Sequence record: OM858838
Strand: one strand, 5' to 3'
Length of the DNA: 64,000 nucleotides
Origin: Shigella phage B2
Program-made: the position numbers and the translations under genes
Shown: positions 1 to 64,000 of the stretch, in pieces
How the letters are laid out: every line of letters starts with the position of its first letter
Position numbering within the stretch: position 1 is the first letter of the stretch
The notes under the pieces: generated by a model
Told to the model about the DNA's origin: nothing
The model's input: only the letters and a program-made list of their open reading frames with translations
Database searches by the model: none

Positions 1-2
1 TA

Positions 3-962
3 ACAGTAAGGGATGATTACCGAACAGGTAAAACATTCACTGCTAAGGGCAAAAACTTTATACCTCTATCCGACACTCTCATCCTTATGGATGAATCCTC
101 AATGGCGGATACTCAACTACTGAAGTTAATCGATGAAGGTACTGCTAAAAACTGTAAGATAGTTTTTATTGGTGACCATTGTCAGTTGGCTCCAGTCTCA
201 GAAACAATGAGTCCAGTTTTCAACTCGGGCTACATTACTTCATATCTAAATACCCAAATGCGAACTAACAATAGTCCAGCATTAACTCTACTTAATGACC
301 AGTTACGTCAGACAGTAGAAACGGGTGTCTTCAGACCAATCATTCCTGTTCCCGGTGTTATCGATTTCGTTAATGACGATGAGATGCGCCGACTGATGAA
401 TGCAAATTTCATTTTGCAGGAAACTCCCGGTCATAAAATCCTAGCTTATACAAATAATGGGGTTCAAGAGTACAACTCGTACATACGAACCAAGAAGCAT
501 TTACCTCCAACTTTGATGGTAGGTGATGCTGTCGTATCAAATAACAGCATTGAAACTGCTGGTTCTCGTACCATTATCGAAAAGGTATACCGAGTACATT
601 CAATATCTGGTGTACATCATAATGATGGTATTCCTTACTACATGGTAGATATTGGAGTAGGTGGTTTAGTTAAACAACCTGTTAACTATAGCCAGTTACA
701 ACAAGCAATCAGAGAAGCAGCCAATAATAAAGATTGGGTTGAGTACTTTCGTTTAAAGAATGAATTTGCTGACTTACGGTTTGCATATGCATCTACTGTA
801 CATAAGTCTCAAGGCTCAACATTTGATACTGTCTATATCGATTTAGGTGACTTGTGCATCTGCAAGGATATGGAACAATTAGCTCGTATGCTTTATGTAG
901 CTGCCAGTCGTGCTACTACTCGTGTTGTGTTCTATGGTAATCCTCCTCACTTCATGAGGTGA
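3..962 (+). CDS. SF1 DNA helicase (Dda/RecD-like), 5'-truncated at window edge
   Basis: Frame open from nt 3 with no stop before the annotated Met at 87; motifs LILMDESSM (Walker B), IGDHCQLAPV (motif III), TVHKSQGSTFDTVYI (motif V/VI). Confidence 0.7.
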   Translation, partial: TVRDDYRTGKTFTAKGKNFIPLSDTLILMDESSMADTQLLKLIDEGTAKNCKIVFIGDHCQLAPVSETMSPVFNSGYITSYLNTQMRTNNSPALTLLNDQLRQTVETGVFRPIIPVPGVIDFVNDDEMRRLMNANFILQETPGHKILAYTNNGVQEYNSYIRTKKHLPPTLMVGDAVVSNNSIETAGSRTIIEKVYRVHSISGVHHNDGIPYYMVDIGVGGLVKQPVNYSQLQQAIREAANNKDWVEYFRLKNEFADLRFAYASTVHKSQGSTFDTVYIDLGDLCICKDMEQLARMLYVAASRATTRVVFYGNPPHFMR

Positions 963-1438
963 TTATGTCCACACTCACTACTCCAACAAGTAGGCATAAA
1001 GAAGATATTCTGGATTGGTTACTTAACTTAATTACAGATAACTTCTGTACTTTTGTACATAATAAAGAATTGCAATTATGCATTGATAACAATGCTCCTG
1101 ATGGATTCATGTTTAATAATATGACATTCAGAGGAACTGACAGAATGGTTTTCACATGTAAACCAGAACTGGAAGAAACTGCAAAAGAAGTATGGGAATT
1201 GAAGCAAAAAGTTAAGAGAGACTGGATGTATCTCGAAAACTACTTCAAAAGAGTATTGGCTCGTATGACTAACTATGGTCAGTTGTACTGCTATGTACCT
1301 CCCTTTATGCATAACAAGCTTAATGAAATCTTTGTTCATGCTTTCATAGGCGAGAAAGAACCAATCAGAGGTATGCCTCCTGATGAGTCTATTCATAAAC
1401 TTATCTCGTTCTATGTGATGACTAAATTGGTTATCTAA
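959..1438 (+). CDS. hypothetical protein
   Basis: 159-aa ORF, start overlaps upstream stop (translational coupling); no recognisable motif. Confidence 0.45.
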   Translation: MIMSTLTTPTSRHKEDILDWLLNLITDNFCTFVHNKELQLCIDNNAPDGFMFNNMTFRGTDRMVFTCKPELEETAKEVWELKQKVKRDWMYLENYFKRVLARMTNYGQLYCYVPPFMHNKLNEIFVHAFIGEKEPIRGMPPDESIHKLISFYVMTKLVI

Positions 1439-1683
1439 TGGATATCGCATTTGTAGTATCAAAAGTAATTGTTACAGAGTACACACTGCTTAGGCAGTGG
1501 TGGCCTGAACAGTTACGCGAGTCTAGATATGTCGATACAGATATGACTAGAACCTACTTCTTAGATAGACTTCCCTCTCCTGAATTGTATGAGCTTATGG
1601 ATAGGCTTAATGCAGAAGGAAGAACCTATCGATTTATGGACTTAAGAGGAGTGGACTCAGAAGATGCGTCACATAATCTTTGA
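1438..1683 (+). CDS. hypothetical protein
   Basis: 81-aa ORF in tightly packed + strand operon. Confidence 0.4.
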   Translation: MDIAFVVSKVIVTEYTLLRQWWPEQLRESRYVDTDMTRTYFLDRLPSPELYELMDRLNAEGRTYRFMDLRGVDSEDASHNL

Positions 1684-3319
1684 ACAGAACCAAAGATATC
1701 CAATAGCAATTCTCATCAAACCACAGCAACTAAAGAAGCGTGAGTTACAGGAAGCGTATATCGACCCTACTGGAATCAAGCCAAAGCAATTCATTGCATT
1801 TGACCTTGAGTACAATGGTAAGAAAGCTCCTGTATCTATGCAGAAAGACTATCTTAAAGACCTGTTACCAGAGCTATGCAACTTAAGAACAGAGTATGTT
1901 CTATGTTGCGATAGTGCTTACTTCAAGACTCTAACCAAGCAAACCAAAGCAGAACCTCATTATGGTTATGTATTGCCTTGTGCTATTGCTGGTTTCGAGC
2001 ACTTGAATATTATCTTTTGTCCTAACTATGCTCAGATTTTCTATGACCCATCAGTTCAGGATAAAGTCGATTTAGCACTTAAAGCATTGGTAGATAAAGT
2101 GAATGGGCAATACCAAGAGATTGGTAAGGATATTATTCATTCTGCTTATTACCCTTCAACAGTTGAAGACATTGAAGCTTGGCTTGAATCTCTTCATCAA
2201 TATCCAGTATTGGCGTCAGATATTGAGGCATTTAGCCTCAAATTCTATACAGCAGGTGTAGGTACTATTGGTTTTGCATGGGACCAACACAATGGAGGAG
2301 CATTCGCTGTTGATTACACGAATGAACCAGACAAGGCTAATAGGATAAGGCAGGCTCTTAAGAAGTTCTTTGAAACTTATAAAGGCAAACTGATTTGGCA
2401 TAACGCTAGTTATGACTTAACAGTGCTTATCCATCAGCTTTGGATGAAAGGTCTAATAGACCAGAAAGGACTGCTTAAGGGGTTGCATATTATGTGTCGT
2501 GATTTTCACGATACTAAGATTGTAACTTATCTGGCTACAAACTCTTGTGCAGGTAATGAATTGGGACTGAAAGCTCAGGCTCATGAATTTGCTGGCAACT
2601 ATGCACAAGAAGATATTAATGACATTACTAAGATTCCTCTTCCAGAGTTACTGGAATACAACTTAGTTGACTGTTTAAGCACTTGGTATGTTGCAGACAA
2701 ACATGCAGATACTATGGTGCTGGATGAACAGTGGGAAATCTATAATGACCTAATGTTACCTTCGCTGAAGAATATTATTCAGATGCAATTAACTGGTATG
2801 CCTATTGATATGGCAGAAGTTAAGAAGGTTAAAATAGAGATGACTAAAGAGCGTGATGGATATCTCAATGCTATCCGTTCATTTGCTGTAGTAGATTTAC
2901 TAGTTCATAACTTGCGTGAACAACATGTAGCTACTCGTAATGCTGCCCTTAAAACCAAGCAAATTACAATGTCTGATGATGAGACATTAAAAATAGAGTT
3001 TAATCCAAACTCTAACCCTCAGATGCAAGAACTCTTGTATGAGATTATGGGATTACCTGTAATCGATTATACCGAATCTAAACAACCTGCTACTGGAGCA
3101 GATACTTTAGATAAGTTAATTAACCATACAACAGATGACCGTCAGAAAAAGATACTCGAATGCCTTATTAAGTATTCTAAGGTAGAGAAGATTTTATCTG
3201 CATTCATCCCTGCATTTGAAGAAGCACCTTTAGCCGAAGATGGTAACTACTATCTGTTCGGTAGCTATAACTTAGGTGGTACTGTATCCGGTCGTTTGAG
3301 TTCATCAAAGCCTAAATAA
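1664..3319 (+). CDS. family-A DNA polymerase, 5' part (3'-5' exonuclease + N-terminal polymerase region); putative exon 1 ends at 3313
   Basis: 551-aa ORF with exo motif FDLEY and C-terminal GRLSSSKP, the first half of the conserved Pol A motif RLSSS-PNLQNIP; stop codon 3317-3319 lies inside the proposed intron. Confidence 0.8.
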   Translation: MRHIIFEQNQRYPIAILIKPQQLKKRELQEAYIDPTGIKPKQFIAFDLEYNGKKAPVSMQKDYLKDLLPELCNLRTEYVLCCDSAYFKTLTKQTKAEPHYGYVLPCAIAGFEHLNIIFCPNYAQIFYDPSVQDKVDLALKALVDKVNGQYQEIGKDIIHSAYYPSTVEDIEAWLESLHQYPVLASDIEAFSLKFYTAGVGTIGFAWDQHNGGAFAVDYTNEPDKANRIRQALKKFFETYKGKLIWHNASYDLTVLIHQLWMKGLIDQKGLLKGLHIMCRDFHDTKIVTYLATNSCAGNELGLKAQAHEFAGNYAQEDINDITKIPLPELLEYNLVDCLSTWYVADKHADTMVLDEQWEIYNDLMLPSLKNIIQMQLTGMPIDMAEVKKVKIEMTKERDGYLNAIRSFAVVDLLVHNLREQHVATRNAALKTKQITMSDDETLKIEFNPNSNPQMQELLYEIMGLPVIDYTESKQPATGADTLDKLINHTTDDRQKKILECLIKYSKVEKILSAFIPAFEEAPLAEDGNYYLFGSYNLGGTVSGRLSSSKPK

Positions 3320-4025
3320 ATTGGGCTGTTTAAACTTCGTGAATTCGGGGAAAATCCAGAACGGACAATCCCGAGCCAAGTCAACCAATCATGTCTTAAG
3401 AGGCAGAATGGACACTAAAAAATTAGAATATTTATATGAAAACACTTCTTTATCTCAGAAAGAGATTGCTAAGTGTTTAGGATTAAAATCTGCTAGGGCT
3501 GTTCAAAAATATTGTTACAGACACTATACAAGTGCCTATCGTAAAGAAAGGCATTCCAAGCTATTAGCTAAAGCTAAACTAGGAAGTTTAAACCCTATGT
3601 TTGGTAAATCTGGTTTATACCACCCCAGATATCTAGGAGTTGTCTCTGACAACAAAGGGTATTGGATGGTATTAAAACCAGAGTGGTATACAGGGCGTAA
3701 AAGCAGTAAGCATGTATTTTTACATTCTGTAGTTGTATGTGAACATCTAGGATGGACAGAAATACCGAAAGGGTATGTAGTTCATCATTGTGATTTTGAC
3801 CCATCAAATAATGATTTTGATAATTTAGTGGTGCTTACTGTAGCAGAACATATGAGCTTACATGCAGCATTGAAAGGTGTAACGACTATCTCGAAAGAGA
3901 GTACACTCAAGTGGGTGGAAGCGCGAAGGGCTGGTAACAGCCATGATATAGTCTGACCTGTATAGGAATATACAGCAGCACTGAATAGTGCGAGTACAGC
4001 TTAACGAACTGTACTGAACGTAGTG
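3314..4025 (+). other. putative group I intron in DNA polymerase gene (carries HNH endonuclease ORF)
   Basis: 5' splice site after U3313; exon agccu can pair with intron gggcu (3323-3327) as P1 with U.G at the splice site; intron ends on G4025; hairpins ctgtata-ggaa-tatacag and gtacag-n9-ctgtac in 3' region; splicing 3313/4026 gives in-frame GRLSSSKP-NMQQIP. Confidence 0.55.
3418..3956 (+). CDS. HNH homing endonuclease (intron-encoded)
   Basis: HNH motif HHCDFDPSNNDFDNLVVLTVAEHMSLH; start moved to ATG 3418 with GAGG RBS (track start 3321 lies in intron 5' structure). Confidence 0.75.
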
Positions 4026-4967
4026 AATATGCAACAAATCCCATCCTCTAAGAGTCCTTATGCCAAGCCTATTAAGCGATGCTTTAAAGCTGGTAAAGGT
4101 TGGCTTCTTATTGGGTTAGACTTTGCATCTCTAGAGGACCGTATTTCAGCTCTGACAACCAAAGACCCCAATAAACTTAAAGTTTATACTGATGGGTATG
4201 ATGGTCATTCTCTCAGAGCATTCGCTTACTTTGGCGACCAAATGCCTGATATTCAGAATACAGTGGATAGTATTAATAGTATTCAGGACTTATATAAGGA
4301 CTTTAGACAAGAATCTAAAGCTCCTACTTTTGCACTTACCTATCAAGGTACTTATCACACATTGATGGCTAACTGTGGCTTCCCAGAAGACAAAGCGAAA
4401 ATGGTTGAAAAGAGGTATCACGAACTCTATTTCGTCTCTGACCAATGGGTAGACGCCAAGTTAGCACAAGCCAGCAAAGATGGTTATATCACTGCTGCAT
4501 TCGGATTAAGAATCCGTACTCCATTACTCAAAAATGTTGTCTGGGGAATTAAACAAACACCATATGAAGCCAAAGCAGAAGGCAGAACTGCTGGTAATGC
4601 TTTAGGTCAGTCTTGGTGCTTGTTAAATAACCGAGCAGCAAATGAGTTTATGGAACGTGTATGGAATTCTCCTTATGCAGATGTAATCAAACCATGCGCT
4701 CAAATTCATGATGCTCAGTATTATCTGGTTCCAGATGATATTGATATTGTTCATTGGGTTAATGAGAACTTAGTTGAGTGTGTTCAATGGCAAGACCATC
4801 CCGATATCTATCACGAGGAAGTGAAGTTAGGAGGAGATTTAAGTGTCTTTTACCCATCATGGGCTAATGATATCTCCTTAAAGAATGGAGCTTCTAGAGA
4901 AGAAATCTTAGATACATGTGAAGTTGGATTGGATAAGTATCTTCACCCGGAGAAATATAAAAAATGA
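4026..4967 (+). CDS. family-A DNA polymerase, 3' part (palm/fingers); putative exon 2
   Basis: NMQQIP completes the split motif; motif A LDFASLEDRI, motif B KAPTFALTYQGTY, motif C QIHDAQY. Track ORF starts at GTG 4023. Confidence 0.8.
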   Translation, partial: NMQQIPSSKSPYAKPIKRCFKAGKGWLLIGLDFASLEDRISALTTKDPNKLKVYTDGYDGHSLRAFAYFGDQMPDIQNTVDSINSIQDLYKDFRQESKAPTFALTYQGTYHTLMANCGFPEDKAKMVEKRYHELYFVSDQWVDAKLAQASKDGYITAAFGLRIRTPLLKNVVWGIKQTPYEAKAEGRTAGNALGQSWCLLNNRAANEFMERVWNSPYADVIKPCAQIHDAQYYLVPDDIDIVHWVNENLVECVQWQDHPDIYHEEVKLGGDLSVFYPSWANDISLKNGASREEILDTCEVGLDKYLHPEKYKK

Positions 4968-5341
4968 GTATCTTACAGTCCCCTATTGATAATGCTCCTG
5001 CAATCTTACAGGAAGCACATCGTTGTATTGCTGACAGAGCACATGAACGTGACCAAGAATCTGAACGTTCAATGGAACGCACTGTAGCAGCCTTCAATGC
5101 AATGTATAAGCTCAACCTGACAGAAGAACAGGGTTGGATGTTTATGGTCTTCCTGAAAGCTGCAAGAGCTTCAGGAGGCTCATTCAAGCTTGATGACTAT
5201 GTTGATGGCTCTGCTTACTTTGCGTTAGCTGGTGAAGCTGCTATGCCACATCCTCAATTAGAACTGTCACTTTCTGAACCAGAAATGACTAGAAAACATG
5301 CAGAACATTTCGGAATTCCATTAGGAAAGGAACAAATCTAA
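4964..5341 (+). CDS. hypothetical protein
   Basis: 125-aa ORF, start overlaps polymerase stop. Confidence 0.45.
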   Translation: MSILQSPIDNAPAILQEAHRCIADRAHERDQESERSMERTVAAFNAMYKLNLTEEQGWMFMVFLKAARASGGSFKLDDYVDGSAYFALAGEAAMPHPQLELSLSEPEMTRKHAEHFGIPLGKEQI

Positions 5342-6105
5342 TGCAAGTTAAGTATGTAGACCATATGGGTAATGACCAACGTATTGTTGATGTTGCTCGT
5401 CAGTCATTTGCTAAGACAGATGCCACTGTACGTACTGAAGCTCAGAACCAAGGATTGATTCGTTATTTAGCTGAAGGTATTTCTTCTAAAGAAAGAGATT
5501 CAATTATCTTATCTATCCTGAAAGGTGTAAGTAATGAATTCTATTTTGATACTGAAGAAGATGCCGAGAAAGCTGCTGAAGAATTGTATAGAGATATTCG
5601 TCACCAAGCAGTGCATTGGACTCCATTTGCTCATACTGCAATAACCCTTCAGATGCAGGCTCCTATTCCTATTCGTACCCAAGCTTTTAAACATAAGCAG
5701 GGTTTAGTAGAGAATGAGGAATCTCGTCGATATATCAGTACAACGCCTGAAATATTTGTACCTGAATTTCGTTTAAGACCTGAAGGTTCAATCAAGCAAG
5801 GTAGTGCTGGTATTCATCCTGCTAATGATGATTGGAAACATACATACATTCAGATGACACAGGATGCTGTGTTTACTTATGAACGTATGATTGCAGAAGG
5901 TATTGCTCCTGAACAAGCCAGATTCATCTTACCTCAAGGTGTAGAAGTTAACTGGACTTGGACTGGCAACTTATTAGCTTTTGCTAACTTCTATAACAAA
6001 AGAAGTGATGCCCATGCTCAACAAGAAATCCAAGATTTAGCTGAGATGGTTCGTGCAATCATTGAACCACTATTTCCAATATCTTGGAAAGCTCTTACTC
6101 AATAA
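5341..6105 (+). CDS. ThyX-like flavin-dependent thymidylate synthase (variant signature)
   Basis: Recalled ThyX blocks: VDHMGNDQRIVDVARQSF, TPFAHTAITLQMQAPIPIRTQAF, ESRRY, ARFILPQGVEVNWTWTGNLLAFANFYNKRSDAHAQQEIQDLA; canonical RHR appears as KHK. Confidence 0.65.
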   Translation: MQVKYVDHMGNDQRIVDVARQSFAKTDATVRTEAQNQGLIRYLAEGISSKERDSIILSILKGVSNEFYFDTEEDAEKAAEELYRDIRHQAVHWTPFAHTAITLQMQAPIPIRTQAFKHKQGLVENEESRRYISTTPEIFVPEFRLRPEGSIKQGSAGIHPANDDWKHTYIQMTQDAVFTYERMIAEGIAPEQARFILPQGVEVNWTWTGNLLAFANFYNKRSDAHAQQEIQDLAEMVRAIIEPLFPISWKALTQ

Positions 6106-6115
6106 GGATTAACTT

Positions 6116-6745
6116 ATGTCTGTACGTTTAACTAATGCTGCTCGTGATGAAATCGTAAAAGCTGCTGTAAATAAATCTGGTTTTCCTAAACGTATCGAAG
6201 AAGCACGTACTGCTTTAGAAGATATTAAAATGGAATGCTGGATTGCAGCATTTGGTGGATTAAAAGCTTATCGTCGTTTATGTGACCGCTTTGAAACCAT
6301 TGAAGAAAAGATTAGTGAACTTCGCAAATCAGGTGTGAATGTACCAAGTCTTGGTTCAGGGCATACTTGGAGCAATTCCAAACTGAACCTCGCAGGTATG
6401 CAAGTTCCATCTCCCGATATGAATTGGGTATCGGATAAGTTTAAAGAGTTACGTGTCATTTATATGTATGACAGTAAACCTACTTTAACTGCGGATAACC
6501 CATTGGTTCAGAAATTCCTTGATGCTGAAAAAGCATTAGAAGATTTGAAATCATCTCGTCAACAAATCAAAGACAACGTTCAAGCAGTAGTTTACTCAGT
6601 ATCTACTACCAAACGTTTGATTGAAGTATGGCCTGAATCTGCTGAACTGATTCCAAGAGAAGTTGAAGTAGTTCGTGCAGGTTTACCTGCTATTAACTTT
6701 GAAAGTCTGAACGCATCAATTGGTATTCCATCCGAGAAGAAATAA
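6116..6745 (+). CDS. hypothetical protein
   Basis: 209-aa ORF in replication module. Confidence 0.45.
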   Translation: MSVRLTNAARDEIVKAAVNKSGFPKRIEEARTALEDIKMECWIAAFGGLKAYRRLCDRFETIEEKISELRKSGVNVPSLGSGHTWSNSKLNLAGMQVPSPDMNWVSDKFKELRVIYMYDSKPTLTADNPLVQKFLDAEKALEDLKSSRQQIKDNVQAVVYSVSTTKRLIEVWPESAELIPREVEVVRAGLPAINFESLNASIGIPSEKK

Positions 6746-6747
6746 TT

Positions 6748-7734
6748 ATGAAGCTAACCAATAATACTAACATCGCTTTATCGATGGCTGTCTGGTTAGC
6801 GGCTGATGATTATGACTACGTTGAGAAACCAAACTATATCTCTGCCACCAGCTTACTTAAGAGCGTTCGTCAATTAGTCTTGATGAAGCGTCTCACAGGC
6901 TCTCTGGAGGCTTCTGCTGATGTATCTGGACGAATCTCTAACCGTATGGGTTCAGCCTTCCACGATGCGATTGAGAGAGCTTGGAAGGAGAAATACAAAC
7001 AGTCCTTAACTGACCTTGGTTATCCAAAAAGAGTCATTGAAGCTGTGCGTATTAATCCAACAGAGGAAGAACTCAATGATGATGTGATTCCTGTCTGGTT
7101 AGAACAGAGAGTTGAGAAGGATTTCCGAGGATGGACTATCGGAGGTAAGTTCGACATGGTTATGGAGTACAGACTGAGAGATGTTAAATCTACCAGTGTG
7201 TTCACATACCAGAACAAATCCAATGATGAAAAGTTTCGTATGCAGGGAAGTATTTACCGTTGGCTTAACCCAGAGAAAATCAAGCATGACCACATGTACA
7301 TTGATTATCTCTTCGTAGATTGGTCTGCCAATCAAGCCAAAGGTAATAAAGATTACCCTCAACAGAAGATTTTAGAATATCCATTGCAGTTGAAATCTGT
7401 GCATGAAACGGAGCAGTATGTTGCCTCCAAGCTAACTGCTTTGGAAAGGTACATGGATACCCCTGAACCAGAACTTCCTGAGTGTACAGAAGAAGACTTA
7501 TGGCGCTCTGACCCTGTCTATAAGTATTACAAAAACCCTGCCTCTACAGGCCGTAGTACAAAGAACTTTGATAACTTACACGATGCTAATCTGAGGTTTG
7601 CTGAAGATGGTGCAGTAGGTATTGTTGTCACTGTTCCGGGTGAAGTTAAAGCGTGTAAATACTGTCCAGTATTTGCTATCTGTACTCAGAAAGATAAGTA
7701 TTTGGCTTCAGGGGAACTTAACGTTTCAGATTGA
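6748..7734 (+). CDS. PD-(D/E)XK-family nuclease with C-terminal Cys cluster (Cas4/RecB-like)
   Basis: FDMVMEYRLRDVKST (D...D-x-K) plus C-terminal Cys pattern CTEED...ACKYC...AIC. Confidence 0.45.
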   Translation: MKLTNNTNIALSMAVWLAADDYDYVEKPNYISATSLLKSVRQLVLMKRLTGSLEASADVSGRISNRMGSAFHDAIERAWKEKYKQSLTDLGYPKRVIEAVRINPTEEELNDDVIPVWLEQRVEKDFRGWTIGGKFDMVMEYRLRDVKSTSVFTYQNKSNDEKFRMQGSIYRWLNPEKIKHDHMYIDYLFVDWSANQAKGNKDYPQQKILEYPLQLKSVHETEQYVASKLTALERYMDTPEPELPECTEEDLWRSDPVYKYYKNPASTGRSTKNFDNLHDANLRFAEDGAVGIVVTVPGEVKACKYCPVFAICTQKDKYLASGELNVSD

Positions 7735-9905
7735 GGAACCCAATGTTTGACTTATCATCTGCCCAATATCATCCAATCTCTGAACAGATTGTAGATGTGT
7801 TAACAAAGAAAACTCTAAACAGTAACCGATTGTTCTTCAGAGTTCAGGTTAGTTACTTTTTAGCTAAGATGGCATCCAGTATGAGATGTACTCTGGATAC
7901 CTTAGATAGAGGAAAGATTCCTGTTAATGTATATGCCTTGAACTTAGCTCCGTCAGGCTCAGGCAAAGGGCATTCCACTAACATCATTGAAGGCCAGTTC
8001 TTGAACCAGTTTAAGAACACATTCCTTCAAGATACTTTCCCCTATATAGCTCAACAGAATCTTGTTGATATAGCTGCTAAAAGAGCCAATAAAAATGGAA
8101 CAGACCCTGCTGATGAGTTAGTGAAACTGGAGAAGGAATTTGCTTCTACAGGTGCATTAGCATTCTCATTTGATAGTGGTACTGTGCCTGCTCTCAAGCA
8201 GTTACGTCACAAGCTGTTACTGGCTAATGCAGGTGCTGCATCCTTCGAGTGTGATGAGTTAGGTAAGAACCTTATCGCTAACATGGACTTGTTAACAGCT
8301 TTTTTAGAGTTGTATGACCAAGGACTTATCAAACAGAAGTTAACCAAGAATACAGCAGACTCCCAACGTGCTGAGGAATTGGAGGGTAAAACTCCAACCA
8401 ATATGCTCCTGTTTGGTACTCCAAGTAGTTTGCTGAATGGCGGTAAGGAAGAAGACGAATTCTATGCATTACTGGAAACAGGATATGCTAGACGTTGTTT
8501 GTTTGGTTATTCTCGTAAAGAGGATTTCCAACAAGAAATGTCTCCAGAACAAGTCTTCGATATGCTGACTGACTCTACATCCAACTCAACCATTGCTCAG
8601 TTATCCCAGCACTTTGGTATGTTGGCTGATGCCATAAAGTACAATCAGCAAATCATGGTTAACAGGGATGTGAGTATCAAACTCATTGCCTACAAACTCC
8701 ATTGTGAACAGATAGCTGACAAGCTGCCTGACCATGAGGAGATTCGTAAAGCTGAATTACGTCATAGATATTTCAAAGCACTGAAGCTTGCAGGTGTGTA
8801 TGCATTTGTGGATGAAACTCCTGAAGTAACTGAAGCCCAGCTTTTATCTGCAATCAAACTCGTAGAAGAGTCTGGTGAAGCATTCAATAGAATTCTCAGC
8901 CGTGAGAAGAACTATGTGAAGTTAGCCAATTATATTGCAGAAGTAGGTAAGGAAGTTACCCACGTAGATTTGGTAGAGGATTTACCATTCTATAAAGGTA
9001 GCAATGCGCAGAAGCAAGAGCTAATGAACTTAGCTATCGCATATGGCTACAAGCACCACATCATCATCAAGAAAACATTTGTTGATGGCATTGAGTTCTT
9101 TAAGGGTGAGGCTCTTAAGCCAACAGACTTAAGTAAACTCATTGCTTCTTATAGTGGGCATGTAGCTTATAACTATCTCTCTGAACCAATCTCCTTTAGT
9201 AATCTTCAGGCTTTATGCCAGATGGATGATATGCATTGGATTAATCATGCATTGATTAAAGGTGCTGATGGAGATGGGCATAGAGATGGTTCAAACATTC
9301 TGCCGGGCTTTAACGTTATCGTCATCGATGTAGATGAAGGAACATCATTAGATGAAGTTAGAGTATTGATGAAAGATTATACATATTTCATTCATACAAC
9401 TAAACGTCATCAAACAGAAGGATATGGCGATAGATTCAGGCTTATCATGCCTATCAATTATCATCTTAAACTTGATGAAAATGAATTCAGAGAGTTTATG
9501 AATAACGTCTATGAATGGCTTCCATTTAAAGTCGATGAACAAACTAGTCAACGTTGTCGTAAGTGGGCAACACATCAAGGAATCACATTCTCCAATGAAG
9601 GAGAGATTCTAGATGCTTTAGCTTTCATTCCGAAAACAAGTAAGAATGATGAGTTGAAGAAGACTATGGTTGATTTAGGTAATTTAGATAATCTTGAACG
9701 TTGGTTTGCTCAGCGAATGGGTAACGGAAATCGCAACAATCAACTGCTGAAATTTGCTATGATGTTGGCAGATACTGGATTGGATTATCAAGGAATCTTG
9801 GATAAGGTTCTTGGCTTCAATGCCAAACTGGATAGCGGACTTCCAGAGATTGAAATTCACAGTACTATCATGCGCAGCGTTAGCAAGAAACTTTCCGAGA
9901 AGTAA
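7731..9905 (+). CDS. putative replication protein, primase-like
   Basis: 724-aa ORF; VIVIDVDEG resembles primase-polymerase motif I; position in replication module. Confidence 0.35.
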   Translation: MRNPMFDLSSAQYHPISEQIVDVLTKKTLNSNRLFFRVQVSYFLAKMASSMRCTLDTLDRGKIPVNVYALNLAPSGSGKGHSTNIIEGQFLNQFKNTFLQDTFPYIAQQNLVDIAAKRANKNGTDPADELVKLEKEFASTGALAFSFDSGTVPALKQLRHKLLLANAGAASFECDELGKNLIANMDLLTAFLELYDQGLIKQKLTKNTADSQRAEELEGKTPTNMLLFGTPSSLLNGGKEEDEFYALLETGYARRCLFGYSRKEDFQQEMSPEQVFDMLTDSTSNSTIAQLSQHFGMLADAIKYNQQIMVNRDVSIKLIAYKLHCEQIADKLPDHEEIRKAELRHRYFKALKLAGVYAFVDETPEVTEAQLLSAIKLVEESGEAFNRILSREKNYVKLANYIAEVGKEVTHVDLVEDLPFYKGSNAQKQELMNLAIAYGYKHHIIIKKTFVDGIEFFKGEALKPTDLSKLIASYSGHVAYNYLSEPISFSNLQALCQMDDMHWINHALIKGADGDGHRDGSNILPGFNVIVIDVDEGTSLDEVRVLMKDYTYFIHTTKRHQTEGYGDRFRLIMPINYHLKLDENEFREFMNNVYEWLPFKVDEQTSQRCRKWATHQGITFSNEGEILDALAFIPKTSKNDELKKTMVDLGNLDNLERWFAQRMGNGNRNNQLLKFAMMLADTGLDYQGILDKVLGFNAKLDSGLPEIEIHSTIMRSVSKKLSEK

Positions 9906-9925
9906 TCCCCAAGCAGGAGATAAAA

Positions 9926-10653
9926 TGTCAGAACCAATTAAAGACCTAGTCTTAATTGCAGGTGCATCATCATCTGGTAAATCAGCTTCATTGATGAATC
10001 TGGAAGACCATCCGGGAGTGATGTATCTAAACTGTGAATCTGGTAAACGTCTGCCATTTCCAAACAAGTTTGATAAGTATGTAATCACTGACCCACTACA
10101 AGTGTATGAAGCATTTGATGCTGCTGAGACTATGCCTCACATTCATACCATTGTAGTTGATTCAATTACATTCCTGATGGATATGTTTGAATCCCTTTAT
10201 GTTATTGGTTCAGCCAATACCATGAAAGGTTGGGCTGATTACAATCAGTTCTTTAAGAATCTGATGCAGGTTAAGGTAGCCAAATCTACCAAACGAGTAA
10301 TCTTTACTGCTCATACTCTGTCTCAGTTAAATGAGAATGAGATGATTGTAGAAACCAAAGTTCCAGTGAAAGGTGCACTGAAGAACCAAGGTATTGAAGC
10401 TTACTTTACCTGTATTGTTTATGCCAAGAAGATGCAGCTTAAGCATCTGAAGCCTTATGAGAATGACCTATTGGTTATTACTCCAGAGGAAGAAATCCTT
10501 GGCTATAAGCATGTCTTCCAAACTTGTATCACCAAAGATACTGTCCATGAACGTATTCGTTCTCCACGCTTTATGTGGAAGATGAATGAAAGTTTCATCG
10601 ATAACGATGTAACTAAAGTACTTGGTCGTATCAAAGAATTTTACGAAGAATAA
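9926..10653 (+). CDS. P-loop ATPase (RecA-like; replication/recombination)
   Basis: Walker A GASSSGKS, Walker B IHTIVVDS; start set at ATG 9926 after AGGAG RBS (track start 9811 overlaps upstream gene). Confidence 0.45.
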
Positions 10654-10662
10654 GGAACAAAT

Positions 10663-11406
10663 ATGTCTCTGTTAAAAAATCTGGAAACTAAAGCTGGCAT
10701 CGAAGGTGAAAAGGATATTCTGGGCGGTGATGGTGCTCTTGAATCAGGTCTGTATGACCTGACTATCAAAGTAGCATACGTCACTACCTCTAGTGGTGGT
10801 GCATTAGCTTTGAATACCGTATTTGACTATAACGGTAAAGAAGTACGTCAGCAGTTCTGGATGACTTCTGGTACTGCCAAAGGTGGCAAGAACACCTATA
10901 TCGATAAGAGAACTGGTAAAGAACAGTATCTCCCAGGATTCCTGACAGCTAATAGCTTGGCTCTCCTGACTGTTGGTAAGGAAATTAGCCAACTGGAGTT
11001 GGAAGAGAAAACCATCAAACTGTATGACTTTGATGCCAAAGGTGAAGTACCTACTAAAGTACAGGTATTCACTGAACTGACTGGTCAAACAATCACTGCT
11101 GGTGTACAGAAACAGACTGTTGATAAGAACATTGATTCTGGTCAGGTAGATGGGCAAGGTCAGAAAATCTATGTCCCATCTGGGGAGACTCGTGATATTA
11201 ACGAAGTTGTTAAGTTCTTCCGTGCAGATGATGGTCTGACTGTTCCTGAAATTGAAGCTCAGGTAACTGAAGCTAAATTTAAAAATGATTGGGATGCCAA
11301 GTATACTGGTAAAACCATCAATAAAGCCAAAGGCTCTAAAGATGGTGTAACAGCAGGTGCTCCATCAGCAGGAGCTAAACCTACTAAATCCCTGTTTGCT
11401 AAATAA
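10663..11406 (+). CDS. putative single-stranded DNA-binding protein
   Basis: 247-aa ORF at end of replication module, where N4-like phages place SSB; no motif proof. Confidence 0.3.
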   Translation: MSLLKNLETKAGIEGEKDILGGDGALESGLYDLTIKVAYVTTSSGGALALNTVFDYNGKEVRQQFWMTSGTAKGGKNTYIDKRTGKEQYLPGFLTANSLALLTVGKEISQLELEEKTIKLYDFDAKGEVPTKVQVFTELTGQTITAGVQKQTVDKNIDSGQVDGQGQKIYVPSGETRDINEVVKFFRADDGLTVPEIEAQVTEAKFKNDWDAKYTGKTINKAKGSKDGVTAGAPSAGAKPTKSLFAK

Positions 11407-11414
11407 GGATTTGT

Positions 11415-11660
11415 ATGGATTCTACAATTAGTTCAAATGACCATTTGCCTGTAATAATCATTAAGATTAAAGAGATTAAAACTTTCAAAGGTACATTTAC
11501 AATTATTCCTGAGAATGAAGAACAAACTGAGTTCGAAGTTCGTCCAGAATATATTGCTAAATTTGCACCGAAGGTTGGAGGCTACTATATAGTCTATGCA
11601 GGAGGGTACGAATCTTACTCAGAAGAAGACCCTACTCCACCTAAAGTTGAAATCCAATAA
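11415..11660 (+). CDS. hypothetical protein
   Basis: 81-aa ORF followed by terminator. Confidence 0.4.
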   Translation: MDSTISSNDHLPVIIIKIKEIKTFKGTFTIIPENEEQTEFEVRPEYIAKFAPKVGGYYIVYAGGYESYSEEDPTPPKVEIQ

Positions 11661-11665
11661 AAAAT

Positions 11666-11690
11666 AAGCCCTCATTAGAGGGCTTTTTTA
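11666..11690 (+). terminator. rho-independent terminator
   Basis: aagccctc-atta-gagggctt followed by T-run. Confidence 0.7.
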
Positions 11691-11703
11691 ATAGGTAAAT
11701 GGT

Positions 11704-11937
11704 ATGACAATCAAAGTAAGGATGTTCCAAAATGTTTCTGGTACAGCTTACCAGAAAGTGTCATATAAAATCATCCAAGGGATTGTAGAAAATCCACATG
11801 ACAAAGAGATTGATGTTCTTTTAACTGGATGGGAACATGCTTGTTCTAAATCATTAATGAGAACACAAATCTTACAGCAACTAGAATGGTTTAAGTCTCA
11901 GGGATACACTGTCATTTTTAATGACAAGAGACTATAA
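11704..11937 (+). CDS. hypothetical protein
   Basis: 77-aa ORF. Confidence 0.35.
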   Translation: MTIKVRMFQNVSGTAYQKVSYKIIQGIVENPHDKEIDVLLTGWEHACSKSLMRTQILQQLEWFKSQGYTVIFNDKRL

Positions 11938-11939
11938 CC

Positions 11940-12323
11940 ATGTACAAACTTATCGCTCCCCTCCGAGTACATAAATCCAAAGCCAAACTATTAAGTCTCA
12001 ATCTTAATGCTTATAGAAATGAGCATCATATGAGTCTTAATAATGCTAAGGCTAACTTTAAAAAGATTATGGAAGAACAGATTAGAGCACTACCTAAGTT
12101 CTCTAAGGTGCATCTTACCTATGTCTTTTATCCCGGAACCAAACATCTAAGTGATGTTGGTAATGCTTGTACCATAGTTGATAAGTTTTTTGCTGATGCT
12201 TTAGTCGAACTAGGGAAACTCCCAGATGACAATTATCTTTACATTCCTGAGTTGGTTTTTCGGATGGGGTCTATAGACCGCGAAAACCCTCGTGTAGAAA
12301 TCTTTATTAAGGAAATTGATTAG
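11940..12323 (+). CDS. hypothetical protein
   Basis: 127-aa ORF. Confidence 0.4.
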   Translation: MYKLIAPLRVHKSKAKLLSLNLNAYRNEHHMSLNNAKANFKKIMEEQIRALPKFSKVHLTYVFYPGTKHLSDVGNACTIVDKFFADALVELGKLPDDNYLYIPELVFRMGSIDRENPRVEIFIKEID

Positions 12324-12771
12324 TATGCAAATCACTCTGAACCAAGACGAAATCATGGAAGCCCTGAAAGATTATGCTTTCCGTGTAATCAATGTAGCTC
12401 CGGGCAATGATATCACTATCGACCTGAAAGCTGGTCGTGGTGAGAATGGCTATTCAGCCACTCTGGAAATCACTCCACAGCGTTTAACGGAATCACATGA
12501 CCCAAAGGGTCCTAATGTACGTGCAAGCTCCTCAGAAGGCTCTGTAGGCTTACGTACAGAAGTAATTGAACGTACAGTTGTTGAGCCAAGTAAGGGAATC
12601 CTGCGTGAGGTAGCTCCTGAACTTCCAGTTGAAGGTGAAACTGTAGTTGATACTGCTCCTACGGAGCCAGTGGACCCAGCAGCCCATCTGTCTGAAGAAC
12701 AGGTTGATGCTGAAGTTGATGAATTCTTAGCTATCCAGAATCCTACCAAATCACTCTTCGCACGTAACTGA
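12316..12771 (+). CDS. hypothetical protein (acidic C-terminus)
   Basis: 151-aa ORF. Confidence 0.4.
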   Translation: MISMQITLNQDEIMEALKDYAFRVINVAPGNDITIDLKAGRGENGYSATLEITPQRLTESHDPKGPNVRASSSEGSVGLRTEVIERTVVEPSKGILREVAPELPVEGETVVDTAPTEPVDPAAHLSEEQVDAEVDEFLAIQNPTKSLFARN

Positions 12772-12784
12772 TTAAGGAGCCAAG

Positions 12785-12931
12785 ATGAAAGCACTTAAAG
12801 CTGCTTTCATTACTGCTCTCATAGTAGGGGTCTTCTTTGCATGGCCCCTAGTATTAACAGTAGCTGTGATAGCAGGTATATTCTGGTTCATCTATATGGC
12901 TCTTAACCAAACAGAAGAGGAAGACGAGTAA
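12785..12931 (+). CDS. small membrane protein (48 aa)
   Basis: Strong RBS AAGGAG then ATG; hydrophobic MKALKAAFITALIVGVFFAWPLVL...; below the track's 60-aa cutoff. Confidence 0.4.
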   Translation: MKALKAAFITALIVGVFFAWPLVLTVAVIAGIFWFIYMALNQTEEEDE

Positions 12932-13158
12932 TGTATATCTGGCTTTTAATTGGCTTAGCTGTATCCATTTATGTAGTACATGGACCTAAGCTAGATAATG
13001 AAGAAGCAAAGAGAATCAGAAAGAATGTTAAATTAGCGTTCGAACGTGTGGCTCTATTCAGAGCTATTATGATTCCTGCATATATATTTTGGATGTGTGT
13101 GTTCTCTTTGATATGGCCTCTGATGATTTACATCAGATTCTTCTATAAAGATAAATAA
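12931..13158 (+). CDS. small membrane protein
   Basis: 75-aa hydrophobic ORF. Confidence 0.4.
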   Translation: MYIWLLIGLAVSIYVVHGPKLDNEEAKRIRKNVKLAFERVALFRAIMIPAYIFWMCVFSLIWPLMIYIRFFYKDK

Positions 13159-13162
13159 AATT

Positions 13163-13186
13163 AAGCCCCATCCTTGGGGCTTTTCT
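13163..13186. terminator. bidirectional terminator between convergent genes
   Basis: aagcccca-tcct-tggggctt with T-rich flanks on both strands, between + strand operon end and vRNAP stop. Confidence 0.6.
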
Positions 13187-13187
13187 T

Positions 13188-16100
13188 TTAGTACAAACTC
13201 ACCAGAGGGTGTACTGTAAGTCCATTCAATGCTGTACCCATCCCAACGTTATAACTCAGACTACCAGTTACTAAGTTGGCTTCAGTAATGTTAGGTAATC
13301 CAGATTCAACACTGTTACCAAACATCAGGAACAATGCTCTCAATGGATTCTCTCTAATCGTTCTCAGAATGATTTTCTGGATACGAATCTTATAGTTCAG
13401 GAACCAAGTTAAACCAATAGCATCCAGATAGAATCTGGTACGACTTGGTAACACATCATAGTTCACGAACTCATCCATCACTCTGTTAAGCGCACTGTCT
13501 TTATCCATTGGATTACTCTTACGAGTAGTCAAATGTTTATACAATGAATACTTAGCAACAAAGTCACCATACTGGATTGAACGGTTCAGTAAGAAGTACA
13601 CGTTACTATCTCTTGAAAGGGTAACTTCCTTAGCAACACGTTTAACACTATCTGGAATACCAGATGTGTATTCATCCATCTTATTAAGTAATTTATCTTT
13701 CAATGAATAGTTATCTTGCTGTCCTAAATCCTCTGCAATGGTAGGCAGTAAACCTGCTTTGATTAAATCAGCAACAGGGTTACGAGCCTGAGAATCTTTC
13801 AGTTCTGAAATCTTTCTCTGATATTCGTCAGCCATTTTAGGATTATGGTTTACAGCCAGATAGTGAGAATACTCGTTAATCAGTTTCTCATTCTTTCTGT
13901 ACTCCTCAGCAGCCAGTACAGCAGTAGACATATCCTTAGCCATAGTCACAGGGCTTACACCAACAGTAGCTAAGTGAACCATGTTAGAAACAATGTTCGC
14001 TGCTGATACAACTATTGAACGAACTACAATCCAATCCTTCATTTCCTTCACGAATTCCATCAGACCACGTTCACCAAGTCTCAGATAGCGAGCAGCATTC
14101 TTACCTAAGAAGGTTTCAGCAATGCTGGTGAAAGCTTTCTGGAACTCTTTAGAGTAACCAGTCTGACCAGTCCACATATTCAGTACAGAAGGTTCACGAT
14201 AACCAAATGCGTTATTCAGTAAATCCTTACGTACTTTAATCTTACCATCAGGCCAAATCTTCTTAGCTTGTTCCTTCATCTCAATAGGCATCAGTTCATA
14301 AATCTCTTTTAACTGATGGTCTGTAGAGTTCTCATCCATAGTAATGTATTGGTATGCCCTGCCTTCTCTGGCATCCTTCACATACATTTCATGGAGTCTC
14401 TGGAGCAACATTTCATTGTATCTGGCTGCCTGAATCTCCTCAGCAATACGACCTTCCCAAGCACCGATTACCTTAGTGAAATCATTATCTACATCCAAAT
14501 GTGCTTCTTTGTTAGCTCTAGGCATCTGATATGAGTAACCCATAATTGAACCAGCACGATTCAATACAGGTTGCATATATGAGTTATTGCCAGTAGGCAT
14601 AGGAGCATTTGCATCAAATAAATTATCAATACTGCTTCTCTTACGAGTAGATAAATTATTCTTCTCAGTAGCTCTCCATATACCCGGAGTCATAGCACCA
14701 TTCACAGTTCTACCTGTAATTGGGTTTACTCCACCTACGGTGTTTTGCAGGGTACTCATTACACCAGCAATCCAACGAGGTTCACCACCATTGTTTGAAT
14801 GGTAGTAATACATTGGTTCCTTGTTGGTATCCTGTGGGTCACGAGCAACCTGAGCACCTCTGGTATACCCTCTACGAGATAAGCTTGGTTCATCTTTAAT
14901 AGATGCAATAATCACTTTCTTGTTAGGGTCTGACAGAGTAGGAGTAAATCCTTTAATCCCAGCTAGTGCTTGGTTTTGACCAGACTTAGCTAACTCTGCA
15001 CCCTGCAAGCTTGAATAATATTTGAGAGTGAAAGTCATCCCATTATTATTTGGTTCACCTTTAGTCATCTCTCTATTAATCAAATTACTTACAGTAGCAA
15101 TATCAGTCTGAGATAACTCTTTCAGTGCTGCCAGAGAAGCCATAGTATCAACCAATTGAGTAACAGTATTAACTGTTGCATCATTAGGTCTAACTCTGCC
15201 AGTACCAATTAAACGAGCAATAGCTGCTGCGTTAGGTAACTGATAAGCCAGTGGACTAACTCCATGAACCATTTGTTTAGCTAATCCATATGCAGACTTA
15301 ATATAGAAAGGAGCATTCTGTGCACCTGCTGTCTGCAATTGAGATTCAATAGAAGCAATCTCTTTAGCCAGTTCAGTTGGATTGGTTAAGAGTTCATTCA
15401 GTCGTGCCAAGTCATATCCATTGGCAAACAGATAAGCCATATCAGTATTAGCAACTACTCTCTGAATAGCTTCTTTCTCTGTTTGGTTCAGGGATACAAA
15501 TGTACTCTCAATCATACCCGGAACCATCTCACGAATAATCTGACGTGCTCTATCAGCAGCCATATTCTTCTGAGTCAGTAAGGTATGAATGGTGCTATTG
15601 GTTTCGTTAGAACCAATGAACTCATTAATCAGTTCAGCAACAGTACCTAACTTGCCATTCTGGTGAATGGTCATATAAATGTTAGTGATAGCATCACGTA
15701 CATCCTGAGCATCTTGGTCATTGAATACTGCTGAACCAGCAGTGATACCAAATGCTACAGACTTAGGTACTTTCTTCTCTACCTTGAGTAACTGTCTACG
15801 GATAGTGTGACCAAAGGATTTGAGTTTATCCTGAGTAGTATCAGTGATTTTCTCTGCACCTCTAACCAATCTACCAAACAGATTGTCTCTGGCTTCACTA
15901 TCAACATGACTAATATTCTTAGCCAGTTTAGTTAAGCGAGAAGCAACGTCAGTATTACCCAAAGACTTAGTAGCCAAACCCGATAACCAAGTAAGAATGG
16001 CATTGGTTAAATCACCAATACGTTCTCTCAGAGTTGTAGCTGGAGTCTGTCTGGTACGCTTAACACTAATCTGAGAAAGTTTATTTCTCAGTTGTTCATT

Positions 16101-19100
16101 GGTTTCTGCCAGTGCAATGAAGTTAGCCAGTCTATTAGTACGACCAGTAGCATCAGTAGTCACAGCAGTGTTACCAAATACAGCATCATATCTTTGTTTA
16201 GCTAATGCCATTTCACTAGCTGAACGATTATTAGGGTCAGTTAAGAAGTCTTCTACTTTCAAGGTATCTCTGGCTTGTGCATACAAACTACGTGCAACCA
16301 GAACACTTGGAGAAAAGTTCTCTAAACCATACTTCATAGAAACTTGCAGCATCTTGAATACAAATGCTTCTTTCTCACTCATGTTAAAACCATGAGCAAT
16401 CAATGCATTTGGAGAGTTATCAATCTCTGGGTCGATACTATCTACCAGAAGTTTTTCCTGATAATGGTCTAAACCAGAGATTTGCTGACCAGTATTCTTA
16501 ATCACTTTAATGATATTTGACTGGAGATAATCCAGTGTATCAGTCAAATGATTCACATGGTCTTGCGTAGCTTTACCAGCATCCAGTTTATTAAACAGAG
16601 TTTCTGCATCTAATCTATTGATGTTATTAGCATTGGTTTGAGCATAGCTAGTTTCATCATTAGATTTAACCGGATTAGTAGAGTCAGTTAAAGCAACTGT
16701 ATGCCCTAACAGACGTGACCAGTAAGAGGTAACATCTGGATTAGAGCCAATAGCAAACAGGCGCTTAATAGAATCAGCTAACTGTTTGAGTACATTGGTA
16801 ACAGTCCCAGCAATAGTCTTCTGAGTCATTGCATCAATCATTCTTGGGTTAACTAATCCCCATGCAATAAACTCAGCAGTAGCTTGAGACATATTACCAG
16901 AAGCGATATGAGTATTAATCAGGTCTACTACAGCATCAGTTTCTGGATTGGTGCTTGAATATTCATTCACAAACTTATTCATCAATCCTTCAATTGAAGC
17001 TACTTCTACTCTCTGAGCAGGAGTAATTGCTTCTGGATTGCTGTAATAGTTATGAACAGTATCAGCAGTAGCAGCATGAATTAACTCATGCATTACTGTC
17101 TCAATAGACTGAGAACCAATATAGATGTTCTGGCCTTGTGTAAGACCCAAGAACGTGTCATTAAACTCAACCTTAGTATCAGGTGTCATTTCCTGTTGAA
17201 CGCCTGAGAGAGCTTCTGGTGAGCCTACATACACATTAATATCATTAGGGATAGAATTGATAATCTTATCCAGAATGAAACCAGTGATTCTATTCTGGCG
17301 AGAAGGCAGAGATTTAGCTGCCTCTCTTACAGCAGCAACCACATCACCTTTAGCCAGAACTTTAACACCTTCATGACCTTTTACAGTTCTACCATTTCTA
17401 TCCAGAGCCTCAGTCATCTGACGAGTAGGAGGAATGGTTACTCTACCTTTAGGTAGAGATACAGAATCCATAGTAGGTAATTCAGTATTGGCTACTAACT
17501 GTTCCAGAGGAGTTCTGGTATCAGTTGCTTCTCCATCAGTCTGTTTACCATTCTTAACATTGAATGGAATATTGGCACCAGTCATCTGGTTAATGGAGGT
17601 AATAGCCTCACCACCTAACAGACCTTGTTTAATAGCAGTCTGAGTAGCAGCTTCTCTCTTAAGCAGAGTAGTGAATGCTTCAACCACTTCTGGACTAGTA
17701 GGTGCATTAGTTTCATCAGCACCAATCATTTCCATAATTCCACGGAAAGACTGTTCCAGACGAACATCTGCTTCTGGACCTAATTCCTCTGCCAGATTCA
17801 CTCCATCCATTGCTTGCTCAAAACGGTTAGTGAAATCTTGCAGTAAATCGAATTCATTCCAGCTTTGCAGAACACCTTGGTTAATAGCCTGAGAACCAGT
17901 ATCCAAATGAGATACAGCATTGATGTAGCCATCGAATACGTTCAGAGCATTGTTAGGATTGATATCACGAGCAATAGCCTGCATAGCTGCTTCTACAGAC
18001 TGAACCAGTAAAGGCATTACACGAGTACCCGGTTCAGTATAAGTAGGCATATCTACACCGAAGGTAGAACGACGCATCTTACCATCCAGTTCTCTACGTC
18101 CTCTGGATTCCATTCTGTGTACGTCAGATGGAACACGCCCTTCCTCACTCAGAAGAATACCTTCATTCAGCTTTTCAACATCTAAGTTGTTAGCAGTAAA
18201 CCAAGAATTGAAGATTGGCATTGAACCAATCAAGTAATTCTTAATGTCGTTGTACTGCTGCTGAGATAGAGATTCATATTTAGATAACTTACCTTCTTTA
18301 CGAAGTTCAGTTTCTAATCTCTCTACTTCTTTATTCCAACGAGACATGAATACTTCATGCATTACAGCAGCAGCATAGACCATCATCTTGCCACGATTAA
18401 CTACAGTACCAAATTCATTAGCAATGGATTCGTTTACTGCTGCACCAATACCAATCTTGATGTTCTGAGTAATAGCTTCGATTTGTTCACCGTCAAATTC
18501 AAACATAGTCACATCCTGACCTAAGTTGATAGGTGAACCAATCTGAACCCAAGAACCATTTCTGAATACCCGAGCAGTAGTCAGTTCATTAGTTGTATTA
18601 GTTAAGTCATTGATGTGTTCAATAGCAGCATCACGTTCTTCCTGATTAGTAGCTGCATCAACTGCTCTCAATGCTTCTGTGATTGCTTCGTAATATCCAT
18701 TAGCAATACCCATAGCAATCTTTCTATTGATTGCAGTAGCACCGCCTGAATAAACAGTTACTGTTACTGGATTCTTAAGTAAACCTCGACCAATCTGAAT
18801 TGGATGGTCTACATTTTCACCTTCAACAATATTCACATCACCAATCAGTTTGGATGCAGCAAGAGTAACCCTCATCTGATTCTTCAGACGTTCAATTTCA
18901 CGCATTTCTTTTTGCTGGAATTGACGTGGTTTATTCTTCATTGCAGCAATTCGGTTAGGAATATTTCTAACTGAATCCATCATTCTATTGATGTATTGCT
19001 GACTATCAGCAGCAGCAGTCTTATACAGGTCTAAGAATCCCGGTTCTTCAGCAGCATCATTATACAGACGGTCAGACTGCCCATAGAAGAAACCGCCCTT

Positions 19101-22100
19101 CTCCAATTTATTCAGTAAGTCCTGGTTCACATCTTTCAAACCAAGCTGAACAATGGAGTTAAATGGTCCATTAGTAACACCATCAAGCTCCAGCATTACA
19201 TGAGTCTGGAATGAGGTCTTACCTTGTTCTACAGCCAGTTCATATTGAGCCTGTGCATACAGAGCATGGAGAGTCTTAGTCTTCTCCTTACCTGCTTTAA
19301 CAGCCTGCAACAAAGTCTCAGCATCACTATCACTGATGGCATCCTGATTCTCAGCAGCTTTAAGGATATCGATAGCATCTCTGAACAGACCAGTACTGAT
19401 AGCTTTATTCAGTCTATCTCTGGCTGTTTCAGAAGACAGCTTATCAACAGCAATATCTAAGCCCTGAGCAATTGCATAATCAAGGAATGCACCATGCTGA
19501 GGGTTATTCAGTTCAATGGTAGATGGTTCAACAGTAACCAGTTCACGATGTAATTTAGCTGACTGAGGATTCAGGTCACCAGAGTTAAGCATCATACGGA
19601 AGTTACTGATTACGTTATAACCAAAGTAAACAGGAGTGGTAGCCAAAGGTAATCCAGCTTCAACCATTCTAGTTAAACCATTAACCAGAGTATTTATATC
19701 TCTTTCAATGGTACGGTTAGAACCCTGAATAGATTTCAGGTGAGCACCGTTAGTATTCTCTTCTGACTGAATGCCTAACATTCTACCAATCCACTGAGTA
19801 CCTAACTTATCAAGCATCAGGTCATGCAGACCCATGTTAATGAAGTGAGGTTGTTTGCTAGCTTTGTTACGAGCAGCAAGCATCTTCTCAGGGATATCCT
19901 GACCACCACCATTCTTAACTTTAGTGCTTTGACCTTTTGGTGGAGTACCAAAGTATGCACCTGCTCTTTCTCTCTGAGGATTAGTCAGTTGACCTAACAG
20001 GTCATTAGAATTCTGCATCAATTCTACTAAACGAGTAGCAGCAGGAGACTCTTCATTCATACGAATGAATACACGAGAGTTCTTCATGTTTGAGTCATTT
20101 ACTTTAGTAGAACCAACAGCAGCTAATTCAGAGTTTTTAACAACTGATTCCTGAACCAGATTAGCATTAATCATTACGTTCAATACTTCAGATGCCATTG
20201 CTTTAGACACAGCATCACGTACAGAGATAGGTGCATTAGGGTCTGCATTGATACCTAATACTCCAAAGATTTCTCTGCTTAAATCATCAATAACATTCTG
20301 ACGGTCAGTACCAACGTTACGCAGTAAGTCAGTCTGTTCTACAGTTGGCCTAGTCTTGTTATCTAAACCAAGAATATCCATTACTGTACGGTCATCATTG
20401 AATGTAGTTTCAGATGCATTACGTACAAACCACTGCATCATTCCAGCAGTCATTGCTTCAATTACTGGCTGCGGTAAGAAGTAAACATTCTCACCATTGA
20501 TGTTTCTAACTTCATCAAAGTACTCAACAGGATAAGTTTCCCAGAAGATACGCTGACCTTCAGGAGTTAATTTACCCCAAGACTGAATCAGAGATTGTTC
20601 AATAGCAGGGACTAAACCAGCAAACTGACGAAGTACATTTACTTCTTTCTCAGTTACTTGTTCTGGTTTGATATAACCTTTAAACAGATTCTGAATCTGA
20701 GTAATAGGATTAGAACCATTAGTAAAGATGCTATTAAGTCTCCCAGAGAAATTAGAAGTTCTCAGGAAAGCTGAACGTTTACCGGTAGGTTTAAACCATT
20801 TCTTAACTTGGTTTGTAGCTTGATATTCTTTATCTACATCAGAAGTAGACTTAGCATCAGAGCGTATTGTCTCTGCTTGCAGTCCATTCAGAATGTCATA
20901 GTTAACACCTTTCTCTGAACCAAGGTCTAATTGAGACTCATCCATCAGGTCAGTTTCTACATCAGTAGGTTTTTCCTGTAACTGGATATCAGATTCTACA
21001 GTATCTGGTTTCTCAAACAGTTCACCCTGTACAGGTTCAGTACGTACAGCTTCCTCAGACGCTACTGGCTGAGTTATTTCAGGCTGTACTGGTGTTTGTA
21101 CCTCTTCCTGAGAAGTCTGCTCAGAAGTCTCTACAGGAGCTTCTACAGTAGTCTGCTGAGATACAGGTTGAGGGAAAGTATTCCTGACGTGGTTCAGGAA
21201 ATCAGTACGTGCCTGAGAAGGTGTAGCCCATACTTCACGAGTACTACGTAAACTGAAGATATGCCCATCTGGTGTCATAACGTAAGGTACATTAGTGTCA
21301 CCATAATTAAAGGAAGACAGAACATCCTGTTTACCAGTAACTGTGTCCTCTCCAGGAATAATAGTAGTTTTACCACCATTAACCGGAACGGCACGAATAC
21401 CCCCCATGTCTTTACCAATAGCAATATAGTCTTTGCCATTATAGGTAAAGTACTGACCTAACTGCATATACAGTGCCTGCTGCTGTCCAGTAAATTCAGC
21501 AGATTTCATCTCAGGACCGGCAGGGATACCACTAGAAGTAGTCTGCTGAGGAGCTGGTTTAGTTTCTTTTTTAACAGGTGCAGATTCCTGAGTCTGGTTG
21601 TTCACTTCTTCAGAAGCAACAGGAGCAGACTGTGCAGGGATATCTACAGGTTTACCATCTACCAGTTGACTGGTAAGGGTATGAGCCAGTCTTACTGCAT
21701 CAGCATCATTACGAATCTCTTGGATTAATCCTTTAGAACGTACCGGATGGTACGTCATTGGATTTCCATCGAGAGACAGGTATGGCTGACCAGTAGTAGG
21801 ATTAATTACTTCTACAGGTTGATTTCCAGTAAAGTTCTGAGCAGCTTGGTCAAAGGCAGCAGCCTTAGTTTCCATATGTTCAGCAAAGCGATTCAGGTGG
21901 TCTAACAGACCCTGAGCACGAGCAGTATCACCTAATGATAATGCACGGAAGATACCTTGCTGATATTGCTGGATACCAATAAAGCCATCCGAACCTTCAC
22001 GTACATCTTTACCTACTTGGCTCATAGCCTTACCAGTAGCAGAGATGACCTTAAGTTTATCCACATCCTGCTGACTTAAACCAAGAGTATCAGCAGAGTT

Positions 22101-24413
22101 AACTAAACGGTCAGCTACATCTGGAGTAATAGAAGATGCATCTAAGTTCATCTGAGCCAGAACAGATTTAACATTCTTCTGAACTTCAGGAGATTTGTAA
22201 GTCTCTGGAGTAATCTCAGAAGGTAATGATTCCATGACTTTAGTCATTTCATCAGGAGTCAGTTTAAATCCTTCAGCAGTAGTCTTAACTGCCTGTACAT
22301 CAGGATGATTCAGTACAGCATTAATATTATCAATAGCAGTCTGATACTGAGCTTTCTGGTCTTCTGGAGCAGCATCCATCTGTGCCTGAATCTGAGGTAA
22401 TGCTTCTTCATATGCAGAGATAACACTGTTACCAACAGTAGCTAAATCTCTACGAGAAGCTTCATCTAGATTACGTTCTTTAATGGCACGAGAGATTCTC
22501 AGAATAGAATCAGGAGAACTGATTTCTTCTTCTGGAATAGCTTTGAATACTTCTTTGGCAGCAGGTTCAGTAACAGCATCTACAGCTTTAGTAGTTACAG
22601 TTGGTTCTACTGGCGCTTCAGTATTAGTTTGTGGGGCAGCTTGTTTAACTGATTCATTGGCAGCAGATACAGTATTTCTAAAGTCTTGTGCTCTGCTTTC
22701 AGTTCTACGAGTCTGTCTTGCATCAAATGCTGTACGACCTTGTTGAACTCCTTCTTGGATTGCTCTAGGTGTCTCACTGATAGCTGAACCAACAGCACCC
22801 ATACCCGCACCAGCAATAGCAGATTCAGCAACGTTTGAACCAATACCCTCAATGAGGGATTGAGATTCGTCAGCAGAGCTACGTACCCCGAGATTAGAAG
22901 CGAACTGACCAGAAGCGCCCTGTAATGCTTCCTCAACAGTCTCTTTAGCAGCATTCTGTGAAACCCTTGAAGATGCAGCCAGTAATCCTTTACCTTCCAG
23001 TAAAGATGGAGTTAACAGACGTGATTCAAAGGGAGCAGCAACCTTACCAGTTAATGCACCTAAAGTACCTGCCACAGCAGAAGTAACATTACCTGCTTGA
23101 GTACGTACCTGACTTCTAGCCTGAGATGGTGTAGCACCTTCAGCAATAAGGTCACGATACATTGGTGATTTTTCAGCTAACTGAGCATCAGTTAATTTAT
23201 CAATCTCATCCAGTGACTGTTGAGCATTTGAACCAGCTTCTTGGAAACCAACGTAACCAATAAATGCTCTTTCAGCAGCATCCTGTAGACGCTTTCTACC
23301 AAACTCAGTAGCAGCTAATTTAGTAGCAAAGTCCTCACCATACTCTTGAGCCAATTGCTTCAAAGCACCACGAGTAGCTAACTTACCTACGATACCACCA
23401 GTCAGTAAGTCTGGAGCAGATTCAGCAATCAGAGTAGTTAATGCACCTGGTGAAGTACCATACTGTTCAGCAGTATTAACGAACTGACGTAACTGTTCCT
23501 TAGCACCAGCTACTAATGGATTATCACCTTTAGCAATATCAGCAGCTTCTCTTGCTGCACCGCCTTGTTCAAAGCGTTGCTTATTGGCTTCGATAACAGA
23601 TTGTTCATATTGAACAGCAGGAGAATACTGAGAACGCTGTTCATCAACGAATTCTTTTAATGGCTTATCAATACCTGCTTGGTCTAACAGAGTAGGTTGC
23701 CCTACTTGGTCTTCTTGACCAGTAACATTAGCAATTAAATCCTGAGCATTCTGTAATGCTAAGTTACCTAAACTAGTAGCAAATCTTGCAGTATTACCTG
23801 CCCATACTTGGGCAGCATTACCAATGTCTGAAAGTTCCATAGGAGCATTTTCAAACTGGTCTGTATTAGCTTGAGCAATATTTAATGCAAGTTTGTCTCT
23901 AGCCGCTTGAGGACCATACTTCTGCTGTAAAGCAGAGATAGGCATATCTTTTAAATCAGCAAGATATTGGTCATTTGGATTAGTCTGTGCAGCTTGATTA
24001 GGAGCTACATAGTTAGGATGACTTGGGTCAAAAGGACCAGTACCACCAAATTCAGGAGATACTTGAGGATTAATCATCCTACGATAGAAAGGCTTAGTTG
24101 CTGCAATAGCATCATAGTTAGCCTGCATATCAGGAGTGGTTGGTTGAGTCTCAGGAATATTAAAATTATTAATATTCTGACCAGTCAACATTGCCTGCAT
24201 CTGTTCACGAGTATATTTAGGACCAGATTCAGCCAGACGAATAGCTTCCTGTCCTCTCTGATATTCAGGAGAACCTACAGGGAAATCTGTTTCTACTCCG
24301 GGTACTGGAGCACCCATCTCTACTTGTTTCTGCTGAGTGGCTTGATTTAGTTGTTGTGTTTTTTGTAAATCAACTCCAGCTAATTGTTGTTCTTTTTCAA
24401 ATCCGGTAGCCAT
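13188..24413 (-). CDS. virion RNA polymerase (N4 gp50-like vRNAP)
   Basis: 3741-aa ORF, the N4-like hallmark; T7-like motif B candidate IGRGLLKNPVTVTVYSGG; RBS GAGGA before start. Confidence 0.8.
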   Translation of the reverse strand: MATGFEKEQQLAGVDLQKTQQLNQATQQKQVEMGAPVPGVETDFPVGSPEYQRGQEAIRLAESGPKYTREQMQAMLTGQNINNFNIPETQPTTPDMQANYDAIAATKPFYRRMINPQVSPEFGGTGPFDPSHPNYVAPNQAAQTNPNDQYLADLKDMPISALQQKYGPQAARDKLALNIAQANTDQFENAPMELSDIGNAAQVWAGNTARFATSLGNLALQNAQDLIANVTGQEDQVGQPTLLDQAGIDKPLKEFVDEQRSQYSPAVQYEQSVIEANKQRFEQGGAAREAADIAKGDNPLVAGAKEQLRQFVNTAEQYGTSPGALTTLIAESAPDLLTGGIVGKLATRGALKQLAQEYGEDFATKLAATEFGRKRLQDAAERAFIGYVGFQEAGSNAQQSLDEIDKLTDAQLAEKSPMYRDLIAEGATPSQARSQVRTQAGNVTSAVAGTLGALTGKVAAPFESRLLTPSLLEGKGLLAASSRVSQNAAKETVEEALQGASGQFASNLGVRSSADESQSLIEGIGSNVAESAIAGAGMGAVGSAISETPRAIQEGVQQGRTAFDARQTRRTESRAQDFRNTVSAANESVKQAAPQTNTEAPVEPTVTTKAVDAVTEPAAKEVFKAIPEEEISSPDSILRISRAIKERNLDEASRRDLATVGNSVISAYEEALPQIQAQMDAAPEDQKAQYQTAIDNINAVLNHPDVQAVKTTAEGFKLTPDEMTKVMESLPSEITPETYKSPEVQKNVKSVLAQMNLDASSITPDVADRLVNSADTLGLSQQDVDKLKVISATGKAMSQVGKDVREGSDGFIGIQQYQQGIFRALSLGDTARAQGLLDHLNRFAEHMETKAAAFDQAAQNFTGNQPVEVINPTTGQPYLSLDGNPMTYHPVRSKGLIQEIRNDADAVRLAHTLTSQLVDGKPVDIPAQSAPVASEEVNNQTQESAPVKKETKPAPQQTTSSGIPAGPEMKSAEFTGQQQALYMQLGQYFTYNGKDYIAIGKDMGGIRAVPVNGGKTTIIPGEDTVTGKQDVLSSFNYGDTNVPYVMTPDGHIFSLRSTREVWATPSQARTDFLNHVRNTFPQPVSQQTTVEAPVETSEQTSQEEVQTPVQPEITQPVASEEAVRTEPVQGELFEKPDTVESDIQLQEKPTDVETDLMDESQLDLGSEKGVNYDILNGLQAETIRSDAKSTSDVDKEYQATNQVKKWFKPTGKRSAFLRTSNFSGRLNSIFTNGSNPITQIQNLFKGYIKPEQVTEKEVNVLRQFAGLVPAIEQSLIQSWGKLTPEGQRIFWETYPVEYFDEVRNINGENVYFLPQPVIEAMTAGMMQWFVRNASETTFNDDRTVMDILGLDNKTRPTVEQTDLLRNVGTDRQNVIDDLSREIFGVLGINADPNAPISVRDAVSKAMASEVLNVMINANLVQESVVKNSELAAVGSTKVNDSNMKNSRVFIRMNEESPAATRLVELMQNSNDLLGQLTNPQRERAGAYFGTPPKGQSTKVKNGGGQDIPEKMLAARNKASKQPHFINMGLHDLMLDKLGTQWIGRMLGIQSEENTNGAHLKSIQGSNRTIERDINTLVNGLTRMVEAGLPLATTPVYFGYNVISNFRMMLNSGDLNPQSAKLHRELVTVEPSTIELNNPQHGAFLDYAIAQGLDIAVDKLSSETARDRLNKAISTGLFRDAIDILKAAENQDAISDSDAETLLQAVKAGKEKTKTLHALYAQAQYELAVEQGKTSFQTHVMLELDGVTNGPFNSIVQLGLKDVNQDLLNKLEKGGFFYGQSDRLYNDAAEEPGFLDLYKTAAADSQQYINRMMDSVRNIPNRIAAMKNKPRQFQQKEMREIERLKNQMRVTLAASKLIGDVNIVEGENVDHPIQIGRGLLKNPVTVTVYSGGATAINRKIAMGIANGYYEAITEALRAVDAATNQEERDAAIEHINDLTNTTNELTTARVFRNGSWVQIGSPINLGQDVTMFEFDGEQIEAITQNIKIGIGAAVNESIANEFGTVVNRGKMMVYAAAVMHEVFMSRWNKEVERLETELRKEGKLSKYESLSQQQYNDIKNYLIGSMPIFNSWFTANNLDVEKLNEGILLSEEGRVPSDVHRMESRGRRELDGKMRRSTFGVDMPTYTEPGTRVMPLLVQSVEAAMQAIARDINPNNALNVFDGYINAVSHLDTGSQAINQGVLQSWNEFDLLQDFTNRFEQAMDGVNLAEELGPEADVRLEQSFRGIMEMIGADETNAPTSPEVVEAFTTLLKREAATQTAIKQGLLGGEAITSINQMTGANIPFNVKNGKQTDGEATDTRTPLEQLVANTELPTMDSVSLPKGRVTIPPTRQMTEALDRNGRTVKGHEGVKVLAKGDVVAAVREAAKSLPSRQNRITGFILDKIINSIPNDINVYVGSPEALSGVQQEMTPDTKVEFNDTFLGLTQGQNIYIGSQSIETVMHELIHAATADTVHNYYSNPEAITPAQRVEVASIEGLMNKFVNEYSSTNPETDAVVDLINTHIASGNMSQATAEFIAWGLVNPRMIDAMTQKTIAGTVTNVLKQLADSIKRLFAIGSNPDVTSYWSRLLGHTVALTDSTNPVKSNDETSYAQTNANNINRLDAETLFNKLDAGKATQDHVNHLTDTLDYLQSNIIKVIKNTGQQISGLDHYQEKLLVDSIDPEIDNSPNALIAHGFNMSEKEAFVFKMLQVSMKYGLENFSPSVLVARSLYAQARDTLKVEDFLTDPNNRSASEMALAKQRYDAVFGNTAVTTDATGRTNRLANFIALAETNEQLRNKLSQISVKRTRQTPATTLRERIGDLTNAILTWLSGLATKSLGNTDVASRLTKLAKNISHVDSEARDNLFGRLVRGAEKITDTTQDKLKSFGHTIRRQLLKVEKKVPKSVAFGITAGSAVFNDQDAQDVRDAITNIYMTIHQNGKLGTVAELINEFIGSNETNSTIHTLLTQKNMAADRARQIIREMVPGMIESTFVSLNQTEKEAIQRVVANTDMAYLFANGYDLARLNELLTNPTELAKEIASIESQLQTAGAQNAPFYIKSAYGLAKQMVHGVSPLAYQLPNAAAIARLIGTGRVRPNDATVNTVTQLVDTMASLAALKELSQTDIATVSNLINREMTKGEPNNNGMTFTLKYYSSLQGAELAKSGQNQALAGIKGFTPTLSDPNKKVIIASIKDEPSLSRRGYTRGAQVARDPQDTNKEPMYYYHSNNGGEPRWIAGVMSTLQNTVGGVNPITGRTVNGAMTPGIWRATEKNNLSTRKRSSIDNLFDANAPMPTGNNSYMQPVLNRAGSIMGYSYQMPRANKEAHLDVDNDFTKVIGAWEGRIAEEIQAARYNEMLLQRLHEMYVKDAREGRAYQYITMDENSTDHQLKEIYELMPIEMKEQAKKIWPDGKIKVRKDLLNNAFGYREPSVLNMWTGQTGYSKEFQKAFTSIAETFLGKNAARYLRLGERGLMEFVKEMKDWIVVRSIVVSAANIVSNMVHLATVGVSPVTMAKDMSTAVLAAEEYRKNEKLINEYSHYLAVNHNPKMADEYQRKISELKDSQARNPVADLIKAGLLPTIAEDLGQQDNYSLKDKLLNKMDEYTSGIPDSVKRVAKEVTLSRDSNVYFLLNRSIQYGDFVAKYSLYKHLTTRKSNPMDKDSALNRVMDEFVNYDVLPSRTRFYLDAIGLTWFLNYKIRIQKIILRTIRENPLRALFLMFGNSVESGLPNITEANLVTGSLSYNVGMGTALNGLTVHPLVSLY

Positions 24414-24488
24414 TAGGAATCCTCAGAAGGGAAATAACTGATATGAAGTGTACTAAAAGAAATCCCTCACTAGGAGGGATTTTGTCAT

Positions 24489-25913
24489 TTATCTGGTAGA
24501 AGTATTCACTTTTGGATTACCTAACGTATCCTCAAGGAACTTTCTAAGCTCTTGCCGTTGTCCTGTGTAATCAGGAACAACTGGCTGGAATGCAGGTACA
24601 TCAGTACCAGTGATATTAGCTTTAGGAATATTCCTTTGAAACTGAACCAATGGAGCACTGGCTTGTTTCATTAAAGTATCACCTGACTTATCTACCAATC
24701 TTAATGCATCTGTTAATGCTTGCTTGGCAGCAGCATTGTTAGCAGTCTTCATAATGTCTTTAGCATTGGATTCAACATCCCCAAAAGAGATTGTTACACC
24801 ATCTGCTAAACCACCCCATCTAGATGGGCTAAGAGACTTCTCAACAATGTATCCAATGGTTGCTGGAGTAGCATTAGGATACGCTTTCTTAGCTCTAGTA
24901 TAGGCTTCTGTGGCTTCATTAGGGTCTGCTAATCTACCTTGCAAACTCTTAATTACATCATCAGCAGAAGTCTTTTTATCGTCCTGTAAATTAAATACAG
25001 TTGGGTCAATACCAGAACTTAAGAATGCAGCATTAACTTCCTGTGTAGCATCAGCTTTATACTGGTCAGCAGCTTCTTTAATCAATGCACTCTGGTTCTG
25101 AATAACTGCTGTTTGAGAAGGAGTAGGAGCACCAAGAGTAGCAATGTTTTGAGCTACAGCACCAGCAACCTGATTACCTGTAACAGGGTTAATATCATAT
25201 TTCTTCTGCAACTCAGCAGCTTTAGCAGCAGGAGATTTATCTGGATTATCCAGAACCCATTGGTTTAATTCCTGACCATAAGAACGTAAATTACTACGCT
25301 CTTTATTAGCAGCATTCCTTTCAGCATTAGCAGAAGCTCTAGCAGCACGAGATTCAGCAAGCTGTGCTCTCTGTAATCCCATCTGTTCAATCTGCTGTCT
25401 ACGGTTAGTCAAATCACCATACAATTGACGAGAGTCAGCAAAATTAGCTTCATTGGCTCTCAAGAACTGTTCAGCCTGATTAGGATTAGAAGCCAATAAA
25501 GAATAGAACTGATTCTCAAATGGTTGAGAAGCCTGTTCCTTCTGTGCTTGTTCTAATTGAATCTGACCTTGTAAGTCCTGTCTCAATTGTCCGGGACGAG
25601 TAGCCAATGTCTGGTTAATAGCAGACTGGTCTACAGCAGCACCAAACCTTTCTCTTAAAGCATCTGGATTAAAGTCTGCTCTTGCAGCATCTAATTGAGA
25701 TGGGTCAGTAAAACCAAGTAATTGATTCTGAATATCAGCAGTATTTTGAGTACGTGCCGTATTAAAATTGATATTACTTAGCTGTTGATTCTGCTGAATA
25801 GGGGCTAATAAACCAGAGATTGCATCTCTGATACTTTGATTGCCAGCAAGTTGAAGTCTGGCTACTCCACCTAAGTCTGGAGCATCAATATTTCTCCAAG
25901 TAATCTGAGCCAT
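24489..25913 (-). CDS. virion-associated protein (Q/N-rich)
   Basis: 474-aa ORF directly upstream of vRNAP in the late operon. Confidence 0.45.
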   Translation of the reverse strand: MAQITWRNIDAPDLGGVARLQLAGNQSIRDAISGLLAPIQQNQQLSNINFNTARTQNTADIQNQLLGFTDPSQLDAARADFNPDALRERFGAAVDQSAINQTLATRPGQLRQDLQGQIQLEQAQKEQASQPFENQFYSLLASNPNQAEQFLRANEANFADSRQLYGDLTNRRQQIEQMGLQRAQLAESRAARASANAERNAANKERSNLRSYGQELNQWVLDNPDKSPAAKAAELQKKYDINPVTGNQVAGAVAQNIATLGAPTPSQTAVIQNQSALIKEAADQYKADATQEVNAAFLSSGIDPTVFNLQDDKKTSADDVIKSLQGRLADPNEATEAYTRAKKAYPNATPATIGYIVEKSLSPSRWGGLADGVTISFGDVESNAKDIMKTANNAAAKQALTDALRLVDKSGDTLMKQASAPLVQFQRNIPKANITGTDVPAFQPVVPDYTGQRQELRKFLEDTLGNPKVNTSTR

Positions 25914-25922
25914 GATTTCCCC

Positions 25923-26387
25923 TTACAGACGGTTCTTATCTAAATAGCTTTGAACGTCCTGTTCTTTACCAGCATAGTCAGAAGTACGACCTCTAATACG
26001 GTCTTCTAAAGCAGTATTATAAGTCTGTCTCTGGTTAGCCAAGTTTGTATTAAAAGCATTCTTCTGGAAGTTCAATTGGTCTTTAGCTAAGCCAAGAGTC
26101 TGCATACCATTCCATGCTTGGAACAATGAACCAAGACCTTGTAAGGTAGGAGATACTATACCCATAGATTGAAAGCCTGTAGATGGGTCAGTACCACCAA
26201 ACAAAGAACGACTAGTATCGCCATTTAACCAATTAGAGAATGCTGAAAACATTCCATTATCTGCAACTGGAGCATTACCTGTACTCAAAGGAGCATTTAA
26301 TACAGAACTTTGAGTAGGATTATATCCACCCGTTAATAGTTGAGCTTGGTCTGGGGCTTGATACCCAAAATTTAAATCAAATGCCAT
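25923..26387 (-). CDS. virion-associated protein
   Basis: 154-aa ORF in late operon. Confidence 0.4.
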   Translation of the reverse strand: MAFDLNFGYQAPDQAQLLTGGYNPTQSSVLNAPLSTGNAPVADNGMFSAFSNWLNGDTSRSLFGGTDPSTGFQSMGIVSPTLQGLGSLFQAWNGMQTLGLAKDQLNFQKNAFNTNLANQRQTYNTALEDRIRGRTSDYAGKEQDVQSYLDKNRL

Positions 26388-26389
26388 CG

Positions 26390-28717
26390 TTAACTCCTTA
26401 ATGAATTTAAGTCAGTAGGTAATGTTAAAGCATAATCCACATAACTACCGATACTATCTAGTGTAACAGTACCTGGATTCATATTTAATGTTCTGGCGAA
26501 AAATTCATCTGGTTGTTCAAACAGATTAAAGAATGCAGCATTCATTAAACCATCAATATCAATATTGGGATTTGGATTACCAAGAGCATCCATAGCATCT
26601 TCGATATCTTGCATCTGCTTCTGGTAGTTTTCTTGGTTCTTCTGCATGTCTTTAATTACATCTTGTAATTCTCTCTGTAGCTCTCCCTGAGCACCTTTTG
26701 ATACAGCAGGTACTAATCCCATTACCTCATTAGCATAAGGCAACCCAGCATTGCCTGTAGAGCCATATGATTGGTATGCAGATACTGCCCCATATGCCAG
26801 CATAGCTACAGCAGCAATAAACATGATATTTGGTCCAAGGTATCTAGCCAACAAAGACATACCTACACCAATAGCAATACCAATTGCTACTTGAGTAGCT
26901 AAGTAAATTGCTACAGCTAATGCCACTGATGTACCAGCAGCAGTTGCACCTGCGGCAGCAGCAGCTACCCCAGCAGATAATGTACCAGCAGAGTACACAG
27001 CAATTACAACAGCAATGATAATGGTTACTACTTTGAATATACCTGTCTGATACCACTTAGCTTTAGTAACTTCATATGAGTTAACCACTATATGTAAGCA
27101 GTCAAACGTCATCTGAGTACGTTGAACAATCTGCTGTGCTTCTACTACGTTTACACATAAAGGAATTAAGAAGCCTTCATTGTCTGGGTCATTCAAACTA
27201 GCTTCACCAGTGATATTTACTGAGTGTCCTTTATATACATAATTAACATGTTCTAAACCACATACCTCTACTTCTTCATATTGAGTAGCTGAAATCTGTT
27301 TACGGAAAGTAATGACAGTTACATCAGCAGTCATCTCTGTTGATTGGTTAAATTGATTAATTATCTGGATAGCAGCAGCAGGTCCAGATGTTCTAGTCAC
27401 AGTTCCTTTAGGACCAATAGAACCAGTCTTCACAATCAATGATGAGTATTGGTAAGCAATAGAAATATTGTATGGGTCTTCCTTAAGACTCAATCTGTTT
27501 ACAGGAGGCTTAGGGGATATGTTTGATATGCTACCTGTATCTGGGTCAACATTCTCATTATACCAAGTTACGTACTTGGTTTTATCTGAGGGGGATACCT
27601 GAGCCAAGTACTTAAAAAACTCATGTAAGTAATCCATAGAGGATTCATATTGTGAGTTCAGTGAGATGCCTAATACAAAAAATGCATGGTCAATATCATC
27701 AACATCAGGGTTCTCATTAATCTTATCTCCAAGCATAGTGTACTTGAGATTAAGTTTATTCATGAGAGTCTTAGATGTTTTAAACATCTCAGGGCTTACA
27801 TTAGCAGGGTCAGTGTAATCAGTGTTATTTACTCGTAATGGAACTACAGGATAGTAAGCAGAATCCTTAATGAAACTATCTTGAATAACATCAAGAGTAG
27901 GATACGTACCTAAGCCAGCCTGATAAATGAAGTACTGCTTACGAGACAAATCATCAACAATGACAGTTGTTGTAATCTTGGTTTCAGTCTCAGCATCATT
28001 TACTTCAGTCACTACTGTAGTTGTAGTGATAGTGAAATGACCAAAGTTATTATCTGTAGTCTCACTAGTAGTAGTGCCATCTACATCGCCCGGTTCAAAT
28101 GGTCTGGTTTCAGTAGTGACAGTAGGAGTACCGGGAGTACGTACACGGTAAATAACTTGGTAGTATTCTTTGGTGTAATCGATATCAGGGAATGATTTAT
28201 TCTCTGTAAAATCTATATCAGGTGGAGTATTACTCATCTGAATAGTAGCTACACCGTTGTTATCAATTGTCCAATCAATAACAGCATTAGCATTTACACC
28301 GGATGGTGGATTACCCATGCCTCCATAGTCTGCATCCCATTGGTATTGGTCAGTAAGATACTGCTCAATCCAATAAGATAAATCAGCTACGTTATAATCA
28401 GACATGACTATAGATACTTGTTTGCCTGCATTCAGAGATGATAATACAGCCAGCAAATCATCATTATTAGGTGTTCCATAGAAGATGGAACCATCAGGTA
28501 AACCAAGTTCATAGTAATCTCTACCGTATCTATAGACCTGTCTAATCTTGGTTCCCATTCCTTTGAGATATGCTTGTGGGATAGCTGTACCAAAGTCACT
28601 ACCCTGCATTACAGAAGACGTGATTAGTTTCTGTAAAAAGTTAGTAGGGTTATCCCCTGCTAAGTTAACAGTGACTGAAGATACAGAGATGATTTTCTTT
28701 CTACTGAATAATCCCAT
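26390..28717 (-). CDS. internal virion / ejection-type protein with hydrophobic segment
   Basis: 775-aa ORF with long Ala/Gly-rich transmembrane-like stretch. Confidence 0.45.
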   Translation of the reverse strand: MGLFSRKKIISVSSVTVNLAGDNPTNFLQKLITSSVMQGSDFGTAIPQAYLKGMGTKIRQVYRYGRDYYELGLPDGSIFYGTPNNDDLLAVLSSLNAGKQVSIVMSDYNVADLSYWIEQYLTDQYQWDADYGGMGNPPSGVNANAVIDWTIDNNGVATIQMSNTPPDIDFTENKSFPDIDYTKEYYQVIYRVRTPGTPTVTTETRPFEPGDVDGTTTSETTDNNFGHFTITTTTVVTEVNDAETETKITTTVIVDDLSRKQYFIYQAGLGTYPTLDVIQDSFIKDSAYYPVVPLRVNNTDYTDPANVSPEMFKTSKTLMNKLNLKYTMLGDKINENPDVDDIDHAFFVLGISLNSQYESSMDYLHEFFKYLAQVSPSDKTKYVTWYNENVDPDTGSISNISPKPPVNRLSLKEDPYNISIAYQYSSLIVKTGSIGPKGTVTRTSGPAAAIQIINQFNQSTEMTADVTVITFRKQISATQYEEVEVCGLEHVNYVYKGHSVNITGEASLNDPDNEGFLIPLCVNVVEAQQIVQRTQMTFDCLHIVVNSYEVTKAKWYQTGIFKVVTIIIAVVIAVYSAGTLSAGVAAAAAGATAAGTSVALAVAIYLATQVAIGIAIGVGMSLLARYLGPNIMFIAAVAMLAYGAVSAYQSYGSTGNAGLPYANEVMGLVPAVSKGAQGELQRELQDVIKDMQKNQENYQKQMQDIEDAMDALGNPNPNIDIDGLMNAAFFNLFEQPDEFFARTLNMNPGTVTLDSIGSYVDYALTLPTDLNSLRS

Positions 28718-28748
28718 AAGTATTAAAGGAGGCTTTCGCCTCCTCTCC

Positions 28749-29369
28749 TTAGTAGTTTACGCTAACCCCATCTGCTACTTTCCTCGTAAACGCATCCACC
28801 GCAGCAGTGTCGAATCCTGTTGGTAATGGCGTACCATCATCAACTGTCTTACGAGTAATCCAAGTATCAGAAATAATCTTCAATGCCTTCTGTTCAGCAT
28901 CTCTGATGAAGCCATCTTTCTGTTGTTTATACAGTGCAATCTGAGCACCAATAATACCGGTTACAGGTACACTATCAACAGTATCTGAAATCTGTGCTTT
29001 CTCAGTCTTAACCTTCTGAGCAATAAGTTCCTTGTTAAGCTCTAACAGTTCAATCTCTTTATCAGCTTTCTCAAGTTCCTTATCAGCCAGTTCAATTTGC
29101 TTATTGGCTAATTCAATCTGAGCATTAATCAGAAGGTTATTGAGATAGGTTTTATCCTTTTCAATAAGGAAAGTAACAGCTTGTTGTAGAACTGCTGTTA
29201 ACTGGCCTAAGTATACCTCTGCATACTGAGTACCAGTGATTCTTTCCATATCCCACTGAGCACTAAGATGAGCATTGGCTGCTGTCATCAACTCATCAAA
29301 GATACCAGTACCATCAACTACTTTAGTAGTCAGGTCTTCATTTGTAATTGGTTCGATAACAACAGCCAT
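28749..29369 (-). CDS. coiled-coil structural protein
   Basis: 206-aa ORF with heptad-rich K/E/L segment. Confidence 0.4.
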   Translation of the reverse strand: MAVVIEPITNEDLTTKVVDGTGIFDELMTAANAHLSAQWDMERITGTQYAEVYLGQLTAVLQQAVTFLIEKDKTYLNNLLINAQIELANKQIELADKELEKADKEIELLELNKELIAQKVKTEKAQISDTVDSVPVTGIIGAQIALYKQQKDGFIRDAEQKALKIISDTWITRKTVDDGTPLPTGFDTAAVDAFTRKVADGVSVNY

Positions 29370-29379
29370 TATCTACTCC

Positions 29380-29928
29380 TTAATCGATAGATTTAGCAGC
29401 AGCCTGTTGGTTCTTCAGGTCTTCTAACTCAGCAGGAGTCAGATTAGGAAGAACTTCAATTGCATAAGCATTGGCTTGAACAGACTGTTGTGTATCACCC
29501 TTAGGACCTTTGATGGTCTTAATGGATGCATACTTACGGTCACGTAAGAACTTATAAATGATGTTAGGTACGTGGTAACCATTCTCGTAGAACTCTTCAC
29601 GATAAGGTACGAACACTTTAATGTTACCTACCACGTCATTGGAGACAGTAATAATCTCACCTTGATAATCTGCTTTGTTTGGGTCCATACAAGTCAGACG
29701 AATACGTACAAGCTTCATAGCTTCATCTGCTGCTTCAGCACGTAACTGTGCAGGGGATTTGGTTTTAGTTTCAGTCACAGTTTCTACCTCAGCAGTTGTA
29801 TTGGATTCACCATTTAATTTAGCTTGGACTTTCTCACGTAACTTTTCCAAACCAATGTTTGGATGATAAGCAATACCTAGCTGGTCAGCTTGTGTTTTTA
29901 GTAAATCAAGTTCGTTTAAATCAGACAT
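29380..29928 (-). CDS. structural protein, unknown role
   Basis: 182-aa ORF downstream of capsid gene. Confidence 0.4.
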   Translation of the reverse strand: MSDLNELDLLKTQADQLGIAYHPNIGLEKLREKVQAKLNGESNTTAEVETVTETKTKSPAQLRAEAADEAMKLVRIRLTCMDPNKADYQGEIITVSNDVVGNIKVFVPYREEFYENGYHVPNIIYKFLRDRKYASIKTIKGPKGDTQQSVQANAYAIEVLPNLTPAELEDLKNQQAAAKSID

Positions 29929-30000
29929 ACAGTTTCCTTTTAAATTTCTGGGTGGAACCAGTTTTAACTAGTCTCGGTAAGTTTACCGTATTTTATAGAT

Positions 30001-30027
30001 AAAAAAAGAGTGGGTTTCCCCACTCTT
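30001..30027 (-). terminator. rho-independent terminator after capsid gene
   Basis: On - strand: agagtgggg-aaa-cccactct followed by T7. Confidence 0.7.
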
Positions 30028-30043
30028 AGTTAGTTTTAGCTCA

Positions 30044-31213
30044 TTACATAGCAGCTACAGTTTTGAACAGAGCAATCCATTCAGGACGCAGAATCAGTGA
30101 ACCGTAGTACCACTTGATTGAGGTCAGGCCCATTTCACCATACGGGTCAGCATAAGACACAGTCTCAATGCCTGGTTTCTTAGTATAAGTGGTGAACTTA
30201 ACAGTCTTACCATCAGTCTGGAAACCGATAGTGGTGAAGGAACCAGAACCAACACACAGCATTGGGAATACATCATACTTACCAGAGGTAGCATAGTAAC
30301 CCGGATTGGTAGTAACGGTAGCACCAGCACCTGCCCATTTCAGCATCTTAGGAACGACGATGACACGGAAAGAAGCGATGGAACCAATCTCACCTTTTAA
30401 CAGGTTACCAGCATCAGCATACTGCTGTACTGGAATGAATGCTGCATTATCAAACGGGTCTTTCATCTTACGAAGCTGAAGTTCCAATTCAGAACCAATG
30501 TACAGAGCACGAGCACCTTGAATGGTACGAGTGTCAGTCATCAGAGAACCAGCAATCAGCTTAGTCTGCATAGGACACAGGTTATCGTTCAGGGTAATAC
30601 CCATCTTAACCAGACCTTCGTAGGTAACTACAGTAGCAGTACCTTCACCAGTCATATCAGCATTAGATGTAGCAGCACCTGGATAACGAACAACACCTGC
30701 ACCATTCAGCAAATCAATTTGCAATTGGTCTTCAGTGATTTCGTTAGCACCTTTAACTGCTTCCTGAATCAGATGGCTATCCAGTTCTTCATCAGTATCG
30801 AAATCCATTGCTTCCTGAGTCCACTCATAGAAGAAACCGAATTTCTTGATTGAACCAATCAGTTGGATACGGGTGAAACCAACACGGTTAACTCGACCAC
30901 CATTCTCAGTCAGAGCAGGCAGTTTAGATGGGATAGTACCAATGTCTTTGCTAGAACCATACAGGTTACCGTTAGCAATGGTAGCACCAGCAGCATCAAT
31001 ACCTTGGTCGTTAACGTTACGGTCATCTAACAGCGGTACATAGTGATACAGCTTAATTTGTTTACCCATGTTCTTAGGCATGTTGGTAACTTCAGCCAAC
31101 TGACCAAAGTACATTTCTTTAGCTGCATCAACCAGTGCTTTCTTGTAGTAGTAGTCCAGACGAATCTGAGGACCAATACTAGAAGGGGTTGTATTCGGAG
31201 CATTATACTTCAT
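30044..31213 (-). CDS. major capsid protein
   Basis: 389-aa ORF between scaffold-like gene and a strong terminator; call is positional. Confidence 0.6.
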
Positions 31214-31229
31214 AAGTTATCATCCTCGT

Positions 31230-32321
31230 TTAACGGAATTTTGATTTAAACGCTTTCTCAAACTCTTCATCAGACATAGCCAGAGGATTTAACTCTGGTT
31301 CTTTTGCCTGACCTGAAGGCTTGCTTGGACTTGCAGCTTTACGCTTTGCAGCCCTATCAGAATCTTCTTGCGTAGGAACACGAGGCTTAACTTCTACCGG
31401 CTGTTGTGGAGGTGCTTTACCAAAGGCTCCTTTAGCCGCTAACTGTTTACCTACTGCTTCATACGCCTGTAAATCTGAAAGACCACTCAAATTCCCCAAT
31501 GCTCTTTGCTTCATCATCTCAGATGCGATTGTGTCAAAGATTCCATTTGCCACATGCTCATTGATGAGTGGAATAAGATTTGGTTCATTCGCAAGTGCAC
31601 GTTTACTGTTATCATCCCATTCATCGAGAATGACGGTCATTGTCCGACCATATGTTGGAGTATGCTCAATGCTATCCAACACTGTATCTAGATTAACCTG
31701 TGCATCCGGGACAGAATAATTACCAGGTGTGTACTTAGGTTCTTCCTGTGTATTTACATCAAGTGGGTCAATCCCACTGTCTTTAATAAGTTTGCTGATT
31801 GCTTCAGGGTTCTTCTTATCTAAGTCGATTAGATAAGTAAGTTTCTGTTCATCAAGCAATCCATTATTTTCTAACATCTTAAGAACTTTTAAAGATGGTT
31901 TCAAGGCTGCCATCTTTTTATTATAGTTCGCTCCTTGTTGCATAAGCTTAATAGCATCATCAACATTATCAATTTGAATGTCTCTACCATTAGCTTTGAA
32001 CGGACTAAATAATTTCTTAAGTTGTTCTTCAGCAGAACCAGTCTCTACTTCCTGAGTAGTTTCAGTTTCCTGATTCTCAGTATTAGTTTCTTGGTTCTTA
32101 TCTGTATTTTCTTCTGTAGTAGTTTCTTGTTCAGTAGTAGTGGTTTGTTCAACCTCTTCATTCTGCTGAGTAGTTTCTACTTCAGTTTCTTCTGTAGTCT
32201 GTTCCTGAGTAGTTTCCTGTTGCTCTTGTGAAGATGCCGACTCAAAGGTCGGCATCGGAGCTTTCAGGAAATCAGCATCAGACATTGCAAGAATTGATTG
32301 TTCAACGCTGTTTCCAGACAT
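31230..32321 (-). CDS. scaffolding-like protein (acidic T/E/Q-rich)
   Basis: 363 aa, strongly acidic low-complexity region; sits between portal and capsid genes. Confidence 0.45.
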   Translation of the reverse strand: MSGNSVEQSILAMSDADFLKAPMPTFESASSQEQQETTQEQTTEETEVETTQQNEEVEQTTTTEQETTTEENTDKNQETNTENQETETTQEVETGSAEEQLKKLFSPFKANGRDIQIDNVDDAIKLMQQGANYNKKMAALKPSLKVLKMLENNGLLDEQKLTYLIDLDKKNPEAISKLIKDSGIDPLDVNTQEEPKYTPGNYSVPDAQVNLDTVLDSIEHTPTYGRTMTVILDEWDDNSKRALANEPNLIPLINEHVANGIFDTIASEMMKQRALGNLSGLSDLQAYEAVGKQLAAKGAFGKAPPQQPVEVKPRVPTQEDSDRAAKRKAASPSKPSGQAKEPELNPLAMSDEEFEKAFKSKFR

Positions 32322-32327
32322 AAGCTA

Positions 32328-32666
32328 TTACTCCTGTGCTTCTTCTTGTAACAGTTCTACCTGAGTTTCTTCATCCTCTGGCAGAGCCTTACGAGCCAAT
32401 TCAGCCATATACTGAGTACGACCTAAGAAGCTACGGAAATAGGCAATAGCCAACATCTGATTACGAATCTCTTTCTGGGAAGCCTCATCTTGCATATCAG
32501 GATGAGCCATAAGATGAACCAATCGAGCAGGTTCTTTATCAAAGAATTCACTATCGATAATACGTTTCCAGTCACGAGACTTAGAAATACGAGTGATAGC
32601 ATCACCTAACGCAATTGTTTCTTTCTTCTGTTCAATGCTGATACGAATTTGTTCTGACTGACTCAT
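32328..32666 (-). CDS. hypothetical head protein
   Basis: 112-aa ORF. Confidence 0.4.
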   Translation of the reverse strand: MSQSEQIRISIEQKKETIALGDAITRISKSRDWKRIIDSEFFDKEPARLVHLMAHPDMQDEASQKEIRNQMLAIAYFRSFLGRTQYMAELARKALPEDEETQVELLQEEAQE

Positions 32667-32687
32667 ACGTGTGTCCTCATAATGAGA

Positions 32688-34808
32688 TTATATTTCACTT
32701 AGTGGCTTACCAGATTTAAGGATGTAATCCACAATCTTGGTTTGAGTTTGGCTTTCAGCTTGTGCAGAAATCTTCTGAACATCTCTAGCCTGTTTAACAC
32801 CGGACTCTTGTTCAACGTAATCCAAGTTTTTAAGGTCTGTATCACTTTGAACATTCTGAGCTTGTGTAGCTTTATACCCTGCTGAAGCTCTATTTTCAAT
32901 TGCTTTAGATTGGGTTTCAGCAATTTGAGCCTCTAAAAGTGCAATTTCAAGCTCTGCTTTACGTTGTGCCAATGGGTCAGGTTGTGGCTGATAGGATTCA
33001 ATTCTCTTAGCTAAGTCAGGCATATTTCTAAGACGAGCAATATCACTTAATACCATCTGAGACATTTCAAATGGTAAGCTATTACCCATAGTCTGAAGCA
33101 TGAAAGCTAATTCCTGTGCTTTCTGGTTATCTGCCTCAGCAGTAGAAATACTTAACTTAAGGTCAAATTCCCCAGCTAATTCATCTCTTCTAACAGTAAC
33201 GAATTGTTCATTGGTTACTCGTACCACTTCCTCTTCTGATAAGAACTCTGAGTTCATAGAAATAATCTTACGACCAATCTCTACAACACCTTGAGCCAAT
33301 CTACGAAGAATACCTAACTCACGTTTAGAAGCTGCATCCAATGCTCCTCTAATACCAGCAGCAACATCACCTAATGCTTGTGATGCAATACCTTGTGAGA
33401 AGGATTTAACACCTGTAAGAGACTCTGCTTCATTATTCTGATATTGAATCATCATAGGAGCAGATTGAGGAATCTCAGGGGATACATGCATGTAGATACC
33501 TTGTCTTGGGTCTACGTTAGCATTGAACTCATAATCCTCACCTTTATCAAATTTACGTCTATTGGTTACATCCAACATATCCTTACGAATACCTGTCTGA
33601 CCATTAGCACTACGAGCCAAGATATCAATCATTGCTCTAGTAGTAGCACCAATAATCTTTTGGTTATCCTCAAGTAATGCACCATCAGGTTCACCATAAA
33701 TAGAACGTGGTACAGGTAAATATGGAACCACAACAAATGGAATCTTTTTATCTGGGAATGGATTCTCTTCAAGACGAATCATAGTATTACCAACAAAGGT
33801 AGCTACGATTGGTACAGTCTTACCATTACCATTAATATCCCACCAACCCCAATACTCATAAGCTACAAACTTCTTACGAGGTTCATCTTTAAAGTTGAAA
33901 CCAGATTGGTCTTCTACTTGATGGTCAGGGGTATTCAGGGGATTAGACATACTGGCAGAAATCTTATCCAGATTCTTATATCTACCATCTTTCTCTAAGT
34001 CAGATTTAGAGGTTTCAAAACTATAAATAACAAACTGAGCTTGAGAAATATCACCATTACATGTTGGGTCAATAACTACGTTCTGTGAGTTAACTACTTC
34101 AACAGTAGGTTGATTCTTAATTACCTTCTCATACTCAACTTCTTCCGTACCAGTTTGTACAGCAACAAAAGCACCACGATTCTCAAATGAGTAATCAACT
34201 GATGCGATGATATCATCTGGCAAACTATTGTAGGCATTAGGATTCTCTAACTTAAGTTGTAGAGCTTCTTGTAATGCAGCTACTTGGTCTTCATTAGCAG
34301 CAGGGTAATAAGCATATACAGGAACGGTTTCTTTAACCATTTGAGTATAGTTACACCAACCAACACGAACAATTACAGTACCCTCATTTACAGCATTACG
34401 AACATAATCATCAATGAAACGTACCTTATCAATCTTAATATTGAATTGATAATTAAGTACTAACTGGTTCTGTATAGCTGCTTCACGGTCTTCCCATGTA
34501 ACAGGGGATACAGCAAATAATTCATCTGTACTTAGAAATGGTTCAGTAAGAGCAGAGTATCTCCATTCAGCTTGCTTACGAATAAGCATAGGCTGTACAG
34601 AAGACCTCCCCGGAACTTTCTTAGGTTTAGCTGAACCTTCAACATTCAGGTTATTGAGCCAAGTAGTAATCTGACTCATCTGTGCAGAATGAGAACTATA
34701 GGCAGAATCATAGTCTGACTTCAAATCAGATACTGTTGGTTCATTATCCCAATCTGTCAGGTTTCCAGTCTCTTCTGGATTAACAATTGGTAACTCGTCT
34801 TTAGCCAT
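32688..34808 (-). CDS. portal protein
   Basis: 706-aa ORF heading the head operon; call by size and position. Confidence 0.5.
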   Translation of the reverse strand: MAKDELPIVNPEETGNLTDWDNEPTVSDLKSDYDSAYSSHSAQMSQITTWLNNLNVEGSAKPKKVPGRSSVQPMLIRKQAEWRYSALTEPFLSTDELFAVSPVTWEDREAAIQNQLVLNYQFNIKIDKVRFIDDYVRNAVNEGTVIVRVGWCNYTQMVKETVPVYAYYPAANEDQVAALQEALQLKLENPNAYNSLPDDIIASVDYSFENRGAFVAVQTGTEEVEYEKVIKNQPTVEVVNSQNVVIDPTCNGDISQAQFVIYSFETSKSDLEKDGRYKNLDKISASMSNPLNTPDHQVEDQSGFNFKDEPRKKFVAYEYWGWWDINGNGKTVPIVATFVGNTMIRLEENPFPDKKIPFVVVPYLPVPRSIYGEPDGALLEDNQKIIGATTRAMIDILARSANGQTGIRKDMLDVTNRRKFDKGEDYEFNANVDPRQGIYMHVSPEIPQSAPMMIQYQNNEAESLTGVKSFSQGIASQALGDVAAGIRGALDAASKRELGILRRLAQGVVEIGRKIISMNSEFLSEEEVVRVTNEQFVTVRRDELAGEFDLKLSISTAEADNQKAQELAFMLQTMGNSLPFEMSQMVLSDIARLRNMPDLAKRIESYQPQPDPLAQRKAELEIALLEAQIAETQSKAIENRASAGYKATQAQNVQSDTDLKNLDYVEQESGVKQARDVQKISAQAESQTQTKIVDYILKSGKPLSEI

Positions 34809-34968
34809 TGCGGTTATCCCTCATTTACTTTGCAAGCAGTATATATGTTTTGGTCTAATTCTGTACTTAGTTTGCTTCCTCCCTTAAGAATTATCTAATC
34901 TTTTTAGATGTATCAGGGTATTCTGAGCACACTTCTTAGGAAGTAATTCTAATATTGGAGGCTTTCAA

Positions 34969-35343
34969 ATGCATGAACCAGTTTCTGGAACTGCTATTAC
35001 GTCAGGATTGGGTGCAACTACCTTACTATCTTATTGGGCTGGGATTCCATCAGGAGTCATTATTGGTTCCTTTGCTGGTGCAGTTGTCTATGTTCTGACT
35101 AATTCAGATGTTCCCTTATTCAAAAGATTATCTTTTTTCTTTATATCTTTTGTAGTGGGAATCATTGGGGCTGGGTATACAGCTAAAGTTATAGAAGGAT
35201 TCACTCGTCTATGGACCCAATCTGAAATCAACGTGGACCATTCTGTAGGAGCTTTGATAGCAGCAGCACTAGCTATTAAAGTTTTAATCAGTTTGATTGC
35301 TAAGGCTAAAGTTCCCGACTTACCAACGGGAGGAAAATCATAA
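34969..35343 (+). CDS. membrane protein (holin-like)
   Basis: 124 aa with several hydrophobic helices, directly upstream of lysozyme. Confidence 0.4.
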   Translation: MHEPVSGTAITSGLGATTLLSYWAGIPSGVIIGSFAGAVVYVLTNSDVPLFKRLSFFFISFVVGIIGAGYTAKVIEGFTRLWTQSEINVDHSVGALIAAALAIKVLISLIAKAKVPDLPTGGKS

Positions 35344-35633
35344 TGACTATCGTTGAGTATCTGAAATCATTCTCTCCAATGGAGCTAGGTAATGCATTCA
35401 TTTGCATGGGTATAGCCCTACGTTTGATGATATTTAGACAAGGTACTGCAAGACATAAGTTTTGGTATTCAGTCTTTGCCTATGTACTCATCGTATCTTC
35501 AGCAGCAATAGCAATACGTATCCTAATGAAGCACTATATCCAAGTAGACTTATGGGAACTTGTTCTCAATAGTTCAGTACTCTTGGGTGTAGTATTAGCT
35601 AAAGGTAACGTAGGAAGACTATTGAGGAACTAA
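35343..35633 (+). CDS. membrane protein (holin/antiholin-like)
   Basis: 96 aa, hydrophobic. Confidence 0.4.
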   Translation: MTIVEYLKSFSPMELGNAFICMGIALRLMIFRQGTARHKFWYSVFAYVLIVSSAAIAIRILMKHYIQVDLWELVLNSSVLLGVVLAKGNVGRLLRN

Positions 35634-35637
35634 CTTC

Positions 35638-36138
35638 ATGAAACGTACTATCTCTAATAATGGTTTAAAATTTACTGCTGCTTGGGAACAACTGAAAACC
35701 AAAGCATATAGAGCTACTAGTCAGGAAGAGTATCTCACTATTGGATATGGGCATTATGGTCCTGATGTAAAACCAGGAGATACAATTACTCCAGATGGTG
35801 CTTTAAATCTTTTAAACAGTGATATGGCTAAAGCTACACGTAAAGCTAATGAACTGGTCCATCCTAACTTTAACCAAGCTCAATTCGATGCAATCGTTGA
35901 CCTATGTTTTAACGTGGGTACAGGTGTTATTGAAAAAGATAATGTCTTAGGTGACTTTGATGATGCTGTCAGATTAGGTAACGTCAAAGAAGCTAGACGT
36001 ATTATGTCTCAATTTATCTATCAGAATAAGAAACCATTACTTGGATTAAAAAGACGTACTGAAGGACGTCTTGCACTCTTTGATGGTAAGACTTGGTCTG
36101 AAGCAGAAAGAATTGGGAGAGAGGTGAAGTCGTTATGA
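35638..36138 (+). CDS. endolysin, T4-type lysozyme fold
   Basis: WEQLKTKAY...YLTIGYGH and C-terminal RRTEGRLALF resemble phage lysozymes. Confidence 0.6.
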   Translation: MKRTISNNGLKFTAAWEQLKTKAYRATSQEEYLTIGYGHYGPDVKPGDTITPDGALNLLNSDMAKATRKANELVHPNFNQAQFDAIVDLCFNVGTGVIEKDNVLGDFDDAVRLGNVKEARRIMSQFIYQNKKPLLGLKRRTEGRLALFDGKTWSEAERIGREVKSL

Positions 36139-36680
36139 CAGATAGAACCAAGTTAATATTACTTGGTTTAGTTGCTGTAGCTCTCATTTCGGTGGGAGCT
36201 TTTTTTGCTTGGTACATTACCAGCAATAAATATGAAAAGGACTTAGCAACTTTAACCAGTGAATATAATACTCAACTCAAAAAGATATCTGACAAAGCTT
36301 CAGCAGATATGGCTGATGAAATCAAAAGACATAATGCTACTCAAGCTCAGTTAGATGCTCTTGATGCTAAACATACTAAAGAGAATCTTGAACATGAAAA
36401 AGCTAATGCTCAGCTTAAACTTGATATTGCTACTGGCAATCGTAAGCTGCAATTCGCCAACGCAGGTCTTGCAACCTGTAAGCTCTCCAAAGATACAGGA
36501 GACAAAGCCAGCAGCTTGGGCAATGGAACCGAAGTCGAACTCTCTCCAACTGTTCAACAAGACCTTCTCGATATCAGAAATGGAATCCAATCAGACCAAG
36601 ATAAATTAGACTATCTTCAGAATTACATAAGAGTAAGAGGATGGGATGATGGCAGTACTATCCAGCAAACAGAGAAATAA
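36135..36680 (+). CDS. i-spanin (Rz-like)
   Basis: N-terminal TM helix then coiled-coil; follows endolysin. Confidence 0.5.
   Translation: MTDRTKLILLGLVAVALISVGAFFAWYITSNKYEKDLATLTSEYNTQLKKISDKASADMADEIKRHNATQAQLDALDAKHTKENLEHEKANAQLKLDIATGNRKLQFANAGLATCKLSKDTGDKASSLGNGTEVELSPTVQQDLLDIRNGIQSDQDKLDYLQNYIRVRGWDDGSTIQQTEK
36394..36609 (+). CDS. o-spanin (Rz1-like lipoprotein), nested in i-spanin gene
   Basis: +1 frame inside 36135-36680; lipoprotein signal MKKLMLSLNLILLLAIVSC then Pro/Ser-rich tail. Confidence 0.5.
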   Translation: MKKLMLSLNLILLLAIVSCNSPTQVLQPVSSPKIQETKPAAWAMEPKSNSLQLFNKTFSISEMESNQTKIN

Positions 36681-36849
36681 ACTTCCTGATTCTGCATTTG
36701 CAGGACCAGATAGAAGTTATCCAGTACATGATAAAGCTCATGCTGCTAACGCTAAAGCCAGAGCAACTCAACAATATGAAGCAGGTAATCTAAGTAAATC
36801 AGCCAGAGATAAGATTCGTGCCAAAGCCAATAAAGTGTTGTATGGCTAA
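36646..36849 (+). CDS. hypothetical protein
   Basis: 67-aa basic ORF. Confidence 0.3.
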   Translation: MMAVLSSKQRNKLPDSAFAGPDRSYPVHDKAHAANAKARATQQYEAGNLSKSARDKIRAKANKVLYG

Positions 36850-36890
36850 TTAGTTATGTATACTCATACTGCCAACTTATAGGAGGTCTT

Positions 36891-37190
36891 ATGGCATACT
36901 CAGATGTTGATGCAATTCTTGCTGATGGTAAACAAGCTGTAGCTGTTAAACATGGTGGTGGTTTAGTTGTTGTAGGTGAACTTGGTGCTCAAGTACTTGC
37001 AGCTAAAGACGTAAGTGAATTACCAGATGGTGTAGGTGGTACTGCTCCAGGTGCTGCTACTACTACTACTGCTGGTGTAGTTAAACAATCAACTACTCAA
37101 GCAGCTTCAGTAGCTACTGATGTAGCAGGTGTAGTTACTGATTTGAATGCTTTAATTACTAAGCTAAAAGCTGCTGGTATTATGGCTTAA
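36891..37190 (+). CDS. MAYSD-family protein, paralog A
   Basis: Shares N-terminal ~45 aa (MAYSD.D...DGK...GGG..V...L.AKD..ELP) and upstream leader with 37268-37903. Confidence 0.5.
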   Translation: MAYSDVDAILADGKQAVAVKHGGGLVVVGELGAQVLAAKDVSELPDGVGGTAPGAATTTTAGVVKQSTTQAASVATDVAGVVTDLNALITKLKAAGIMA

Positions 37191-37210
37191 TTCTTACGAA
37201 AGAATATACA

Positions 37211-37236
37211 AAGCTCCTTCGGGAGCTTTTTTTGTA
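37211..37236 (+). terminator. rho-independent terminator
   Basis: aagctcc-ttcg-ggagctt followed by T7. Confidence 0.7.
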
Positions 37237-37267
37237 TACTGTCATTGCCTACTTATAAGGAGGGCAT

Positions 37268-37903
37268 ATGGCTTATTCAGATTTGGATGATGTATTTGAA
37301 GATGGTAAAGATATCATTCCAAAACAAGGTGGAGGAATTGCTGTAATTAGTCCTTTTGGAGAAGAAATACTTTCTGCTAAAGATGCTACAGAACTTCCAT
37401 TTGTTGTTACTCCTCCAGAGACACCTGAAGATATCTTCTTATTAGATATCTTTAACTGGACTGGTAATTTATCTATTCCTACAAGTGCTACTACATTCAC
37501 TAACTTCTTTGCATTATCAGGTATAACCAAGAATCCTATTGGTACTGCTGGGTTGACTATTACTTCTGGTAATCTCCTATTCCCATTGAGAACCAAACAT
37601 AGTCAAGTAATCTTCTCCATTCGTGTTTCTGGAAGTGTTGCTGGTGCAGCAGGTACTGATAGAGAATGGAAGATTCAAACCAGAAGACCTAATGGAGATA
37701 TTGTTGGTTCTGATTTTGCTGTTAAAACTGTAGCTGATACAGATATCAGTAACCGTGATACTACTTTATCAAGTTATGCACTAGCCAATACTGACCCATT
37801 CTTTACTCAGGGTATTCAGTTAGGTCTATTTAATAACTCGGGTCAAACTATCACTCTTACTTCAGTATCTGTTCGAATACTACAAACAATTAATCCAAGC
37901 TAA
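37268..37903 (+). CDS. MAYSD-family protein, paralog B
   Basis: Same N-terminal module as 36891-37190 with a longer, unrelated C-terminal domain. Confidence 0.5.
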   Translation: MAYSDLDDVFEDGKDIIPKQGGGIAVISPFGEEILSAKDATELPFVVTPPETPEDIFLLDIFNWTGNLSIPTSATTFTNFFALSGITKNPIGTAGLTITSGNLLFPLRTKHSQVIFSIRVSGSVAGAAGTDREWKIQTRRPNGDIVGSDFAVKTVADTDISNRDTTLSSYALANTDPFFTQGIQLGLFNNSGQTITLTSVSVRILQTINPS

Positions 37904-37908
37904 ATATA

Positions 37909-37930
37909 AGGCCCTACGGGGCCTTTTCTT
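37909..37930 (+). terminator. rho-independent terminator
   Basis: aggccc-tacg-gggcct followed by T-run. Confidence 0.65.
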
Positions 37931-37943
37931 ATTGAGGTAATAC

Positions 37944-38264
37944 ATGAGAGTCAAAACATATCTAAGACGCCAGAGAGAAGGCTCTATACCTGTTAAATCA
38001 AGTAATGATGATATAGGTATACAAGAGTATCCTGACGTACTCTTAACCATGTACATCAACACACTTGAAAATGGAGATTCTCCGAGAGCCTTACGTGAAG
38101 GTATTAAGGAAATTATGAAACGAGTTCAATCTCCTAGAGTTAAGTCCATCCTCCAAGATATCAAACGAGCTACATCACCAGTAGGCAGATTACATTTTTA
38201 CTATGGTGCTTTGGAACGTGACTTAGAAGAGATTAGAGACATATCAAAAGAAAGCCCCCAATAA
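37944..38264 (+). CDS. hypothetical protein
   Basis: 106-aa ORF. Confidence 0.4.
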   Translation: MRVKTYLRRQREGSIPVKSSNDDIGIQEYPDVLLTMYINTLENGDSPRALREGIKEIMKRVQSPRVKSILQDIKRATSPVGRLHFYYGALERDLEEIRDISKESPQ

Positions 38265-38275
38265 GGGGGCTATTT
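38253..38275. terminator. bidirectional terminator
   Basis: gccccc-aataa-gggggc between convergent genes; T-rich run on - strand side. Confidence 0.55.
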
Positions 38276-38277
38276 AC

Positions 38278-40611
38278 TTAGATGGATGCTTCAGAGTTAC
38301 CAAACATATCCCAAGCTTCTAACTCAATATTCCAGTATGAAGTTGGAGGAGTAGAAGGCCACGTTATATTAATATCTAAAACAAGTCCGCCATTCCCTGC
38401 ACCTACACCAATAGTGACATAAGAAGCCATATCAATATCTCGTATGGTTTCTAATGGCATATTAGGGCCATTAGCTCCAGCAACTTTAAGGTCTTTCATA
38501 CTATAGTGGGCCGCAGTTGCTGTAATAGCTGTTGGTTGGTTACCTGTTGCATATGTAGTCTTAAGGATTTTACCAGTGAATACATACCCACCACCAGTAG
38601 TCTTGATTAATAAGACCTCTAAATAATCCCCACTACTGTTACTAATTTTAAGTACGGAATGCCCACAGTTATAGAAATTAGTACCTAAATCTCCAGAAAT
38701 AGATGGAGTAGTAGGAAGCATACTTTGTGGCATTGGTACTTGAAAATTAACTAATGCAGTAGCCGTAGGCAAAGTTGCTTGGTTATATGCCTGCGGAATT
38801 TTTTTAGAATAAACAGCACGATGACCTTTATCAAATCTAGCCCAATTACGTGCTTGAACAGACATACCTACAGGCACAGGTTGTACAGTCAAAGAGTTAA
38901 GATAAAAATCTCCTCCAGTACCCTGTAAATTGGTAAAAAATGTAAGAGTTTTCCAACCACGACCCAGAATTCTACCAACAAATTTCCTATCTGCTGAGTA
39001 TGTAGTACTCAGGTCAACAATGGCATTATTCGCTGCTTGAGGTGAGTTAGAAAAATTAATGGACTGGTTATTAGCGAAATCATAATAATCTTGTGCGCCA
39101 TTATTCCACCAACTAGGAGCATCAACAAGAACGTTTATTGGACCAGCACCACTACCATGTACAAAAATATGTGCTGCTTCTGCATCTAAATAAAAACTGA
39201 ATGTTGCAATAGATGCTACATTAGCAAGCATACCCCCCACAACTTTAGTACGGGTATACGCACCATCAGAACGACCTAAGTTAATATTACCCGTAGCATC
39301 GCAATAGCCAATGCTATCATCTAAACGACCACACCAAGTATTAATCTCATTAGTGAGTGGACGGTAGGTTGGTAACAAACCACCAGCCATAAACATAGAT
39401 GCTAGCATCTGACCATGAATCGCATAACCCATGGAGTTAAAGTGACCACCATCAGATTGCACTGCACCATTATGACGATAGTACTGAACTTCATCAGCAT
39501 TGAAATGAGCACAACCATATGTGTCAGCCATCATACGCATACGTTTTGCCCACAGGTTAGCAACAACACCGCCAGAACCCTGACCACCAGTAGAGCAAGT
39601 CTGGACAACTACACCCATACCCCAATCAATGAAGCGACGGATGAGTTTTTCCATATACTCCATGTAAATATCTTCAGTAGTTCCAGCAACACCACCAGCA
39701 TCGTTCAAACCTAACATTAAAATAACAACATCACAGTTAGGATTGGATTGCCATGATGGTTCATTGTATGACTGAATTGCTGTATGTCCTGAAATAGCAC
39801 GATATACACCAGTAACACTACAACCTGACTGTTCTGGTAAGTAAGCCATAAAACGTTGAGGATAAGTCATACTAGCATGAGTAGCCCAATCCCCGTTGTT
39901 AGCAGGAACACGGTCAGTAGAAGTAGTATCGTAACCAGCAGTCATTGAGTCACCCTGGAACAATACTTTGATTGAACCACGACTATGAACTTGCTTATCT
40001 ACCCAAGCTAATTTCTGGATATTACGTGCACGGTAATTTGCTGAATCATTAGCAATAATCCACTGTTGTACAGTTTTACCATCAGACGTACCAATCTGGG
40101 ATGCACCACCAGTAGTAGCTAATTCATCTCGTAACTCTTCACCAGTAACTTCAATCCATGCTGATGCACTAATACCTCCACTTGAAGCAGGAGTTGAACC
40201 AGCAGGAACTACTTTAGGTACTGCCCCCGCCCAACGATATTGAGCGCCATTAGAATGGGTAAGAATTTCATTCTTAACCTGAATGGTTGCACCAGAAGTA
40301 AAGTCACCAGGAATAGTCACATACTCTTTACGCAAAACAGCTACTGCTCCAAGGTCTACAGAACCTTGTGAATGTACAAGTACAGCAGCAGTACTAAGAC
40401 TGATGGCAGTAGTACCAGCAGGAATACCAATAGGTAAGGAGTAAGCTCTTTGCGTGGTCTTGTCATAAATTACTTTATATCCAGAGATATCAACACCAAC
40501 AGAGAAATAAACAACCTCAGACTGTTTAACTCCGAAGTGTCTAGCTACTGCTTGTTTATTGGTTAGGATTCCAGCAGAACCTTTACCACCTTGACTAAAT
40601 AACTGATTCAT
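38278..40611 (-). CDS. tailspike / tail protein with SGNH (GDSL) esterase domain
   Basis: SGNH blocks VLFQGDSMTAGY, GLNDAG, DGGHFN. Confidence 0.6.
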   Translation of the reverse strand: MNQLFSQGGKGSAGILTNKQAVARHFGVKQSEVVYFSVGVDISGYKVIYDKTTQRAYSLPIGIPAGTTAISLSTAAVLVHSQGSVDLGAVAVLRKEYVTIPGDFTSGATIQVKNEILTHSNGAQYRWAGAVPKVVPAGSTPASSGGISASAWIEVTGEELRDELATTGGASQIGTSDGKTVQQWIIANDSANYRARNIQKLAWVDKQVHSRGSIKVLFQGDSMTAGYDTTSTDRVPANNGDWATHASMTYPQRFMAYLPEQSGCSVTGVYRAISGHTAIQSYNEPSWQSNPNCDVVILMLGLNDAGGVAGTTEDIYMEYMEKLIRRFIDWGMGVVVQTCSTGGQGSGGVVANLWAKRMRMMADTYGCAHFNADEVQYYRHNGAVQSDGGHFNSMGYAIHGQMLASMFMAGGLLPTYRPLTNEINTWCGRLDDSIGYCDATGNINLGRSDGAYTRTKVVGGMLANVASIATFSFYLDAEAAHIFVHGSGAGPINVLVDAPSWWNNGAQDYYDFANNQSINFSNSPQAANNAIVDLSTTYSADRKFVGRILGRGWKTLTFFTNLQGTGGDFYLNSLTVQPVPVGMSVQARNWARFDKGHRAVYSKKIPQAYNQATLPTATALVNFQVPMPQSMLPTTPSISGDLGTNFYNCGHSVLKISNSSGDYLEVLLIKTTGGGYVFTGKILKTTYATGNQPTAITATAAHYSMKDLKVAGANGPNMPLETIRDIDMASYVTIGVGAGNGGLVLDINITWPSTPPTSYWNIELEAWDMFGNSEASI

Positions 40612-40629
40612 AAATACCTCTATTTTTTC

Positions 40630-41862
40630 TTATACAACAGCACCAGTTGAGTCTACCCATGCAGTTCCATTAAACCAAATAGGTTTACCTAACGTAGTAT
40701 CAAAATGTTGTGTACCAGTTAATACTCCAATAGGTCTTTGTGCAGTAGTACCACTCAGTCCTAACGTAACAATAGGAGTCAAGGTTACTACAATATTACC
40801 CGGCAGATAAGTTAACTGACCATTCACTACACTTTGAATATATACGTTGTTAGGTACACTAGAAGGAATCCAATAGTAAACCTGAGACACAATATCATAC
40901 AGGATACGCTTACCATTTAGAGTCTCTACAGTGTTATCACTTTTGATAACCTCTGAGTCCTTCATGTTAGTTGCTCTAGCAATCTCATACAGGCTTCTAT
41001 CTGGAGATTCTAATGTAACTAACTCACCTCCAAGCTGAACTACTAATCTATCATTAGTAGATAATGGTTCAGTCAGTAAGATACGTTTGTTATCTTGGTC
41101 TACAGTATAAGATTGAGTTGATAATCCACCTTGATATCTCAATCCATTCTTAAAGATTGCTGGTACAGTTTGGAAGGTATATGGAATAACAATTACCTGT
41201 TCTCCGCCAACTGCTGCACCATTGTTATAAATCCAGTTAATAACAGTCCAACTATCAATGTTTGGATTATCAGGTACAGCAGGATTACCTGAAAGCATCA
41301 GAACAACTTCATCACCTTGCTCTAATGGCTGAGCTAAAGTAACAGTCAGATTAACAGAGTTAAAAGTAAATCCTCTGCCTACCTGTTGACGGAAACCTTC
41401 CACATAAATTTCTGGAACACCAATAGTGTAATCAGGAACTACAATAGTAGTTTCTCCACCAGCAGCAGAACCATTATTAAATACAAATGGGATATATGCA
41501 CCAGTGCCTGTAGCAGCACCGCTATTAGATGAGCCAACAACTACCCAGCTACCAGTAGCAGTAGGGTCACTTGGTAATACTCCAGTACGGTCACCTTCTA
41601 CATAGAGGTAATCAGTATAGATTCTGACACCTGTAGGGGTAGAAGAATACACACGAGTATACTTAGCAGTTGTAGGTAATTCCTGTAACTCTGTAACTGA
41701 GTCAACTGTAATCAATACACCATAATCATTTAAAAAATTATAGATGAACTGAATCTCACCCAGATTATCATATACAGTTTTAACTACATCGTAAGCAGTA
41801 CCAATGAATTTCTCCACCATACCTGCTTGATTACCACAGCACGTATTTGTAGTTCGAATCAT
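40630..41862 (-). CDS. tail/structural protein with internal tandem domain duplication
   Basis: Two ~70-aa repeats (PFVFNNGSAAGGETTIVVPDYTIGVPEIYVEGFRQ / NWIYNNGAAVGGEQVIVIPYTFQTVPAIFKNGLRYQ). Confidence 0.45.
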   Translation of the reverse strand: MIRTTNTCCGNQAGMVEKFIGTAYDVVKTVYDNLGEIQFIYNFLNDYGVLITVDSVTELQELPTTAKYTRVYSSTPTGVRIYTDYLYVEGDRTGVLPSDPTATGSWVVVGSSNSGAATGTGAYIPFVFNNGSAAGGETTIVVPDYTIGVPEIYVEGFRQQVGRGFTFNSVNLTVTLAQPLEQGDEVVLMLSGNPAVPDNPNIDSWTVINWIYNNGAAVGGEQVIVIPYTFQTVPAIFKNGLRYQGGLSTQSYTVDQDNKRILLTEPLSTNDRLVVQLGGELVTLESPDRSLYEIARATNMKDSEVIKSDNTVETLNGKRILYDIVSQVYYWIPSSVPNNVYIQSVVNGQLTYLPGNIVVTLTPIVTLGLSGTTAQRPIGVLTGTQHFDTTLGKPIWFNGTAWVDSTGAVV

Positions 41863-41863
41863 C

Positions 41864-42568
41864 TTATACCCATCCTCTCATTTCTGGTTTAACGTTAGTT
41901 TGTGCAATGTGAGCATTGTCCAAATCTAGATTCTCAATCTTCGTACACTCTGCTTCAAATCTCTGACTCCATTCAACCCCTTTAGCTGCTGTCTCTGGAT
42001 TAGGTGAATTGGAATAAAGCTGTGAAGCAATGTAATACGTCAGAGCCTTTTCATGACTAGCTGGGATACGTACTTCTGTATTCAAGTCTGTAGTCGTCAG
42101 AGCAATCTTAGGATGATTTGCCCTATAAGTCACAAACAATGCATTAGTTTCAATTGGATAAACAATCTGAATGCAGTCAAATGAAGGGGTCACAATAGAA
42201 CCACAGCAAGGTTCATTGTTTAAATACAACGGACAACCACATTCATCAAAGACTCTCTCTACTCTAATAACATCATCTAAGAATCTTTCAGTTGGTGAAT
42301 CCATTAAGTACTTATACTTTTCTGTAGAAGTAGTATTCATCTGAGCAAACTCACTGCGCAGATAATACTTAGAAATTTGCTCATATTGCTGAATGATTAC
42401 TTCTTTTTCTAACAGAGGAAATCTGGCATGAAGGTTAGTTAAGCCAGCATTCAATTGAGCAATAACTTTAGGATAATCTTGAGTACGAATACCCTGTCCA
42501 TCATTACCAGTTCGAATGAGGCTTAACTCACCTACAGATAACATCTGAAATAATTCTGACAATTTCAT
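41864..42568 (-). CDS. structural protein, unknown role
   Basis: 234-aa ORF between terminase and tail genes. Confidence 0.4.
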   Translation of the reverse strand: MKLSELFQMLSVGELSLIRTGNDGQGIRTQDYPKVIAQLNAGLTNLHARFPLLEKEVIIQQYEQISKYYLRSEFAQMNTTSTEKYKYLMDSPTERFLDDVIRVERVFDECGCPLYLNNEPCCGSIVTPSFDCIQIVYPIETNALFVTYRANHPKIALTTTDLNTEVRIPASHEKALTYYIASQLYSNSPNPETAAKGVEWSQRFEAECTKIENLDLDNAHIAQTNVKPEMRGWV

Positions 42569-42611
42569 AATGTAGCTCCGAGAGTTAACGTCACCACATT
42601 ATAAGCCAGAG

Positions 42612-44237
42612 TTAAACCAGATAACTATCTATTCCATTGGATTGGGTTGGTTCAGGCATGTCCCATATACCATCATCCTGTACACCTCCTGTAGAGCCTT
42701 GTGAGGGCTTCCATACTTTAAGACACCCTAACATACTGATGGTATCAATAAAGTCGTCATGCTTGCTCTTAAAGCCCTCTACAGTAGCTAACTGAAGCTC
42801 ATCCATAGCTTCTAACATAATCTTCTCTTCTTTGAGTTCTTCAGGGAAATACATCTTACCTGCTTTGAACCAAGGAAGAACTGAGTTGAATCTCACCATC
42901 TTATTACTATTAGGTCGAATACCCGGTCTACTGTTATTGCCATCAGAGGCAAAATTGAACCAAATATTACGAGTCATCATCTCATTCTGAAGTAGCGGGA
43001 TGAATCCACCTTGCTGACCTGTAACTTCAATGCCTACAGATTGAGGTTGGTACTCTACAACTAGTCTAAATAGGTCATCAAAGTTCTTATCCATAAGCTG
43101 GCGTCTACAAATACCATCAACCCAGAACCAATCACCATTAGAGTTGATGGCCCATACAGAAATAACTGAATAGTCAGCAGACTGTTTCTCAGAAGTAGCA
43201 AAGTCAGTAGTGATATAGAAATTAAAATGACCTCTATTCAGCAGAAGAGACTTACGCTTATACCATTGGATATCAGAATCCATGACAAGCCTCTCTTCAT
43301 CAGAGGTAATTCGTAGCATCAATTCCTGATTGAATGCAGCAACCTGTCCAGTTGATACAGCAAGGTCGTATTGCCCTTTAACGAAGTCATATGAGAAGCG
43401 GTCTTCCCAAGCTCCTACAAATTCTTCACGAGAACATGGGAATTTCTCACAAATAGGGAATACGTTTACATACCAACCACCTGATTCTACTGCTTCATAA
43501 AGAATATCGTTCTTATTAAAGGGTGTTCCACTGAAAACAATCTTTCTACGTACAGGGTCGAGAGCATAATCGACACCTTTGTACACAGTATCCTTGATTG
43601 CCTGCATAGTTGACTTAGATTTAGCATCATCATCACTAACTAAGTCATCCAATACAGCTAAAACAGGACGTTTACCAAAGATTTTAGTACCACGAAGACC
43701 TGTCTTAGCACCAAACATACGAACACCTAGCTTATGCCCATCAGCATTAGTGAATTCTAGGTATGCATCAGTGAATTTGGCTTCAGGAATGTACTTCTGA
43801 AGGAATTCAGAGTTGTTATAACGGTATTCGATATTCTTTCTAAGTGATTTTACCCCGTTCTCCATTGAGTCAGAGACATAAATCATACCTTCGATTTCAC
43901 CAAATCCATCAATCTCCCCATATAAGGCAATATACAGAACCAGATACTCACCAAATAAGGTAGTTTTAGCCATACCACGAGAACAAAGATTGGCTAATCG
44001 AGTACGTTTACCTGCTAACTCATCAAGCATTTTAAGATGAACAACAGGAGTAAGGTTAGATTCACCTGCTTCACCATTAACCATCTTGATAAAGTTCACA
44101 TAGTTAATTGCGAATACAGAAGGAACATAGTTACCGTCATTGAGAGTGCTGTAATCAACAGTATTCAGCCACTCTACAACTGACTTTTTAACCATTGGGT
44201 CTTCTTTAATCATCGACACGTTCAGATTCTCCATCAA
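42612..44237 (-). CDS. terminase large subunit
   Basis: 541 aa; Walker A-like LCSRGMAKTTL, Walker B VLAVLDDLVSDDD. Confidence 0.7.
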   Translation of the reverse strand: MMENLNVSMIKEDPMVKKSVVEWLNTVDYSTLNDGNYVPSVFAINYVNFIKMVNGEAGESNLTPVVHLKMLDELAGKRTRLANLCSRGMAKTTLFGEYLVLYIALYGEIDGFGEIEGMIYVSDSMENGVKSLRKNIEYRYNNSEFLQKYIPEAKFTDAYLEFTNADGHKLGVRMFGAKTGLRGTKIFGKRPVLAVLDDLVSDDDAKSKSTMQAIKDTVYKGVDYALDPVRRKIVFSGTPFNKNDILYEAVESGGWYVNVFPICEKFPCSREEFVGAWEDRFSYDFVKGQYDLAVSTGQVAAFNQELMLRITSDEERLVMDSDIQWYKRKSLLLNRGHFNFYITTDFATSEKQSADYSVISVWAINSNGDWFWVDGICRRQLMDKNFDDLFRLVVEYQPQSVGIEVTGQQGGFIPLLQNEMMTRNIWFNFASDGNNSRPGIRPNSNKMVRFNSVLPWFKAGKMYFPEELKEEKIMLEAMDELQLATVEGFKSKHDDFIDTISMLGCLKVWKPSQGSTGGVQDDGIWDMPEPTQSNGIDSYLV

Positions 44238-44901
44238 TTACTAACTTGGTATGAGCTACTTCTTTAGCTGAATAGACTCCGCCTTCAATCAGTTGTCGCT
44301 GCTTCGCAGCTAGCTGTGAGGTTAATTCCCTCAGTTCACTAATTACACCACCTTCCTGCAATCCAACATTAAGTTCAATCTTATTGGCTTCAGGACGTTT
44401 GAGATGATTAAGTAATGAGTTAGCTGCTTCACACTTAACCTTCTCACTTTTAGCATTAAGCATTAAATCTGCTTGAACGTTAATAGCTTTCTGAAAGATA
44501 TCAGCATTAAGAACATGAGTTGGAACCAAAGTCTGTTCATAGATAAGGTTAACTAACTTACCTTTGTTGTATGCAGATACATAACAATGAATATCTTTAG
44601 TGGAAGTACCGGAGTTCAAGAAGTTTTGATATCGGTCTGGGAAAGTTTTTATATAAGCTTCAAAGTTGGTATGTCCCATTAGTTTAAAACTGACATACTT
44701 AACTGCGGATAAGTAGTCTTCAATCTTAAACTTACCATCCTTCATTACATGGGTATAAGACATTAAGTTATCTCTCAATACTTCACCCATAATGGGGTCA
44801 GAGAGAATCTTATTAATCTTATCCATTAAATCCTGATTAACACTGCCTTTATGATTTTGAGGCATTACAGCTTTAAACTGTTCTACTGATAACTGAGTCA
44901 T
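44206..44901 (-). CDS. hypothetical protein (terminase small subunit candidate by position)
   Basis: 231-aa ORF immediately upstream of and overlapping TerL. Confidence 0.35.
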   Translation of the reverse strand: MTQLSVEQFKAVMPQNHKGSVNQDLMDKINKILSDPIMGEVLRDNLMSYTHVMKDGKFKIEDYLSAVKYVSFKLMGHTNFEAYIKTFPDRYQNFLNSGTSTKDIHCYVSAYNKGKLVNLIYEQTLVPTHVLNADIFQKAINVQADLMLNAKSEKVKCEAANSLLNHLKRPEANKIELNVGLQEGGVISELRELTSQLAAKQRQLIEGGVYSAKEVAHTKLVIDGESERVDD

Positions 44902-44934
44902 AGTTACTCCGAAGGGGTTTACAAATAGATTATC

Positions 44935-44950
44935 AGTACTATATAGTACT
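44935..44950. promoter_or_regulatory. perfect 16-bp palindrome upstream of late operon
   Basis: agtactatatagtact, ~35 nt upstream of the - strand start at 44901. Confidence 0.3.
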
Positions 44951-45075
44951 TTTCACAGAAAGTAGAAGATTCTTAAGTGAGAGGTGTATTAGAACGTAAC
45001 GGACTCATTATCCAATCTACGTTCAGTTGTTAAGATTGCAGTCTTAATAACATTTGATGATACATCTCTCTCTTA

Positions 45076-45090
45076 AGCACCTTCGGTGCT
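45076..45090 (+). promoter_or_regulatory. TTC-loop hairpin (vRNAP-type promoter candidate) before tRNA cluster
   Basis: agcacc-ttc-ggtgct, no T-run after it. Confidence 0.35.
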
Positions 45091-45106
45091 CTCTTTGGAA
45101 AGTTTT

Positions 45107-45178
45107 GGTTCTATGGTCCAGTGGAAAGGATATTCCCCTGTCACGGGAAAGGCCCGAGTTCAATTCTCGGTAGAACCG
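45107..45178 (+). tRNA. tRNA-Asp (anticodon GTC)
   Basis: Hand-folded cloverleaf: acceptor ggttcta/tagaacc, D gtcc/ggat, anticodon stem ttccc/gggaa loop ctGTCac, T ccgag-ttcaatt-ctcgg, CCA encoded. Confidence 0.8.
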
Positions 45179-45185
45179 CCAATTA

Positions 45186-45260
45186 CAGGATATAGCTCAA
45201 GTTGGTTAGAGCACTCGGCTCATAACCGAGAGTGTCCAGGTTCGAAACCGGGTGGAACCA
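45186..45260 (+). tRNA. tRNA-Met-like element (anticodon CAT), acceptor stem unresolved
   Basis: Good D arm (gctc/gagc) and anticodon arm (ctcgg-ctCATaa-ccgag); the 5' end does not pair with the 3' tggaacc-a-cca in my fold. Confidence 0.35.
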
Positions 45261-45270
45261 CCAAATAATG

Positions 45271-45355
45271 AAGAGAGTCGTATAGCGGCCCAATACGCCA
45301 CCCGAACGTTACGACTAGTACGGAGAACACGCAGGTTCGAATCCTGCCTCTCTTC
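45271..45355 (+). tRNA. tRNA-like element without canonical anticodon arm (possible pseudo-tRNA)
   Basis: Perfect 7-bp acceptor aagagag/ctctctt, D arm gtat/atac, T arm gcagg-ttcgaat-cctgc; the 33-nt middle has no 5-bp/7-nt-loop hairpin. Confidence 0.3.
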
Positions 45356-45361
45356 ACAAAT

Positions 45362-45435
45362 TGTCTCATAGCTCAGTAGGTCAGAGCGTTCCCCTGATAA
45401 GGGAAAGGTCACTAGTTCGATTCCAATTGAGACAA
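45362..45435 (+). tRNA. tRNA-Ile (anticodon GAT)
   Basis: Acceptor tgtctca/tgagaca + a + CCA, D gctc/gagc, anticodon ttccc-ctGATaa-gggaa; T stem has two mismatches. Confidence 0.6.
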
Positions 45436-45579
45436 CCATCCAATAGATTACAGTTCGTATCTCTTAGGGGAATACACTTGTAATTGCGGCCCGATAGGAA
45501 AGGGTAATTTCTCGACGATGGGAGTAGACCATTGACTGTTTGGAATAGACAACTGACGCTGTGAACGAGAACAGGAACA

Positions 45580-45666
45580 AGATGAGTCGTATAATAGGCA
45601 AATACAATATTCATGTTTCGCTATAGGCATGGAGAAGGAACGTGAGTTCGAGTCTCACCTCATCAA
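45580..45666 (+). tRNA. tRNA-like element, paralog of 45271-45355
   Basis: Shares agaNgag-tc-gtat...atac 5' half and a ttcgagt T arm (gtgag/ctcac); 1:72 mismatch and no canonical anticodon arm. Confidence 0.25.
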
Positions 45667-45766
45667 TAGTTCTTATCAGGGATTACTTACTACTATATAT
45701 CATACATTACCTCGCCTGGTGTGTTGGTGTTACCTCGGTAGATAAGTAATCCACTAATAAGAATTT

Positions 45767-45849
45767 GGAAGATTCCGCTCAGTGGTGGGCAATCCGGTTT
45801 GAACCCGGAGGTGCTGGTAACGGTAGGGGTTCGACTCCTCAATCTTCCG
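45767..45849 (+). tRNA. tRNA-Ser (anticodon TGA), type II
   Basis: Acceptor ggaagat/atcttcc + g + CCA, anticodon tccgg-ttTGAac-ccgga, long variable arm. Confidence 0.7.
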
Positions 45850-45858
45850 CCAATATTT

Positions 45859-45931
45859 GATAGGATAGCTAACTCGGTAAAGCGGCAGACTGTTAATCTG
45901 CGACATTAGGGTTCAAATCCCTATCCCATCG
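45859..45931 (+). tRNA. tRNA-Asn (anticodon GTT)
   Basis: Anticodon gcaga-ctGTTaa-tctgc, T taggg-ttcaaat-cccta, acceptor with one A.C mismatch, CCA encoded. Confidence 0.75.
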
Positions 45932-46099
45932 CCAAACTTGCAGGTAACTCTGCAATCCGTGACCAGTCGGTATGTTTATTAGTATGTAAAAGGCTGGGCT
46001 TCCTGCCTCTCATAGCCATACTCTTAAATGAATAACTGGTAGTCCAGCCAAGCGCACGAAGATGGGGACCCTCACCATCGGACAAAACGAGGGTACTAA

Positions 46100-46173
46100 G
46101 CATCCTTAGCTCAGTTGGATAGAGCAGTAGCCTTCTAAGCTATTGGTCACTGGTTCGAATCCAGTAGGGTGTA
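46100..46173 (+). tRNA. tRNA-Arg (anticodon TCT)
   Basis: D gctc/gagc, anticodon gtagc-ctTCTaa-gctat, T actgg-ttcgaat-ccagt, acceptor with two G.U pairs, CCA encoded. Confidence 0.8.
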
Positions 46174-46177
46174 CCAA

Positions 46178-46250
46178 GCTCACTAAGTTCATATGGGTGA
46201 ACGCCTGCCTTGTAAGCAGGATGAACGCGGTTCGATTCCGTGGGTGAGCA
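46178..46250 (+). tRNA. tRNA-Thr (anticodon TGT)
   Basis: Acceptor gctcact/ggtgagc, D gttc/gaac, anticodon cctgc-ctTGTaa-gcagg, T cgcgg-ttcgatt-ccgtg, CCA encoded; unusual A at position 8. Confidence 0.75.
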
Positions 46251-46255
46251 CCAAT

Positions 46256-46338
46256 GGGAGTATGGTGAAATCGGTAGACACAAGGGATTTAAAATCCCTC
46301 GGCTTATAGCTGTACGAGTTCGAGTCTCGTTACTCCCA
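46256..46338 (+). tRNA. tRNA-Leu (anticodon TAA), type II
   Basis: Acceptor gggagta/tactccc + a + CCA, anticodon aggga-ttTAAaa-tccct, long variable arm, T acgag-ttcgagt-ctcgt. Confidence 0.85.
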
Positions 46339-46363
46339 CCAAATTAATACAAGGAAAATCCCA

Positions 46364-46540
46364 ATGCGTTTTATCCAAATGAATTCTGGACCTAATCGTG
46401 CAGAACGCCGTAAAGCGTCTCATAATATTCGCAGAACAGAAGTAAAATCTCGTGTAGCCAAACGTATGGACCGTCCTCACAAGATGGATATCATCGATGC
46501 TGGCTATAACAAAACGATGAATTTCTTCTTCCCAGCGTAA
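46364..46540 (+). CDS. small basic protein (58 aa)
   Basis: RBS AAGGA then ATG; MRFIQMNSGPNRAERRKASHNIRR...; host-like codon usage; below track cutoff. Confidence 0.35.
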   Translation: MRFIQMNSGPNRAERRKASHNIRRTEVKSRVAKRMDRPHKMDIIDAGYNKTMNFFFPA

Positions 46541-46670
46541 AGAACTCGCTGCCAGCGGGTGCCTGAGTACAACTGAGTGTGGGAGCTATCAACTCCACGG
46601 TATACTTTCCTTAAAGTCGGCTCACGAGTACAAGCCTCTCAGCTATGAGTAAATAGCACTAAGCCTCCTT

Positions 46671-46701
46671 GGTCACGCAGGGAGGCTTTTTTATTTCTCT
46701 T
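46671..46701 (+). terminator. rho-independent terminator
   Basis: agcctcc-n12-ggaggct followed by T6. Confidence 0.7.
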
Positions 46702-46727
46702 TTTCATAACATCTGAAGGATTACAAA

Positions 46728-47336
46728 ATGTCTGAAGTTAAAAAAGTTATTACCGTTTCTGACCGTTCTACCAAAGCTCTGGTAGTTGCTATTGCTGGCT
46801 TAGGCAAGATTGCCACTGACCTTCAAGGTCTAGGTGATATTACCGTTAAGTTGGCTGATGATATTGAATTCAAACAGTCCCAATTGGACAATCTGGATTC
46901 TGAATTCGAAAACAAATTCCGTGAATCTGCCGCACAACTGCGTCTGCGCGTACTGGAAGATGAAGAAGGTGTACTTCTGAACATGCTCCAGCAGCGTGGT
47001 CTGGCACATGTCACAACCTTAGCACTGAACGAACTGCAAGATAAGCTGGTTGAAGCCACCTCTGATAACTCAGAAGCTCTGGCTCAAGCTGAATCCGCTG
47101 GCTTCCGTAAAGGTGCTGCACAGTTCGAACAGAAACTGAAAGATGCCGATGCAAACCATCGTATTGCAATGGCTGAACTTACCGCTAAATCCAACGCGAA
47201 AGACGATAAAATCGCTCTGCTGGAAAGCCAACTGGAAGATGCACGTAAGCAGATTACTGCTGAACGTGAAACCCGTCTGGCAGTAGCACAGGCTGAATCT
47301 GCTCGTCAGGGTGTTGTAGTAAACACCGGTAAGTAA
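46728..47336 (+). CDS. coiled-coil protein
   Basis: 202 aa, Ala/Glu/Leu/Gln-rich; GC-richer, host-like codon usage. Confidence 0.5.
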   Translation: MSEVKKVITVSDRSTKALVVAIAGLGKIATDLQGLGDITVKLADDIEFKQSQLDNLDSEFENKFRESAAQLRLRVLEDEEGVLLNMLQQRGLAHVTTLALNELQDKLVEATSDNSEALAQAESAGFRKGAAQFEQKLKDADANHRIAMAELTAKSNAKDDKIALLESQLEDARKQITAERETRLAVAQAESARQGVVVNTGK

Positions 47337-47964
47337 TAAACTCAGATTGTCGTTTTACTACGACGATTGGGATAGCAAGCTGGCTCTGCTTAAACCAGCG
47401 CATAGTAATGAGAGCATTTGCAGGGGCGATGGATTGATGTTATTTAACCATGCGTGTAAGTGTTCTCTTTACTATGCTGCCATAGTAACCCGAAGATTGC
47501 TTTCCTTAGAGGAAGCAGAGTTTAAACAGGTATATCCTGTCCTGTATTGAAGGTGTAACAACTGAATATACCAGAGTACTAGAACTCTGTTACCGAACTC
47601 AGGGAGTTGCTGGCCTAACCAGCTTAACATCCTATCAATGAGTACACTTGATTGAGGTCAGAAGATGAAATGAAGCTTCTGTAAAATGAATCCACAGAGT
47701 GTACTCTTTGATAGTTTTCGTATGCGATTATGCGGTTTTTTAAAAACGAACCATAAAACATAAATGCAAACGATGATGTTGTTCTGATGGCGGCTTAACA
47801 GCCTATAAATCAGTGAGGTATTCCAGTTCCTCATAACAGAATCTGGCGCACTGGCCCGGTGTGATTAATAATGGGCAACCAATATCTCTTTAAGTGTATT
47901 GAATCAGTATATTTACAGAGATACGCGCCAAGTATATCTCACTTCCGAATACGTTGATTATTTT

Positions 47965-47991
47965 GCCCATCTCCCTTGATGGGCTTTTTTT
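47965..47991 (+). terminator. rho-independent terminator-like hairpin
   Basis: gcccatc-tccctt-gatgggc followed by T7. Confidence 0.6.
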
Positions 47992-48085
47992 ATCCCAATC
48001 CCCGCCTTACGCTTATGCGCTTCCATCGCTCACTACGTTCGCTCGGAGCGCTTCGCTTCAGGCTAGTCGTAGGAGACTCTTAAGA

Positions 48086-49348
48086 ATGTCTACCCCTTGT
48101 GAAAGATTAGGTTATAAAGAAGGAATGCAGTTCACTCTCGTCAACGATGATGTTGATGGATTGAGTGCTGGTGATACCCTCTGGCTTCATAGTGATGATG
48201 GTTCACATAATCCTGAATTCCGTGATACTGAAAAAGTAAACGATGATACTGAAACCTACTACATCGATTTAAACTGTGTAGCTCGTTGTACCGAAGATGA
48301 AACACTCGCCTATAACCGTGGCTTAAGAGAAGGAGATATCCTTCAGATGGTTATGGATGATGATGGTGAGGAAGCCTATGAAGGCGATATCATCACATTC
48401 ATCAAAGATGATGGAGATACCTGTCCTCAATTTGAAGTACAGAAGGATGGTAATAAGGCTTACCTGTACCTCTCTCATGTAGGTGGATTAGAACCTAAAG
48501 TAGGTCGTAAGGTTCGTGTAATCCATAACTGTACTGGTGGGTTCTCTTCAGGTACTGAAGGAACTATTGTTGATATCTGTTCTGATGGGGACTATTTGAT
48601 TGCAGCACGTGGAGATACCATGTATCACCATGCTGACTCCTGTATTGTCTTCGGCTATGCAGATGACGAATCCTCTGACAGTAAAGACCCTGAACCAGTA
48701 AAAGAAGATTACCCAACTAAACCTGCTTCTGAATGGAAACAAGGTGATAGAGGTATTGTTCGTGGTCAGCAAGATAATGACCCACATAACTTCCAGATTG
48801 GTGAAGAGATTACCTTTGAACGGGGAAGAGACTCAGAAAGAGGTATCTTCCGAGGTACTAAGTACACTTCTACTCAAAACATTCAATATGATTTGATTGA
48901 AGTAGTCTCTATTGAACCGTACCCAATCACTGTTACTAAAGTATCCAAAGAGAATCCTGTAGCCTGTATCAAAGCTATACGTGCTGCTACTGGGTTAGGT
49001 TTGTATGAAGCTAAACAAGCTTATGACTTTGTTAGAGATAACGAAGAACCATACAGCTTACAGATAATCATCTCTAAAGGTGAGTTAACTCATCTCTTTA
49101 CTGAAGCAGGTATCGAATACTTCTTTGATAGACAAACTGAAGTATCTGGAACCAAACCAACAGTAATCATCTGTGATGAGTTAGCTGATACTTCTAAGAA
49201 GTATAAATACTTCATTGATGGTGATTCCATTGAAGTAACATTAGTTGGATACTTCGAAGGTGAACCCATCTGTGCTTACAAAGACAGATGGGGTGATATT
49301 CAAACCTTCGTAGCTAAACAATCACTTCTGGTATCTGATGATGACTAA
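48086..49348 (+). CDS. acidic protein with ribosomal L7/L12 C-terminal-domain-like segment
   Basis: Start set at ATG 48086 after TAGGAG RBS (track 47954 start runs through the terminator); segment PVACIKAIRAATGLGLYEAKQ and following ISKGELTHLFTEAGIEY resemble E. coli L7/L12 CTD (recalled as [26 protein letters not shown]). Confidence 0.5.
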   Translation: MSTPCERLGYKEGMQFTLVNDDVDGLSAGDTLWLHSDDGSHNPEFRDTEKVNDDTETYYIDLNCVARCTEDETLAYNRGLREGDILQMVMDDDGEEAYEGDIITFIKDDGDTCPQFEVQKDGNKAYLYLSHVGGLEPKVGRKVRVIHNCTGGFSSGTEGTIVDICSDGDYLIAARGDTMYHHADSCIVFGYADDESSDSKDPEPVKEDYPTKPASEWKQGDRGIVRGQQDNDPHNFQIGEEITFERGRDSERGIFRGTKYTSTQNIQYDLIEVVSIEPYPITVTKVSKENPVACIKAIRAATGLGLYEAKQAYDFVRDNEEPYSLQIIISKGELTHLFTEAGIEYFFDRQTEVSGTKPTVIICDELADTSKKYKYFIDGDSIEVTLVGYFEGEPICAYKDRWGDIQTFVAKQSLLVSDDD

Positions 49349-49517
49349 ACTACCTGGCATTGGTACTAAACCTTTGTTTGTAATTGATGGCCTCAATCCT
49401 GTTGAGGTCTCTATTGTCGCCCACTACAAAGACAAAGCTGTATTCATCTACTTAACCAAAGATAAGTTTGAACGAGTAGATATGGCTACAGCTCCCTGCT
49501 TCAGGAACCAAAAGTAA
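49341..49517 (+). CDS. small ORF (58 aa), possibly translationally coupled
   Basis: ATG 49341 precedes the upstream stop at 49346-49348 by 5 nt. Confidence 0.25.
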   Translation: MTKLPGIGTKPLFVIDGLNPVEVSIVAHYKDKAVFIYLTKDKFERVDMATAPCFRNQK

Positions 49518-49519
49518 TC

Positions 49520-49762
49520 ATGGTAAAAGACCCACTTGCTCTCTCATTAGAAAAACGTAAGCTATGGAGAAGGGCTGCTACTCGATGGTTAGAACTATTA
49601 ACATCCAGAGACTTAACAGCTACTGAGATGGATTGGGTCTTAGCCAGAAGAGACTATTGCACTAGAAAGACTAAGAGAGCAGAACCTCTTATAGATTCTG
49701 GAGTAATACACGGAGCACCTAACTCATTTATCTATGATTACTTTGGCTTTCTCCGTAAATGA
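49520..49762 (+). CDS. hypothetical protein
   Basis: 80-aa ORF followed by a 9-bp hairpin at 49766-49788. Confidence 0.35.
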   Translation: MVKDPLALSLEKRKLWRRAATRWLELLTSRDLTATEMDWVLARRDYCTRKTKRAEPLIDSGVIHGAPNSFIYDYFGFLRK

Positions 49763-49878
49763 ATAATGGGGTACAGATAGTACCCCATTTCATAAACCAG
49801 TATCAAACCAATAGTAACTAACTCTATCACTAACCATTTCATCTCCCTACCCTCATAACATTCATAGGAACCAATCCA

Positions 49879-50121
49879 ATGAACGAAATCATTATACTCT
49901 CTTCTCTTGGTTTTATCTTTGGTTGGATTACATCAAGAGTTAACTACAAACGTAAGATTATTAGATGCATTAGTAACATTACCTTTGAATCTAACTCTTC
50001 TAACAAGGATTTCAAGAATGGTATAGACAGGGGAATAGAATCTACTAAAGACTACATAATCAGAGTACTTATCAACAACAAGTTAGATAAGGATTATAGT
50101 AAAAGATATAATAAAGACTAA
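49879..50121 (+). CDS. hypothetical small membrane protein
   Basis: 80 aa, N-terminal hydrophobic helix, very AT-rich. Confidence 0.3.
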   Translation: MNEIIILSSLGFIFGWITSRVNYKRKIIRCISNITFESNSSNKDFKNGIDRGIESTKDYIIRVLINNKLDKDYSKRYNKD

Positions 50122-50332
50122 CTAACTACTGTCAATATGTAATTTAATACAGTACTAACTAAGGAATACCAATGAAGTTACATGATATCTTATTCATAGT
50201 ACTAGCTATTGTACTGTTTGGATTAGCAGTATATCTAAGTAAATAATTATTATTTTTTAAAGGGTTAGAGAATTTTTAATAATTACTTACCAATGTAGTA
50301 TTACTGCACACAATCTTTTATTAATCCGAATA

Positions 50333-50343
50333 CCCCCCCCCCC
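50333..50343. repeat. C11 homopolymer tract
   Basis: atac-c(11)-atac in an AT-rich intergenic region. Confidence 0.9.
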
Positions 50344-50360
50344 ATACTTCACACATCCAT

Positions 50361-50373
50361 GAGTCTTCGACTC
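50361..50373 (+). promoter_or_regulatory. TTC-loop hairpin + GTGGAG (vRNAP-type promoter candidate)
   Basis: gagtc-ttc-gactc then ta-gtggag, ~45 nt upstream of 50419 ORF. Confidence 0.4.
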
Positions 50374-50418
50374 TAGTGGAGCAATGGTGCTCTACTTAAT
50401 CATGATTAGGAGTATGTT

Positions 50419-50760
50419 ATGAAACCTGTTAACTCTATCGGTATCTTCGGTGCTGTATCTTCCTCAACTGTATCTGCATTGAATGCAATTGAACGTGGTG
50501 CAGTAGCTGTAGCCAATACTGCCAACATGGCTGTAGCTGTTACTGAATGGGGCAATGATGAAATCGAGAACCTTCGTCATCACCGTGCTATCAAACGTGA
50601 GGTAGAGGGTGAAATCTTCCGTACTAAATATGTTATGGAAGCTGCTAAAGAAGTAGCAGAAGTACATGCAGAAGCAGAGAAATCCATGAAGGATGCATCA
50701 CCAGAGGTTAAAGCAGTGTTCGATGCACTGGTAGCCAAACATTTGGGTAACAAGAAATAA
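50419..50760 (+). CDS. hypothetical early protein
   Basis: 113-aa ORF with AGGAG RBS. Confidence 0.45.
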   Translation: MKPVNSIGIFGAVSSSTVSALNAIERGAVAVANTANMAVAVTEWGNDEIENLRHHRAIKREVEGEIFRTKYVMEAAKEVAEVHAEAEKSMKDASPEVKAVFDALVAKHLGNKK

Positions 50761-51173
50761 TCACTAAGGCTCAAGGATGAGCCAAGGAACAATTATGTTA
50801 ATCAACATTGAAATTATTATCCGTAAACTAAAGTGCAAAGCAATCTATCATCTGAATGTTATTGCTCTACATGCATACGCTAAAGGTCTACGTACCTCCG
50901 GTAATATTACATCAGTAGCTGTACGGTATGTACGTATCAAAACCATATCTTCATCACTGTAATCAATCTCTTACCTCTGGCTAATGCTGGAGGTCAAGAG
51001 CAAATCACACATTACACATATGATAGATAGTATGTATATATTACCAGTGTATAAACATACACCATGCTGTAACGCTCTAGGAAGCTCTACAAGAGGTTTT
51101 GAGAAGAGGTAATAGGGTAGGAGAGTTGATACTATTCTATCTCAATCTAGGTAGCATTGAGGACTTATATTGC

Positions 51174-51203
51174 ACTTACTTCGTAAGTATCTCACTTCGT
51201 GAG
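51174..51203 (+). promoter_or_regulatory. tandem pair of TTC-loop hairpins (promoter candidates)
   Basis: acttac-ttc-gtaagt and ctcac-ttc-gtgag, 3 nt apart. Confidence 0.4.
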
Positions 51204-51205
51204 TA

Positions 51206-51544
51206 ATGGGTAGAGCAAAAGAGAGAATTCACATGGCTATCATCCATTCAATCATTGGTTCTAATTCAGAACCATCAACAGTAGTAGTCAACAAGTATAA
51301 GGAACCATACGATGTATATATCGGTAGAGGTAGTCTATGGGGAAATCCTTATACAGTTCAAGAACATGGCAGAGAACTATGCATTGCAATGTATGAGCAA
51401 TACATACGTGCAAGACTACATCAAGAACCTGATTTATATCTTCAATTACTTGAGCTTAAAGGTAAGAAGCTAGGCTGCTTCTGTAAACCTAAACCATGTC
51501 ATGGTGATGTATTAGTTAGACTCATCCAAGAGTACTCAAACTAA
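51206..51544 (+). CDS. conserved-domain protein (YIGR...WGNP...CxC...CHGD motif), start uncertain
   Basis: DVYIGRGSLWGNPY...GKKLGCFCKPKPCHGDVL; true start may be the internal Met at 51233 because the hairpins abut 51206. Confidence 0.45.
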   Translation: MGRAKERIHMAIIHSIIGSNSEPSTVVVNKYKEPYDVYIGRGSLWGNPYTVQEHGRELCIAMYEQYIRARLHQEPDLYLQLLELKGKKLGCFCKPKPCHGDVLVRLIQEYSN

Positions 51545-51602
51545 TAATCTAATACCCTTCAATTCCAATAAACATACTATAGAGCACTTAGTTACTATCT
51601 AG

Positions 51603-51827
51603 GTGTTCAGGAGTGTATTTATGTCTATTAAATTAACTGTTGTTGCTAAACGTTATAACTCAGAGAAACTCATCAGAATACTTATGCCATGGGGTTCTAA
51701 CATCTCATATGGTAGACGTTGGCAAGTGTCATTTAGGGATGGTAGAGGTAGACACTATGACCATTCATTCGTAGCTAAACCAACTCGTAAACAGATTCGT
51801 AAACTCATCAAGGATATCAACAAATGA
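51603..51827 (+). CDS. hypothetical protein
   Basis: 74-aa ORF. Confidence 0.35.
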   Translation: MFRSVFMSIKLTVVAKRYNSEKLIRILMPWGSNISYGRRWQVSFRDGRGRHYDHSFVAKPTRKQIRKLIKDINK

Positions 51828-52114
51828 AACAGTACAAATTACTTGAAGGCTTTCACTCTATGCTTCCTCAAGAAGCTATCGTTCCATCTCAACCATCAGA
51901 CGTTCAGGAAGGTGATTACGTCAAGATTGGTGTAGAAACCAATGATGGTAAAGCAACAGAGAAGTTCTGGGCTGTTGTGTACTGCATTGACAGAGATAAC
52001 TGGAAGTATGGAGTACGTATCAATCAAGACCTCTGTCAAACTCAATTACATGGTCTTAGTGATGGTGATGAACTCATTGTTGAATTCAAACATATCGTAG
52101 CTGTTATTAAATAG
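51824..52114 (+). CDS. hypothetical protein
   Basis: 96-aa ORF. Confidence 0.4.
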   Translation: MKQYKLLEGFHSMLPQEAIVPSQPSDVQEGDYVKIGVETNDGKATEKFWAVVYCIDRDNWKYGVRINQDLCQTQLHGLSDGDELIVEFKHIVAVIK

Positions 52115-52200
52115 GAGCTATCAAATGGAATGGTGGTTAGCAGAGATTGTACCTAGCTTATTCGGAGCTATCGTAGGTGGTCTGGTTGTATATCTAGCTG

Positions 52201-52446
52201 TTGCTAAAGGAGAGGATGATGATGATGCGTAAGTCATTACATGTAGGTACTAAAACTGATGTTATTAAACGTCGCTCTAAACCAGTATTAGATGTGGAAT
52301 TTTTACATGTACGTATTAGTGAAACTTATAATGAATGTGGTCAGATGATTGCTGCTGGTGTTAATCCTTATGCTGCTGTTGTAGCTATGGATACCAAGCT
52401 CAGTCGTATTGTTACATTCAATCATCCTAATCTTCTGAACATGTAA
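52201..52446 (+). CDS. hypothetical protein
   Basis: 81-aa ORF. Confidence 0.3.
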   Translation: MLKERMMMMRKSLHVGTKTDVIKRRSKPVLDVEFLHVRISETYNECGQMIAAGVNPYAAVVAMDTKLSRIVTFNHPNLLNM

Positions 52447-52453
52447 TATCTTC

Positions 52454-52470
52454 ATCACCGTCTTCGACGG
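52454..52470 (+). promoter_or_regulatory. TTC-loop hairpin + GTGGAG (vRNAP-type promoter candidate)
   Basis: caccgtc-ttc-gacggtg followed immediately by gtggag. Confidence 0.45.
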
Positions 52471-52506
52471 TGGTGGAGTTCTCCCTTAAGTTCTCCTTCT
52501 CCTGTA

Positions 52507-52521
52507 AGAGCGACTTCGTCG
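52507..52521 (+). promoter_or_regulatory. TTC-loop hairpin + GGTGGA (vRNAP-type promoter candidate)
   Basis: agcgac-ttc-gtcgct followed by ggtggaa; ~45 nt upstream of 52565 ORF. Confidence 0.45.
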
Positions 52522-52564
52522 CTGGTGGAATAATCCAATTCAATTAACTATCGAGGTAATTATC

Positions 52565-52981
52565 ATGGCAGTATTAAACGGTTCTAACAACGCTTCTTCT
52601 ATCATCGGTGCTGCTCTGGGTGGTAAACCTGCTGCTGGTGCACAGCGTCCACAAGCTGAAGTATTTATCAACGTTGGTATCAACGTACAGATGCCTAACG
52701 AAGAAGGTGAGATGGTTGATACCTTCCTGTCTCTGCCTTTCGGCCTGCCGTTGGATACCATGAATGAACTGGTGATTCGTGGTAATAACCAGCAGTGGAA
52801 TGAGCAGGCTGCTGCTCGTAATGAGCTTCTGAAAGCTCTGGTCAAAATGGGTGAAGCTCTGGATGCTGGTACTGGTACAGAGATGCCTAAGCTCAGTGTT
52901 CAACTGTATCGCCGTAAGGCTCAGGAAGAACATCAGGCCAGCAACAACGCAATGGCTCAGATTCTGGCTGCATTGAGCTAA
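52565..52981 (+). CDS. early protein, host-like codon usage
   Basis: 138-aa ORF with ctg/cgt/ggt-rich codons, flanked by two hairpin promoter candidates and a strong terminator. Confidence 0.55.
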   Translation: MAVLNGSNNASSIIGAALGGKPAAGAQRPQAEVFINVGINVQMPNEEGEMVDTFLSLPFGLPLDTMNELVIRGNNQQWNEQAAARNELLKALVKMGEALDAGTGTEMPKLSVQLYRRKAQEEHQASNNAMAQILAALS

Positions 52982-52990
52982 TCGAATAAT

Positions 52991-53019
52991 GGGATACCTT
53001 CGGGTATCCCTTATTTTTT
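52991..53019 (+). terminator. rho-independent terminator
   Basis: gggatacc-cttc-gggtatccc then ttatttttt. Confidence 0.8.
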
Positions 53020-53028
53020 GGAGGGGAC

Positions 53029-53211
53029 ATGCGTGTATTAGCAGTGTTAATTCTGTTTCTAGTTATCTTCGGGAAACTAGTACTCAATGTTATCGAAGAA
53101 GATACAGTGCAATACCAGCATCAAATGAAATGCGTCAAAGAGAAGATTGCCAACGGGATTCCTCGTAGTGCAATCAAGTTAACTACTGATTCATGTGAGG
53201 TTATCAAATGA
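53029..53211 (+). CDS. small membrane protein
   Basis: 60 aa, N-terminal hydrophobic helix. Confidence 0.35.
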   Translation: MRVLAVLILFLVIFGKLVLNVIEEDTVQYQHQMKCVKEKIANGIPRSAIKLTTDSCEVIK

Positions 53212-53375
53212 ATTTATTCTTGTTGTTAGTGTTCATCGTGCTGCGCACGCTCATTGGGTTGTTCTGGTTTGTAGTGGAAATGGTATGGTTCCTGTTCTGC
53301 GTAATGATTGGAATCCTATCTTTACCCTATTACTTAGGTGTCATCATCAGAGCAGTAGCTAAGCCCTCGAAATGA
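53208..53375 (+). CDS. small membrane protein (55 aa)
   Basis: ATGA overlap with upstream stop; MNLFLLLVFIVLRTLIGLFWFVV...; below track cutoff. Confidence 0.35.
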   Translation: MNLFLLLVFIVLRTLIGLFWFVVEMVWFLFCVMIGILSLPYYLGVIIRAVAKPSK

Positions 53376-53405
53376 GGGCTATATTACGCTTAAGGTAGAT
53401 AGTCA

Positions 53406-53609
53406 ATGAATGGAGATTTGATAGATATATTAGAACTAATAGTTGTTCTCAAATTAGGTAATAGAAATAAAGTATGTAACCACATAATGATACATAGAAT
53501 GTGTAATGATATTCCATGTAGTGAATGCCTACTTAATACAAGTAAAGTATATATTTCTGACTATCCAATTCAAATCATTGAAATGAAAGGTAAGCTAAAT
53601 GAACAATGA
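53406..53609 (+). CDS. small four-Cys protein, paralog family member 1
   Basis: MNGDLIDIL... with C-x8-C-x4-C-x2-C. Confidence 0.5.
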   Translation: MNGDLIDILELIVVLKLGNRNKVCNHIMIHRMCNDIPCSECLLNTSKVYISDYPIQIIEMKGKLNEQ

Positions 53610-53811
53610 TTTATTCTTAATTCTTAGTTCTATTAAAGCTGCATTAGGTGAAGGTAGAGGTAAAAATACTTCTGCTGATTTTCTATGTAATGGTATTCAT
53701 GATACTGACCCTGAACAATGTCATTATGTTAATTGTATTGATTGTATAGTTGGATATAAAGATTCAACTAAATATGCACATCAGATAATCCAGACATGGA
53801 AAATATTATGA
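53599..53811 (+). CDS. small four-Cys protein, paralog 2
   Basis: MNNDLFLILSSIK..., C-x10-C-x4-C-x2-C, C-terminal YAHQIIQTW. Confidence 0.5.
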   Translation: MNNDLFLILSSIKAALGEGRGKNTSADFLCNGIHDTDPEQCHYVNCIDCIVGYKDSTKYAHQIIQTWKIL

Positions 53812-54017
53812 ATAAAGAACTTAAGTTAATTTTATTTACTTTAAAAATGAAAATTAAATTTGGTAATGGAACTGCCGAAAACTTATGTAGAAGTATGGTA
53901 ATAGATATTGATGGAGAATTAATTCCTCAATGTACTCAAATTTCTTGTTTTAATTGTCTATTTTATCAAGATTCTACTTATGCAGAAAAGGTAATACATG
54001 TCTGGCATCAACTCTGA
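53808..54017 (+). CDS. small four-Cys protein, paralog 3
   Basis: Start at ATGA overlap; MNKELKLILFTLK..., four Cys, YAEKVIHVW. Confidence 0.5.
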   Translation: MNKELKLILFTLKMKIKFGNGTAENLCRSMVIDIDGELIPQCTQISCFNCLFYQDSTYAEKVIHVWHQL

Positions 54018-54243
54018 ATTATTATTCATACTTCAAAGTATTAAAAACTCTATGGCAAAAGAAGAAGTACAAAATAAGAGAGGTATTCAATGGGGAGAAT
54101 CAGATAAATTGTGTACAGAACATTTATATAATGTATGTGGGGATAAAACATCTAAAAATATATGTGATGATTGCTTAATTGGATACAAAGATAATGTTGG
54201 ATATGCATCCAATATGATTATTGTAATTCAAAAGTTAATCTAA
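53998..54243 (+). CDS. small four-Cys protein, paralog 4
   Basis: ...NSELLFILQSIK..., C-x8-C-x8-C-x2-C, YASNMIIVIQ. Confidence 0.5.
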   Translation: MSGINSELLFILQSIKNSMAKEEVQNKRGIQWGESDKLCTEHLYNVCGDKTSKNICDDCLIGYKDNVGYASNMIIVIQKLI

Positions 54244-54316
54244 GGGCTATCAATATTGGTAGTCCAATATTAATGTCTCGTTAGATAGTTGTACTTCAAT
54301 CCAAGAGGATATCAAT

Positions 54317-54556
54317 ATGTCAAAGAAAACTAAGTCAGCTAAACCAGTAGAAGTTAAGTTAGGTAATGTTCCTGATTATACAGTGACTTATAGTCGTCAA
54401 GAACAGTTATGGGGAGTCCATATTAATGGTATCTCTGCATACATTCTCAAACGACCTATTGGTAAAAAGAATATGTATTACGTAGGTACTCGTTATTTCA
54501 AAACACTACGTGATGCAATCTTCAGTGTTGTATTGGGGAATTCACTTCCCTTCTAG
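54317..54556 (+). CDS. hypothetical basic protein (not of the Cys family)
   Basis: 79-aa ORF preceded by an AT-rich 8-bp hairpin at 54252-54271. Confidence 0.4.
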   Translation: MSKKTKSAKPVEVKLGNVPDYTVTYSRQEQLWGVHINGISAYILKRPIGKKNMYYVGTRYFKTLRDAIFSVVLGNSLPF

Positions 54557-54564
54557 GAGAAGTA

Positions 54565-54738
54565 ATGAACCAAGAGTTAATACTTATTCTCTCAGCCATT
54601 AGAGAAAATAAAGGAATATGTACTAAATATTCTGTTAAATGTCATGGAATAGATTGTGGAAACTGTATTCTAGCAGAAGTATATATACAAAACTTCTACA
54701 AAGATTATATAGTTAAAATGGGTGAGAGAATATTATGA
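54565..54738 (+). CDS. small four-Cys protein, paralog 5 (57 aa)
   Basis: MNQELILILSAIR..., C-x6-C-x4-C-x2-C; below track cutoff; stop overlaps next start. Confidence 0.45.
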   Translation: MNQELILILSAIRENKGICTKYSVKCHGIDCGNCILAEVYIQNFYKDYIVKMGERIL

Positions 54739-54965
54739 ATAGAGAATTACTAACAATAATAGAATCTCTATGTAAAAAGGTAGTATTTAAAAGCCATTCA
54801 GGGCTAGAGTTCATAGAAACTAAGCCTGAAATGTGTCGTATTATTTCATTAAGAGTTCCTCGTAGATGCGAAGGAACTAGTTGCTGTAATTGTTATTTCT
54901 CAAGGAGTAAACAATTACATGAAGTTTATACTTTATATTTAAAAAGACTTATTCAACGTATTTAG
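54735..54965 (+). CDS. small Cys-rich protein, paralog 6
   Basis: MNRELLTIIESL..., Cys cluster ending CCNC. Confidence 0.5.
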   Translation: MNRELLTIIESLCKKVVFKSHSGLEFIETKPEMCRIISLRVPRRCEGTSCCNCYFSRSKQLHEVYTLYLKRLIQRI

Positions 54966-54987
54966 TTTTCCTTGTCGCTTCGCTCCT

Positions 54988-55000
54988 CAGCCTTCGGCTG
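54988..55000 (+). promoter_or_regulatory. TTC-loop hairpin + GGTGAA (promoter candidate)
   Basis: cagcc-ttc-ggctg then ttctggtgaa, ~30 nt upstream of 55031 ORF. Confidence 0.35.
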
Positions 55001-55030
55001 TTCTGGTGAATTATAAACTTAGAGGTAAAT

Positions 55031-55534
55031 ATGTTAGAAGCTCGCGGTAATATGCTTGAAATGGAATGTGATGCGTTGTGCATTACTACCAATGGATTTG
55101 TTAAAAGCAATGGTGCATCAGTTATGGGTGCTGGTATTGCAAAGCAGATGCGAGTAACTATTCCTGGACTGGATAAAATTCTAGGTCAGAAGATTGCTCG
55201 TGAAGGTAACAATGTTCATTTCTTATTAAATTATAACAATATTGGAATTGTATCCTTCCCTGTTAAACCAATAACAGAAATTAGTAATGGTGAGAACTTT
55301 GTTAAACATAAGTTCTTCCCTGTAGGTACAACAGTTCCGGGATGGGCATGTAAAGCAAACATCGATTTGATTGTACGTTCATGCCAGCAACTGGTAGCAC
55401 TGGCTGACCAATATGGTTGGCAGAAAGTCTTATTACCAAGACCGGGATGTGGTGCTGGTGAGCTTAACTGGAGCCATGTGAAGAAGGTTATTGAACCTTT
55501 GTTAGATGACAGGTTTATCGTCTGCACCTATTGA
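55031..55534 (+). CDS. macro-domain-like protein (possible ADP-ribose binding/hydrolase)
   Basis: N-terminal DALCITTNGFVKSNGASVMGAGIA resembles the macro-domain Gly-rich block; 167 aa. Confidence 0.4.
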   Translation: MLEARGNMLEMECDALCITTNGFVKSNGASVMGAGIAKQMRVTIPGLDKILGQKIAREGNNVHFLLNYNNIGIVSFPVKPITEISNGENFVKHKFFPVGTTVPGWACKANIDLIVRSCQQLVALADQYGWQKVLLPRPGCGAGELNWSHVKKVIEPLLDDRFIVCTY

Positions 55535-55541
55535 GGTGAGT

Positions 55542-55745
55542 ATGGGTAACCAATTAATAGTAATATTTAAAGAATTACTTCACTCAGGAGTGAATCCTAC
55601 TTTATGTCATAACTATATTGGCACTGAATGTGTAGACATACCATCATGCGCAAATTGCCCTTTATCTAGTACTTCATTCGCAAAACATCCTGAAAGAAAT
55701 TTCCCTAATCAGTTATTTACTGTATTGGAGAAGTTGAATGGATAA
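55542..55745 (+). CDS. small four-Cys protein, paralog 7
   Basis: Start at ATG 55542 after GAGGTGAG; MGNQLIVIFKELL..., C-x8-C-x6-C-x2-C. Confidence 0.45.
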   Translation: MGNQLIVIFKELLHSGVNPTLCHNYIGTECVDIPSCANCPLSSTSFAKHPERNFPNQLFTVLEKLNG

Positions 55746-55968
55746 ATTAATTACCATTTTAAATGGAATATATAATTTACCTGAACGCAAAGACTACGCT
55801 CCAAAAGAGTACATATGTGATTTAATCATATGTCCTGATGTACTTTGCAGTAATTGTCCAATGGGCAACCCACATTATTTAAATCCTGACAAAGAATTAT
55901 TTGTCACTCAAATCCATAAAACATTGGAAGTCATGAACCATGAAACAAGAAACTCAACTCCTGATTGA
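55738..55968 (+). CDS. small four-Cys protein, paralog 8
   Basis: MDKLITILNGIY..., C-x4-C-x4-C-x2-C. Confidence 0.45.
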   Translation: MDKLITILNGIYNLPERKDYAPKEYICDLIICPDVLCSNCPMGNPHYLNPDKELFVTQIHKTLEVMNHETRNSTPD

Positions 55969-56863
55969 ATCTATGTTCAACCGTCACCAATCTCGTGACC
56001 TAATTAGAAATGAAATTAGAACTTCACCTGAAGTTATGGAGTTAGTTAGTGCTGCTGTAGATAAAGCACTGGAATGGGTAGAAGGTGATTACTTTGAAAG
56101 TAAGAACAAACGTCTGGCATTATTGGATACCAATATCCTAGAAGACTTCTACATTGATGTTGCTGGTTCATTGGCTCAATTTGGTAAGGCTAAGTATACC
56201 CAGATAGTAGGTATGGTATCTGGAATGATTTCTACTATGCCTCAGAAAGAGGCTATAAGGACTGCTGGAGAGCTTATCTCATTAGCAGCTATGGTAGACC
56301 TCATTGACCTGATTCCAGCCTCTATGAGCGTTACAGGCTCTATGGAACTGGTATCCCGTATACAGCTTGAACCAAAGACATTGGAACTGATTAACCAGTA
56401 TCAATATCTGCCTCCTATGCTTGTTCCCCCTGAACCAGTTAAATCAAATACTGGTAGTGGGTATCTGTCCATCAAATGGGATTCCCTGATTCTGAAGAAG
56501 AATCATCATGAGTTTGATATCTGTTTGGATAATATCAACAGATTTAACTCAGTAGCTTTCTCTCTGGATGACCGTGTAATCCGTAATATTAGGGATAACC
56601 GTAAACATCTGGATAGTGCTAAAGCTGATGAATCTGCTGATGAGTACAAAGCACGAGTTGATTCATTTCTGAAAATGGAAAAGGAATCTATGCGTGTATT
56701 TGCAATGCTCATCAATGAAGGGAACAGATTCTATCTGACTCACAAGTATGACAAACGAGGTCGTACTTACTGTCAGGGCTATCATGTCTCCTACCAAGGG
56801 AATACCTATCGTAAAGCTATTCTTGAATTAGCTGATAAAGAAATCGTACCCATTGAGGAATAA
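55940..56863 (+). CDS. RNA polymerase II small subunit candidate
   Basis: 307-aa ORF lying 770 bp upstream of the catalytic subunit gene, matching the two-gene RNAP II layout of N4-like phages; assignment is positional. Confidence 0.45.
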   Translation: MKQETQLLIESMFNRHQSRDLIRNEIRTSPEVMELVSAAVDKALEWVEGDYFESKNKRLALLDTNILEDFYIDVAGSLAQFGKAKYTQIVGMVSGMISTMPQKEAIRTAGELISLAAMVDLIDLIPASMSVTGSMELVSRIQLEPKTLELINQYQYLPPMLVPPEPVKSNTGSGYLSIKWDSLILKKNHHEFDICLDNINRFNSVAFSLDDRVIRNIRDNRKHLDSAKADESADEYKARVDSFLKMEKESMRVFAMLINEGNRFYLTHKYDKRGRTYCQGYHVSYQGNTYRKAILELADKEIVPIEE

Positions 56864-56865
56864 TC

Positions 56866-57006
56866 ATGTTTTGCATTATTACAGCAGCATATCTACGTCT
56901 TAAGAATAAGGTAGATGAAGATATAGTAATTGGTTCATGGCTTGCTGGTTTATTAGAGCTATGTCTTGAAGTACCAATGATTTTAACTTTAGCAGGTAAA
57001 CTTTAA
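56866..57006 (+). CDS. small hydrophobic ORF (46 aa)
   Basis: Tight coupling to flanking genes. Confidence 0.25.
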   Translation: MFCIITAAYLRLKNKVDEDIVIGSWLAGLLELCLEVPMILTLAGKL

Positions 57007-57242
57007 TGGCTGAATTATCCAAACCAGAACAACTCATTAAGATTACGCTATTACTGCGTGATATTCCTGATGAGTTAGAAAAACATTTCTGTAGTACTCA
57101 TCCTGCATGTGAAAAGTTTTGTGGTGCTGAGCATGACAAAACTAAATGTGCATTGTTCTATCTCTCTGAAGAAGAGATTAAGAAAACCATCTTTGGTCTA
57201 GATGCAGCAGGGAGGATGCTGGGAATCATTCCTGATGAATAA
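57006..57242 (+). CDS. small Cys-containing protein
   Basis: 78 aa with C-x5-C-x3-C-x7-C; possibly a divergent relative of the paralog family. Confidence 0.4.
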   Translation: MAELSKPEQLIKITLLLRDIPDELEKHFCSTHPACEKFCGAEHDKTKCALFYLSEEEIKKTIFGLDAAGRMLGIIPDE

Positions 57243-57417
57243 GGAATTAGTATTAATTCTTAGAGAATTGAAAAAAGCATCTGAAATACAAAACTCATGT
57301 TTTGGAACTAATTTCAGAGATTTTTCATGTACAAATGTTGATTGCCCTCAATGTATATTAAGTAACGTTAATAAATCTTTCAGATATTCAAGCCAAATTG
57401 TATTGGTGAATCTATGA
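57235..57417 (+). CDS. small four-Cys protein, paralog 9
   Basis: Start at internal ATG 57235; MNKELVLILRELKK..., C-x9-C-x4-C-x2-C. Confidence 0.45.
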   Translation: MNKELVLILRELKKASEIQNSCFGTNFRDFSCTNVDCPQCILSNVNKSFRYSSQIVLVNL

Positions 57418-57626
57418 ATGATGAATTGATTCTTATATTGGATTCATTCAGAAATTATTCAGTTAAAGATGGCTCATGTAGAGGAGATATATTCAATTTA
57501 ACAGGAACTTTTACACGTACACAGCAATGTGATGGCAAGTGTATTTCATGCCCATTAGTACAAATACGTGATAAAAAAATATATCCAGACCAAATCATTA
57601 TAACTTTCTCTCAACTAAATAAGTGA
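57414..57626 (+). CDS. small four-Cys protein, paralog 10
   Basis: MNDELILILDSFR..., C-x16-C-x3-C-x2-C, YPDQIIITFSQL. Confidence 0.5.
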   Translation: MNDELILILDSFRNYSVKDGSCRGDIFNLTGTFTRTQQCDGKCISCPLVQIRDKKIYPDQIIITFSQLNK

Positions 57627-57634
57627 GACTCAAG

Positions 57635-64000: not shown

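Follow-up and report, generated by a model that had tools for sequence, protein, structure and literature searches.

Coliphage N4 carries three mapped hairpin promoters with three-nucleotide loops: P1 (GTTGC-ttc-GCAAC-ttaTGGA), P2 (AAGAAGC-tcc-GCTTCTT-tTGGA) and P3 (AAGCTGC-tcc-GCAGCTT-tTGGT). In Pseudomonas phage LUZ7, nine early start sites have been mapped by ONT-cappable-seq (PMC9163698). The LUZ7 early promoters have stems of at least 4 bp, a conserved 3-nt loop and a G start, and the two strongest stand in tandem before the gene for Drc, an RNAPII-recruiting ssDNA-binding protein (PMC9163698). Klebsiella phage KP8 has four promoters predicted in silico, P1-P4, of the form stem-GC-TCC-GC-stem-N-TGG(A/G) (PMC6950046). 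The DNA analyzed here, a window of 64,000 nucleotides from Shigella phage B2 (record OM858838), comes from an N4-like phage (Schitoviridae, Ithacavirus-like), and promoters of this kind are expected for that family. The original prediction proposed seven small hairpins as early promoters read by the virion RNA polymerase (vRNAP), and pointed out that there were more than the three of N4. The number itself loses its force given the four predicted promoters of KP8 (PMC6950046) and the nine mapped early starts of LUZ7 (PMC9163698). The promoter assignment stands strongly for five of the hairpins, called A to E below, on the basis of the N4 register, synteny in 12 relatives, stem covariation and location, but not for the hairpins at 51174 and 45076. 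In this phage, A to E very probably serve as early promoters for the injected vRNAP, and they would count as further members of the known N4 type.

An exact-hairpin scan of the window recovered all seven hairpins. Five lie exactly where they had been placed (45076-45090, 50361-50373, 51174-51188, 51191-51203 and 54988-55000), whereas two need a 2-nt correction, to 52456-52472 rather than 52454-52470 and to 52509-52523 rather than 52507-52521. All seven have the 5-7 bp stem (6 bp at 45076, 51174 and 52509; 5 bp at 50361, 51191 and 54988; 7 bp at 52456) and the + strand TTC loop ascribed to them. TTC is the most frequent 3-nt loop among the 114 hairpins in the window with stems of at least 5 bp, accounting for 11 of them (1.42 +/- 1.15 expected, with a maximum of 5, in 200 dinucleotide-preserving shuffles); those not previously listed are at 40260, 44298 and 59797, together with the terminator at 62186. 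The GTGGAG or GGTGGA tail that was said to follow several stems is present at 50361, 52456 and 52509, with a gap of 0-2 nt, but not at 54988 (ttctGGTGAA), 51191 (taatGGGTAG), 45076 or 51174.

A sharper regularity than this tail is a T-G-G register common to A (50361), B (51191), C (52456), D (52509) and E (54988). These five are built alike, with a stem of 5-7 bp, C-TTC-G as the core of the loop and a T-G-G exactly 10-12 nt past the loop centre (tails tagtggag, taatgggt, gtggagtt, ggtggaat and ttctggtg). With the loop centre at -11, the T-G-G occupies positions -1/+1/+2; the numbering, with four template A's ahead of +1, was taken from PMC4496689 and the oligonucleotide of PMC13492108, and the start positions predicted below rest on this N4 ruler. 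Hairpin and register coincide at 5 sites, against 0.03 +/- 0.16 expected from shuffles. The pattern CTYCG-N7-TGG matches 5 sites in 64 kb, which are A to E only (1.05 expected; 0 of 100 shuffles reach 5), and although it fixes only the closing pair, all five matches show at least 4 extra base pairs. All five are on the + strand and span no more than 4.65 kb, in about 4.7 kb from the genome's left end.

Each site precedes an early gene or gene block. Site A (50361-50373, GAGTC-ttc-GACTC, predicted start G 50378) lies ~27 nt inside the left end, in the terminal-repeat region (relatives' records have their left ends at the equivalent of ~50334), with its predicted start 41 nt 5' of an ORF at 50419-50760. 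Site B (51191-51203, CTCAC-ttc-GTGAG, predicted start G 51208) lies 5' of a gene with a Pfam DUF4326 match. Because the start would fall within the ATG at 51206, translation probably begins at the ATG at 51233 instead, and this shorter coding sequence is the one annotated in the UTK0001, Pollock and Pylas records. Sites C (52456-52472, CACCGTC-ttc-GACGGTG, predicted start G 52475) and D (52509-52523, AGCGAC-ttc-GTCGCT, predicted start G 52527) form a tandem pair, the D start lying 38 nt 5' of a + strand gene (52565-52981) for a homologue of gp2, which in N4 is the ssDNA-binding cofactor of RNAPII (33% identity, E = 3e-15; annotated as N4 gp2-like in the Pollock and SP-058 records). The Pylas record labels the C hairpin "terminator". 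Site E (54988-55000, CAGCC-ttc-GGCTG, predicted start G 55005) has that start 26 nt 5' of the macro-domain gene (55031-55534) that heads a + strand operon at 55031-58861 with the RNAPII small (55940-56863) and large (57623-58861) subunits; matches in this operon are to Pfam Macro (weak), RNA_pol PF00940 and N4 gp15 (36% identity, E = 5e-48). The predicted leaders are 25-90 nt long and end in ribosome-binding sites.

The original prediction had suggested a motif search in related genomes, and its outcome is favorable for A to E, whose architecture recurs in synteny in 12 relatives (members of Ithacavirus, Pollockvirus, Pylasvirus and Triduovirus), but not for 51174, which is not conserved. In each of the 12, CTYCG-N7-TGG marks 4-5 syntenic + strand sites; in bases 1-12000 of N4 it finds P1-P3 only, and all four KP8 promoters match it as well (PMC6950046). 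The A hairpin is unchanged in 12 of 12 relatives, and D is identical in all 12 together with its flanks. Compensatory changes between orthologues are found at B, C and E: the B stem occurs as CTCAC/GTGAG, GTACC/GGTAC and CCCTC/GAGGG, with pairing and TGG register kept in all three; the TR2 version of C is ACTGGC/GCCAGT, with two compensatory pair changes; and the Pollock version of E is CTGCC/GGCAG. Over 19 distinct promoter instances (a set that included KP8 P1-P4), stem cells are 100% paired, while slid controls pair at 46% or less; double-change stem cells number 41 against 12.8 in shuffles, and 0 of 500 shuffles reach 41. The start region of E is more variable between relatives (TTCTGG, TTGTGG, TAGTGG, TTAGGGG, TTGCGG), some of which lack the T at -1 or have the GG moved by one position.

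These data also bear on whether the hairpins could be chance palindromes. Five-bp palindromes are indeed common in the window (the 114 noted above, against about 80 expected), but the full motif occurs 5 times against 0.03 expected, and its sites are clustered, on one strand, syntenic and covarying. The probability of a chance origin is negligible, and that reading is ruled out by motif enrichment, synteny in relatives and covariation.

Comparison with N4 shows both close agreement and several differences. As in N4 P1-P3, the stem is 5-7 bp and the 3-nt loop reads 5'-G-R-A-3' on the template, closed by C-G, with a non-template T at -1 and GG at +1/+2, at a distance of 11-12 nt past the loop centre. 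The template strand of A to E reads C-GAA-G, that is, 5'-G(-10) R(-11) A(-12)-3' closed by -9C/-13G, and at sequence level they match the fixed hairpin-start distance, G start and template purine at -1 of the N4 type. Alignment A7 shows no variation at columns C9, T10, C12 and G13 among N4, KP8 and the B2 clade. The location agrees too: the sites fall in the early region at the left end and point in the same direction as the early genes there, among them those for RNAPII and its cofactor. The positional counterpart of P1 (terminal-repeat region, gene 1) is A, that of P2 (gp2) is the C and D pair, and that of P3 (RNAPII operon) is E. The TTC loop of A to E is that of P1. On the other hand, B2 has five predicted sites rather than three, with a tandem pair and an extra site before the DUF4326 gene; the central base of the template loop is A in every case, against G in N4 P2 and P3; and the "GC-rich heptamer" GCTYCGC shrinks to CTTCG. 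Likewise, KP8 and N4 keep a GCTCCGC heptamer, while the B2 clade combines TTC loops with variation at positions -8/-14. In particular, the template -8G, an essential stem contact required by N4 vRNAP, is not conserved in B2: the template carries T, A, T, A and C at A to E (non-template A, T, A, T and G).

The missing -8G speaks against recognition by the N4 enzyme itself. The proposed reader of A to E is the B2 vRNAP, a 3741-aa protein encoded at 13188-24413 on the - strand and identified by BLASTP against N4 gp50 (E = 2e-176, 25% identity across 2827 aa). Since this cognate enzyme is only 25% identical to that of N4, the missing -8G is no argument against recognition by it. The catalytic Asp residues and the equivalents of K437 and R440 are kept, as is that of R904 in both the MAFFT and BLASTP alignments. 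The other positions depend on the aligner: N4 W129 pairs with W1206 or Y1298, R119 pairs with E or R, and the placement of K114 differs too.

Could the hairpins instead be transcription terminators, or stem-loops acting in RNA as stabilizers or processing sites? Some of them carry annotations of this kind in the Pylas and Pollock records ("terminator" for C in Pylas), C lies directly 3' of a stop codon, and TTCG-type loops occur in the true terminators at 52991 and 62186. But none of the seven hairpins is followed by a T-run, as the original prediction had said, and A to E, 51174 and 45076 are not among the matches of a terminator scan that does return other sites, including 52991-53010 (+ strand; 8-bp stem, TTCG loop and T-run, just 3' of the gp2 homologue), the sole canonical intrinsic terminator of the early region. 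Site A, so close to the physical left end, has nothing upstream to stop. The conserved parts are asymmetric and at a fixed distance (the T..C of the loop and the TGG 11 nt downstream), as in a start-site ruler, and A to E match mapped N4 promoters; a transcript that began at +1 would not contain the hairpin at all. A terminator or RNA-level role is thus very improbable.

A further alternative is that the hairpins are promoters or operators of another factor: the phage's RNAPII, the sigma-70 polymerase of the host or a regulator that binds palindromes. The LUZ7 middle promoters, read by RNAPII, are likewise hairpins, and operator sites are typically inverted repeats. However, the genes 3' of C, D and E encode RNAPII subunits and the gp2 homologue, and their expression is needed before RNAPII exists, so these sites must fire ahead of it. 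The stems differ from site to site and covary, unlike the targets of a sequence-specific dimeric binding protein; the region has no good sigma-70-like sites and no enrichment of them (27, with 39.9 expected); and the middle region has its own hairpin family with a different spacing. This alternative is quite unlikely. The early promoters of LUZ7 offer a parallel for A to E as vRNAP promoters: there, too, more than three occur per genome, and tandem hairpins precede the gene for an RNAPII-recruiting or cofactor ssDNA-binding protein (PMC9163698), although Drc and gp2 are non-homologous. The start in LUZ7 is 13-14 nt from the hairpin centre, against an inferred 11 nt in B2, and its tandem hairpins are 33 nt apart, those of B2 52 nt (PMC9163698).

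It is unlikely that all seven hairpins are vRNAP early promoters, as originally proposed. The C-TTC-G core and + strand orientation are common to 7 of 7, 45076 is strongly conserved, and the LUZ7 distance of 13-14 nt (PMC9163698) makes a longer spacer possible in principle. But the hairpin at 51174-51188 (+ strand, ACTTAC-ttc-GTAAGT, 17 nt 5' of B) has no GG at the start register and a T at the ruler position. Besides the window, UTK0001, SP154 and UTK0002 carry it, but it is absent from SP-058, As2, S5, SP-076 and the Pylas group and broken in Pollock; among the eight close relatives it is missing from four. It is probably a non-conserved bystander and not a promoter. The element at 45076-45098 (+ strand, ttAAGCACC-ttc-GGTGCT-ct-CTTTGG) has its GG 14-15 nt from the loop centre, 3 nt farther than the 11-12 nt of A to E. 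It sits 9 nt 5' of a tRNA cluster at the genome's right end, the end that enters last in N4 (PMC4496689), and is a conserved island amid variable flanks in SP-058, SP154, MY01 and Pylas.

The element at 45076 shares the motif TAA-stem-TNC-stem-NN-CTTTGG with three other sites, giving four copies per genome, all beyond the early region. All four have a 6-bp stem, a TNC loop and a GG 14-15 nt from the loop centre, and the loop centre varies freely, pyrimidines included. One copy, at 62157-62179 in the middle-gene region (+ strand, cTAAGCGCC-tac-GGCGCT-gt-CTTTGG), is directly 5' of the canonical terminator at 62186-62202. By these shared features 45076 is a member of a second, undescribed conserved hairpin family (class 2), separate from A to E, and the class-2 elements may be middle promoters. 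Their closest analogue is the set of middle, RNAPII-read hairpin promoters of LUZ7, which are also GC-rich and four per genome, with a stem of at least 6 bp, a 3-4 nt loop and a G start ~15 bp downstream, in the middle region (PMC9163698). Unlike these, class 2 is defined by sequence conservation, and one copy abuts a terminator. B2 also differs from LUZ7 in having a gp2 homologue where LUZ7 has Drc, and the middle promoters of N4, the gp2 prototype, are reportedly AT-rich and non-hairpin.

For A to E, a mechanism can be proposed by analogy with N4. Negative supercoiling by gyrase would extrude the inverted repeats into cruciforms. The loop 5'-C-GAA-G-3' of the template (-) strand would form a GNA mini-hairpin stabilized through a sheared G:A pair; the template core (C-GAA-G in A to E, C-GNA-G in class 2) is the same unusually stable loop as in d(GCGAAGC), which is a structural motif rather than a genetic element (PMC13037366). 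A review of N4 explains the stability of its template-strand hairpins likewise by the GNA loop. Calculated nearest-neighbour DNA folding energies for the B2 sites are modest (-2.8 to -6.9 kcal/mol, z-scores -0.6 to -3.2), with parameters that omit the extra GNA-loop stability. The weaker non-template hairpin would be melted by host SSB, and vRNAP would bind the hairpin of the template strand, where it would stack on the purine in the middle of the loop (-11) and read -9C and -10G. The single-stranded spacer would then act as a ruler, and GTP would be the first nucleotide, at the GG that lies 11-12 nt past the centre of the loop. Transcripts from A would cover gene 1, those from B the DUF4326 gene block and those from E the macro-domain/RNAPII operon, while the tandem pair of C and D would give a high dosage of the gp2 homologue. 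Together, the transcripts from A to E would set up middle transcription.

Hairpin promoters read by the virion RNA polymerase (vRNAP) are a hallmark of N4-like phages. The original prediction proposed seven small hairpins of Shigella phage B2 as candidate early promoters of this type, and an exact scan (stems of at least 5 bp, 3-nt loops) recovered all of them, five where they had been placed and two displaced by 2 nt, their true positions being 52456-52472 and 52509-52523. TTC is the commonest 3-nt loop (11 of 114, compared with 1.42 ± 1.15 in dinucleotide-preserving shuffles). When the loop centre is numbered -11 and the predicted start +1, T-G-G occupies -1/+1/+2 in five of the hairpins (50361, 51191, 52456, 52509 and 54988, called sites A to E or class 1) and is not found in the remaining two, 45076 and 51174. 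Hairpins combining a TYC loop with TGG in this register number five, where 0.03 ± 0.16 are expected. With no stem required beyond the closing pair, CTYCG-N7-TGG matches exactly five times in the 64 kb on both strands; the chance expectation is 1.05 ± 1.02, and none of 100 shuffles reached five. All five matches lie on the + strand within a 4.65-kb span, each with at least 4 further base pairs. The 7.4 kb of genome outside the window, for which the relative UTK0001 served as a stand-in, contain a single match (L023:4416), intragenic and stemless, which corresponds to the chance rate.

The arrangement extends to other phages. In the early region, identity to Salmonella phages FSL SP-058, UTK0001/2, SP154 and As2 (Schitoviridae, Humphriesvirinae, Ithacavirus) is about 90%, and more distant kin are Pollock, Pylas, KpCHEMY26, MY01 and TR2. 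As the original prediction anticipated, the motif is conserved: all 12 relatives searched have four or five syntenic + strand CTYCG-N7-TGG sites, and the matches in N4 bases 1-12000 are its promoters P1-P3 only. Sites A and D are unchanged across relatives. The stem of site B occurs in three versions (CTCAC/GTGAG, GTACC/GGTAC and CCCTC/GAGGG), with pairing and TGG register kept in each, while site C of TR2 carries two compensatory pair changes and site E of Pollock one; the site E hairpin is present in all relatives and its start region is variable. Covariation was assessed over 19 distinct instances, a pool that includes N4 P1-P3 and the four hairpin promoters predicted in KP8 (PMC6950046). 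In the 5-bp stem 100% of cells are paired (at most 46% in slid controls), and there are 41 double-change cells as against 12.8 in shuffles, a value that 0 of 500 reach. Scanning IMG/VR with the site-D motif, its stem left free, yielded just 8 contigs; several of these were the isolates already compared, and diversity did not increase. DNA folding energies of the hairpins are only modestly better than those of shuffles and do not serve as primary evidence.

N4 register, synteny and covariation together argue that the proposed role holds for A to E, and it is very probable that class 1, whose five left-end copies have C-GAA-G on the template strand and a predicted start at a distance of 11 nt from the loop centre, represents vRNAP early promoters. 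It is not supported, as originally proposed, for 45076 or for 51174. The latter is present in four of eight compared Ithacavirus genomes, broken in Pollock and missing from the Pylas group, and has T instead of G at the position set by the ruler (the loop-centre-to-start distance); it was rejected as a promoter for its poor conservation and missing start motif. Sites A to E could also be read as terminators or RNA structures. The absence of T-runs, claimed for all seven hairpins and true of each, the location of A at the genome end and the asymmetric downstream motif at a fixed distance led to the rejection of this reading. An Rfam search of 44000-64000 (E <= 0.1) gave only tRNAs and sub-threshold tmRNA-like matches, with no overlap with the hairpins, and 44800-57000 shows no enrichment of sigma-70-like sites (27 compared with 39.9 expected). 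If sites A to E act as vRNAP promoters in the way described for N4 (PMC4496689), supercoil-driven extrusion would expose the hairpins, the template-strand C-GAA-G loop would form a GNA mini-hairpin with a sheared G:A pair, SSB would take away the weaker non-template hairpin, and vRNAP would bind the template hairpin and start with GTP at a fixed distance.

Read from the N4 genome, P1 is GTTGC-ttc-GCAAC-ttaTGGA (90-102), P2 is AAGAAGC-tcc-GCTTCTT-tTGGA (557-573) and P3 is AAGCTGC-tcc-GCAGCTT-tTGGT (4546-4562). N4 promoters have the loop centre at -11, contacts at -8G, -9C and -10G, and four template A's before +1 (PMC4496689); the numbering used here agrees with that study and with the P2 oligonucleotide of PMC13492108. 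The latter, a 2026 cryo-EM study of N4 vRNAP, puts the number of early promoters at three in the introduction and at four in the discussion ("four early promoters (P1-P4)"); our scan of N4 bases 1-12000 found three sites of the P1-P3 type and no fourth. There are two differences from N4. One is that all five sites have A in the middle of the loop, as N4 P1 does, and the other that template -8G, an essential contact in N4, is not conserved at A to E. The cognate vRNAP (3741 aa, 13188-24413, - strand), a homologue of N4 gp50 (BLASTP E = 2e-176), is just 25% identical to it, and MAFFT and BLASTP align the element that recognises -11 discordantly between the two polymerases.

Placement is shared with N4. 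Position 1 in relatives' linear records corresponds to about 50334 here, which makes the window a permuted copy of the genome, with the left end running from 50334 onward and the right end, with the tRNA cluster, at 45000-50333. A run of 11 C at 50333-50343 lies exactly at this start point, the predicted physical left end. The predicted starts, all on the + strand, are 50378 (A), 51208 (B), 52475 (C), 52527 (D) and 55005 (E), with leaders of 41, 25, 90, 38 and 26 nt, respectively, each having an RBS at its end. Site A is placed like N4 P1: the genome end is about 27 nt away, and Pollock and Pylas annotate the region as terminal repeat; gene 1 (ORF 50419-50760) has no N4 gp1 homology by BLASTP and nothing in Pfam. 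Site B lies upstream of a DUF4326 gene, and because transcription from it is predicted to begin within the ATG at 51206, the gene's start codon is probably not that one but the ATG at 51233, which the UTK0001, Pollock and Pylas records annotate, and should be corrected accordingly. Sites C and D form a tandem pair, 52 nt apart, before a homologue (33% identity, E = 3e-15) of gp2, the ssDNA-binding cofactor of the phage-encoded polymerase RNAPII in N4; N4 P2 has the same placement, and the two strongest early promoters of LUZ7 are also tandem, before Drc. Site E heads the macro-domain/RNAPII operon, as P3 does in N4. Immediately upstream of it, TGTCGCTTCGCTCCTC (54973-54987) is invariant in 12 of 12 relatives; it holds the N4-type heptamer core CGCTTCGC, cannot form a stem, and may be an extra upstream determinant for promoter E.

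The hairpin at 45076 belongs to a second family (class 2), with the motif TAA-A(G/C)NNCC-TNC-GGNN(C/G)T-NN-CTTTGG and its GG 14-15 nt beyond the centre of the loop. Each genome has four intergenic + strand copies, none of them in the early region: 45076-45098, upstream of the right-end tRNAs; 62157-62179, directly followed by a terminator; and, in the 7.4 kb outside the window, UTK0001 L023:4044-4075 (hairpin at 4047) and L023:6326-6352 (stem-loop 6329-6343), the last after a phosphatase gene. The 45076 copy stands out as strongly conserved amid variable flanking sequence, and the tRNAs downstream of it differ between phages. Class-2 stems are 100% paired, with 12 double-change cells compared with 3.3 in shuffles (0 of 500 reach this). 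Two copies are labelled terminators in the Pollock record. Unlike the terminator adjoining 62157, whose loop type differs between phages, the class-2 loop keeps T..C while its centre varies freely between orthologues (TTC, TAC, TCC). N4 has no class-2-like elements in the 55 kb scanned, where C-TNC-G loops are confined to P1-P3 and one intragenic hairpin at 40147. The closest likeness is to LUZ7 middle promoters, hairpins whose GC-rich stems run to 6 bp or more around a 3-4 nt loop, with transcription starting at a G some 15 bp downstream. It is possible, if on balance doubtful, that class 2 comprises middle promoters of the hairpin type, used by RNAPII together with the gp2 homologue.

The + strand of the window has 13 hairpins with a C-TNC-G loop and a stem of 5 bp or more, and the - strand has 0, about 1 per strand being expected. 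Nine of the 13 are assigned (the five putative promoters, two class-2 elements, 51174 and one terminator); the others are at 12655, 53237 and 59797, inside + strand ORFs, and at 44298, within a - strand gene. Motif membership was judged to be chance for 12655 (TAC loop, inside an ORF), 2637 (4-bp stem, T-A closing pair), and 30415 and 30847 (wrong strand for local genes). At 59797-59811, inside ORF 59728-59991, the 15-mer ACTGCCttcGGCAGT is identical to the class-2 stem-loop L023:6329-6343 and is without the CTTTGG tail.

A sigma-70-like TTTACA-18-TATAGT (10/12) at 44918-44947, in a conserved divergent intergenic region with the perfect palindrome GTACTATATAGTAC, lies between a leftward late gene (start 44901) and the tRNA cluster and is an alternative promoter candidate for the tRNAs or the late operon. 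Rfam places an eighth tRNA at 45188-45260 (37.7 bits, above the gathering score) that is absent from ARAGORN output. The 750 nt of 47337-48086, with no convincing ORF and a terminator (47965-47984) at the end, may encode a non-coding RNA; tmRNA-like Rfam matches within it (47697-47852) are sub-threshold, at 23.7-29.2 bits against gathering scores of 47-50. In Pfam the right-end ORF 47954-49348 weakly matches the C-terminal domain of ribosomal protein L7/L12 (E = 3.7e-5, narrowly short of the gathering score), and the SP-076 annotation makes the same remark on this gene.

The original prediction counted more candidates than the three promoters described for N4; four are predicted in KP8 and nine early starts have been measured in LUZ7. 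Since vRNAP hairpins also typify N4-like phages, A to E are of a known kind: sound additions to the known N4-type vRNAP promoters that would not surprise a specialist. Promoter analysis is absent from the SP-058 and TR2 papers, and none for the clade turned up in the literature that could be searched. Judged by sequence, the genome appears to carry GNA-loop hairpins of two families on the template strand, each family with a ruler of its own, and class 2, which is without earlier description, is the sole element here that might be new in kind.

The five sites with their predicted start nucleotides provide a precise and testable early-promoter map for Ithacavirus, Pollockvirus, Pylasvirus and Triduovirus; some database records call these hairpins terminators. 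They also separate general promoter determinants (GNA loop, C-G closing pair, 11-nt ruler, GG start) from those specific to N4 (-8G, GC-rich heptamer), a distinction useful to those who design pairs of vRNAP and hairpin promoter for orthogonal transcription from single-stranded DNA. If class 2 does consist of middle promoters, an enterobacterial, gp2-encoding N4 relative would use LUZ7-style hairpins rather than the AT-rich middle promoters of N4, and the tRNA cluster would be a middle transcription unit; the class-2 hairpins give a tangible entry point to middle promoters in N4-like phages, a poorly understood class.

Follow-up and report, generated by a model that had tools for sequence, protein, structure and literature searches.

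A tRNA-Pro/tRNA-Met chimera and a conserved family of anticodon-less tRNA-like elements in the tRNA cluster of an N4-like phage

The tRNA cluster and its surroundings

The stretch of DNA analysed here (the window, 64,000 nucleotides) contains a tRNA gene cluster that belongs to an N4-like Salmonella phage. The output of ARAGORN for the cluster is exactly seven tRNAs, the identical set to that listed as well folded in an initial annotation made from the sequence (Asp, Ile, Ser, Asn, Arg, Thr and Leu), and all seven encode CCA. The Rfam tRNA model (RF00005, gathering threshold 29 bits) gives 50-69 bits to the six that it calls at gathering, with tRNA-Ser uncalled. Three further elements were considered odd, one Met-like and two that we refer to as E1 and E2, and none of them receives a normal-tRNA call from ARAGORN under default settings. 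The features of the cluster are as follows, with strand where it was recorded.

45107-45181, + strand: tRNA-Asp(GTC), intact with CCA encoded; ARAGORN, Rfam tRNA 64.8 bits
45186-45263, + strand: Pro/Met chimeric pseudo-tRNA, as seen when it is aligned with both Pro and Met of UTK0001
45271-45354, + strand: E1, anticodon-less tRNA-like element; covariance model R1, 83.3 bits
45362-45438: tRNA-Ile; ARAGORN
45439-45579, + strand: conserved non-tRNA spacer from tRNA-Ile to E2; shares 96% identity with SP154 and can be aligned with KpCHEMY26 and TR2
45580-45665, + strand: E2, anticodon-less tRNA-like element, the syntenic and universal copy; R1, 91 bits
45667-45766, + strand: hairpin of about 100 nt, directly 3' of E2 and 5' of tRNA-Ser; MFE -36.1 kcal/mol, z -5.3
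45767-45852: tRNA-Ser; ARAGORN, no call by the Rfam tRNA model at gathering
45859-45934: tRNA-Asn; ARAGORN
45935-46099: further conserved structured spacer
46100-46176: tRNA-Arg; ARAGORN
46178-46253: tRNA-Thr; ARAGORN
46256-46341: tRNA-Leu; ARAGORN

A sigma-70-like promoter match (10/12) is located upstream of the cluster at 44918-44947 and is the sole strong one; two weaker + strand matches (9/12) fall within the cluster and the total number of matches is no higher than in shuffled sequences. The only + strand terminator-like site near the cluster end lies past a small downstream ORF (46661-46688). Proteins adjoining the cluster gave zero Pfam matches and belong only to PHROG families of unknown function. 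Among relatives the tRNA content of the cluster varies even between close ones: in UTK0001 the same Asp gene stands directly before an intact tRNA-Pro, and in KpCHEMY26 tRNA-Pro is interrupted by an HNH ORF. Together with the Pro/Met deletion described below this variation identifies the cluster as a rearrangement hot spot.

Origin of the Met-like element

The Met-like element had been described as having good D and anticodon arms and an unpaired 5' acceptor strand, and this description is borne out. Its D, anticodon (CAT) and T arms are intact but a paired 7-bp acceptor stem is missing, with two of seven pairs (A-U and U-G) formed when CAGGATA is read directly against TGGAACC. The Rfam tRNA model places it at 45188-45260 with 37.7 bits, above the 29-bit threshold, in an alignment that contains non-pairing acceptor positions and requires a 2-nt deletion in the 5' strand. 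It is made up of the following parts.

45186-45192: tRNA-Pro 5' acceptor strand CAGGATA
45192-45199: crossover microhomology ATAGCTCA, followed by the tRNA-Met(CAT) body
45253-45259: Met 3' acceptor strand TGGAACC, followed by discriminator A and by CCA at 45261-45263

The gene order in UTK0001 is Asp-Pro-Tyr-Ser-Gln-Met-E1-Ile and comparison with this genome shows that the Met-like element equals UTK0001 Pro base by base up to ATAGCTCA and UTK0001 Met from there on, with 526 bp missing. The junction sequence is 8 nt long and common to tRNA-Pro and tRNA-Met, in which it occupies tRNA positions 7-14. By BLAST, homology to relatives stops at 45101 and restarts at 45192, and 45183-45220 match the start of tRNA-Pro; Met itself is intact in all relatives, with the acceptor strands GGTTCCA...TGGAACC. 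On the strength of this alignment we conclude that the element is a Pro(5')/Met hybrid produced by one 526-bp deletion, in which recombination through the shared 8 nt in a UTK0001-like ancestor removed the intervening DNA. There is nothing unusual in this, as tRNA pseudogenes and chimeras formed by recombination among clustered tRNA genes fit the element exactly, including the joining of short identical stretches of neighbouring tRNA genes. With no acceptor stem able to form, the product would be expected to escape both processing and charging. The suggestion that the odd elements are decayed tRNAs thus holds here in so far as the gene is dead and non-functional, although it was lost by a single deletion rather than by gradual decay. 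For this element the matter is one of annotation only, with pseudogene the proper label, and the phage appears viable without five of the tRNAs of its relatives (Pro, Tyr, Ser(GCT), Gln and Met).

A second observation made at the outset, that the TGGAACC strand could pair with the 5' strand of the preceding tRNA-Asp (GGTTCTA), also proved to be real. When 45107-45263 is folded the long-range Asp/Met-like helix is the predicted MFE structure at -51.7 kcal/mol, against -50.9 kcal/mol with Asp's own acceptor closed, and on this basis one could suppose that in the precursor the Asp strand rescues the Met-like element, either as a functional composite or as a regulatory misfold of Asp. We regard such a rescue as very improbable. 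The acceptor of intact Met (GGTTCCA/TGGAACC) is one base pair apart from that of Asp (GGTTCTA/TAGAACC), and UTK0001 contains the same Asp and Met sequences together with Met intact, so that the complementarity predates the deletion and was not selected after it. In addition Asp folds first during transcription, with seven Watson-Crick pairs of its own, and the composite would enclose a whole tRNA, which is not a shape known as a substrate of RNase P. In the light of these comparisons the complementarity is best read as a leftover that is incidental.

Anatomy, conservation and distribution of the E elements

In both E1 and E2 the acceptor has 7 positions, the D stem 4 bp and the T stem 5 bp, the T loop reads TTCGAAT or TTCGAGT, and the middle has no anticodon hairpin. 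This agrees with the initial annotation, whose authoring model had cautioned that its hand folds may be wrong; software and alignment checks find them correct, and neither ARAGORN nor Rfam folds the odd elements as canonical tRNAs.

45271-45277/45348-45354: E1 acceptor, with an extra G45270-C45355 pair possible
45280-45283/45293-45296: E1 D stem
45297-45330: E1 middle, 34 nt, no 5-bp stem/7-nt loop
45331-45347: E1 T arm
45580-45586/45659-45665: E2 acceptor, with an A1.A72 mismatch here and U1-A72 in relatives
45589-45592/45602-45605: E2 D stem
45606-45641: E2 middle, 36 nt, no 5-bp stem/7-nt loop; hairpin TCATG...CATGG with a 12-nt loop
45642-45658: E2 T arm

The covariance model R1 separates the family clearly, scoring 76-93 bits for 11 copies in comparison with at most 38 for phage tRNAs and at most 49 for metagenomic class II tRNAs. 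Over the nine distinct sequences 98.6% of 144 acceptor, D and T cells pair and 11 of 16 pairs have changed on both sides, a level reached by none of 500 shuffles and contrasting with 36-56% pairing in slid controls, these being counts from only nine related sequences of one phage clade in an alignment fitted to the model. RNAalifold, run on an independent MAFFT alignment, recovers the same acceptor, D and T helices together with a hairpin in the middle. Among single sequences the full four-arm cloverleaf is the MFE structure of the Ithacavirus E2 of SP154, of the KpCHEMY26 copy and of the copy on contig L073, and the TR2 copy retains acceptor, D and T arms; in the window the MFE fold of E1 loses the D stem and that of E2 the T stem. 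Folding z-scores of individual copies are modest (-1.2 to -2.5) and the middle hairpin is not significant in E1, where it is weak (z 0.19), or in the copy on contig L091.

The nucleotides that build the elbow of a canonical tRNA are invariant in the E alignments (U8, A14, G18G19, T54-T55-C56 and G53-C61), while the middle has diverged beyond alignment. Variability peaks at the apex of the middle hairpin, with 54% identity between the window and SP154 compared with 96-100% in the flanks, and the three Pylasvirus copies differ at positions 40-47 only. No E copy encodes CCA, the 3' flanks being CACAAAT for E1, AATAGT for E2 and AAAAGT, TTAAGT, AGGTAC and AATCTC in relatives. The discriminator base is not conserved either (C or A, A, T, A across members), a G-1:C73 pair is present in E1 alone and G3.U70 in no copy; a search for an aminoacylation identity among these three features yielded no consistent set.

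Could these nevertheless be tRNAs that decode through an unusual anticodon arm, such as suppressors, frameshift tRNAs or tRNAs with an intron? Several labels point that way. The KpCHEMY26 copy is annotated as tRNA-Leu-CTA in its GenBank record and has CTGTA at positions 32-36, resembling the anticodon loop of tRNA-Tyr, and ARAGORN reads 'Tyr(ata)' in the copies of TR2 and L091 and 'Gly(acc)' in that of L073. The assigned anticodon is however different in each member, even for copies that are 3-4 bases apart, and under relaxed settings (-ps80) ARAGORN reports both E1 and E2 as 'tRNA-???' with 2-nt 'anticodons'. A canonical anticodon arm, that is a 5-bp stem and 7-nt loop with U33 and a 3-nt anticodon, is missing in all nine distinct members, whose apical loops when read by hand have 4, 5, 5, 5 and 12 nt. 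The one intron call, 'Thr(agt)' with a 12-nt intron returned for E1 by ARAGORN -i, is shared by no other member and was rejected. Neither E1 nor E2 gives a match to the Rfam tRNA model even at E<=10, both remaining below 29 bits, and CCA is unencoded in contrast to every true tRNA of the cluster. With the anticodon arm and the encoded CCA no longer under selection these RNAs cannot decode, and we give the decoding reading hardly any credence.

The family is confined to one enterobacterial clade of N4-like phages (Ithacavirus, Pylasvirus and Triduovirus-like). BLAST in its distant mode finds E1 in three records and E2 in nine, and the KpCHEMY26 region in MY01 and TR2 only; R1 detected no member on 20 more distant N4-like contigs, and pattern scans of viral, metagenome and genome collections brought in L073 and L091 and otherwise nothing but copies of known variants. 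Look-alikes from Streptomyces and a tRNA-Tyr on contig L092 were set aside as no more than candidate homologues, since their resemblance arises in part from the construction of the search pattern. E1 occurs in four genomes including this phage, identical in SP154 and S5 and with G10A in UTK0001, a change that breaks the D stem (A10.C25 mismatch). UTK0002, As2, SP-058 and SP-076 lack E1, and in these Met adjoins Ile. All nine Ithacavirus records contain E2; its 3' half is identical in them, its 5' half differs at position 1 only, and its middle differs. Homologues of E2 sit in the corresponding place in KpCHEMY26, MY01 and TR2 and on contigs L073 and L091, and the position of E2 is kept in every genome that has that part of the cluster.

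Taken together the alignments indicate that E1 and E2 are not decayed tRNAs but members of a conserved, uncatalogued family whose arms are held by compensatory substitutions across genera, so that of the two alternatives offered in the initial annotation the tRNA mimic fits them and decay does not. The family is phage-specific and derived from a tRNA gene; the CTGTA of KpCHEMY26 and the 'Tyr(ata)' calls are no more than suggestive of tRNA-Tyr as the source. Some copies may be drifting, as the A1.A72 of the window's E2 and the A10.C25 of the UTK0001 E1 illustrate, and E1 may be under less constraint than E2. In the joint anatomy, a deletion chimera beside a conserved non-decoding family of tRNA shape, we place high confidence. 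The family is missing from Rfam, its public annotations are inconsistent, and the identities assigned by GenBank and ARAGORN disagree (Leu-CTA, Tyr-ATA, Gly-ACC, "???"). The tRNA-Leu(CTA) label of one copy resembles an amber suppressor and might misdirect work on recoding and on suppressor tRNAs of phages.

The conserved upstream spacer accompanies E2 in every case, and a strong hairpin follows E2 in Ithacavirus and Pylasvirus. The spacer at 45439-45579, which has no Rfam match, contains an invariant AGACAACTGACGCTG and runs right up to the start of E2. In its SP154 version the hairpin at 45667-45766 reaches a z-score of -9.4 and has different arms (GGATTACTTA/TAAGTAATCC against GAGTCTCTA/TAGAGACTC). 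Two coding readings at E2, a GTG ORF of 35 aa at 45642-45749 after GGAGAAGG and an ATG ORF at 45629, were rejected, neither being conserved in SP154 or KpCHEMY26. The E2 middle has no second copy within the window, where complements of the E linkers and loops (up to 2 mismatches), sought as antisense targets, occur at chance level only.

Possible roles of the E elements

Several known RNAs combine tRNA-like features with a lack of decoding. In mascRNA (from the 3' end of MALAT1), the MEN-beta elements and mitochondrial tRNA punctuation, excision by RNase P and RNase Z defines the ends of the neighbouring RNA, and the released mascRNA-type RNA does not decode. Like the E elements these modules retain acceptor, T and D features with a degenerate anticodon arm, but they are eukaryotic and without sequence relationship to E, for which RNase P/RNase Z processing is no more than a prediction from the substrate shape (the 12-bp stack of acceptor and T arm, and the elbow), and E1 differs from them in that it has no non-tRNA neighbour to release. 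The Rfam mascRNA model matches the true tRNA-Asp only, at 22.7 bits (threshold 42.5), and neither E1 nor E2. In tmRNA, which is processed by RNase P, an acceptor and T arm occur without anticodon or D stem, alongside G3.U70 for AlaRS, a tag reading frame and pseudoknots; its tRNA-like domain shares with E the acceptor stem, the T arm and the missing anticodon, while E has G3-C70 or A3-U70 and a true D stem. Membership in tmRNA was rejected, as ARAGORN -m reports 0 genes and the Rfam score of 11.6 bits (threshold 47) covers the E2 T arm only.

T4 RNAC and RNAD have tRNA-like 3' parts rather than a full cloverleaf minus the anticodon loop. In the literature these RNAs (species 1 and 2) are described as small non-tRNA RNAs that are encoded within the phage tRNA region, are co-expressed with the tRNAs and have roles still unexplained (PMC3014915, PMC9697503). 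Their likeness to E is one of description, in a different phage family and with different sizes. YrlA has a non-decoding tRNA-like domain with D arm, T arm, acceptor-like stem and conserved tertiary nucleotides, and some YrlA RNAs are cleaved by RNase P, carry CCA or are phage-encoded (PMC4201824). YrlA and other bacterial Y RNAs occur in the host Salmonella. In YrlA however the acceptor-like stem is a closed stem-loop and the ends form the helix that binds Ro60, whereas in E the ends form the acceptor stem and there is no Ro60-binding module. YrlA genes adjoin a Ro60 (TROVE) gene; no TROVE gene flanks this cluster, and none appears among the annotations of the first 50 kb of the UTK0001 record (71 kb). 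The Rfam YrlA model (RF02553) scores 17.3 bits (threshold 69) on the E1 T arm and the 5' end of Ile only, and membership was rejected.

The most likely reading, in our view, is that E1 and E2 are non-decoding tRNA mimics that would be cut from the cluster transcript by tRNA-processing enzymes, to serve as punctuation or as decoys. The acceptor stem and T arm of a tRNA stack into 12 bp, and it is this stack that RNase P, RNase Z/BN and the CCA-adding enzyme recognise. In the E elements selection keeps the acceptor stem, T arm, D arm and elbow nucleotides and has released the encoded CCA and the anticodon arm, now a variable and sometimes weak hairpin; this is a clear case of a phage in which purifying selection preserves the upper half of a tRNA together with its elbow and the decoding part is discarded. 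E1 and E2 are probably co-transcribed with the cluster from the promoter-like site at 44918-44947 and recognised by the tRNA-maturation machinery of the host. Cleavage at their ends would split the precursor between non-tRNA segments, and E2 in particular would part the conserved 140-nt spacer RNA from the 100-nt hairpin with release of a tRNA-like by-product of about 85 nt, much as in mascRNA excision from MALAT1 or in mitochondrial tRNA punctuation. The explanation as a whole, chimera, non-decoding family and recognition by tRNA-processing enzymes together, strikes us as probable, at a level below that of the anatomy, and within it the cis-processing role is offered tentatively, as a candidate with somewhat less than an even chance.

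Two arguments weigh on the cis role. E1 lies between two genes of true tRNA type at spacers of 5-9 nt, where processing punctuation would be unneeded, and RNase P needs little beyond the acceptor/T minihelix, so that the retention of a covarying D arm and elbow suggests that the whole L-shape is read, which a role in trans would fit better. The elements might then be decoys, stable once released, which titrate or block a host factor reading the top half or elbow of tRNAs, such as a tRNA-targeting defence nuclease, an acceptor-end toxin or a modification or processing enzyme; RNAs without an anticodon loop would take no part in translation and would resist anticodon nucleases. Consistent with such decoys are the conservation of the entire core (covarying D arm, U8, A14, G18G19 and T-loop), the superfluous position of E1 and the variable hairpin apex, and phage tRNAs have been proposed as a counter to tRNA-targeting defences (PMC10264068). 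Apex variability is however equally compatible with lost constraint plus template-switch mutation in a quasi-palindrome, and the flanks used as reference are themselves conserved RNAs and not neutral sequence. The annotations of the first 50 kb of UTK0001 (a 71-kb record) include no tRNA-related protein, none was found beside the cluster, and the family is limited to a narrow phage clade. We see the decoy role as rather unlikely, though worth keeping in view.

A reading with no function at all would make the E elements pseudogenes, relics of a class I or Tyr-like tRNA with a destroyed anticodon arm that are kept merely as short pieces in an often-rearranged cluster. The hot-spot nature of the cluster, the restriction of E1 to four genomes with G10A in one of them, the lost 1-72 pair of the window's E2 and the degenerate middle are all in keeping with this. 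Drift should nevertheless destroy stems, and across three genera almost all cells still pair, although most pairs have altered both of their partners; elbow nucleotides outside the stems do not vary, while the middle cannot be aligned, and E2 holds its position wherever that part of the cluster exists. We judge the pseudogene reading improbable. A bolder extension of the decoy idea, which we rate as similarly improbable, is that the E RNAs form a new class of phage counter-defence in which stable anticodon-less mimics sequester or misdirect a host tRNA-targeting effector or toxin, with the apex as arms-race interface and with the spacers at 45439-45579, 45667-45766 and 45935-46099 as further sRNAs matured by the same punctuation.

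If the E elements are processed as the preferred reading of enzyme-excised mimics predicts, they would provide a small bacterial system, accessible to genetics, in which tRNA-like punctuation or tRNA mimicry can be studied. The three conserved structured spacers together with the E RNAs suggest that N4-like tRNA clusters make several small RNAs, which would parallel T4 RNAC and RNAD, known for decades.

The tRNA cluster and its transcription signals

The window derives from an N4-like Salmonella phage (Schitoviridae, Humphriesvirinae, genus Ithacavirus) whose closest records, SP154, S5, UTK0001, UTK0002, As2, FSL SP-058 and FSL SP-076, show 89-94% identity across the tRNA region.

Borders and transcription signals of the tRNA cluster
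44206-44901, - strand: gene for an N4 gp69-like protein, leftward, one border of the cluster
44918-44947, + strand: sigma-70-like promoter match, 10/12 (TTTACA, 18-nt spacer, TATAGT), upstream of the cluster
46364-46540, + strand: small ORF, rightward, the other border of the cluster
46661-46688, + strand: terminator-like site, the only one on this strand near the end of the cluster

Judged by promoter consensus matches, the cluster looks like a single transcription unit, as it has one strong match upstream, the only such match on the + strand, and one terminator-like site near its end. Two weaker + strand matches (9/12) lie inside the cluster, and the total of sigma-70-like matches is no higher than in shuffles. 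Just upstream of the first tRNA, and so between cluster and promoter-like site, is a small hairpin (45070-45106, GCACC-TTCG-GGTGC followed by TCTCTTTGGAAA) which may serve in attenuation or processing; Klebsiella phage Pylas carries nearly the same hairpin, and in Salmonella phage TR2 the stem here is a different one (GCCCC-TGC-GGGGC), with the same TCTTTGGAAA after it.

ARAGORN called exactly the seven tRNAs listed in the initial annotation (Asp, Ile, Ser, Asn, Arg, Thr and Leu) and nothing at the three elements described there as odd, namely a Met-like element with a CAT anticodon (45186-45263) and two elements without an anticodon hairpin, E1 (45271-45354) and E2 (45580-45665). The original hand folds were correct, and no canonical software fold appeared for these elements. 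The Rfam tRNA model returned six tRNAs at gathering with 50-69 bits but missed tRNA-Ser at this threshold, matched the Met-like element at 45188-45260 with 37.7 bits and gave zero matches to 45271-45355 and 45580-45666, even at E<=10. At relaxed thresholds ARAGORN recognised E1 and E2 as tRNA-shaped with "anticodons" of 2 nt. An intron-containing tRNA was rejected for E1, the only element in which ARAGORN, with introns allowed, invents an intron (12 nt).

Origin of the Met-like element

The initial annotation had offered decayed tRNAs or tRNA mimics for all three elements; conserved arms and compensatory changes bear out the mimic reading for E1 and E2, and the Met-like element is a deletion chimera. 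Its acceptor is unpaired as had been noted: the Rfam tRNA alignment marks non-standard pairs and can be made only by deleting part of the 5' strand, and between CAGGATA and TGGAACC one A-U and one U-G pair remain and no others. Relatives carry an intact tRNA-Met with the acceptor GGTTCCA/TGGAACC. Homology of the window to these relatives ends at 45101 and restarts at 45192, and 45183-45220 matches the start of their tRNA-Pro. The order in UTK0001 (Asp, Pro, Tyr, Ser(GCT), Gln, Met, E1, Ile) is likely to be the parental arrangement. In a three-way comparison the window follows UTK0001 Pro base for base through ATTACAGGATATAGCTCA, and UTK0001 Met likewise from ATAGCTCA onward, with 526 bp missing between the two UTK0001 copies of ATAGCTCA. 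The element is thus a chimera of the Pro 5' strand with the Met body and 3' strand, an ordinary deletion product. Of the UTK0001 tRNAs, the phage no longer has Pro, Tyr, Ser(GCT), Gln and Met.

The complementarity reported between the 3' TGGAACC and the tRNA-Asp 5' strand GGTTCTA is real, and by nearest-neighbour minimum free energy over 45107-45263 the Asp-Met helix is favoured over the Asp-closed fold by 0.8 kcal/mol. It stems from the likeness of the two acceptor stems, Asp and Met being one base pair apart; UTK0001, whose Met is intact, already has it, and it is incidental.

The E family of tRNA mimics

E1 and E2 belong to a real, conserved and uncatalogued family of tRNA mimics (the E family) that is mis-annotated in public records. 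Copies identical to E1 occur in SP154 and S5, UTK0001 differs by one base (G10A), and the remaining relatives have none, Met there abutting Ile; CAAAT is found at both ends of the E1 segment. E2 is present in 9/9 Ithacavirus records, with an identical 3' half, a 5' half varying at position 1 only, and a middle that in the other records differs from that of the window and is 6 nt shorter. KpCHEMY26 and MY01 (both Klebsiella phages), TR2, and contigs L073 and L091 have homologues in the same place, after Ile or Ser(GCT) and ahead of the tRNAs that follow. A covariance model (R1) built from five members scored all E family copies at 76-93 bits, compared with <=38 bits for true phage tRNAs and <=49 for metagenomic class II tRNAs, and found zero members in 20 more distant N4-like contigs. 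In the UTK0001 copy of E1 (L075, 2003-2086) G10A turns the first D-stem pair into A.C, and this copy scores 76.4 bits against 83.3 for the others; E1 may be less constrained than E2.

Structural counts were made on nine distinct E sequences in an alignment fitted to R1. Across these, 98.6% of acceptor, D and T helix cells pair and both-sided changes occur in 11 of 16 helix pairs; 0/500 shuffles reached the observed pairing and covariation, and slid partners pair at 36-56%. The same three helices, together with a middle hairpin, were obtained when RNAalifold was run on an independent MAFFT alignment covering the full interval from Ile to Ser. The unpaired elbow nucleotides U8, A14, D-loop GG, A21 and TTCGA(A/G)T are invariant, as is G53-C61. 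The E family is a tRNA-derived scaffold in which selection maintains the acceptor/T stack, the D arm and the elbow.

The middle of 30-37 nt opens with a short linker, often ATACC, and ends in a purine-rich one, e.g. GGAGACAAGAC, GGAGAAGGAAC or GGAGAACAC. Its hairpin differs in sequence and length by lineage (hand-read apical loops of 4, 5, 5, 5 and 12 nt), with z-scores of -2.0 to -3.9 in Pylasvirus (strong) and -1.3 to -2.3 in E2 and TR2 (moderate); in E1 and L091 it does not surpass shuffled sequence. Window and SP154 are 54% identical, with a 6-nt indel, in the E2 middle, against 97% in its 5' half, 100% in its 3' half and 96% in the Ile-to-E2 spacer, these flanks being conserved RNAs themselves and hence not a neutral yardstick. 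The three Pylasvirus copies differ among themselves at positions 40-47 only, the hairpin apex. The fast middle may reflect lost constraint plus template-switch mutation in a quasi-palindrome, or diversifying selection.

No Rfam family covers the E elements, the YrlA, tmRNA and mascRNA models scoring far below threshold. YrlA, a tRNA mimic found in the host genus and some phages (PMC4201824), has a topology unlike that of the E elements and depends on a Ro60 gene beside it; no such gene lies next to the window cluster or is annotated in the first 50 kb of UTK0001. In context, the nearest analogues are the small RNAs RNAC and RNAD, which come from the tRNA region of T4 and whose roles are still open (PMC3014915, PMC9697503).

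Possible roles and neighbouring RNAs

The E elements lie inside the putative tRNA transcription unit and hold no decoding parts. An anticodon arm (5-bp stem with 7-nt loop) occurs in no family member, encoded CCA is found in 0 E copies versus 7/7 real tRNAs, and the discriminator base is not conserved across copies, with no consistent aminoacylation identity visible; the identity assigned by software changes from copy to copy, the KpCHEMY26 record giving Leu-CTA and ARAGORN 'gtac', Tyr(ata), Gly(acc) and '???'. The E RNAs are unable to decode, and it is very unlikely indeed that E1 and E2 are decoding tRNAs. E2 always sits between two conserved non-tRNA segments, a spacer of 140 nt that contains the invariant AGACAACTGACGCTG and a hairpin of 100 nt, and tRNA-shaped elements stand on both sides of each structured non-tRNA segment in the cluster. 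This arrangement leads us tentatively to favour a cis-acting punctuation role, by analogy with mascRNA at MALAT1, in which the E elements would be recognised and cut at their ends by RNase P and, on the 3' side, an endonuclease such as RNase BN/Z. The conserved D arm and elbow, and the position of E1 between two tRNAs, speak for a trans-acting decoy, which we regard as rather doubtful. Relics without function are improbable, being hard to reconcile with the compensatory changes, although E1 itself may be drifting.

Directly after E2 and ahead of tRNA-Ser, the ~100-nt hairpin (45667-45766; MFE -36.1 kcal/mol, z -5.3) could be an RNase III-type processing site. SP154 has another arm sequence there (z -9.4), and the window's version is nearer that of KpCHEMY26 than that of its own genus, which suggests mosaic exchange. 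The tRNA-Ile/E2 spacer (45439-45579) is conserved across genera, with its invariant motif at about 45548-45562 and several predicted helices whose pairs hardly vary among the compared sequences. In Ithacavirus, Pylasvirus and TR2 the tRNA-Asn/tRNA-Arg spacer (45935-46099) is an RNA of conserved structure with zero Rfam matches; RNAalifold gives 50 predicted pairs, 12 with compensatory changes, and by eye the loop ACCCTC of a GATGG...CCATC hairpin possibly forms a pseudoknot with a downstream GAGGGT.

Odd tRNA elements were also seen elsewhere. In KpCHEMY26 (L008, about 1510-1960) tRNA-Pro(TGG) is split right after the anticodon loop by a ~360-nt insert with an HNH-type ORF ending ...CANCHREVHA, the 3' half restarting at ~1909; the same tRNA is uninterrupted in the related contig L073 (2545-2621). 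An annotated 'tRNA-Pyl (CTA)' in Pylas (L007, 2339-2414), with which ARAGORN agrees, occupies the place of the relatives' tRNA-Arg(TCT), shares its acceptor and T arm, and seems to be an Arg tRNA whose anticodon stem-loop has changed, not a pyrrolysine tRNA. The 72-kb viral contig L091, which resembles TR2, has a tRNA-shaped element of 96 nt after tRNA-Leu (10059-10154; ARAGORN 'tRNA-???', 2-nt anticodon). With its acceptor GGGGTGT/ACACCCC, its T arm and a long, AT-rich hairpin inside, it seems to represent a second type of aberrant tRNA-like element among these phages. Streptomyces genomes (L076, L077, L080, L081, L083, L084, L088 and L089, together with metagenome L065 and L066) hold a conserved tRNA-like element found through its match to the E search pattern only, its homology to the phage family being unproven. 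It has the acceptor GGCCATG/CGTGGCC, D and T arms and compensatory changes between species; a 10-bp hairpin with a 5-nt loop replaces the anticodon arm. In L076 it lies near tRNA genes and an integrase fragment. In several CAT-anticodon tRNAs of metagenome contigs L050, L053, L055, L056, L060, L063, L068 and L069 the variable arm is long and class II-like, which is unusual among Met or Ile2 tRNAs.

Follow-up and report, generated by a model that had tools for sequence, protein, structure and literature searches.

A bL12 C-terminal domain carried as a cassette in an acidic multi-barrel protein of Shigella phage B2

In the ribosomal stalk protein bL12 (L7/L12), the C-terminal domain (CTD) recruits all four major translational GTPases, so a phage scaffold that bears a free copy could offer a simple way to act on host protein synthesis. 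The interaction of the isolated CTD with these factors is weak; the N-terminal domain (NTD) of bL12 dimerises and binds uL10 (helix 8). IF2, EF-Tu, EF-G and RF3 dock on a conserved, positively charged site formed by helices 4 and 5 of bL12 (PMC6753160). Phage copies of ribosomal-protein domains suggest direct viral manipulation of the translation apparatus. Mizuno et al. (2019, Nat Commun 10:752) described proteins of FSL SP-058 and FSL SP-076, two phages of Salmonella, as carrying a bL12 domain and tested ribosome association (PMC6375957). When the SP-076 protein was expressed in E. coli, the peptide VNDDTETYYIDLPYVAR was detected by mass spectrometry in high-salt-washed 70S/100S ribosomes; it was the single peptide seen, and the strep-tagged protein did not co-purify ribosomes (PMC6375957). 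The homologue of phage Pollock was reported to lack the L12 domain (PMC6375957). We regard the published evidence for ribosome association of the SP-076 protein as weak, and as ambiguous on its membership of the 50S stalk. Stand-alone phage bL12 homologues with a Ribosomal_L12 domain, several of them in N4-like phages, include those of Dinoroseobacter phage DFL12phi1, Ralstonia phage RSB3 and roseophage vB_DshP-R7L (gp15). These proteins of about 90-107 aa, most of which the domain makes up, are encoded by early/middle region genes and are regarded as recent host acquisitions.

We analyzed a window of 64,000 nucleotides from Shigella phage B2 (OM858838), in which the gp56 gene and its parts, the terminator, the leader and the downstream ORF described below lie on the plus strand. 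The coding sequence at 48086-49348, identified from the open reading frame and its translation, starts with ATG, with TAGGAG upstream at 48070-75. An earlier note, made from the sequence alone, had placed a ~420-aa acidic protein here, and this description holds: the product, gp56, has 420 aa, a mass of 47 kDa (3.5 times bL12), a pI of 4.4 and a net charge of about -42, with each sub-domain net negative. Its sequence agrees at 100% identity with the entry "hypothetical protein B2_gp56 [Shigella phage B2]" and matched PHROG families 26483 and 13152, both of unknown function, with assignment to 26483 (E=1.9e-267). The SP-058 (AGF88198) and SP-076 (AGF88397) proteins, each of 418 aa, are orthologues with 90-91% amino-acid identity over 100% of the length, the same domain order and a syntenic position after the tRNA cluster. 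GenBank notes on both read "COG0222 Ribosomal protein L7/L12", whereas B2 gp56 is annotated as hypothetical only; it also differs by about 10% substitutions and is longer by 2 residues at the C-terminus. The bL12-domain identity of this family is real and has been known since 2019. The idea is not new, because Mizuno et al. had already described the orthologues and assayed ribosome association. The present analysis adds precise limits for the cassette, the arrangement of barrels in the scaffold, evidence that purifying selection and recombination have acted, and a residue-level map. With this map the binding hypothesis can be tested directly, and orthologues that naturally lack the module can serve as controls.

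Residues 275-353 of gp56 are a true and complete homologue of the bL12 CTD. Pfam Ribosomal_L12 (PF00542) matched the whole protein at E=2.9e-5 over profile positions 5-34, its 24.7 bits lying 1.2 bits under the gathering cutoff of 25.9; the isolated module scored 26.7 bits, above the cutoff, and 17 of 17 module homologues tested also matched. E. coli L7/L12 gave the top matches in a phmmer search of the PDB (E=0.002), and a 17-sequence family profile retrieved bL12 for all 15 top PDB matches (E=1.3e-9). Over 65 aligned residues, the module and the E. coli CTD share 40% identity. AlphaFold2 (AF2) modeled the module with a pLDDT of 92.5, a pTM of 0.82 and a β-α-α-β-α-β topology, and Foldseek ranked 3j9y_7, 1rqs, 1rqu and 1ctf, all E. 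coli L7/L12 CTD, at the top of its PDB matches (TM 0.61/0.69, rmsd 2.9 Å, 37% identity). From the full-length and module-only models, Foldseek and the family profile, we placed the folded core at residues 279-347 (48920-49126), in the order β1-α4-α5-β2-α6-β3. A profile match and a matching α/β fold are thus both present, which bears out the proposal of an L7/L12 CTD-like segment. The two strings quoted in its favor, PVACIKAIRAATGLGLYEAKQ and ISKGELTHLFTEAGIEY, are residues 291-311 and 329-345, and the second falls within the L12 match because the family profile alignment reaches CTD positions 6-64 of 69. Their placement near the C-terminus needs correction, since the domain occupies residues ~275-353 of 420, with a disordered linker and then a fifth β-barrel after it.

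The module resembles the CTD of bacterial bL12 (rplL; PF00542; PDB 1ctf) in its fold, with TM 0.6-0.7 and rmsd 2.9 Å, but its helix 5 is longer by ~5 residues (YDFVRDNEEP). Unlike bL12, it sits in a 47-kDa multi-barrel protein outside any rplJL operon; unlike the stand-alone phage homologues, it is a cassette within an unrelated scaffold. ClpS, the ClpAP N-degron adaptor, shares the fold class and appears from rank 8 down in the Foldseek list, below bL12; however, its identity to the module is 4-15%, and sequence profiles retrieve bL12, never ClpS.

Outside the module, the AF2 model indicates that gp56 is made of five small SH3/KOW-like β-barrels of the five-stranded type. B1 (residues 1-62) and B2 (63-130), at 48086-48475, form a duplicated pair (hhalign probability 98.8%, E=5e-17) modeled at pLDDT >90, each with a net charge of -11. 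AF2 secondary structure places B3 (131-193), a disordered acidic linker (194-210) and B4 (211-275) at 48476-48910; pLDDT is <50 at residues 196-207, and by profile comparison B2 is weakly similar to B4 (42%) and B3 (15%). Beyond the module, at 49145-49345, AF2 predicts a second disordered linker (354-370) and the C-terminal barrel B5 (371-420), with pLDDT of about 30 at residues 349-370 and 72-81 across B5. B1, B2 and B5 are the best-conserved parts of the scaffold, B5 being the most conserved in the family. Foldseek matched the scaffold with probability 1.0 to tandem SH3-like/KOW barrels of KIN17 (2ckk, 9coj), Spt5 KOW6-7 (5ohq) and the SETDB1 Tudor domain. The barrel fold is shared with the KIN17 C-terminal tandem, Spt5 KOW6-7 and SETDB1 Tudor at TM 0.65-0.71 to the target over about 115-130 columns, but no KOW (PF00467), SH3 or Tudor signature was found in gp56 by Pfam at E<=10. 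Unlike in those systems, the barrels of gp56 have a strongly acidic and not a basic character, and nucleic-acid binding therefore does not follow from the shared fold. With the full-length model, Foldseek retrieved only KOW/SH3/Tudor tandem proteins, because the five barrels dominate the search.

We then mapped gp56 onto the factor-binding surface of bL12. Helix 4, the loop and helix 5 (residues 291-313, 48956-49024, PVACIKAIRAATGLGLYEAKQAY) correspond to E. coli K65-V87. We take V66, I69, K70, R73, L80, E82 and K84 to be factor-binding site residues of bL12; the individual identities reportedly come from Kothe 2004 and Helgstrand 2007. gp56 keeps the equivalents of all seven, most of them invariant in the 27 position-A and 3 position-B modules compared, and those of A67, A71 and G79 are also conserved relative to E. 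coli bL12. Among the 27 homologues, little or no variation occurs at gp56 residues V292, A293, I295, K296, A297, G305, L306 and K310. K65, in contrast, is replaced by P and K81 by Y, positions that are not conserved, so that the bL12 site has lost two of its five basic residues; the net charge of the module is -4. By sequence, the docking-site residues for EF-Tu, EF-G, IF2 and RF3 thus appear to be largely retained.

The module behaves as a discrete cassette. Residues 275-353 (48908-49144) correspond to an in-frame 237-nt presence/absence indel: in the L002/P0010 orthologues, whose flanks are 90% identical, the cassette is entirely absent. Its edges carry GAAGTA..TCT microhomology. The Pollock homologue likewise lacks the module, so the core function of gp56 is independent of it. 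Where present, the module is under purifying selection at least as strong as that on the rest of gp56 (median pairwise dN/dS 0.15, against 0.25 for the remainder). The module DNA of B2 is the same as that of UTK0001, with 0 differences in 237 nt against a dS of 0.29 in the remainder, a pattern we read as evidence of recombination. Two architectures carry the module, B4-L12-B5 in Ithacavirus and Pylasvirus and B4'-L12-B4-B5 of the TR2 type, and their modules share 25-31% identity with each other, compared with 40% to E. coli bL12. As the module follows a B4-type barrel in both, a single ancient acquisition with later rearrangement is a possible history, as is an independent acquisition in the TR2 type.

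When the end of linear UTK0001 was mapped onto the window, the gene came to lie ~1 kb short of the canonical right terminus of the N4-like genome. Directly upstream are a tRNA cluster and a tmRNA-tag-like RNA. A terminator scan placed an intrinsic terminator immediately 5' of the gene (47965-47984), the stem of which shows compensatory changes in 7 phages. Nucleotide conservation defined a GC-rich, nearly invariant leader specific to the gp56 gene (47990-48085). This leader is single-copy within the window and 83-99% identical in all 18 phage records found, while the proteins are just 40-58% identical in other genera. Within it, CTCACTAC (48029-48036) can pair with the Shine-Dalgarno sequence GTAGGAG (48069-48075). 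RNAalifold pairs the two, but every pair is invariant, so covariation is uninformative on this structure. Downstream, the ORF list holds a 59-aa frame (49338-49517) whose ATG overlaps the end of gp56, making translational coupling possible; it matched neither Pfam nor PHROG families. Candidate N4-type hairpin promoters (TTC loop, 5-7-bp stems, then GTGGAR) were found downstream of gp56 at 50366, 52463 and 52515, and none lay between the terminator and the gp56 ATG. Another hairpin, the fourth, stands at 45082 ahead of the tRNA cluster and was rejected as it has no GTGGAR box. Sites in a sigma-70 promoter scan were no commoner than in shuffled sequence. The label "early" attached to this gene in the earlier note finds no support in its right-end position, its own terminator and leader, or the candidate promoters downstream; N4-type early genes lie at the left end, downstream of virion-RNA-polymerase hairpin promoters, a position that gp56 does not fit.

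The domain content of gp56 constrains how it could act. bL12 has an Ala/Gly hinge and an NTD, whereas gp56 has neither: at E<=10, Pfam returned PF00542 alone, with no match to the dimerisation/uL10-binding domain and hinge (PF16320), and in the AF2 model any helical domain lies within residues 291-341, while β-barrels make up the N-terminal 275 residues. Because the NTD and hinge are absent, gp56 is unlikely to be a regular stalk subunit, and the suggestion that it might insert into the ribosomal stalk is equally unlikely by the normal route. We favor action in trans. In our preferred reading, which we tentatively put at about 45%, gp56 serves an N4-like phage (Humphriesvirinae) as a non-structural accessory protein whose helix 4/5 surface binds the usual bL12 partners in trans and tunes translation. 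The likeliest partners would be EF-Tu, EF-G, IF2 and RF3, through their G or G' domains, or else uL11 in the GTPase-associated centre. Such binding could place the acidic scaffold at the translation machinery or compete with the host stalk, and translation in the infected cell would be tuned as a result. GTPases might plausibly be sequestered, as the earlier note proposed. Favoring this reading are the domain identity, the retained helix 4/5 residues, purifying selection, the keeping of the module in two architectures, the SP-076 peptide in ribosome fractions and the translation-related neighbors. Counting against it are the loss of K65 and K81, the module charge of -4, the module-less orthologues, the weak factor binding of isolated CTDs, the frequency of CTD-like domains in non-ribosomal bacterial proteins and, in Mizuno et al., the failure of ribosomes to co-purify and the origin of the single peptide in barrel B1.

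The first alternative is that the bL12-CTD fold serves gp56 only as a small generic domain for interaction or spacing, in which case its partners would lie outside translation and the activity would reside in the barrels. A module profile search returned 2107 representatives at E<=0.001, many of them bacterial proteins of 200-950 aa with 3-6 tandem L12-CTD-like copies and unrelated regions. Like gp56, these non-ribosomal proteins (e.g. P0047, P0053, P0060) carry full CTD-like units outside bL12; unlike gp56, they have multiple tandem copies, zinc ribbon or HEAT-like partners and a retained K65. As far as is visible, they are not phage proteins. Since L12-CTD-like domains are common in non-ribosomal bacterial proteins, the fold alone is no proof of a translation role, and the existence of module-less orthologues and the superior conservation of B1, B2 and B5 also suit a generic domain. 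However, the residues conserved in the family coincide with the factor-binding site of bL12, detection in a ribosome fraction has been published (Mizuno et al. 2019) and the neighborhood is translation-related. We therefore consider this alternative unlikely, while giving it real weight.

A second alternative, following Mizuno et al. (2019), is that gp56 is strictly a virus-encoded ribosomal protein, incorporated in the 50S stalk of the host in competition with cellular bL12. The SP-076 peptide from washed ribosomes, whose presence in the SP-076 sequence we confirmed and which derives from barrel B1, is consistent with this, as are the CTD fold and the kept factor-site residues. We nevertheless find incorporation distinctly improbable: the NTD and hinge of bL12 are missing, the product is highly acidic and exceeds bL12 3.5-fold in size, the strep-tagged SP-076 protein pulled down no ribosomes, and close relatives do without the module.

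Other readings treat the cassette as a soluble mimic. It is conceivable, at a low probability, that it is a stalk-head mimic capturing translational GTPases or Cami1-type effectors, as part of a right-end "translation island" comprising the tRNA cluster, the tmRNA-tag-like RNA and the invariant leader that may hide the Shine-Dalgarno sequence; if so, the stalk mimic would be under translational control, much like the products of ribosomal-protein operons. An anti-defence decoy is very improbable; as a soluble stalk mimic, it would soak up host effectors that reach the ribosome through the bL12 CTD, such as CARF-RelE nucleases of the Cami1 type. The ribosomal stalk captures Cami1, PDB 8phj (cA4-bound Cami1 on the 70S ribosome with bL12) was among the structural matches, and the patchy cassette with its B2/UTK0001 recombination is typical of accessory or counter-defence modules. 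Against the decoy, a literature search found nothing on such a role, and we know of no stalk-dependent defence that is common in Shigella or Salmonella hosts. Finally, a chance or low-complexity match with no L12-like domain present, which the sub-threshold whole-protein Pfam score over positions 5-34 might have suggested, is ruled out for practical purposes by the family profile spanning nearly the whole CTD, the PF00542 matches of all 17 homologues, the confident AF2 module fold and the L7/L12 CTD structures heading the Foldseek list.

The tmRNA-tag-like RNA upstream of gp56 is unannotated and occurs in about 680 phage records; its putative tag would read ANDDVVLMAA, and literature searches turned up nothing on the element. 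ARAGORN called no tRNA-like domain in 9 loci, and the 7/7 "acceptor" pairing seen in Marshall and selz competes with a putative perfect local hairpin of ~13 bp, read from the alignment by eye; because of this competing hairpin, we do not claim a complete tmRNA. This RNA may be more novel than the bL12-domain protein encoded next to it.

The open reading frame at 48086-49348 (+) starts with ATG preceded by TAGGAG and encodes a 420-aa protein, gp56, whose sequence is that of the record 'hypothetical protein B2_gp56 [Shigella phage B2]' (100% identity). Its pI is 4.4, with a net negative charge in each sub-domain. The gene is 89-94% identical at the DNA level to those of the Salmonella phages vB_SenP_UTK0001/0002, FSL SP-058, FSL SP-076, SP154, As2, and S5, of which the classified members are N4-like podophages (Schitoviridae, Humphriesvirinae, Ithacavirus). 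A 3741-aa virion RNA polymerase ORF, a terminase, and a tRNA cluster all lie in the window. The published structural description of phage B2 does not mention gp56 (PMC11654681).

The only Pfam match of gp56 was Ribosomal_L12 (PF00542; E=2.9e-5, 24.7 bits against a curated cutoff of 25.9 bits), aligning residues 283-313 with profile positions 5-34. Scanned alone, the B2 module (residues ~275-353) scored 26.7 bits, over the cutoff, and PF00542 was matched by 17/17 module sequences scanned singly. In phmmer, E. coli L7/L12 was the top match of gp56 among all PDB sequences (E=0.002). A family profile built from the 17 module sequences retrieved exclusively bL12 chains as its top PDB matches (E=1.3e-9), with profile positions 10-70 aligned to positions 6-64 of the 69 in the bL12 C-terminal domain (CTD); the second segment recognized in the earlier note (helix 6 and the EAG turn) is thus covered. 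Both peptide strings quoted in that note were found in gp56.

We used AlphaFold2 with a 46-sequence alignment to model full-length gp56 (mean pLDDT 82.9). The predicted module comprises strand 279-285, helices 291-302 and 306-319, strand 323-327, helix 331-341, and strand 344-347, and a module-only model (pLDDT 92.5, pTM 0.82) showed the same topology. Foldseek against the PDB placed E. coli L7/L12 CTD structures first (3j9y_7, 1rqs, 1rqu, and 1ctf; for 1ctf, TM 0.61/0.69, rmsd 2.9 Å, 37% identity), followed by Thermotoga, mitochondrial, and other bL12 chains; ClpS, the known fold relative, ranked below them. The earlier note had named the lack of both a profile match and a matching fold as grounds for rejecting the resemblance; since both matches were obtained, the resemblance was not refuted, and the L12-like feature is real and correctly recognized. 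Its placement near the C-terminus needs correction, as the module (275-353) is followed by a linker (349-370, pLDDT ~30) and a fifth barrel, B5 (371-420).

Apart from the module, gp56 is modelled as all-beta, with SH3/KOW-like barrels B1-B4 at residues ~1-62, 63-130, 131-193, and 211-275. The full model matched tandem KOW, SH3-like, and Tudor proteins (Spt5, the KIN17 C-terminal tandem, and SETDB1), and in a viral structure library it matched, apart from its own family, only uncharacterised phage proteins. By sequence, B1 and B2 are clearly duplicates of each other (hhalign 98.8%, E=5e-17), and B2 is weakly related to B3 and B4.

We mapped the module onto E. coli bL12 numbering and counted conservation in 27 family modules. 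V66 (V292 in B2), A67 (A293), I69 (I295), G79 (G305), L80 (L306), and K84 (K310) were invariant, and K70 (K296), R73 (R299), and E82 (E308) were retained in 26/27, 22/27, and 24/27, respectively. K65 was replaced, mostly by P (P291 in B2), as was K81, mostly by Y or A (Y307). We take the single-residue assignments of the factor-binding site to be those of Kothe et al. 2004 and Helgstrand et al. 2007. Helices 4 and 5 form a conserved, positively charged site bound by IF2, EF-Tu, EF-G, and RF3 (PMC6753160).

The family itself has been described. Mizuno et al. 2019 (PMC6375957) reported seven phages with a Ribosomal_L12 domain, including FSL SP-058 and FSL SP-076 (418 aa; HHpred probability 96%), pointed out that residues contacting uL11, EF-G, and EF-Tu are conserved, and noted that the Pollock homologue lacks the domain. 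In GenBank, the SP-058 and SP-076 proteins were already annotated with 'COG0222 Ribosomal protein L7/L12'. Finding the domain in gp56 therefore repeats a known result in an orthologue of 90% identity.

The functional reading in the earlier note, sequestration of translation GTPases or insertion into the ribosomal stalk, is a plausible hypothesis. In the best-supported version, to which we give a confidence of roughly 0.45, the bL12 CTD, displayed on the barrel scaffold, would act in trans, by tethering or competing, with the usual bL12 partners (translational GTPases, or uL11 at the GTPase centre) as its targets. Less likely is that the module serves as a generic interaction domain with no link to translation, a reading supported by the many bacterial proteins that carry tandem L12-CTD-like repeats. 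True incorporation of gp56 into the stalk is more doubtful still: the bL12 N-terminal domain and hinge were absent from gp56 in both the Pfam scan and the AlphaFold2 model, and strep-tagged SP-076 protein failed to pull down ribosomes. When the SP-076 protein was expressed in E. coli, one peptide, VNDDTETYYIDLPYVAR, was detected in salt-washed 70S/100S ribosomes (PMC6375957); this peptide, part of barrel B1, occurs in SP-076 but not in phage B2. A role as an anti-defence decoy is improbable, and chance similarity to L12 can be dismissed.

The bL12 CTD behaves as a discrete cassette in the family alignment, being cleanly missing from ~340-aa homologues, including that of Escherichia phage Pollock. 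A metagenomic orthologue (P0010, locus L002), with 90% identical DNA flanks, lacks exactly 237 nt, corresponding to 48908-49144, and a GAAGTA..TCT microhomology borders this indel. The ~500-aa proteins of the Salmonella phage TR2 type (P0045, P0046, and P0069) have the order B3-B4'-L12-B4-B5, with B4' preceding L12, whereas the gp56 type has B3-B4-L12-B5. The B2 module shares 40% identity with the E. coli CTD and 46% with the Klebsiella-phage module but only 25-31% with the TR2-type module, which may have been independently acquired. Among six Ithacavirus orthologues, median pairwise dN/dS was 0.15 for the module vs. 0.25 elsewhere in the gene. Module DNA is identical in B2 and UTK0001 against a dS of 0.29 across the remaining gene, which is a signature of recombination. 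Separately, 2107 representatives matched the module profile at E≤0.001; P0047, P0049, P0053, and P0060 represent a large non-ribosomal class in which bL12-CTD-like domains occur 3-6 times in tandem, in some proteins fused to a zinc ribbon or HEAT-like repeats.

The designation of gp56 as early is unsupported, because the linear UTK0001 record ends at the equivalent of ~50332, which puts the gene ~1 kb short of the canonical right end, and because the candidate early promoters lie downstream. These are three (+) hairpins, at 50361-50381 (50366; 5-bp stem), 52456-52478 (52463; 7-bp), and 52509-52530 (52515; 6-bp), each with a loop reading TTC (template strand, GAA) and each followed by (N0-2)GTGGAR; their stem sequences differ in a compensatory manner. 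This layout fits that of the early promoters read by the N4 virion RNAP, and the hairpins are candidates for such promoters, marking where the left-end early region begins. A 6-bp hairpin with a TTC loop at 45077-45091 (+) (AGCACC TTC GGTGCT), 16 nt before the first tRNA gene, lacks the GTGGAR box. A DUF4326 protein is encoded in the early region (51206-51544, +; E=4e-26), and TR2 has two DUF4326 copies in the equivalent region (L008, 5170-5418 and 6676-6984). Two genes downstream of gp56, an 80-aa ORF (49520-49762, +) carries a PerC transcriptional-activator domain (PF06069, E=1e-11; PHROG 10396).

Upstream of gp56 lie the tRNA cluster (45107-46341), a 202-aa ORF, a 750-bp gap, and, directly before the gene, an intrinsic terminator (47965-84) whose stem covaries among phages. 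Within the cluster, a tRNA-like match at 45188-45260 (+; Rfam 37.7 bits) was not in the ARAGORN list. The GC-rich leader between terminator and ATG (47990-48085, +; ~90 nt) shows 83-99% identity across all 18 phage records that our search found, although the proteins of the other genera are only 40-58% identical. In RNAalifold, CTCACTAC (48029-36) pairs with the Shine-Dalgarno GTAGGAG, so leader-based translational control is possible; every pair is invariant, and hence there is no covariation.

The gap also contains a tmRNA-tag-like structured RNA (47697-47852, +), which may be the more novel object of the region; our literature search found no paper on it. Its tag frame (47766-47798), GCA AAC GAT GAT GTT GTT CTG ATG GCG GCT TAA, reads ANDDVVLMAA followed by a stop. 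The frame has no start codon, an invariant AUAAAU lies just before GCA AAC GA, and the stop codon falls within a small hairpin. Rfam gave only sub-threshold tmRNA matches, ARAGORN made no call, and a search for a tRNA-like domain could not establish one. The ~180 nt around the frame recur in 682 phage records from widely differing groups (N4-like including Gamaleyavirus, Deseoctovirus, Ackermannviridae, Felixounavirus, and Aeromonas pIS4-A), and 137 E. coli genomes carry them in lambdoid prophages; loci L003 and L009-L015 are among the places where the element occurs. The copies inspected were mostly unannotated, and several adjoin tRNA genes. Tag variants include ANEEMYLAVA, ANDNTFLAVA, and ANDNVFLAVA; stop codons vary, and the stem downstream of the tag frame covaries.

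Follow-up and report, generated by a model that had tools for sequence, protein, structure and literature searches.

[quoted passage not shown]

The poly-C tract of Shigella phage B2 and its surroundings

We analysed a 64,000-nt stretch of DNA of Shigella phage B2 (sequence record OM858838; hereafter the window), which has a G+C content of 39.6%. By megablast the window is 97% identical to the Salmonella phages SP154, FSL SP-058 and FSL SP-076 (Ithacavirus), and, judged from its sequence, it is that of an N4-like podophage (Schitoviridae, Humphriesvirinae, Ithacavirus). The gene for the terminase large subunit (TerL), which has thousands of homologues carrying PF17289, adjoins an ORF that likely encodes the terminase small subunit (Table 1); the gene beside TerL bears that label in some related records, and PHROGs assigned no function to this 230-aa ORF or to the other ORFs near the tract described below. 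The first early ORF, on the other side of the tract, has no detectable similarity to N4 gp1, and searches with it in phage genomes and IMG/VR returned close relatives only. After it had failed to reach distant relatives, TerL was taken as the anchor for these.

An earlier note on this DNA had described the 44.9-50.4 kb stretch as noncoding, which was incorrect: 7-8 tRNA genes and several ORFs lie within it. ARAGORN identified seven tRNA genes (Asp, Ile, Ser, Asn, Arg, Thr and Leu) at 45107-46341, and Rfam added an eighth tRNA-like match at 45188-45260. Weak, sub-threshold Rfam matches of the tmRNA type (alpha_tmRNA, E=0.0006; permuted tmRNA, E=0.006) are present at 47697-47852, in an apparently non-coding stretch upstream of a 464-aa ORF, and ARAGORN predicted no tmRNA.

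The tract itself consists of exactly 11 C on the + strand at 50333-50343, in the context ...ccgaataCCCCCCCCCCCatacttcacacatccatGAGTCttcGACTCtagtgg..., and the region from 50326 to 50373 reads ccgaata-C11-atacttcacacatccat-GAGTCttcGACTC. It is the sole homopolymer of at least 8 of any base in the 64 kb window, the longest other C runs being two of 6, and G runs of at least 6 do not occur. By chance, an i.i.d. model predicts 0.0009 C runs of at least 11 per 64 kb and a first-order Markov model predicts 0.0006, and the earlier note's description of the run as atypical of this genome is borne out. The tract is non-coding, with a small ORF on one side and, 75 nt downstream on the other, the ATG at 50419. 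A promoter-like hairpin had been noted ∼18 nt downstream of the run; the hairpin, at 50361-50373, is indeed promoter-like, and the actual gap is 17 nt.

We found no sign of a conventional RNA or promoter element at the tract. A search of 44-52 kb against Rfam, with hits accepted to E=1, returned only tRNAs and sub-threshold noise, with no match at the tract. In DNA folds of nt 50303-50420 the tract was unpaired on both strands (z-scores of -1.3 and -0.1 against shuffles, neither of them significant), and the fold contained two hairpins downstream of the tract and no others. Scans for sigma-70 promoters and for terminators gave counts equal to the shuffle expectation, and no sigma-70-like pair or terminator spanned the tract.

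Table 1. Coordinates of features in the window (positions in the window; ends and boundaries predicted) and of poly-C runs in reference genomes (nt counted from the left end)
Genome	Feature	Position	Strand	Remarks
Window	TerL	42612-44237	-	65% identical to N4 gp68
Window	230-aa ORF, likely terminase small subunit	44206-44901	-	adjoins TerL; proposed trans-acting partner
Window	A/T-rich box GAATTTTTAATAATTAC	50270-50286	+	far side of the cut; family consensus gaaAtTTTTnATAgtTAtGT
Window	Cut-site motif GTAGTATT	50295-50302	+	predicted left end directly after; family consensus TGcAGTgt
Window	Terminal box ACTGCACACA	50303-50312	+	predicted first bases of mature genome; direct repeat of 50346-50355
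Window	C11 tract	50333-50343	+	nt 31-41 (or 32-42) of mature genome, from predicted end
Window	Second box ACTTCACACA	50346-50355	+	kept in Ithaca-, Pollock-, Pylas- and Triduovirus relatives
Window	P1 hairpin GAGTC-TTC-GACTC	50361-50373	+	candidate virion-RNAP early promoter; template-strand loop GAA
Window	Second stem-loop	50375-50396	+	predicted 5′ end of P1 transcript; nine-pair stem in DNA fold
Window	First early ORF (113 aa)	50419-50760	+	gp1 position; from ORF list; phrog_5020, unknown function; within predicted terminal repeat
Window	Predicted right repeat boundary TAATAGGGTA	51110-51119	+	placed by homology to As2, Pollock and Pylas
N4	C9	32-40		no alignable sequence to the window there
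LIT1	C7	30-36		end by direct sequencing stop
CB4	C6	31-36		end from annotated repeat
Pylas	C11	starts at 31		end by PhageTerm
Pollock	C11	starts at 33		end from annotated repeat
Zuri	C7	33-39		end from annotated repeat
IME11	C7	33-39		end by read pile-ups (PMC3896407)
phiAxp-3	C7	34-40		end by run-off sequencing (PMC4837373)
Presley	CCCTCCCCC	41-49		interrupted, further in; end from annotated repeat

The early promoters of N4 that are used by its virion RNA polymerase (vRNAP) have a 5-7 bp stem, a 3-nt loop and a central purine on the template strand, and are defined by the hairpin together with the sequences from -17 to +1 (PMC4496689). The predicted P1 hairpin, just inside the left end, fits this definition, and N4 P1 is of the same form (GTTGC-TTC-GCAAC at ∼nt 90-102). 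A C-TTC-G triloop hairpin with a downstream (A/G)GTGGA is common to this candidate (50361-50373) and to two others, at 52456-52472 and 52509-52523. The same three were recovered independently by a repeat finder, as family D1. Perfect hairpins with a stem of at least 5 bp and a C-TTC-G triloop number ten between 44298 and 62202, with TTC on the + strand in 10 of 10 and GAA in none; the hairpin at 62186-62202 is followed by a T run and is terminator-like. The second stem-loop starts at or beside the predicted +1 of the P1 transcript, as it does in distant relatives, so that the first early RNA would carry a conserved hairpin at its 5′ end. Hairpins of the GGACATGTTGTCC type occupy the equivalent position after P1 in N4 (107-119) and Zuri (106-118).

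A C run was absent at the promoter candidates at 52456 and 52509 and at N4 P2. Moreover, the first hairpin lies anywhere from 5 to 74 nt from the run in different members of the family, compared with 30-34 nt from the run to the end. Because this distance varies and two promoter candidates lack a C run, the tract is not tied to the promoter, and we conclude that it is not an N4 vRNAP early-promoter element.

Position of the run relative to the genome end

The Salmonella phage As2 has 97% identity to the window; its record opens at the base that corresponds to window position 50302 and carries an exact 616-bp terminal repeat at both of its ends; for this reason we placed the left end of the present genome at 50302/50303. 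The 769-bp repeat predicted by PhageTerm for the Klebsiella phage Pylas has a start that aligns to window 50303, and that of the annotated 610-bp terminal repeat of the Escherichia phage Pollock aligns to 50301; both of these repeats start ∼30 nt upstream of an identical C11 run. The final bases of the N4 and Pylas records, directly before their left ends, are ...AGTATT. The left physical end of the present genome is thus predicted to lie 30-31 nt upstream of the tract, with the window holding one copy of the repeat.

The right boundary of the repeat is always at (A)ATAGGG(TA) in As2, Pollock and Pylas, and the direct terminal repeat of the present genome is predicted to extend from 50302 to ∼51119. 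The window contains ∼200 nt (∼50770-51000, including an ORF at 50777-50962) that are absent from As2 (460-500), so that the repeat would be ∼818 bp here compared with 616 bp in As2. The region of the first ORF falls within the annotated repeats of Pollock and Pylas. The boundary sequence AATAGGGTA is common to the window, As2, Pollock and Pylas. This right-end boundary has no C run, and the tract is therefore not required for every terminase cut. A second copy of the ATAGATAGTATGT...CAGTGTAT motif is found at 51021-51053, near the right boundary inside the repeat, and no C run follows it.

The region of the tract is 93-98% identical to SP154, FSL SP-058, FSL SP-076, As2 and S5. Ithaca-, Pollock-, Pylas- and Triduovirus genomes all have a run of 9-11 C at the corresponding position, the preceding 30 nt having diverged. 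Among deposited genomes that are otherwise 95-99% identical the tract length is 9, 10 or 11, a variation to which sequencing error may contribute. Orthologous runs of C6-C11, on the same strand, the one with its 5′ end at the left terminus, start at nt 30-34 in N4, IME11, LIT1, phiAxp-3, Zuri, CB4, Pylas and Pollock (Table 1). The termini of the reference genomes had been mapped by a mixture of methods, and OLIVR1 and V12 were left out because their records begin away from the physical end.

The strand of the run was examined in 80 TerL-anchored IMG/VR loci (61-92% identity to the query), in which runs of at least 7 were found 52 times on the early-sense strand and 3 times on the other (binomial p ∼1.5e-12, a value that treats the loci as independent and ignores kinship). 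Among the loci that had 6.5 kb or more of sequence beyond TerL on the relevant side, a run of at least 6 was nearly always present (21 of 23 loci); one of the two exceptions excludes the junction, and the other, the long locus L045, shows no run. From these sequence comparisons we conclude that the terminal repeats of the N4-like family share the poly-C run as a conserved element with a fixed strand, and that nearly all N4-like phages have this poly-C signal ∼30 bases inside the left end. The earlier note had suggested that the run could be a remnant of a genome end or packaging site and that the termini should lie within 44.9-50.4 kb. By homology an end is indeed nearby, and the left end falls in that interval; the right repeat boundary (∼51119) is outside it, and a conserved strand-specific repeat element is not a remnant.

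The records of the Salmonella phages UTK0001 and UTK0002 have a terminus (nt 1 in one, the last base in the other) exactly at the C run, and so does one IMG/VR contig (L048, nt 1-8). This suggests that assemblies tend to break at the C homopolymer beside the physical end.

A composite site across the cut and its possible functions

To describe the surroundings of the run we used an ungapped alignment of 47 distinct sequences anchored on it. Conserved columns were an A/T-rich stretch from -62 to -47, (C/T)AGTGT at ∼-40 to -35, TA directly before the run, GGTA directly after it, and a CCCC box at +30. In a MAFFT alignment of 45 distinct junctions the consensus was gaaAtTTTTnATAgtTAtGT-n5-TGcAGTgt, then the cut, then ∼30 nt, then aAAgTA-C7-ggTAc, with almost no indels. 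The A/T box is at a fixed distance (∼-62 to -47) from the C run in these 45 junctions, and the run is rigidly spaced both from this box and from the (C/T)AGT(A/G)T(T) motif beyond the cut. Conserved motifs thus flank the cut at fixed spacing, and the site, like a T7/T3-type pac site, spans the repeat boundary. Because the motifs lie beyond the cut, the composite is contiguous only in concatemers or just before the right-hand copy of the repeat.

We also considered other readings of these flanking elements. The A/T box is found once in the window and is therefore not a repeated or generic promoter motif; its interpretation as a repeated middle promoter was dropped on account of this single occurrence. 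Boxes of the CACAC/TACAC type are present on either side of the C run in most relatives. In nt 1-75 of N4, the terminal GGTGGGGCTACAC recurs in inverted form (GTGTAGCC ... CCCCACC) beyond the C9 run, and N4-type relatives commonly have a CCCC(ACC) box ∼30 nt beyond the run, which the window group lacks. The N4 arrangement suggested that the tract might be a loop between terminal inverted repeats. The flanking boxes of the window group are direct, so this idea is not general, and it was rejected.

We judge the chances to be about even that the C11 tract is the core, or registration element, of a conserved pac-type site at the concatemer junction that determines where the unique left end is cut. 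The packaging machinery would recognise or sense the poly(dC).poly(dG) tract, the candidate sensors being the small or large subunit of terminase or the motor/portal as packaging finishes, and the tract would serve as a ruler, setting the cut at a distance of three helical turns (30-34 bp) and giving N4-like phages their unique left end. [quoted passage not shown] Were the left end packaged last, the motor would reach the tract with ∼30 bp still to go to the cut, which makes a stop-and-cut signal the most economical version of the proposal. Differences in length (9-11 here, 6-7 in many relatives) would represent tolerated slippage above a minimum length and not a switch. Mature DNA retains the tract at its left end, however, and a role later than packaging, in ejection, early transcription or replication, is equally conceivable.

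More speculatively, and in our estimation improbably, poly(dC).poly(dG) at a fixed 25-34 bp from the left end could be an ancient signal, common to the short-terminal-repeat podophages of Schitoviridae and Autographiviridae, that is read mechanically by the motor or portal. What is sensed, either the run of G on the strand that bears the load or a stiff, A-philic segment, would then bring about stop-and-cut and/or retention of the end, and the tract would not be an ordinary sequence-specific protein-binding site. If true, such mechanical reading would explain why conservation is confined to the homopolymer, to the strand it is on and to how far it lies from the end, amid diverged surroundings.

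The main rival, to which we give some weight while thinking it unlikely, is that the tract anchors the leading end by binding an ejected virion protein (the N- or C-terminal domains of vRNAP, or homologues of gp51/gp52) or a host protein. The bound end would topologically constrain the first few hundred bp, permitting supercoiling by gyrase and hence extrusion of the P1 hairpin. This accords with the literature on N4, in which the early promoters need gyrase-driven hairpin extrusion despite the linear genome and no anchor is named, and with the tract being found between the end and P1 in all the genomes examined. However, an anchor leaves unexplained the rigidly spaced motifs beyond the cut, which are not beside the tract once the left end has been injected; a comparable tract is present in T7-like phages, which do not use supercoil-extruded hairpin promoters; and the distance from tract to P1 is not conserved. 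A role in replication of the bottom-strand G run, ∼30 nt from the 3′ end of that strand, as a pause, priming or strand-exchange signal during duplication of the terminal repeat or recombination of ends into concatemers, appears decidedly improbable. Concatemers of terminal-repeat phages contain one repeat per junction, so a second copy must be synthesised (PMC10438801), and this need, like the fit of strand specificity to a polar process such as DNA synthesis, speaks for such a role. Beyond strand polarity nothing fits it specifically: the tract has no predicted structure, and its fixed distance from the cut is more simply explained by the cutting enzyme. Against it also, we know of no primase or polymerase signal of the poly-C kind.

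The earlier note had further raised a slippage-prone switch and an assembly artefact. Length variation does exist, at 9, 10 or 11 among genomes 95-99% identical, and the tract is only 17 nt from a promoter hairpin, but we attach very little probability to changes in length that modulate expression from P1 or of gp1 or that generate subpopulations. The tract is outside any ORF and does not separate promoter elements, two other promoter candidates lack it, its distance to the hairpin ranges over 5-74 nt, and the length differences may be homopolymer sequencing error, with two records and one contig breaking at the run. As for an artefact or a functionless chance homopolymer, homopolymers are error-prone and some assemblies do break at the run; nevertheless we regard this reading as refuted by conservation across genomes and grant it virtually no credence. 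Genomes of four genera, each sequenced independently, share this tract of 9-11 C at one and the same position, and N4, sequenced in the Sanger era, has C9 at the equivalent position, for which reason an artefact is rejected; chance would supply ∼0.001 such runs and does not account for the 52:3 strand bias. We conclude that the tract is genuine, and that both the artefact and the remnant interpretation fail.

Long homopolymers in these phages have been remarked upon before. Fouts et al. (2013) reported that N4-like phages have the longest homopolymers, their 'significance not clear', and a paper on Yersinia T7-like phages gives variable poly-C stretches in the repeats without comment. In the full-text literature we found no paper that gives the constant spacing to the end, the strand rule or the composite site, or that assigns a function to the run, in N4 or elsewhere, and an older mention is possible. 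The tract and the motifs across the cut make up a precisely delimited candidate site of ∼90 bp that could be mutated, moved or carried on a plasmid. For annotation, the comparisons provide a rule, namely that the left end of an N4-like genome lies 30-34 nt upstream of its only long C run (25-29 nt in T7-like genomes), which allows permuted assemblies such as OM858838 to be re-opened correctly and accounts for the breaks at the run. If the same signal does operate in both Schitoviridae and Autographiviridae, the two families would seem to form their ends by a common mechanism, which may be mechanical.

Comparison with N4, T7-like phages, lambda and contingency loci

N4 and the window have the same order of parts: left end, C run, hairpin promoter, 5′ transcript hairpin and first ORF, and in both the junction reads ...AGTATT followed by the end. 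The terminal 100 nt of N4 cannot be aligned to the window except for the run and short motifs, and the first ORFs are not detectably related. The distance from run to promoter is 17 nt in the window and 49 nt in N4, and the boxes flanking the N4 run are inverted (GGCTACAC ... GTGTAGCC) whereas those of the window are direct repeats.

A similar run is found in T7-like phages. All nine Autographiviridae examined, from several subfamilies (T7, T3, gh-1, SP6, K1-5, phiKMV, LUZ19, KP34 and Syn5), contain T-C4-8-(A/G)TAGG(G), which begins at nt 25-29 and has the strand of the N4-like run (C5 at 26-30 in T7, C8 at 26-33 in T3, and runs at 25-33 in the seven others). T7 and T3 resemble the window phage in being podophages with short direct terminal repeats, in having the left end enter first and in having a C run fixed near that end; T3 reads AAGTA-C8-ATAG where the window reads GAATA-C11-ATAC. 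The two groups differ in the offset of the run (25-29 nt in T7-like and 30-34 nt in N4-like phages) and in its continuation, which is (A/G)TAGG(G) in T7-like and GGTA or ATAC in N4-like phages. By this analogy, it is possible that T-C4-8-(A/G)TAGG is a shared terminal signal of short-terminal-repeat podophages. One account of T7 packaging describes two cis sites at the concatemer junction, PacB, which the small terminase binds, and PacC, which the large terminase cuts (PMC9860248). The likeness of the N4-like tract to PacB/PacC of T7/T3 is one of position only.

The N4-like site and lambda cos are alike in being composite and in spanning the cut. In lambda, the elements of cos (cosQ-cosN-cosB) are at fixed distances from the nick sites and govern the initiation and termination of packaging; cosQ is a short element that the translocating motor meets before the cut, and it is needed for the termination cut. 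The systems differ in that lambda has 12-nt cohesive ends, no terminal repeat and a terminase of another lineage, and its site has no sequence resemblance to that of the window. Bacterial contingency loci are like the tract in being G/C homopolymers of ∼10 whose length varies between close relatives. Unlike them, the tract lies outside a reading frame and outside a sigma-70 spacer, and its position is kept relative to the end of the DNA and not relative to a gene.
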